Below are positions 1-17,453 of a stretch of DNA of 17,453 nucleotides, in pieces (position 1 is the first letter of the stretch; each line of letters begins with the position of its first letter). Below the pieces are notes generated by a model, which saw only the letters and a list, made by a program, of their open reading frames with translations, searched no databases and was not told the origin of the DNA. Made by a program: the position numbers and the translations under genes. The stretch covers positions 1 through 17,453 of the forward strand of contig JAWLEP010000049.1 in the NCBI GenBank assembly GCA_041686025.1. The letters run 5' to 3'. The DNA is from Candidatus Fermentibacteraceae bacterium (lineage in GTDB: Bacteria > Fermentibacterota > Fermentibacteria > Fermentibacterales > JCC-6).

Positions 1-872
1 CCCTTCCAGCCCACCTGCTTGAGGTAGGGGAACTTCAGGTAGGTCCAGGGCTCCACCCGCTCCTCGATGTGGTCGAGGTACTCCGAGGGGTGGAAGCGGG
101 CGAGCTCGGCGCCCTCCTGGTCGGTGACCCGCAGGTGGCCGTCGTAGAAGTCCACCCTGTTGTCCTCGTCCACGGTGCCGATGGAGTAGGTCTGGTGGGA
201 GTAGGCGTCGGACTTGATCATGGAGACGTAGCCCTTGTTGGACAGGACGATGTCGTCGAAGACCTTGAAGCCGAACTTGGCGAACTCCACCGCCTCTCCC
301 GCCATCTCCTCCACCAGCTCGCGGTCCTCCTCGGAGAGGGGCTGGGACATGCCGCCGGGAAGTCCGCAGACCGGGTGGACGGTGCGGCCGCCCAGCATCT
401 TGATGATCTCGTGGCAGTCGTGGCGGGTCTTGATCACCTTCTTGCCCACCTCGACGCCCACCTTCTCGATGAGGCCCAGTATGTTGCGCTGCGCCGGCGG
501 GGCGTCGGGGCCCACCACGAAGTCGGGGCCGGAGAGGATGTAGAAGTGGGTGGTGTGGTCGGCCACGTAGAAGGCGCTGTAGAAGAGCCGGCGGAGCTTT
601 ACTCCGGCCGGGGGCACCTCCACGTGATAGACCGCGTCGGCGGCCTTGGCCGAGGCCATGTGGTGGGCCTCGGGGCAGACGCCGCAGATGCGGGTGGTGA
701 TCCGGGCCAGCTCCTCCACCGGGTGGCCCTCGCAGAACTTCTCGAAGCCCCGCAGCTCGGGGACCTGGAAGTAGACGTTCTCCACCTTGCCGGCGTCGTC
801 GAGGAAGATCTCTATCTTGCCGTGGCCCTCCAGCCTGGTTATGGGGTCGACCGTTATCCTCTTGCTACTCAT
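1..872 (-). CDS. mvhA: [NiFe]-hydrogenase large subunit, group 3c (F420-non-reducing, Hdr-linked); 3' end outside window
   Basis: Not in the ORF track (no stop in window); translated by hand from ATG at 872: MSSKRITVDPITRLEGHGKIEIFLDDAG...ELRGFEKFCEG...TRICGVCPEAHH (L1 Ni-binding motif)...HFYILSGPDFVVG...GGRTVHP...ERVEPWTYLKFPYLKQVGWK. Overlaps the mvhG stop by 8 nt; SD GGAGGAGG upstream. Confidence 0.95.
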   Translation of the reverse strand, partial: MSSKRITVDPITRLEGHGKIEIFLDDAGKVENVYFQVPELRGFEKFCEGHPVEELARITTRICGVCPEAHHMASAKAADAVYHVEVPPAGVKLRRLFYSAFYVADHTTHFYILSGPDFVVGPDAPPAQRNILGLIEKVGVEVGKKVIKTRHDCHEIIKMLGGRTVHPVCGLPGGMSQPLSEEDRELVEEMAGEAVEFAKFGFKVFDDIVLSNKGYVSMIKSDAYSHQTYSIGTVDEDNRVDFYDGHLRVTDQEGAELARFHPSEYLDHIEERVEPWTYLKFPYLKQVGWK

Positions 873-1827
873 CCTCGGTCCTCCTCCGGAGTATCGAGTG
901 GGCCATGCCGAAGCGGTAGAAGGTGCCCAGGGGGAACGGTATCTGCCCCATTATCCTGCGGACCTCCTCGGGATCCTGGGAGTCGATGACCGAGCCCAGG
1001 GCGCTGACGATCTTCGCCCCCTGGTCGATCACCTCCGGCGGCGGGCCGTAGCAGCCCCTGCAGGGCATGCCCACGCTGGGGCACTGGGCGTCGCAGCCCG
1101 AACGGGTGGCTATGCCGGCGCAGAATATCCCCTGCTCCAGCAGGCACTTGTCCGGCTCGGGGTGTATCATGTGGGGCCTGACGAAGCCCGTGATCTTCTT
1201 CTCGTCCTTCTCCAGGGGGCACTCGTCGCAGACGATCTTCTCCCCCGCCCCCACCACGGAGCCCTTCTCGGGGAGGCTGCCGCCCAGGACCATCTCGAAG
1301 AAGGCCCAGGTCTGCTCCTCCACCGGAGGGCAGCCGGGGATGTAGTAGTCCACGTCCACCACCTGGCCCAGGGTCTTCACCGTCTCGTAGAACTCGGGGA
1401 GCTCCAGCTCCCCCTCGGGGACCTCGGTGCTGGTCTGGGGGTAGACCTTGTCGGGGTTGAGGGTGGACTCGGTCTCCTCGTAGGCGCGGTAGAGTATGTC
1501 CCCGCGCCTCTTGGCGTTGGCCAGGCCCGGTATGCAGCCCTCGTGGGCGCAGGAGCCGTAGGCGGCCAGCACCTTGGACTTCTGCCGCAGCAGATTGGCC
1601 ATCTCCTCGTTCTCGGAGGTGCGGATGGCGCCGTTGAAGAGGCAGAGGTCGATGTGGCCGTCGTCCATGGCCCGGACGTCGTCGTACTTGAAGTCCATGG
1701 CCGCCGGCCAGAAGACTATCTCCACCGCCTCGGCCAGCTGGAGTATCCGCTCGCCGATGTTCAGGACGGCTATCTCGCAGCCTCCGCAGCTCGCCGCCCA
1801 GTAGAACGCGACTCTGGGTTTGCTCAT
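865..1827 (-). CDS. mvhG: [NiFe]-hydrogenase small subunit, group 3c (320 aa)
   Basis: SCGGCE, AYGSCAHEGCIPGLAN, YIPGCPP, VCDECP, CLLEQGIFCAG, RSGCDAQCP..MPCRGCYG motifs; directly upstream of mvhA. Confidence 0.95.
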   Translation of the reverse strand: MSKPRVAFYWAASCGGCEIAVLNIGERILQLAEAVEIVFWPAAMDFKYDDVRAMDDGHIDLCLFNGAIRTSENEEMANLLRQKSKVLAAYGSCAHEGCIPGLANAKRRGDILYRAYEETESTLNPDKVYPQTSTEVPEGELELPEFYETVKTLGQVVDVDYYIPGCPPVEEQTWAFFEMVLGGSLPEKGSVVGAGEKIVCDECPLEKDEKKITGFVRPHMIHPEPDKCLLEQGIFCAGIATRSGCDAQCPSVGMPCRGCYGPPPEVIDQGAKIVSALGSVIDSQDPEEVRRIMGQIPFPLGTFYRFGMAHSILRRRTEDE

Positions 1828-1843
1828 ATCCGCATCACCCCGC

Positions 1844-3520
1844 CTACCGTATCGTGCCCTGGTACTCGGTGGTCAGCTGACGCTCCCGCACCTCGGGGTT
1901 GCTGTAGTCCGGCAGCAGCATCGGCGCGATCCGGTCGGTCTCCACGCCCTCCTTGTCCAGCTCCTCGTGGTAGCGGCGGACATGGTCCAGGTTCGGCTTG
2001 CCGGGCTCGCCCCCGGACTCGACGTAGCCGGCCGCCGCCTTCCCGGCGATGCGGCCGAAGACGATGACGTCCAGCAGCGAGTTGCCCATCAGGCGGTTCT
2101 CGCCGTGGACGCCGCCGCTGATCTCCCCGGATGCGAACAGGCCCGGCACCACGGTCTCGCAGTTGCTGTTGATGTCCAGGCCGCCGTTCTGGTAGTGGAG
2201 GGTGGGGTGGATCAGCATGGGCTCCTTTGCGATGTCGATTCCGTAGCGGCGGAACAGTATGTGCTTGCCCGGGAACTCCTTCTCCACCGTGCCCTCGCCC
2301 TTCAGCAGGTCGATCATGGGCGAGTCCAGCCAGACGCCGTACTTGCCGGTGGGAGTGGGTACGCCGTTGCCCCGGGCCTCGGAGCACTCCCGGATGATGC
2401 AGGCCGCCTCTACGTCCCGGGGCTCGCGCTCGTATACGAACTGCTCGCCGTGAACGTTGAGGACGTTGGCTCCGGCGCCGCGGAACTTCTCGGTTATCAG
2501 TATTCCCTCCGCCTGCTCGGGGAAGACCACCCCGGTGGGGTGGTACTGCACCGTGTGCAGGAAGGAGATGGGGACGCCGGCCCTGTAGCCCAGGACTATG
2601 CCGTCGGCTGTGGCCCCGTAGTGGTTGGTGGTCATGAAGCCCTGTATGTGCAGCCGTCCGCAGCCGCCGGTGGCCATGATCACCGCCTTGGCTTTGGCGT
2701 ACCGGTACTCCTTGGTCTCCAGGTTGTAGAGGATGGCTCCGCAGCAGCGGCCCTTCCCGTCCAGCACCAGCTCCACCGCCGGGCTGAACTCGATCACCTC
2801 GATCTCGTCTGCGTGGGAGCGGGCCTCGTCGCGGATGGTGCGCATTATCTCCGCACCGGTGATGTCGGCGGCGTAGTGCATGCGCTTGCGGCTGGTGCCT
2901 CCGCCGTGCATGGTCTTCAGCCTGCCGCCCTCCCCCTTGGAGAAGCTGGTGCCCAGGTTCTCCAGCCACTGCAGCGCCTCCGGGGCGTTGGTCACCAGGG
3001 TCTTCACCAGATCGGGGACGTTCTTGAAGTGGCCGCCTCCCAGCACGTCCAGGTAGTGGTAGTAGGGCGAGTCCTTCCAGGCCTTGGAGGAGGCCTGGAT
3101 GCCGCCCTCGGCCATCATGGTGTTGGCGTCGCCGTGGCGCAGCTTGGTGATCATGGTCACCTTGGCGCCGTTCTCAGCGGCCAGCAGGGAGGCCGCCGTC
3201 CCGGCCCCTCCCCCGCCGATCACCAGCACGTCGGTCTCGATGTCCGGCTCGGAGAGGTCGATGAGGTCGGGGTCCACCCGGCTGCGGGCCTCCAGCATGT
3301 CCACTATCTCGTTGGATATGGAGTAGCCCTTGTTGGGCCCCACGCCTATCTCCCTGCGGGTGCCCTCCCGGTAGTCGGGATGGAACTCCCGCAGCAGGGA
3401 GTCGCGGTCGTCCACGTCGATGGAGGGGAACTCCCAGCCGCTCTTCTTCTTCTCCACCCTCTCGGGCCTGGTCTCCTCCACCTTCTTTATCAGGTTCTTC
3501 AGGCTCTCCGGATAGGGCAT
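1844..3520 (-). CDS. SdhA/FrdA/NadB-family FAD-dependent oxidoreductase, flavoprotein subunit (paralog 1, 558 aa)
   Basis: DVLVIGGGGAG FAD motif, AEGG, ATGG, QYHPTG, LITE.FRG, EPRDV, PTLHYQNGG, GVHGENRLMGNSL. Lacks the covalent-FAD His and the usual long C-terminal domain. Confidence 0.92.
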   Translation of the reverse strand: MPYPESLKNLIKKVEETRPERVEKKKSGWEFPSIDVDDRDSLLREFHPDYREGTRREIGVGPNKGYSISNEIVDMLEARSRVDPDLIDLSEPDIETDVLVIGGGGAGTAASLLAAENGAKVTMITKLRHGDANTMMAEGGIQASSKAWKDSPYYHYLDVLGGGHFKNVPDLVKTLVTNAPEALQWLENLGTSFSKGEGGRLKTMHGGGTSRKRMHYAADITGAEIMRTIRDEARSHADEIEVIEFSPAVELVLDGKGRCCGAILYNLETKEYRYAKAKAVIMATGGCGRLHIQGFMTTNHYGATADGIVLGYRAGVPISFLHTVQYHPTGVVFPEQAEGILITEKFRGAGANVLNVHGEQFVYEREPRDVEAACIIRECSEARGNGVPTPTGKYGVWLDSPMIDLLKGEGTVEKEFPGKHILFRRYGIDIAKEPMLIHPTLHYQNGGLDINSNCETVVPGLFASGEISGGVHGENRLMGNSLLDVIVFGRIAGKAAAGYVESGGEPGKPNLDHVRRYHEELDKEGVETDRIAPMLLPDYSNPEVRERQLTTEYQGTIR

Positions 3521-4305
3521 TACTTACCTCCAGACCTGGCGGCCTCTTCGGGGTCCAGCACGTAGGTCGTGTCCTCGGGTGTCCAGTCGTCCTCGGCGTT
3601 GTCCGGCTCGGACTCGCGGTCCTTGTAGAGCTGTATCAGCTCCTTCTCCTCCATCTCCATGAGCTCGGCGAGGCCCTCCTCCCAGCGGCCGTCCTCTATG
3701 GCCGCAACCGCGGCCCTCAGGTGCTTGGACCTGGCTACGCCGTGGGCGGCGTGCAGCCGCCGGCAGAGGGTGGCCACGTGGTACTGGGCCTCCTCGGCCG
3801 GGCAGCGGGAGGCGCAGAGGCCGCAGCTGATGCAGTCGAAGGAGGTCTCCGCCACTCCGGCAATGTCCCCCCGGATGGCCTGGGCCATGTACTGCATCAC
3901 GTCGATGTCCATGGGGCAGCTCTGGGTGCAGGCGTTGCAGCCGATGCACTTGAATATCTCCGGGTAGAGCTCGGCCACCTCCTGCCCCGTGCCCTTCATC
4001 TCCGTGATGTCGTAGGAGGGCCGGTTGGCGGGGAAGAAGGGCAGCATGGTCAGGTACATGTCCGGCACCACCACGGTCTGGCAGGCCAGACCCACCTCGA
4101 TGCGGTAGCTTCCCGGGGTCCTGAAGACGGTGCCGCAGGCTCCGCAGACGCCGCCCCGGCAGCCGCAGCCGCGGATCAGCTGGTAGCCCGCGTACTCCAG
4201 GGCCTTCTGCACCGTGAGGCTGGCGGGCACCTCGAACCGCTCGCCCATCACGTAGATGGGCACCAACTCCTCTTCCATCGTCTGGGTATTCGTCTTCTCA
4301 GCCAT
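3520..4305 (-). CDS. SdhB/FrdB-like iron-sulfur protein ([2Fe-2S] + 2x[4Fe-4S]) (paralog 1, 261 aa)
   Basis: CRGGVCGAC...LACQT [2Fe-2S] motif; CIGCNACTQSCP and CISCGLCASRCP; TAATG stop/start overlap with the flavoprotein gene. Confidence 0.9.
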   Translation of the reverse strand: MAEKTNTQTMEEELVPIYVMGERFEVPASLTVQKALEYAGYQLIRGCGCRGGVCGACGTVFRTPGSYRIEVGLACQTVVVPDMYLTMLPFFPANRPSYDITEMKGTGQEVAELYPEIFKCIGCNACTQSCPMDIDVMQYMAQAIRGDIAGVAETSFDCISCGLCASRCPAEEAQYHVATLCRRLHAAHGVARSKHLRAAVAAIEDGRWEEGLAELMEMEEKELIQLYKDRESEPDNAEDDWTPEDTTYVLDPEEAARSGGK

Positions 4306-4720
4306 TGATCATCTCCCTCGCAGCCAGTCTCAGCGGGCCCATCTGGCGGAGCTGTTCGGTGAACTCGTCCATGACGGCGGCGAACTTCCTGCCCTCGGCG
4401 GCGGATATCCACTCCAGCCGCAGCCTCCGCTGGTCTACTCCGAAATCCTCCAGCAGGCGGTGCAGCAGGGCGGTGCGGGCCTGGGTGCGGTAGTTGCCGT
4501 CCTGGTAGTGGCAGTCGCCGGGATGGCAGCCGCCTATGAGAACGCCGTCGGCCCCCTCCCGGAAGGCCCAGAGCACGTGCTCGGGGTCCACCCGGCTGGA
4601 GCACATGAAGCGGATGTTGACGCCGCTGGGGGTGTACTGCAGGCGGGAGGTGCCCGCCAGGTCCGCCCCGGCGCTGGTGCACCACTTGCACAGAAAGCAG
4701 ACTATCCTAGGCTCGTACAT
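4298..4720 (-). CDS. mvhD: MvhD/FlpD [2Fe-2S] adaptor subunit (140 aa)
   Basis: IVCFLCKWC..AGADLAG.SRLQY, RFMCSSRV, GADGVLIGGCHPGDCHY.DGN, RLRLEWISAAEG; SD GGGGAGG just upstream. Confidence 0.96.
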   Translation of the reverse strand: MYEPRIVCFLCKWCTSAGADLAGTSRLQYTPSGVNIRFMCSSRVDPEHVLWAFREGADGVLIGGCHPGDCHYQDGNYRTQARTALLHRLLEDFGVDQRRLRLEWISAAEGRKFAAVMDEFTEQLRQMGPLRLAAREMING

Positions 4721-6682
4721 CTAGGCCTCCCCCAGGGTTGCGCTTATCATCTCGATCACCTGTCTGTCGGTGAGGTTGTGCTGCTGCGTGGCCCCGCAGC
4801 CGCAGGCGGCCACGCAGGCGCCGCAGCCCTCGCAGAGGGCCTCGTTGACGGTGGCGACCTCCTCCTCCTCGTCGAACTCCCGGGCGTCGTAGGGGCAGAC
4901 GGATATGCAGATCCTGCAGCCGCCGCACTCGTCCTCGTTCACCACGGCGATCATGGGGTCCTGCTCCATCTCCTCACGGCTGAACAGCGCCGCCACCTTC
5001 CCCGCTGCGGCGCCGGCCTGGGCCACAGTCTCGGGAATGTCCTTGGGGCCCTGGCCGCATCCGGCCAGGAAGAAGCCGGCGCTTATGGACTCCACCGGCC
5101 GGAGCTTGGGGTGCGCCTCGGTGGCGAAACCGTTGGGCCCCAGCTGTATCTTCAGCCTGGCCGCCAGCTCCGCAACCCCCGGACTGGGGGCTACTGCTGT
5201 GGCCAGGACCACCAGGTCGGCGGCTATCTCCACGTTGCGGCCGGTGAGGACGTCTGTGCCCCAGACCACGGTCCTGTCGCCCTCGCGGAAGATCTTGGCC
5301 ACCTTGCCCTTGAGGTAGACGATGCCCTCCTCCTCCTCGGCGCGGTGGTAGAACTCCTCGTATCCCTTTCCGCCGGTGCGGACGTCTATGTAGAAGACGT
5401 AGGGCTGGCCGTCGTGCACCCGGTGCTTGTAGAGCATGGCGTGCTTGGCCGTGTACATGCAGCAGATCTTCGAGCAGTAGGGCTGGTAGCGCTCCGGGTC
5501 GCGGGACCCGGCGCACTGCACGAAGACCACCTCCTTCGGCACCTTCCCGTCGGAGGGCCTGCGCACCTCCCCGCCGGTGGGTCCGGAGGCGGAGAGCAGC
5601 CGCTCGAAGGCCAGGCCGTCGATGACGTCGGGCACCTTGCCGCCGCCGTACTCGCGAATCTCCGTGACCGGCAGGGTCTCGTAGCCGGTGGCCACCACTA
5701 CCGCGCCCACCTCCTCCTCCAGCAGCTCGTCTTCCTGGTCGAAGCGGATGGCGTTTATCTCACAGGTCTTCTCGCAGACCCTGCACTTGCCGGTGGCGTA
5801 GTAGATGCAGGCGTCGCGGTCTATCACCGGCTTGTTGGGTACCGCCTGGGGAAAGGGGACGTAGATGGCCCCCCTCTGGTCCAGGCCCCGGTTGAACTCG
5901 TCGGGGGCCTTTGCCGGGCACTTCTCCATGCAATCCCCGCATCCGGTGCATATCGACCAGTCCACGCTGGGGGCCTTGCGGCGGATGCGGACGTTGAAGT
6001 TGCCCACGTACCCGGATATCTCGTCTATCTCCGAGTAGGTCATCAGCCGGACGTTGGGGTGCTTGCTCACCTCCACCATCTTGGGCGTCAGTATGCACTG
6101 CGAGCAGTCCAGCGTGGGGAAGGTCTCGGAGAGCTGGGCCATGTGGCCGCCTATGGAGGGATCGCGCTCCACCAGCACCACCTCGTAGCCGGCGTTGGCT
6201 ATGTCCAGGGCGGCCTGTATGCCTGCCACCCCTCCGCCCACCACCAGGGCCCGCCTGGTTATGGGCACCTTCACCGGCTCCAGCGACTCGTTGAGGTAGG
6301 TCTTGGCCACCATGGAGCGGATGATCCGCACCGCCTTGTCCGTGGCCTTCTCCCGATCCTTGTGCACCCAGCTGCACTGCTCGCGGATGTTGGCTATCTC
6401 GCACTGCCAGGCGTTCAGCCCGGCCTCCGCGGAGGCGGTCCGGAAGGTGAGCTCGTGCAGCGAGGGGGAGCAGGCGGCCACCACCACGGCGTCCAGTCCC
6501 TCCTCCTCTATCTTCTGCTGCACCAGCTGCTGGCCCGGATCGGAGCACATGTAGATGTAGTCGGTGGCGAACGCCACCCGGGGGTCCTCCCGCAGGCGCT
6601 CCACCACCGCCTCCACGTCCACGGTATCGGCGATGTTGATGCCGCAGTGGCAGACGAAGACTCCCACCTTCTTGTCGGCCAT
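4721..6682 (-). CDS. hdrA: Heterodisulfide reductase subunit A (electron-bifurcating flavoprotein), 653 aa
   Basis: VGVFVCHCGINIA, YMCS, AACSP, NIREQCSW, LVVGGGVAG, TFPTLDCSQC, inserted 2x[4Fe-4S] domain, QCAGSRD, YCSKICCMYTAK, KGYEEFY, EAHPKLRP, GPKDIP, C-terminal 2x CxxCxxCxxxC. Confidence 0.97.
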   Translation of the reverse strand: MADKKVGVFVCHCGINIADTVDVEAVVERLREDPRVAFATDYIYMCSDPGQQLVQQKIEEEGLDAVVVAACSPSLHELTFRTASAEAGLNAWQCEIANIREQCSWVHKDREKATDKAVRIIRSMVAKTYLNESLEPVKVPITRRALVVGGGVAGIQAALDIANAGYEVVLVERDPSIGGHMAQLSETFPTLDCSQCILTPKMVEVSKHPNVRLMTYSEIDEISGYVGNFNVRIRRKAPSVDWSICTGCGDCMEKCPAKAPDEFNRGLDQRGAIYVPFPQAVPNKPVIDRDACIYYATGKCRVCEKTCEINAIRFDQEDELLEEEVGAVVVATGYETLPVTEIREYGGGKVPDVIDGLAFERLLSASGPTGGEVRRPSDGKVPKEVVFVQCAGSRDPERYQPYCSKICCMYTAKHAMLYKHRVHDGQPYVFYIDVRTGGKGYEEFYHRAEEEEGIVYLKGKVAKIFREGDRTVVWGTDVLTGRNVEIAADLVVLATAVAPSPGVAELAARLKIQLGPNGFATEAHPKLRPVESISAGFFLAGCGQGPKDIPETVAQAGAAAGKVAALFSREEMEQDPMIAVVNEDECGGCRICISVCPYDAREFDEEEEVATVNEALCEGCGACVAACGCGATQQHNLTDRQVIEMISATLGEA

Positions 6683-7620
6683 CAGAGATCACCCCCCGCC
6701 GCGGCCCCGGCAACCTTCTCCAGGAATGGCGTGGGGTCCACGTGGTGCTTGTCGGTGGCGATGGTCTCCGGGCCCACCCCCAGGGCCAGGGCCAGCATCT
6801 CGGTGAAGTAGATAACGGGTATGCTCTTGGCCCCCGGGTAGCGGGCGGCTATGTCCTCCTGCCGGGAGTCCAGGTTGTAGTAGCAGAGGGGGCAGCTCAC
6901 CACGAAGGCCTCGGCCCCGTGGTCCATGGCCGACTCGATTATGTTGTGGCACAGCCTGGTGGAGGACTCGGGGAAGGACACGGAGAGGTAGGAGCCGCAG
7001 CAGACGGTTCTGTAGGGGTAGTCCACCGGCGTGCCGCCCATGGCGGTCACCAGGTCCTCCATGATGCTGGGGTCCTCCATGTCGTCCAGGCCCATCTCCT
7101 CCTCGGGTCGGAGCATCACGCAGCCGTAGTAGGGCGCGATGCTCATTCCCCCGAGGCTCACCTTCACCGCCTCGGCTATCCTGTCGTAGCCCACTACGTC
7201 GCGCAGGTACTCCATCAGGTGCATCACCCGCACGCCGCCCTCGTATGGCGTGTACTCCCCGGGGTCGGGCAGGTAGGCGCGCCTGGGCTCGTTCTCCGCC
7301 AGGAAGGCGTTGACCCTGGTCCTGTCCAGCTCGTTGCTGCGGATTCGGTAGTTGGCCCGCTTCAGGGAGTTGTAGCAGAAGTCGCATATGGTGACCAGGC
7401 GGTCGTCCCCCGCCTCCTGCACGTCCCGCAGGATGCGGATGGGGGCCACCAGGTTCATTATCCTCTCCTCGGATGGAGGGGGCACCGCCCCGCAGCACGT
7501 CCACTCCGGAACCTCCTCCAGCGCGAAGCCCAGCTTCTCCGCCGCGGCCAGCGCCGACGTCTCCAGGTGGGAGGAGCGGTCCTTCAGGGCGCACCCGGGG
7601 TAGTAGGGCACTCTGTTCAT
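6682..7620 (-). CDS. hdrB: Heterodisulfide reductase subunit B (two CCG domains), 312 aa
   Basis: YYPGC...WTCCG...CDFC and YYGC..LRP...VCCG...CPLC..NLD; IPVIYFTEMLALALG; TGATG coupling to hdrA. Confidence 0.95.
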   Translation of the reverse strand: MNRVPYYPGCALKDRSSHLETSALAAAEKLGFALEEVPEWTCCGAVPPPSEERIMNLVAPIRILRDVQEAGDDRLVTICDFCYNSLKRANYRIRSNELDRTRVNAFLAENEPRRAYLPDPGEYTPYEGGVRVMHLMEYLRDVVGYDRIAEAVKVSLGGMSIAPYYGCVMLRPEEEMGLDDMEDPSIMEDLVTAMGGTPVDYPYRTVCCGSYLSVSFPESSTRLCHNIIESAMDHGAEAFVVSCPLCYYNLDSRQEDIAARYPGAKSIPVIYFTEMLALALGVGPETIATDKHHVDPTPFLEKVAGAAAGGDL

Positions 7621-7657
7621 GATTCCTCCTGACGCTCGGCTGGTGCGCTCGGCCCGC

Positions 7658-8095
7658 TCATGTGGACAGCTTCCGGTAGGCGGAGACTATTCCGGGCTGG
7701 GGCACCTCCGCCGACTTCTCCGGGTCGATGCTGTCGGGGCCGAAGTGGTCCTCGCCCTCTGCCAGGGCCATCTGCCGGAGGACGTCCATCACCTTCTGGA
7801 TGTCGATCCCCCGCGGGCACCGGACGCTGCACTGCAGGCAGCTGGCGCATATCCAGATGGTCCTGCACCTGATGAGGGTATCCTTCTGGCCCAGCTGCGC
7901 CAGGTGCATCACGGTGCTGGGCAACAGGTCCATCTCCTCGGCCAGGGGGCATCCCGACGAGCAGTTTCCGCACTGGTAGCAGGCGAAGAGGTGCTCGCCG
8001 CTCAGCTCATCCAGCCTCCTGCCGAACTCCCCCCGGACGGTCTGCCTGTCCAGACGGATCCGGGGGCTCGTGTTCGGGCTGGTCTTCCCGGGCAT
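7658..8095 (-). CDS. hdrC: Heterodisulfide reductase subunit C (2x[4Fe-4S]), 145 aa
   Basis: CYQCGNCSSGCP and IWICASCLQCSVRCPRGID; strong SD GGAGAGGAGG before ATG 8095. Confidence 0.93.
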   Translation of the reverse strand: MPGKTSPNTSPRIRLDRQTVRGEFGRRLDELSGEHLFACYQCGNCSSGCPLAEEMDLLPSTVMHLAQLGQKDTLIRCRTIWICASCLQCSVRCPRGIDIQKVMDVLRQMALAEGEDHFGPDSIDPEKSAEVPQPGIVSAYRKLST

Positions 8096-8597
8096 GGTCC
8101 TCCTCTCCAGGGAACGGGCTCCCGCCGGGCGGCGGCCGCTCCGTGACCCTGACGGCTATCTCATCGGCAATCTGCTCGATCCGCTCCGAAAGGCGGGGGG
8201 AGAGAGAGCGGGTGAAGCCTTCCGGAGGATCTATCTCGATGGCGTAGAACAGTATCTCCGTGGGCATGGACAGACCCATGGAGCCGCCCAGCTCCAGGGC
8301 CTCGATTACGGACAGGTGATGAATGGAGTAGAGGGGGGAGTTGCTTCGAAGCTCGGCGGGCGACAGAGCCCGTAATGTTCCCGGGGGATGGCTTCCGGTG
8401 GAGACGGTGTCCACCACCACCAGCCGGCGGAACCCGTCCAGGCGGTCCAGGATGCAGATCCAGTCACAGGATGTGGGTATGACCTCCGGACCGCAGCTTC
8501 CGGAAAACCTGTCGCGGAGAAGCTCTGCGACCCTGTAGCCCGCGCCGTCGTCGCCCAGGATTGGGTTGCCCATTCCCAGGACAATGGTGTCAGGCAT
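8007..8597 (-). CDS. Hydrogenase maturation endopeptidase (HycI/HybD/HupD family)
   Basis: IVLGMGNPILGDDGAG, LVVVDTV, SIHHL, YAIE...LSP motifs; first gene of an operon ending in mvhGA. The C-terminal tail overlaps hdrC by 89 nt. Confidence 0.9.
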   Translation of the reverse strand: MPDTIVLGMGNPILGDDGAGYRVAELLRDRFSGSCGPEVIPTSCDWICILDRLDGFRRLVVVDTVSTGSHPPGTLRALSPAELRSNSPLYSIHHLSVIEALELGGSMGLSMPTEILFYAIEIDPPEGFTRSLSPRLSERIEQIADEIAVRVTERPPPGGSPFPGEEDHAREDQPEHEPPDPSGQADRPGGVRQEAG

Positions 8598-8679
8598 GTG
8601 CTGTGCCCCAGACTTGGCAAGCCCGGATTGCGGGCAGCGAACGAAGCAACTTATGCACTACCAAATCAGTATCTTTGTA

Positions 8680-8710
8680 GGAATAGAATCCCCTCCCCAA
8701 TACGCGTCAA
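8680..8710 (-). promoter_or_regulatory. Possible sigma70-type promoter for the leftward operon
   Basis: Minus-strand TTGACG (8710-8705) in a locally AT-rich patch; -10 element weak (TCTATT at 17 bp, TATTCC at 19 bp). Confidence 0.25.
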
Positions 8711-8918
8711 CCACGGGGAGTGCCGTCGGCGGCAAATCCTATACAACTGGTGCTAGATCTTCCCGCCTCTGCTGCCCCGTCCCCTTTCGGCACCGCGCCC
8801 GGACTGCCAGCGGGCTAAGACCCTCCATGGCAGGAAGCTGAGGAGGGGCCCCTGCGCCCGTTTGCCACCGTGGCCAGGGGGAAGCGGCAGGCCCGCGATG
8901 ACCTGTCCTCGAAGATGC

Positions 8919-8948
8919 TTGACAGCGATCTCCGGAAGTAGCCATCCT
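8919..8948 (+). promoter_or_regulatory. Putative sigma70-type promoter for the rightward hdrA-mvhD* operon
   Basis: Perfect -35 TTGACA (8919-8924), 18 bp spacer, -10-like CATCCT (8943-8948); ~150 nt upstream of ATG 9100. Confidence 0.5.
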
Positions 8949-8978
8949 CCACGCAATGAAACGTTTAGGGCCGCTGGA

Positions 8979-8996
8979 ATGTGCGCCGGTTCACAT
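8979..8996. promoter_or_regulatory. Putative Rex- or CRP/FNR-family operator
   Basis: ATGTGCGCCGGTTCACAT: TGTG-N8-CACA dyad, 9/10 match to TGTGA-N6-TCACA; right half TTCACA matches the Rex half-site. Confidence 0.4.
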
Positions 8997-9016
8997 GCCG
9001 GCGGTCGACTGCATGG

Positions 9017-9048
9017 CGGAAAGCCATCGGGCTCCCGATGCCTTTCCG
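9017..9048. repeat. Near-perfect 32 bp inverted repeat in the hdrA2 leader
   Basis: CGGAAAG-C-CATCGGG-CT-CCCGATG-C-CTTTCCG: 14 of 15 arm positions complementary. Confidence 0.75.
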
Positions 9049-9099
9049 AACCCGAGAGGCCATGGCCATCGTCGCAGCACCACACAGAGGGACCGGGCA

Positions 9100-11496
9100 A
9101 TGAATGATGACAGCGGCGTGAGGATCGGCGTTTACGTATGCCACTGCGGGGGGAACATCTCCGAGGTGGTGGATGTGGAGGATGTGCGGGCGTTCGCGGA
9201 ATCCCGGGAGGGCGTGGTGTTCGCCAGGGACGACACGCACATGTGCTCGGACATCGGCCAGCAGATGGTGCTGAACGACATCCGCGAGCACGGTCTGGAC
9301 AGGGTGGTGATAGCCGCCTGCTCTCCCCAGTTCCAGGGCGAGACCTTCATGAGGGTGATGGAGAAGGCGGGCCTCTCCCCCTACCTGCTCAGCATGTCCA
9401 ACATCCGCGAGCAGTGCGCCTGGCCGCACTTCGACCGACCCGCCGAGGCCACGGCAAAGGCCAGGAGCCTGGTAGGGGCCGCCATCGCCAGGGTAAGGCA
9501 CGCCGAGGCCCTGGAGAAGAAGGTCATGCCCATCGGGAAGAGGGTGCTGGTTGTAGGGGGAGGCATCGCCGGAATACAGGCGGCGCTGGACCTGGGCGAC
9601 GCAGGCTTCGAGGTATACCTGATCGAAAAGGAGCCCAGCATAGGCGGGCACATGGCGCAGCTCTCCCGCACCTTCCCCACGGAGGACTGCTCGGCCTGCA
9701 TCCTCAGCCCCAAGATGGCCGACGTCCCCGCCAACGAGAACATCCATCTGATGACCTACACCGAGGTGAGGGACATAGACGGCTACCTGGGCAACTTCAC
9801 CGTCCGGGCCACCAGGAAGCCCCGCTACGTGGACGCCGAGAAGTGCGTCGCCTGCGGCGACTGCGAGGACGCCTGTCCCGTGGAGGTGCCCGACGGGTTC
9901 CAGGAGGGGCTGCGGACCAGGAAGGCCATCTACGTCCCCTTCGACTTCGCCGTCCCCCAGGCGAACCTGATCGACATGGACGCCTGCGTCTCCTGCGGCA
10001 GGTGCGTCAGGGCCTGCAAGGAGGACGCCATCGACTTCGACGACACCCCCGAGGAGATCGAGCTGAAGGTGGACACCATAGTGGTGGCCACCGGCTACGA
10101 CACATTCGACCCTTCGGAGAAGAAGGTCTACGGCTACGACAGGTACGATAACGTGATAACGGCCATGGAGATGGAGCGGATCATAGTCAACGCCGCCGAG
10201 GGCAGCCCGGTCAGGGACCCGGGGAAGAGGATAGGCTTCGTCCAGTGCGTGGGCTCCCGGGACGAGCAGATCGGAAGGGAGTACTGCTCCAAGGTGTGCT
10301 GCATGTACGCCACCAAGCTGGCCAGCCTGCTGAAGCACTCCGGACCGCACCGCGACATCTACGTCTTCTACACCGATCTCCGGGCCTCGGGCAAGGGCTT
10401 CGAGGAGTACTACAAGCGGGCCCAGGACATGGGGGTGAAGTACGTCCGGGGACGGGTGGCCGAGATAGCCGGAGACTCCCCCGAAGGCAAGGTTACGGTC
10501 AAGGTGGAGGACACCCTCACCAGACAGGTGATGGAGGGCGAGTTCGACACCGTGGTGCTGTCGGTGGGAATGGGGCTGTCGGCCTCCTCCGAGGGGATCG
10601 CCGACATGCTCAAGCTGGCCAGGAGCGAGGACGGCTTCCTCAAGGAGGCCCATCCCAAGTTCAAGCCGGTGGACACCAACAAGGAGGGCGTCTTCCTCGC
10701 CGGGACCGTACAGGCCCCGCGGGACATACCGGACACGGTGGCCTCGGCCAGCGCCGCCGCCTCCCGGGCCATCCGGCTGATGAACAGGGGCGAGTATCCC
10801 CTGGCGCCCCGGACCGCCTTCGTGCGGGAGGAGGCCTGCGACGGCTGCGGCCTGTGCGTGGCCGGGTGCCCCACGGCGGCCATATCCATCGAGGAGGGCC
10901 TGGCAGCGATCAACGACACCCTCTGCCTGGGGTGCGGCAGCTGCATCGCCGACTGTCCCCGGGAGGCGATTGACCTCCATCTCTTTACCTGCAGCCAGCT
11001 CGGGGACGAGATCGCGGCGGCCCTGGAGGGCAAGGCGGAGGACGAGGTCCGCGTCCTGGTGTTCGCCGACGACACCTGCACCTACAGACTGGCCGACTCG
11101 GTGGGCACGGCGAAGCGGTCCTACACTCCGGACTCGGTGCTGGTCCGCACCCCCAGCTCGGCCCGGATCACCCCGGCTCTGATGCTGCGGGCCTTCGCCC
11201 TGGGCGCCGACGGGATACTGATAGGAATGTGCGAGGACAGGTCCTCGCCTTACCCGCATGCGGGAGAGGCCACCCGCCGCAACATGGACAGGGCCAGGGC
11301 GGTCCTGGAGGAGGAGGGGGTCGATCCCGACAGGATCCGCTTCGCCACCTTCGTCACCGTGATGATCGGCGGCTTCGTGAGCACGGTGAACGGCCTGGCC
11401 GACCGCGCCGGGAGCCTCGGGCCAATTCCCGAGCGGAAGCGGAAGGCTCTGGTGGAGGGTCTGGGCGACAGACTGTTCGGCGAGGGGAGCGGCTGA
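9100..11496 (+). CDS. hdrA: HdrA fused to a C-terminal degenerate MvhD-like domain (~798 aa)
   Basis: Start revised from 8956 to 9100 (SD GAGGGA; homology begins at RIGVYVCHCGGNIS). HMCS, AACSP, NIREQCAW, LVVGGGIAG, TFPTEDCSAC, four CxxCxxCxxxC motifs, QCVGSRD, YCSKVCCMYATK, KGFEEYY, EAHPKFKP; from ~11047 MvhD-like (RAFALGADGILIGMC, GVDPDRIR). Confidence 0.95.
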   Translation: MNDDSGVRIGVYVCHCGGNISEVVDVEDVRAFAESREGVVFARDDTHMCSDIGQQMVLNDIREHGLDRVVIAACSPQFQGETFMRVMEKAGLSPYLLSMSNIREQCAWPHFDRPAEATAKARSLVGAAIARVRHAEALEKKVMPIGKRVLVVGGGIAGIQAALDLGDAGFEVYLIEKEPSIGGHMAQLSRTFPTEDCSACILSPKMADVPANENIHLMTYTEVRDIDGYLGNFTVRATRKPRYVDAEKCVACGDCEDACPVEVPDGFQEGLRTRKAIYVPFDFAVPQANLIDMDACVSCGRCVRACKEDAIDFDDTPEEIELKVDTIVVATGYDTFDPSEKKVYGYDRYDNVITAMEMERIIVNAAEGSPVRDPGKRIGFVQCVGSRDEQIGREYCSKVCCMYATKLASLLKHSGPHRDIYVFYTDLRASGKGFEEYYKRAQDMGVKYVRGRVAEIAGDSPEGKVTVKVEDTLTRQVMEGEFDTVVLSVGMGLSASSEGIADMLKLARSEDGFLKEAHPKFKPVDTNKEGVFLAGTVQAPRDIPDTVASASAAASRAIRLMNRGEYPLAPRTAFVREEACDGCGLCVAGCPTAAISIEEGLAAINDTLCLGCGSCIADCPREAIDLHLFTCSQLGDEIAAALEGKAEDEVRVLVFADDTCTYRLADSVGTAKRSYTPDSVLVRTPSSARITPALMLRAFALGADGILIGMCEDRSSPYPHAGEATRRNMDRARAVLEEEGVDPDRIRFATFVTVMIGGFVSTVNGLADRAGSLGPIPERKRKALVEGLGDRLFGEGSG

Positions 11497-11903
11497 TGGA
11501 GATCAGAAGGCTCATCGTTACCGACGAGGCCGTGGAGCTCACGGCCAGGGTTTCGGAGCTCAGCGGGGAGTCCGTCACCAGGTGCGACCAGTGCGGAACC
11601 TGCTCCGCCAGCTGCCCCATGGTGGCGGAGATGGACATCACGCCGTCGCAGATGATGAGGATGGTGCAGCTGGGGCTTCCGGAGGTGATGGAGACCAGGG
11701 CCATGTGGCTCTGCGCCTCCTGCTACGCATGCACCGTCCGCTGCCCCCGGGGCCTGGACCTCTCCAGGGTTGCGGAGGCGCTGCGGCAGATCACCCTGCG
11801 GCAGGCCATCGACTACATTCGCATAGAGGAGATCCCCCCAGAGGAGCTGGAGCGGCTTCCCCAGGTGGCCCTGATCAGCGCCATGAGAAAGTTCACGGGA
11901 TGA
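11496..11903 (+). CDS. hdrC: Heterodisulfide reductase subunit C (135 aa)
   Basis: Start at TGATG overlap with the hdrA2 stop; CDQCGTCSASCP and MWLCASCYACTVRCPRGLD; ends SAMRKFTG like the paralog's SAYRKLST. Confidence 0.93.
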   Translation: MEIRRLIVTDEAVELTARVSELSGESVTRCDQCGTCSASCPMVAEMDITPSQMMRMVQLGLPEVMETRAMWLCASCYACTVRCPRGLDLSRVAEALRQITLRQAIDYIRIEEIPPEELERLPQVALISAMRKFTG

Positions 11904-11911
11904 GGTCTCAG

Positions 11912-12823
11912 ATGAGGATACCGTACTACCCCGGATGCACACTGAAGACGAAGGCCGACAGCTTCGAGACATCCGCCCTGGCTGCGGCGGCGAGGCTGGG
12001 GGTGGACCTGGTGGAGCTGCCCAGATGGAACTGCTGCGGCGCAGTCTACTCACTGGCGGACGATGACCTGATCCACCACGTGGCGGCGGTCCGGAACCTG
12101 GTCCGGGTGCAGGAGATGAACGAAAGCGGCCTGGTGGAGGACGAGCTCCGGCTGGTCACCCTTTGCTCCATGTGCTTCAACACACTGAAGCGAAGCAATC
12201 TCCGCATGCTGGAGAACCCCGAGGACCTGGAGAAGATCAACGCCCTGATGGACCGGGAGGACGACTACCTGGGGAAGGTGGAGGTTGTCCACTTCCTGGA
12301 GATCCTTCGGGAGATCGGTTTCCAGCGGATCGGCGAGCTGGTGGAGAGGCCCCTGGCCGATCTCAGGATCGCCCCCTACTACGGATGCATGCTGCTGCGT
12401 CCCGCCGAGGCCGGCATCGATGACCCCGAAGAGCCCTCGGTGCAGGAGGAGCTGCTCTCGGCCCTGGGGGCCGAGCCGGTGGACACCCCGTACAAGAAGG
12501 TCTGCTGCGGCAGCTACCAGACCGTGAGGGACCCGTCCGCGGTGGCCGGCCTGGCCTACGACATTCTGGAGCACGCGCGGAGCGCGGGGGCGGAGGCCGT
12601 GGTCACCAGCTGCCCACTCTGCGCCTTCAACCTGGACTCGCGCCAGAGGGAGGTCCGGGAAGAGCATCCCTCCTTCCAGGAGATCCCTGTACTCTACTTC
12701 ACCCAGCTGATGGCGCTGGCCCTGGGCCTGGGGGCGGACCGATGCGGATTCCACCGCAACTACGTGAACCCGGAGCCGCTGCTGAGACACAAGGGCCTTA
12801 TTCGGGAGGAGGACCATGGATAA
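11912..12823 (+). CDS. hdrB: Heterodisulfide reductase subunit B (~303 aa; alternative start 11900)
   Basis: MRIPYYPGC...WNCCG...CSMC; YYGCMLLRP...VCCG...CPLCAFNLD; IPVLYFTQLMALALG. Confidence 0.94.
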   Translation: MRIPYYPGCTLKTKADSFETSALAAAARLGVDLVELPRWNCCGAVYSLADDDLIHHVAAVRNLVRVQEMNESGLVEDELRLVTLCSMCFNTLKRSNLRMLENPEDLEKINALMDREDDYLGKVEVVHFLEILREIGFQRIGELVERPLADLRIAPYYGCMLLRPAEAGIDDPEEPSVQEELLSALGAEPVDTPYKKVCCGSYQTVRDPSAVAGLAYDILEHARSAGAEAVVTSCPLCAFNLDSRQREVREEHPSFQEIPVLYFTQLMALALGLGADRCGFHRNYVNPEPLLRHKGLIREEDHG

Positions 12824-13604
12824 CGACAGCACCCCTTCGGAGGGCAAGAGGCTGGACCTGGAAGAGATAATGTCGCGGATCTCCGAGGCCAGCAGGCAGG
12901 TGGTCTCCGGTGTTGAAACCGAGAAGGTGAAGAACTGGGTGACCATCCACATCATGGGAAGGGCATACCGGGTTCCCGCCGACCTCACCATCCTCACCGC
13001 CATGGAGTACGCGGGCTACAGGTTCGTGCGGGGCGTGGGATGCAGGCAGGGCTTCTGCGGCGCCTGCTCCACCCTCTACAGGAGGGAGGGTGATTACCGG
13101 CTGCAGGCGGGCCTGGCGTGCCAGACCCGGGTGGAGGACGGGATGTACCTGGTCCAGATCCCCTTCAGCCCCGCGGCCAAGCCCCCCTACGACATCTCGG
13201 AGCTGGACTGCGACGAGAGCACCCTCTTCGAGTTCTACCCCGAGCTGGCCAGGTGCGTGTCCTGCAACACCTGCACCAAGGCCTGTCCCCAGGACATCGA
13301 GGTGATGGACTACGTCCAGGCGGCCATCAAGGGCGACTTCGAGGCGCTGGCCGAGGGCTCCTTCGACTGCATCCAGTGCGGCCTCTGCGCCATAAGGTGC
13401 CCGGCGGAGATCGTCCAGTACAACGTGGGGCAGCTGGGCAGAAGGCTGTACGGAAGGTACGGGAGTCCCGAGCCGGAGCACCTTGCGAGACGGCTGGAGG
13501 AGATCGAGGCCGGCGAGTTCGACGAGGGTCTGGACCGGCTGGTGGCCATGGACCGGGAGGAGCTGGAGAGGCTCTACGCCGAAAGGGAGAGGGAGAAGGA
13601 GTAG
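12816..13604 (+). CDS. SdhB/FrdB-like iron-sulfur protein (paralog 2, 262 aa)
   Basis: CRQGFCGAC...LACQT; CVSCNTCTKACP; CIQCGLCAIRCP; SD GGAGGAGG; clearly similar to 3520..4305. Confidence 0.9.
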   Translation: MDNDSTPSEGKRLDLEEIMSRISEASRQVVSGVETEKVKNWVTIHIMGRAYRVPADLTILTAMEYAGYRFVRGVGCRQGFCGACSTLYRREGDYRLQAGLACQTRVEDGMYLVQIPFSPAAKPPYDISELDCDESTLFEFYPELARCVSCNTCTKACPQDIEVMDYVQAAIKGDFEALAEGSFDCIQCGLCAIRCPAEIVQYNVGQLGRRLYGRYGSPEPEHLARRLEEIEAGEFDEGLDRLVAMDREELERLYAEREREKE

Positions 13605-13607
13605 CCG

Positions 13608-15266
13608 ATGGCTGAGCTCGAGTACATAGAGGGATACCCGGCATACATGCACGAGCTCCTGCAGAGGGTGCACGCCACCAGGGACAGAAGGAAGGACCAG
13701 GTCCCGGAGGCCATGACGCCGCAGGAGCAGCAGGAGGTGCTGAAGCTCCACCCCGACTACGCCCCGGGGGGCAAGCGGAAGATCTCCGTGGGTCCGAACA
13801 GGGGCGACATCGCCCCCGACGCCGTTGCGGACCTGCTGGAGGCCTATCCGCTGGTGGAGCACGGGGAGATCGACGTCTCCGAGCCGGACTACGACGTGGA
13901 CGTGCTGGTGATCGGCGGCGGCCTGGCGGGGACCACCGCGGCCATCTGGGCCAACATGGAGGGCATACCCGCCGACAGGATACTGCTGGCCAACAAGCTG
14001 CGGCACGGCGACGCGAACTCCATCATGGCCGAGGGCGGCACCCAGGCCGCCGACCGGGACGCGGACTCGCTGGAGCGGCACTACCTGGACTCCATCGGAG
14101 GCGGCCACTTCACCAACAAGCCCGACGTGCTGCGCGGCCTGGTTGAGGACGCCCCCCTGATCATGCGCTGGCTCCACCAGCTGGGCGCCATGATAGACCG
14201 CGACGAGAATGGCGACTTCGTGGAGAAGTGGGGCGGCGGCACCTCCATCCGAAGGCTACATTCCTGCAAGGACTACACGGGGCTGGAGGAGCTACGGGTC
14301 ATCCGGGACGAGTTCAGGGGCCGGGAGATCGGGTGCGTGGAGCACTACCCGGCCATAGAGCTTCTCACCGATGCGGAGGGCAGGGTCTCCGGAGCCGTTC
14401 TCTACAACCTGGAGACCGGCGAGTACAGGGTGGCCAGGGCCAAGGCCACCATCCTGGCCACCGGCGGGTTCGGCCGGCTGCACATCCGCGGCTTCCCCAC
14501 CACCAACCACTACGGGGCCACGGCCGACGGCCTGGTTCTGGCCTACAGGGCCGGAGCAAAGCTCCGGGACACCGATACCGTTCAGTACCATCCCACCGGC
14601 GCCGCCTATCCCATTCAGATCGTGGGCTACCTGCTCACCGAGAAGCTCCGCAGCTCGGGGGCCCAGCCGGTGAACGTGGACGGCGAGGCCTTCGTGTTCC
14701 CCCTGGAACCCCGGGACGTGGAGGCCTCGGCCATCATCCGGGAGTGCTACGTCCGCAACAGGGGCATCGATACGCCTTCGGGCCTTCGGGGCGTGTGGCT
14801 GGATACGCCCATGATAGAGGTGAAAAACGGAAGGGGATACACCGAGAAGGCCTTCCCCGGGATGATCCGCATGTTCAACCGTTACGACATCGACATGCGC
14901 AAGAATCCGGTCCTCATCTTCCCCACCCTTCATTACCAGAACGGAGGGGTGGAGACCGACCCCCAGGGTCACAGCTCCGTAGAGGGACTCTGGGTGGCGG
15001 GAGAGGTGTCCGGCGGCGTCCACGGCAAGAACCGCCTGATGGGCAACTCCACGCTGGACACCATGGTTTACGGCCGCAGATCGGGAATCTCCGCAGCCGA
15101 GTACGTGAGGTCGGGCGCGGAGGCCGGCAGCCTGACGCTGCAGCATCAGAAGGCCTACGTGGAGATGCTCAGGGACGCCGGCGTGGAGCCGGAGAGGCGC
15201 TCCCCCATGATTCTGCCCGAGTATCGGGGCAAGGAGGCCCTGGCCCGGATGATCGACGTGTTCTGA
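13608..15266 (+). CDS. SdhA/FrdA/NadB-family flavoprotein (paralog 2, 552 aa)
   Basis: DVLVIGGGLAG, LRHGDANSIMAEGG, ATGGFGRLH, QYHPTG, LLTEKLR, EPRDVEA, PTLHYQNGG, GVHGKNRLMGNS; colinear with 1844..3520. Confidence 0.92.
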   Translation: MAELEYIEGYPAYMHELLQRVHATRDRRKDQVPEAMTPQEQQEVLKLHPDYAPGGKRKISVGPNRGDIAPDAVADLLEAYPLVEHGEIDVSEPDYDVDVLVIGGGLAGTTAAIWANMEGIPADRILLANKLRHGDANSIMAEGGTQAADRDADSLERHYLDSIGGGHFTNKPDVLRGLVEDAPLIMRWLHQLGAMIDRDENGDFVEKWGGGTSIRRLHSCKDYTGLEELRVIRDEFRGREIGCVEHYPAIELLTDAEGRVSGAVLYNLETGEYRVARAKATILATGGFGRLHIRGFPTTNHYGATADGLVLAYRAGAKLRDTDTVQYHPTGAAYPIQIVGYLLTEKLRSSGAQPVNVDGEAFVFPLEPRDVEASAIIRECYVRNRGIDTPSGLRGVWLDTPMIEVKNGRGYTEKAFPGMIRMFNRYDIDMRKNPVLIFPTLHYQNGGVETDPQGHSSVEGLWVAGEVSGGVHGKNRLMGNSTLDTMVYGRRSGISAAEYVRSGAEAGSLTLQHQKAYVEMLRDAGVEPERRSPMILPEYRGKEALARMIDVF

Positions 15267-15283
15267 CCCCCCGCCGGGTCAGA
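15262..15283. terminator. Hairpin at the convergent gene junction (possible bidirectional terminator/pause)
   Basis: TCTGACCC-cccgcc-GGGTCAGA 8 bp stem containing both stop codons; no U-tract. Confidence 0.35.
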
Positions 15284-15980
15284 GAGACAGAAGGGAGCGG
15301 AATCGGTCCACCGGCCTGCGGGCCGGAAGCCTCCTGCGCTTGAGGAACTCTATCACGGAGGGCTCTTCCAGCCTGAGGAAGGGGTCCACCTCTCTCTCCC
15401 GGCCCAGAGTCTCCATTATGCCCCGGGGATCGTAGTCTTTGCGGTAATCGTCGATGTGCGGGTTCTCCGGCTCCACCATTGCGGCGAAGTCCATGTACTC
15501 CTCCACGTAGTCGTGACCCCCGCATATGATGGTGCGGGAGGGCAGGGAGTCGATGCGTCGGATGGAACGGTAGAACCCCTCCACGTCGCCGCTGAAGCAG
15601 CGTCCCACCTTACCGCAGAAAAGGGTGTCACCGGTGAGGAGGAAGTCGCCGGTCTTCAGGCACACCGAGTCTCGGGTGTGGCCCGGGGTGTGCATGATGG
15701 AGACGGCCTGGCCGTCCACCTCGATGCTTCCGCTCTGAACGAGGTCTACGGAGGACATGCGGCGGGCGTCCGTCTCCTCCAGGAGCCGTTCGTTGCCGCA
15801 CGTGTGGTCGGAATGGGAGTGGGTGTTCAGGACCAGCGCGAGCTCCAGGCCCTCATCCTCGAGGGTCTGCAGTATCTCGGGCACCGCCCCGCCGTCAACG
15901 GCGGCGGCTTCCCTTTCGCCGCAGAGAAGGTATGCCAGGTTGGTCCTGCCGTATCTGAATTGAACAAGCCTCAGCGGCAT
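15279..15980 (-). CDS. Metallo-beta-lactamase-fold hydrolase, hydroxyacylglutathione hydrolase (glyoxalase II)-like, 233 aa
   Basis: NTHSHSDHTCGN, HTPGHT, LTGDTLF, GGHDY, C-terminal TLGREREVDPFLR (GloB-type). Confidence 0.88.
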   Translation of the reverse strand: MPLRLVQFRYGRTNLAYLLCGEREAAAVDGGAVPEILQTLEDEGLELALVLNTHSHSDHTCGNERLLEETDARRMSSVDLVQSGSIEVDGQAVSIMHTPGHTRDSVCLKTGDFLLTGDTLFCGKVGRCFSGDVEGFYRSIRRIDSLPSRTIICGGHDYVEEYMDFAAMVEPENPHIDDYRKDYDPRGIMETLGREREVDPFLRLEEPSVIEFLKRRRLPARRPVDRFRSLLSL

Positions 15981-16003
15981 CGTCCTCTTCCCGTCCGGGC
16001 GGG

Positions 16004-16034
16004 GACGGGCCGGGACGGGGTGCCCCGGCCCGTC
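16004..16034. terminator. GC-rich 11 bp stem-loop downstream of dodecin
   Basis: GACGGGCCGGG-9 nt-CCCGGCCCGTC, 8 nt after the dodecin stop; no U-tract. Confidence 0.45.
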
Positions 16035-16042
16035 ATGCCGGA

Positions 16043-16246
16043 CTACTCGTCCAGAACGAAGGTCACCTTCATGTCCACCCGGAAACGGGAAACGCTGTTT
16101 CCGTCGATGTCAACGTTGAACTCCTTGATCCAGGCTCCCTGGATGTTGTTGAGGGTCTTTCCCGCCCTCTCGATGCCCTTCCTGATGGCGTCCTCGAATC
16201 CCTCAGTGGAGCTGGAGCTGATCTCTGTTACCTTGGCTACCGACAT
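16043..16246 (-). CDS. Dodecin family protein (67 aa)
   Basis: MSVAKVTEISSSSTEGFEDAIRKGIERAGKTLNNIQGAWIKE...FRVDMKVTFVLDE; SD GAAAGGA before ATG 16246 (start revised from 16306). Confidence 0.9.
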   Translation of the reverse strand: MSVAKVTEISSSSTEGFEDAIRKGIERAGKTLNNIQGAWIKEFNVDIDGNSVSRFRVDMKVTFVLDE

Positions 16247-16419
16247 ATCGTTCCTTTCCGTTTGGCAGAAACCTCTATCACCCCTCGCCTGCGGGACGGT
16301 CCGCAACGAAGCCTCATATGGCTAATTACCTCATGTTGCCGCCGCGGTACATGGGGCTTTCCCCGATTCGGCAGTGCCTGTATCTTCGATCCTCACTCCC
16401 GCTTCGGAAGGTGGTTCGC

Positions 16420-17453
16420 ATGGGTGATGTGGAGCTCTTCGTCCCGGGAAGGCTGTGCCTCTTCGGAGAGCACTCCGACTGGGCGGGAAGCTATCGCAGC
16501 AGCGACCCTTCTCTTCCGGTGGGGAGGTGCCTGGTTGCGGGCACCGACCAGGGCCTGTGGGGAAGGGCCCGACCGGCCGACGGCGTCTTCGAGATCGGCC
16601 AGGTGGGACCCGACGGTGCGCACTCCCCCCTGCACAGCCATCCGGCAGACCCCGCAGCTCTGCGCCGGGTTGCCGCGGAAGCCGACTTCAACGCCTACGC
16701 GGCGGGGACGGCGGCGGTGGTGCTGGAGAGATTTCCGGGGATCGGCCTCAGCCTGGACGTCTTCCGGCGCGACCTGCCTCTGCGCAAGGGACTTTCCTCC
16801 TCGGCTGCGGTGTGCGTTCTCACCGCCAGGGCCTTCAGCCGGGTTCACGGCCTGGGACTCTCCGTAGAGGAGGAGATGGACCTGGCCTACCGCGGCGAGC
16901 TGCTGACAGGGTCGGAGTGCGGGAGGATGGACCAGGTCTGCGCAGTGGGCAGGGCGGTGACCGACCTGCGCTTCGACGGGGAGTCCATGTCCCTGGAGGA
17001 GGTGGATCCCGGATCCCCCGTGCACCTGCTGGTTGTGGACCTGGGGGTGGGCAAGGACACCCGCCGGATACTGGCGGACCTCAACGGCGCGTTCGCAGCC
17101 GGAGACCGCGAAGTGCGGGATGCCCTGGGGCCTCTCAACCTGTCCATCACCGCCAGGGCGCGGCAGGCGCTGGAGGCCGGCGACATGGAAACCCTGGGCG
17201 GGCTGATGCGGAGGGCCCAGATGGAGTTCGACCGCCGCCTGGCTCCGGTGTGCCCCTCCCAGCTGGCAGCACCCCGGCTGCACGCCGTCCTCCGCCACCC
17301 GGCGGTGCAGCGCCACGCCTGGGGCGGCAAGGGCGTGGGCTCAGGCGGCGACGGCACCGCCCAGCTGCTCTGCCGCGGGCCCTCGCACCGGGAGGCCCTG
17401 GCCCGGCAGCTGGCCCCCCACCTGGGCGTCCGCTGCCTCCCCCTCACCCTCTC
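16420..17453 (+). CDS. GHMP-family kinase (galactokinase/mevalonate-kinase-like); 3' end outside window
   Basis: Not in the ORF track; hand translation from ATG 16420: MGDVELFVPGRLCLFGEHSDWAG...LPLRKGLSSSAAVCV...CGRMDQ...GGKGVGSGGDG (GHMP motifs I, II, III); open to the window end. Confidence 0.9.
   Translation, partial: MGDVELFVPGRLCLFGEHSDWAGSYRSSDPSLPVGRCLVAGTDQGLWGRARPADGVFEIGQVGPDGAHSPLHSHPADPAALRRVAAEADFNAYAAGTAAVVLERFPGIGLSLDVFRRDLPLRKGLSSSAAVCVLTARAFSRVHGLGLSVEEEMDLAYRGELLTGSECGRMDQVCAVGRAVTDLRFDGESMSLEEVDPGSPVHLLVVDLGVGKDTRRILADLNGAFAAGDREVRDALGPLNLSITARARQALEAGDMETLGGLMRRAQMEFDRRLAPVCPSQLAAPRLHAVLRHPAVQRHAWGGKGVGSGGDGTAQLLCRGPSHREALARQLAPHLGVRCLPLTL

What the first reader, a model, noticed from the sequence alone, without database searches (positions are those of the whole stretch)
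1..8597. Anchorless Frd/Sdh-like pair embedded inside an MvhADG-HdrABC operon: candidate soluble H2-driven bifurcating reductase
Seen: gene order protease-hdrC-hdrB-hdrA-mvhD-[Fe-S]-[flavoprotein]-mvhG-mvhA, with overlapping or adjacent stops and starts from hdrB through the flavoprotein. The Frd-like pair splits mvhD from mvhGA, and no SdhC/D anchor, Flx or DsrC is encoded in the window. Known: methanogen MvhADG-HdrABC bifurcates H2 electrons to ferredoxin and CoM-S-S-CoB, and methanogen thiol:fumarate reductase TfrAB is a soluble FrdA plus an FrdB-CCG fusion. Inference: here the high-potential branch may end at a fumarate-like acceptor, either directly through HdrBC Fe-S clusters or through a recycled thiol/disulfide. 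That would give H2 -> ferredoxin + reduced organic acid with no quinone. I do not know of a characterised complex of this composition.
Basis: partly seen in the sequence, partly recalled or inferred. Interest (0 to 1): 0.85.

Follow-up and report, generated by a model that had tools for sequence, protein, structure and literature searches.

The report
Hydrogenase-Hdr operon with soluble fumarate reductase
An uncultured anaerobic bacterium packs a hydrogenase, an electron-splitting Hdr module and a membrane-free fumarate-reductase-like enzyme into one tight gene row, which likely uses hydrogen to reduce fumarate and ferredoxin together without quinones; similar gene sets and the idea are already in print, and the reaction remains untested here.

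Summary
Observation confirmed: protease-hdrC-hdrB-hdrA-mvhD-FeS-flavoprotein-mvhG-mvhA, minus strand. The flavoprotein keeps all seven fumarate-site residues, has Asn for the covalent-FAD His, and belongs to a distinct soluble subfamily. The genome shows no Sdh anchor, quinone pathway, DsrC or ComA.

The pair follows Hdr rather than the hydrogenase. hdrB and hdrC lie beside it in 54 of 55 loci. Within the phylum, mvhD and mvhGA were lost at least three times while hdrA and the pair stayed. Cultured Ilyobacter carries aspartase-Hdr-Flx plus the pair; Cupriavidus carries a NuoF-like partner. Against: 19 of 40 second-clade loci lack hdr nearby.

Best reading (0.5): H2 + fumarate + ferredoxin → succinate + reduced ferredoxin, likely wired directly, since four of five relatives have only one CCG protein. 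Binding was not tested (complex tool unavailable).

Not new as an idea: Rubin-Blum 2019 and Koendjbiharie 2020 propose the NADH version, Williams 2021 reports an Mvh-Hdr-TFR cluster, and this scan found it at least eight times on other DNA. No enzyme assay turned up in nine searches. Interest 0.45.

The parts
8007..8597 (-). Hydrogenase maturation protease (HycI family); the ORF's tail overlaps the start of hdrC
   Evidence: Pfam PF01750 E 7.9e-6; TIGR00072 88 bits over cut-off 47
7658..8095 (-). HdrC, two [4Fe-4S] motifs, 145 aa
   Evidence: TIGR03290 E 3.6e-18, below cut-off; eight Cys invariant in 45 rows
6682..7620 (-). HdrB, two complete CCG domains (10 Cys); Val where methanogen HdrB has His after the sixth Cys
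   Evidence: PF02754 twice; 10 Cys in 80 of 80 homologues; aligned to PDB HdrB chains, E 1e-33 to 3e-38
4721..6682 (-). Full-length HdrA, 653 aa, with E360 and K413 matching E356 and K409 of 5ODC
   Evidence: 5odc_A E 3e-206 over residues 2-646; motifs; numbering read from the 5ODC alignment; role of the residues from PMC12054007
4298..4720 (-). MvhD with all five conserved Cys
   Evidence: PF02662 E 2.8e-50; sequence
3520..4305 (-). Small Fe-S subunit: [2Fe-2S] (C49, C54, C57, C75) plus two [4Fe-4S] motifs in a short helical ferredoxin domain; no CCG domain, no predicted membrane helix
   Evidence: 12 Cys in 88 of 88 homologues; model pLDDT 73; fold rows for 2Fe-2S domains, NfnB, RnfC, HdrC at Z 6.6-9; hydropathy
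1844..3520 (-). Soluble FrdA/TfrA-like flavoprotein, 558 aa: about 90-residue N-terminal extension, short C-terminus (72 residues after the motif that is followed by 201 in FrdA), Asn133 in place of the covalent-FAD His, H327/T343/E344/R347/R368/H442/R476 intact
   Evidence: Best NCBIfam TfrA 329 bits, cut-off 718; residue census in 93 homologues; Foldseek to SdhA/FrdA, TM about 0.6
865..1827 (-). MvhG/VhuG-like hydrogenase small subunit
   Evidence: NF045875 E 1.9e-59
1..872 (-). MvhA/VhuA-like [NiFe] large subunit, N-terminal 290 aa, cut by the contig end
   Evidence: NF041785 E 2.8e-80; whole in G041 with a C-terminal DPCxxCxxH motif
9100..11496 (+). Second HdrA (798 aa) fused to an MvhD-like domain that keeps only 2 of 5 Cys; E359 and K406 present
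   Evidence: 31 of 31 database homologues of the C-terminal domain lack three or more of the five Cys
11496..11903 (+). Second HdrC, 43% identical to the first
11912..12823 (+). Second HdrB, 45% identical, 10 Cys intact
12816..13604 (+). Second Fe-S subunit, 50% identical, 12 Cys intact
13608..15266 (+). Second flavoprotein, 50% identical, same active site and same Asn; falls in a separate deep clade of the subfamily

Best explanation
The minus-strand gene row encodes a group-3c-type hydrogenase, HdrABC and a soluble fumarate-reductase-like pair, which likely work as one cytoplasmic enzyme that would split electrons from H2 at the HdrA flavin, sending one arm to ferredoxin and the other, probably directly through the Fe-S clusters of HdrC/HdrB and the small Fe-S subunit, to fumarate. 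Net reaction, inferred: 2 H2 + fumarate + 2 Fd(ox) -> succinate + 2 Fd(red). Succinate would go on to propionate through succinyl-CoA synthetase, methylmalonyl-CoA mutase and a sodium-pumping decarboxylase, and reduced ferredoxin would be used by Rnf or the membrane hydrogenase; those genes are in the genome, the flux is inferred. The Fe-S/flavoprotein pair is a modular output unit: the donor side varies (Mvh, Flx, FdhB-like, NuoF-like, none). Shown: gene content, residues, linkage, losses. Inferred: substrate, direction, complex formation, bifurcation, direct wiring.
For: Fumarate site: six residues in 93 of 93 homologues and the seventh (R368) in 92 of 93; all seven in 72 of 72 second-clade proteins. 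The genome has a separate NadB, E 5e-143 to E. coli NadB. Neighbours point to C4 acids: aspartate ammonia-lyase upstream of Hdr-Flx-pair in Ilyobacter polytropus, which ferments fumarate to propionate and has no cytochromes (PMC3035301); sucCD-fumAB facing the flavoprotein in G069; sucCD downstream in 15 of the 94 loci clustered; fumarase, malic enzyme or sucC beside L137, L139, L142, L177, L178, L179, L202. Direction: Asn for the covalent-FAD His in 93 of 93; that non-covalent FAD favours reduction is recalled knowledge. dG -13 to -39 kJ at 10 Pa H2 for fumarate/succinate 0.01-1 (recalled potentials). Hdr link: hdrB and hdrC within 10 kb in 54 of 55 loci; 31 of 31 phylum genomes with the HdrA orthologue have the flavoprotein, 38 of 70 have neither (kin, not independent). 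Direct wiring: the operon's HdrB is the only CCG protein in 4 of 5 relatives, and both CCG proteins of G000 are in this window; no ComA or DsrC. Downstream pathway genes.
Against: Mvh is dispensable: 8 of 30 phylum loci lost mvhD (absent or a 3' remnant; mvhG also absent in the 7 with enough downstream DNA), none of those 8 genomes has an MvhG orthologue (best 36%), and the losses fall in at least three places of the gene tree. 32 of 55 loci have no hdrA nearby, and 17 of 38 such genomes gave no full-length HdrA (completeness not given). 19 of 40 second-clade loci have no hdr gene nearby, although the five placed in the tree form one nested clade. HdrB keeps both CCG clusters in 80 of 80 homologues, which suits thiol chemistry as well as electron relay. 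In Endoriftia tfrAB did not share the expression pattern of the rest of the cluster (PMC11636981). No aspartase or DcuA/B hit in G000, so fumarate must come from malate.
Confidence: 0.5

Rival explanations
1. Same chemistry through a thiol shuttle: Mvh-HdrABC reduces an unknown disulfide, and a separate HdrBC-FeS-flavoprotein complex (a split thiol:fumarate reductase) reoxidises the thiol while reducing fumarate.
For: Both CCG domains intact in 80 of 80 HdrB. The four-gene row hdrC-hdrB-FeS-flavoprotein stands without hdrA in 31 of 55 loci and has the cofactor set of TfrAB plus HdrC (TfrB content from PMC11223495). Best family hit is TfrA. A GcvH homologue is present. Williams 2021 draws this route; Rubin-Blum 2019 offers it as one of two.
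Against: One CCG protein per genome in 4 of 5 relatives, so one HdrB would have to serve both complexes. No ComA, no DsrC. The His after the sixth Cys of methanogen HdrB is absent in 80 of 80.
Confidence: 0.2
2. Reverse direction: the complex oxidises succinate by confurcating its electrons with those of reduced ferredoxin onto protons, making H2 during propionate or amino-acid breakdown, without a membrane potential.
For: The same genome has the whole methylmalonyl-CoA route, Kor-type enzymes, fumarase and malic enzyme. Hamilton 2016 reads the related MLS_C genome (source of L006) as a propionate oxidiser (PMC4846661). Syntrophales-type loci carry the pair before sucCD. The reverse becomes favourable only near 1 Pa H2 or less with Fd at -500 mV and fumarate/succinate 0.001.
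Against: No covalent-FAD His (meaning recalled). The soluble NADH enzyme of Hydrogenobacter is described as irreversible (PMC13147460). The cultured carriers are succinate or propionate producers. No citrate synthase hit with the E. coli query.
Confidence: 0.13
3. No obligatory bifurcation: HdrABC only conducts electrons from reduced ferredoxin (or directly from NADH at HdrA) to fumarate as an electron sink, and Mvh is an optional add-on. This is the likeliest reading of the second operon and of the Mvh-less relatives.
For: Repeated loss of mvhD and mvhGA; conserved Cys-depleted MvhD fusion; NuoF-like partner in Pseudoroseomonas and, by position and length, in Cupriavidus.
Against: In this operon MvhD is intact and coupled on both sides; both HdrA keep K409/E356 equivalents; 19 of 30 phylum loci keep mvhG.
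Confidence: 0.1
4. Type-E-like succinate:quinone oxidoreductase in which the CCG protein is a monotopic membrane anchor, or an acceptor other than fumarate.
For: HdrB also matches the MFR anchor SdhE model (129 bits, cut-off 500); two [4Fe-4S] motifs rather than [4Fe-4S]+[3Fe-4S].
Against: No hits for menB, menC, menD, menF or MqnA/D; the one UbiA-family protein scores best as decaprenyl-phosphate phosphoribosyltransferase; HdrB model scores higher (165 bits); fumarate site complete.
Confidence: 0.07

Closest known systems
MvhADG-HdrABC of hydrogenotrophic methanogens (PDB 5ODC, 8RVU)
   Same: All six subunits; full-length HdrA with K409/E356 equivalents; MvhD with five Cys; HdrB with ten Cys.
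   Different: No ComA in the genome; HdrB lacks the His after the sixth Cys; an Fe-S/flavoprotein pair sits between mvhD and mvhG.
Mvh-Hdr-TFR-OGOR cluster of Ca. Celaenobacter (Williams et al. 2021, PMC8542988; passages read)
   Same: Group 3c Mvh, Hdr and a 'TFR' in one cluster, read as functionally linked and H2-driven.
   Different: There Kor, fumarase and succinyl-CoA synthetase are in the cluster, the setting is rTCA carbon fixation and the route is drawn through CoM/CoB; here those genes lie on other contigs (C67, C77). I could not compare the sequences.
Flx-Hdr-fumarate reductase: 'succinate operon' of Pseudoclostridium thermosuccinogenes (PMC7282089, passages) and flx-hdr-kor-tfr of tubeworm symbionts (PMC6315080, passages and supplement passages)
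   Same: HdrABC plus an anchorless two-gene fumarate reductase, proposed to couple succinate formation to ferredoxin reduction. The Ilyobacter operon found here has the same 7+2 gene count and a 56%-identical flavoprotein.
   Different: NADH (Flx) is the donor, not H2. Those papers give expression data and hypotheses; sequence identity to their proteins was not tested.
Thiol:fumarate reductase TfrAB of Methanothermobacter (Heim 1998, not read; described through PMC11223495)
   Same: Soluble; [2Fe-2S] plus two [4Fe-4S]; best NCBIfam hit for the flavoprotein.
   Different: 329 of 718 bits, matching only residues 94-503; N-terminal extension and short C-terminus; the Fe-S subunit has no fused CCG domain.
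Soluble NADH-dependent fumarate reductase FrdABCDE of Hydrogenobacter thermophilus (Miura 2008, not held; described through PMC13147460)
   Same: Soluble, quinone-free fumarate reduction; recalls the FeS-flavoprotein-NuoF-like operons found here.
   Different: Five subunits, no Hdr; relation to this subfamily not tested.

Membership tests
MvhADG-HdrABC (methanogen) | MvhA, MvhG, MvhD, HdrA, HdrB, HdrC all present with cluster ligands | tested here: met
   MvhA C-terminal motif seen only in the relative G041
MvhADG-HdrABC (methanogen) | HdrA K409 and E356 | tested here: met
   K413/E360
MvhADG-HdrABC (methanogen) | CoM-S-S-CoB as acceptor (CoM synthesis in the cell) | tested here: not met
   No ComA in a 94.75% complete genome; one marker only
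MvhADG-HdrABC (methanogen) | Coupled reduction of ferredoxin and acceptor by H2 | not testable with these tools
   Needs an enzyme assay
Fumarate reductase/succinate dehydrogenase flavoprotein superfamily | FAD_binding_2 fold and dicarboxylate-site His/Thr/Glu/Arg set | tested here: met
Complex II (SdhABCD/FrdABCD) | Covalent-FAD His | tested here: not met
   Asn in 93 of 93 and 72 of 72
Complex II (SdhABCD/FrdABCD) | Membrane anchor and quinone | tested here: not met
TfrAB thiol:fumarate reductase | TfrA equivalog score | tested here: not met
   329 and 288 bits against cut-off 718
TfrAB thiol:fumarate reductase | CCG domain fused to the Fe-S subunit | tested here: not met
   261-aa subunit without CCG; a separate HdrB is co-encoded
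L-aspartate oxidase NadB | NadB score, stand-alone flavoprotein | tested here: not met
   273 of 453 bits; true NadB on C12; Fe-S gene adjacent in 70 of 74 loci
Type E SQR / MFR SdhABE | CCG anchor of the SdhE type | tested here: inconclusive
   129 and 144 bits against SdhE (cut-off 500), 165 and 167 against HdrB (cut-off 345); neither passes
Proposed Hdr-linked soluble fumarate reductases (Rubin-Blum 2019, Koendjbiharie 2020, Williams 2021) | hdrABC and an anchorless two-gene fumarate reductase in one cluster with a donor module | tested here: met
Proposed Hdr-linked soluble fumarate reductases (Rubin-Blum 2019, Koendjbiharie 2020, Williams 2021) | Same flavoprotein subfamily as the published proteins | not tested
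   Their sequences were not retrieved; Ilyobacter (56%) is my stand-in
Type Ia HdrA (HdrA2-MvhD fusion of Methanosarcina), for the second operon | Fused MvhD carrying a [2Fe-2S] cluster | tested here: not met
   2 of 5 Cys; the M. acetivorans protein is reported with the cluster (PMC5296606)

The most novel reading that the evidence does not exclude
A directly wired, thiol-free, quinone-free Mvh-HdrABC-FrdAB complex in which fumarate replaces the methanogen disulfide. Coupled to Rnf or the ion-pumping membrane hydrogenase in the same genome, it would be fumarate respiration on H2 built like cytochrome-free methanogenesis, spread over thousands of sequence clusters of anaerobes, with the cluster-less HdrA~MvhD copy as a donor-less second form. 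It would name the missing high-potential acceptor for a large share of bacterial HdrABC, and Ilyobacter polytropus DSM 2926 makes the NADH form testable now.
Probability: 0.3. Interest if true: 0.75.

Novelty: new member of a known kind. Interest (0 to 1): 0.45.

Why it matters
What HdrABC reduces in cells without coenzymes M and B or DsrC is an open question. If fumarate is that acceptor, many uncultured anaerobes could make reduced ferredoxin and succinate from H2 or NADH with no quinone. The small Fe-S subunit alone has at least 7,927 sequence clusters (capped at 8,000 candidates). The idea is in print, so the value here is added constraint: one CCG protein per genome, repeated loss of the hydrogenase with retention of Hdr plus the pair, a conserved cluster-less MvhD fusion, and a cultured host for the assay.

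Tried and rejected
RNA runs: 4 of 7 listed runs laid; only short, low-depth contigs over most of the window, intergenic DNA included, so DNA cannot be excluded and nothing follows on expression or habitat. Promoter/terminator scan: 1 and 6 sites against 1.5 and 4.9 by chance. Search with the N-terminal 79 residues against protein representatives: 262 hits, mostly fragments; it showed no unrelated carrier of note and was not followed up. Fold search of the Fe-S subunit: best Z 9, common 2Fe-2S and helical ferredoxin folds; no SdhB/FrdB chain among the 50 rows, which does not exclude kinship. Its likeness to HdrC is limited to the 56-column dicluster. The careful tree did not finish; the quick tree has 45 rows, five intended rows (L022, L028, L035, L051, L064) were dropped by my length/motif filter, and the outgroup branches are long. 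Rejected: NadB, APS reductase (PDB AprA only E 4e-4; Asr/Apr context absent), recent duplication of the two operons (50% identity, separate clades, second copy found in 3 of 70 genomes and not in the closest relative G041). Papers not held: Miura 2008, the Koendjbiharie 2019 preprint, which may contain biochemical data I could not see. Passages of PMC7325909, PMC12590816, PMC9723716, PMC6019823 and PMC6776889 did not describe this operon.
Full report
OBSERVATION. The window is the whole contig C49 of a 2.70 Mb, 94.75% complete genome. The closest named relatives of the flavoprotein (77-78% identity) are Ca. Aegiribacteria and Fermentibacteraceae, so I read the host as a Fermentibacterota bacterium. 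Gaps from hdrC onward are 37, -1, 0, -8, -1, 16 and -8 bases. mvhA runs off the contig; G041, a genome of the same genus, has the same order with a complete MvhA.

THE PAIR. The flavoprotein has the Sdh/Frd fold (Foldseek TM about 0.6 to SdhA and FrdA, model pLDDT 75). Its best family is TfrA at 329 bits, far below the cut-off of 718. Against E. coli FrdA, the dicarboxylate-site residues are H327, T343, E344, R347, R368, H442 and R476: six are present in 93 of 93 homologues and R368 in 92 of 93; the covalent-FAD His is Asn in 93 of 93. The second clade gives 72 of 72 at all eight positions. The protein has about 90 extra residues at the N-terminus and a much shorter C-terminus than FrdA. In a quick tree the subfamily is one clade with support 100 on a long stem, and the window's two copies fall in separate deep branches (45 rows, careful search unfinished). 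The Fe-S subunit has a [2Fe-2S] and two [4Fe-4S] motifs, 12 Cys in 88 of 88 homologues, and no CCG domain. No protein of either operon has a hydropathy peak like FrdC or SdhC (maximum 1.65 against 2.4). It is not NadB: a true NadB lies on C12.

THE HDR-MVH PART. HdrA is full length (5odc_A, E 3e-206). E360 and K413 match E356 and K409 of 5ODC, residues proposed to mark bifurcating HdrA (PMC12054007, passages). MvhD has its five Cys, which matters because its [2Fe-2S] cluster feeds the HdrA flavin (PMC6019823, passages). HdrB keeps ten Cys in 80 of 80 homologues but not the His that follows the sixth Cys in methanogen HdrB.

GENOME SETTING. Not found: Sdh_cyt, DsrC, ComA, MqnA/D, and hits to E. 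coli sdhB/C/D, frdB/C/D, menB/C/D/F, aspA, gltA, dcuA/B (single-protein queries). The only UbiA-family protein scores best as a decaprenyl-phosphate phosphoribosyltransferase. Found: sucC-sucD-fumA-fumB-malic enzyme on C67; methylmalonyl-CoA mutase, MeaB, epimerase, an MmdA-like subunit (825 of 999 bits), a biotin carrier and an OAD_beta sodium-pump subunit on C56/C13; Rnf; five POR_N enzymes; a group-4-type membrane hydrogenase with antiporter-like and Asr/Flx-like subunits on C1; a second, unlinked MvhAG-like pair on C22; GcvH. The only two CCG proteins are the two HdrB in this window. In 4 of 5 relatives tested, 93-98% complete, the operon's HdrB is the only CCG protein.

SYNTENY. The Fe-S gene is adjacent in 70 of 74 loci with room. 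Of 55 loci with 9 kb upstream, 54 have hdrB and hdrC, 23 hdrA, 20 mvhD; of 44 that also have 3 kb downstream, 2 have mvhG/A. Three layouts recur: the full row in this phylum; hdrC-hdrB-FeS-flavoprotein alone in Ignavibacteria, Zixibacteria, Myxococcota and others; and hdrA-hdrC-hdrB-hdrA(long)-mvhD-FeS protein-pair in Syntrophales-like genomes, often before sucCD. Of 38 four-gene genomes, 21 have a full-length HdrA elsewhere, 16 only shorter matches and 1 none (completeness not given). For the second clade, 21 of 40 metagenome loci with 7 kb upstream have an hdr gene and 19 do not. Those 19 repeat a few neighbourhoods; the neighbours I scanned include no Sdh anchor family, though four had no Pfam hit; five of them form one nested clade. 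This is the main result against a strict Hdr link.

A NATURAL EXPERIMENT IN THE PHYLUM. Among 70 genomes, 32 have the flavoprotein orthologue (74% or more) and 31 the HdrA orthologue (72% or more); all 31 are among the 32, and 38 have neither (one lineage, not independent events). Of 30 loci, 19 have mvhG directly after the flavoprotein, 8 do not and 3 end too early; mvhD is intact in 20, absent or a remnant in 8, unseen in 2. The 8 genomes without mvhD have no MvhG orthologue (none in 5, 33-36% in 3). They fall in three separate places on the flavoprotein gene tree, and the four I checked keep 3' remnants of different length. Genes on both sides of the pair were shed while hdrA and the pair stayed. 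The stable unit is Hdr plus the pair; the hydrogenase is one of several inputs.

OTHER INPUTS, AND A CULTURED HOST. A plasmid search found Ilyobacter polytropus DSM 2926 at 56% identity: aspartate ammonia-lyase, hdrB, hdrC, hdrA, mvhD, three Flx-like genes, Fe-S, flavoprotein. This organism ferments fumarate and malate to acetate, formate and propionate and has no cytochromes (PMC3035301, passages). Pseudoroseomonas has Fe-S, flavoprotein and a NuoF-like gene; Cupriavidus metallidurans has the same order followed by a gene I recognise from recall as dctA. Both keep the Asn and have Ser for the Thr.

THE SECOND OPERON. Its HdrA keeps E359 and K406 but the fused MvhD domain has 2 of 5 Cys. All 31 database homologues of that domain, and 9 of 10 long HdrA proteins in the metagenome loci (the tenth is cut by a contig end), lack at least three. 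It likely cannot hold the [2Fe-2S] input cluster, unlike HdrA2 of Methanosarcina acetivorans (PMC5296606, passages). It may be a donor-less ferredoxin:fumarate form or pair with a normal HdrA; L138, L173 and L202 also carry an intact mvhD. A full-length second flavoprotein was found in 3 of 70 genomes.

MECHANISM. With recalled potentials, 2 H2 + fumarate + 2 Fd(ox) -> succinate + 2 Fd(red) gives -70 to -85 kJ at 1 bar and -13 to -39 kJ at 10 Pa for fumarate/succinate 0.01-1; it turns positive only near 1 Pa or below with strongly reducing ferredoxin and a low ratio. I put 0.5 on H2-driven bifurcation with likely direct wiring, 0.2 on a thiol shuttle, 0.13 on reverse (succinate-oxidising) confurcation, 0.1 on a non-bifurcating sink and 0.07 on a quinone-linked or other-substrate enzyme. 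No step of the chemistry and no binding was shown.

WHAT IS IN PRINT. Rubin-Blum 2019 proposes for flx-hdr-kor-tfr both a thiol route and a direct complex (PMC6315080; passages and supplement passages). Mitchell 2024 finds the cluster co-expressed except tfrAB (PMC11636981, passages). Koendjbiharie 2020 describes the P. thermosuccinogenes succinate operon and assumes fumarate reduction is linked to ferredoxin reduction (PMC7282089, passages). Williams 2021 reports TFR, OGOR, fumarase, succinyl-CoA synthetase, group 3c Mvh and Hdr in one cluster of Ca. Celaenobacter (PMC8542988, passages). A 2026 survey repeats the hypothesis as a suggestion (PMC13147460, passages). Searches listed no purified Hdr-fumarate reductase complex; subscription papers, Miura 2008 and the 2019 preprint were out of reach. 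This scan reported the arrangement at least eight times on other DNA; those are unchecked notes and I used them only as leads.

VERDICT. Real, conserved and biochemically open, but not a new idea. New member of a proposed kind. Interest 0.45; the boldest reading (direct, thiol-free, quinone-free fumarate respiration) has probability about 0.3 and would deserve 0.75.

Noticed in passing
window 9100-15266 (+): Second Hdr-Frd operon, divergent from the first, with a Cys-depleted MvhD domain fused to HdrA; not found in the closest relative G041.
   Followed up: yes
L086, L088, L091, L093, L096, L099, L100, L101: Relatives that lost mvhD and lack an MvhG orthologue but keep hdrA and the pair; at least three separate losses.
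   Followed up: yes
L216:5873-16614 (Ilyobacter polytropus plasmid pILYOP01): aspA-hdrBCA-mvhD-flx-like-FeS-flavoprotein operon in a cultured fumarate fermenter; a ready test system.
   Followed up: partly
L217:9264-12901, L218:9255-12858: Aerobic proteobacteria carry the same pair with a NuoF-like gene: candidate three-subunit soluble NADH:fumarate reductase.
   Followed up: partly
L133:6904-13653 (G000 C22): A second MvhAG-like hydrogenase without hdr or mvhD, among a ferredoxin-like protein, a V4R-like ORF, a DnaA-like ATPase and MglA/MglB-like ORFs (these names from recall of the sequences); looks like a sensory cluster.
   Followed up: no
L219:825-8000 (G000 C1): Group-4-type membrane hydrogenase preceded by AsrA/AsrB-like (sulfhydrogenase beta/gamma-like) genes, suggesting an NAD(P)H-linked energy-converting complex.
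   Followed up: partly
L163, L169, L214: The pair lies between hydrogenase maturation genes and an NfnAB-like pair.
   Followed up: no
L141, L164, L186, L202, L215: Kor-type genes interspersed with hdr and the pair, as in the published tubeworm and Celaenobacter clusters.
   Followed up: no
window 15279-17453: Glyoxalase II-like hydrolase, dodecin (flavin-binding) and a GHMP kinase; no sign of a link to the operons.
   Followed up: no
several genomes: Many full-length HdrA matches contain a single in-frame TGA, possibly selenocysteine.
   Followed up: no
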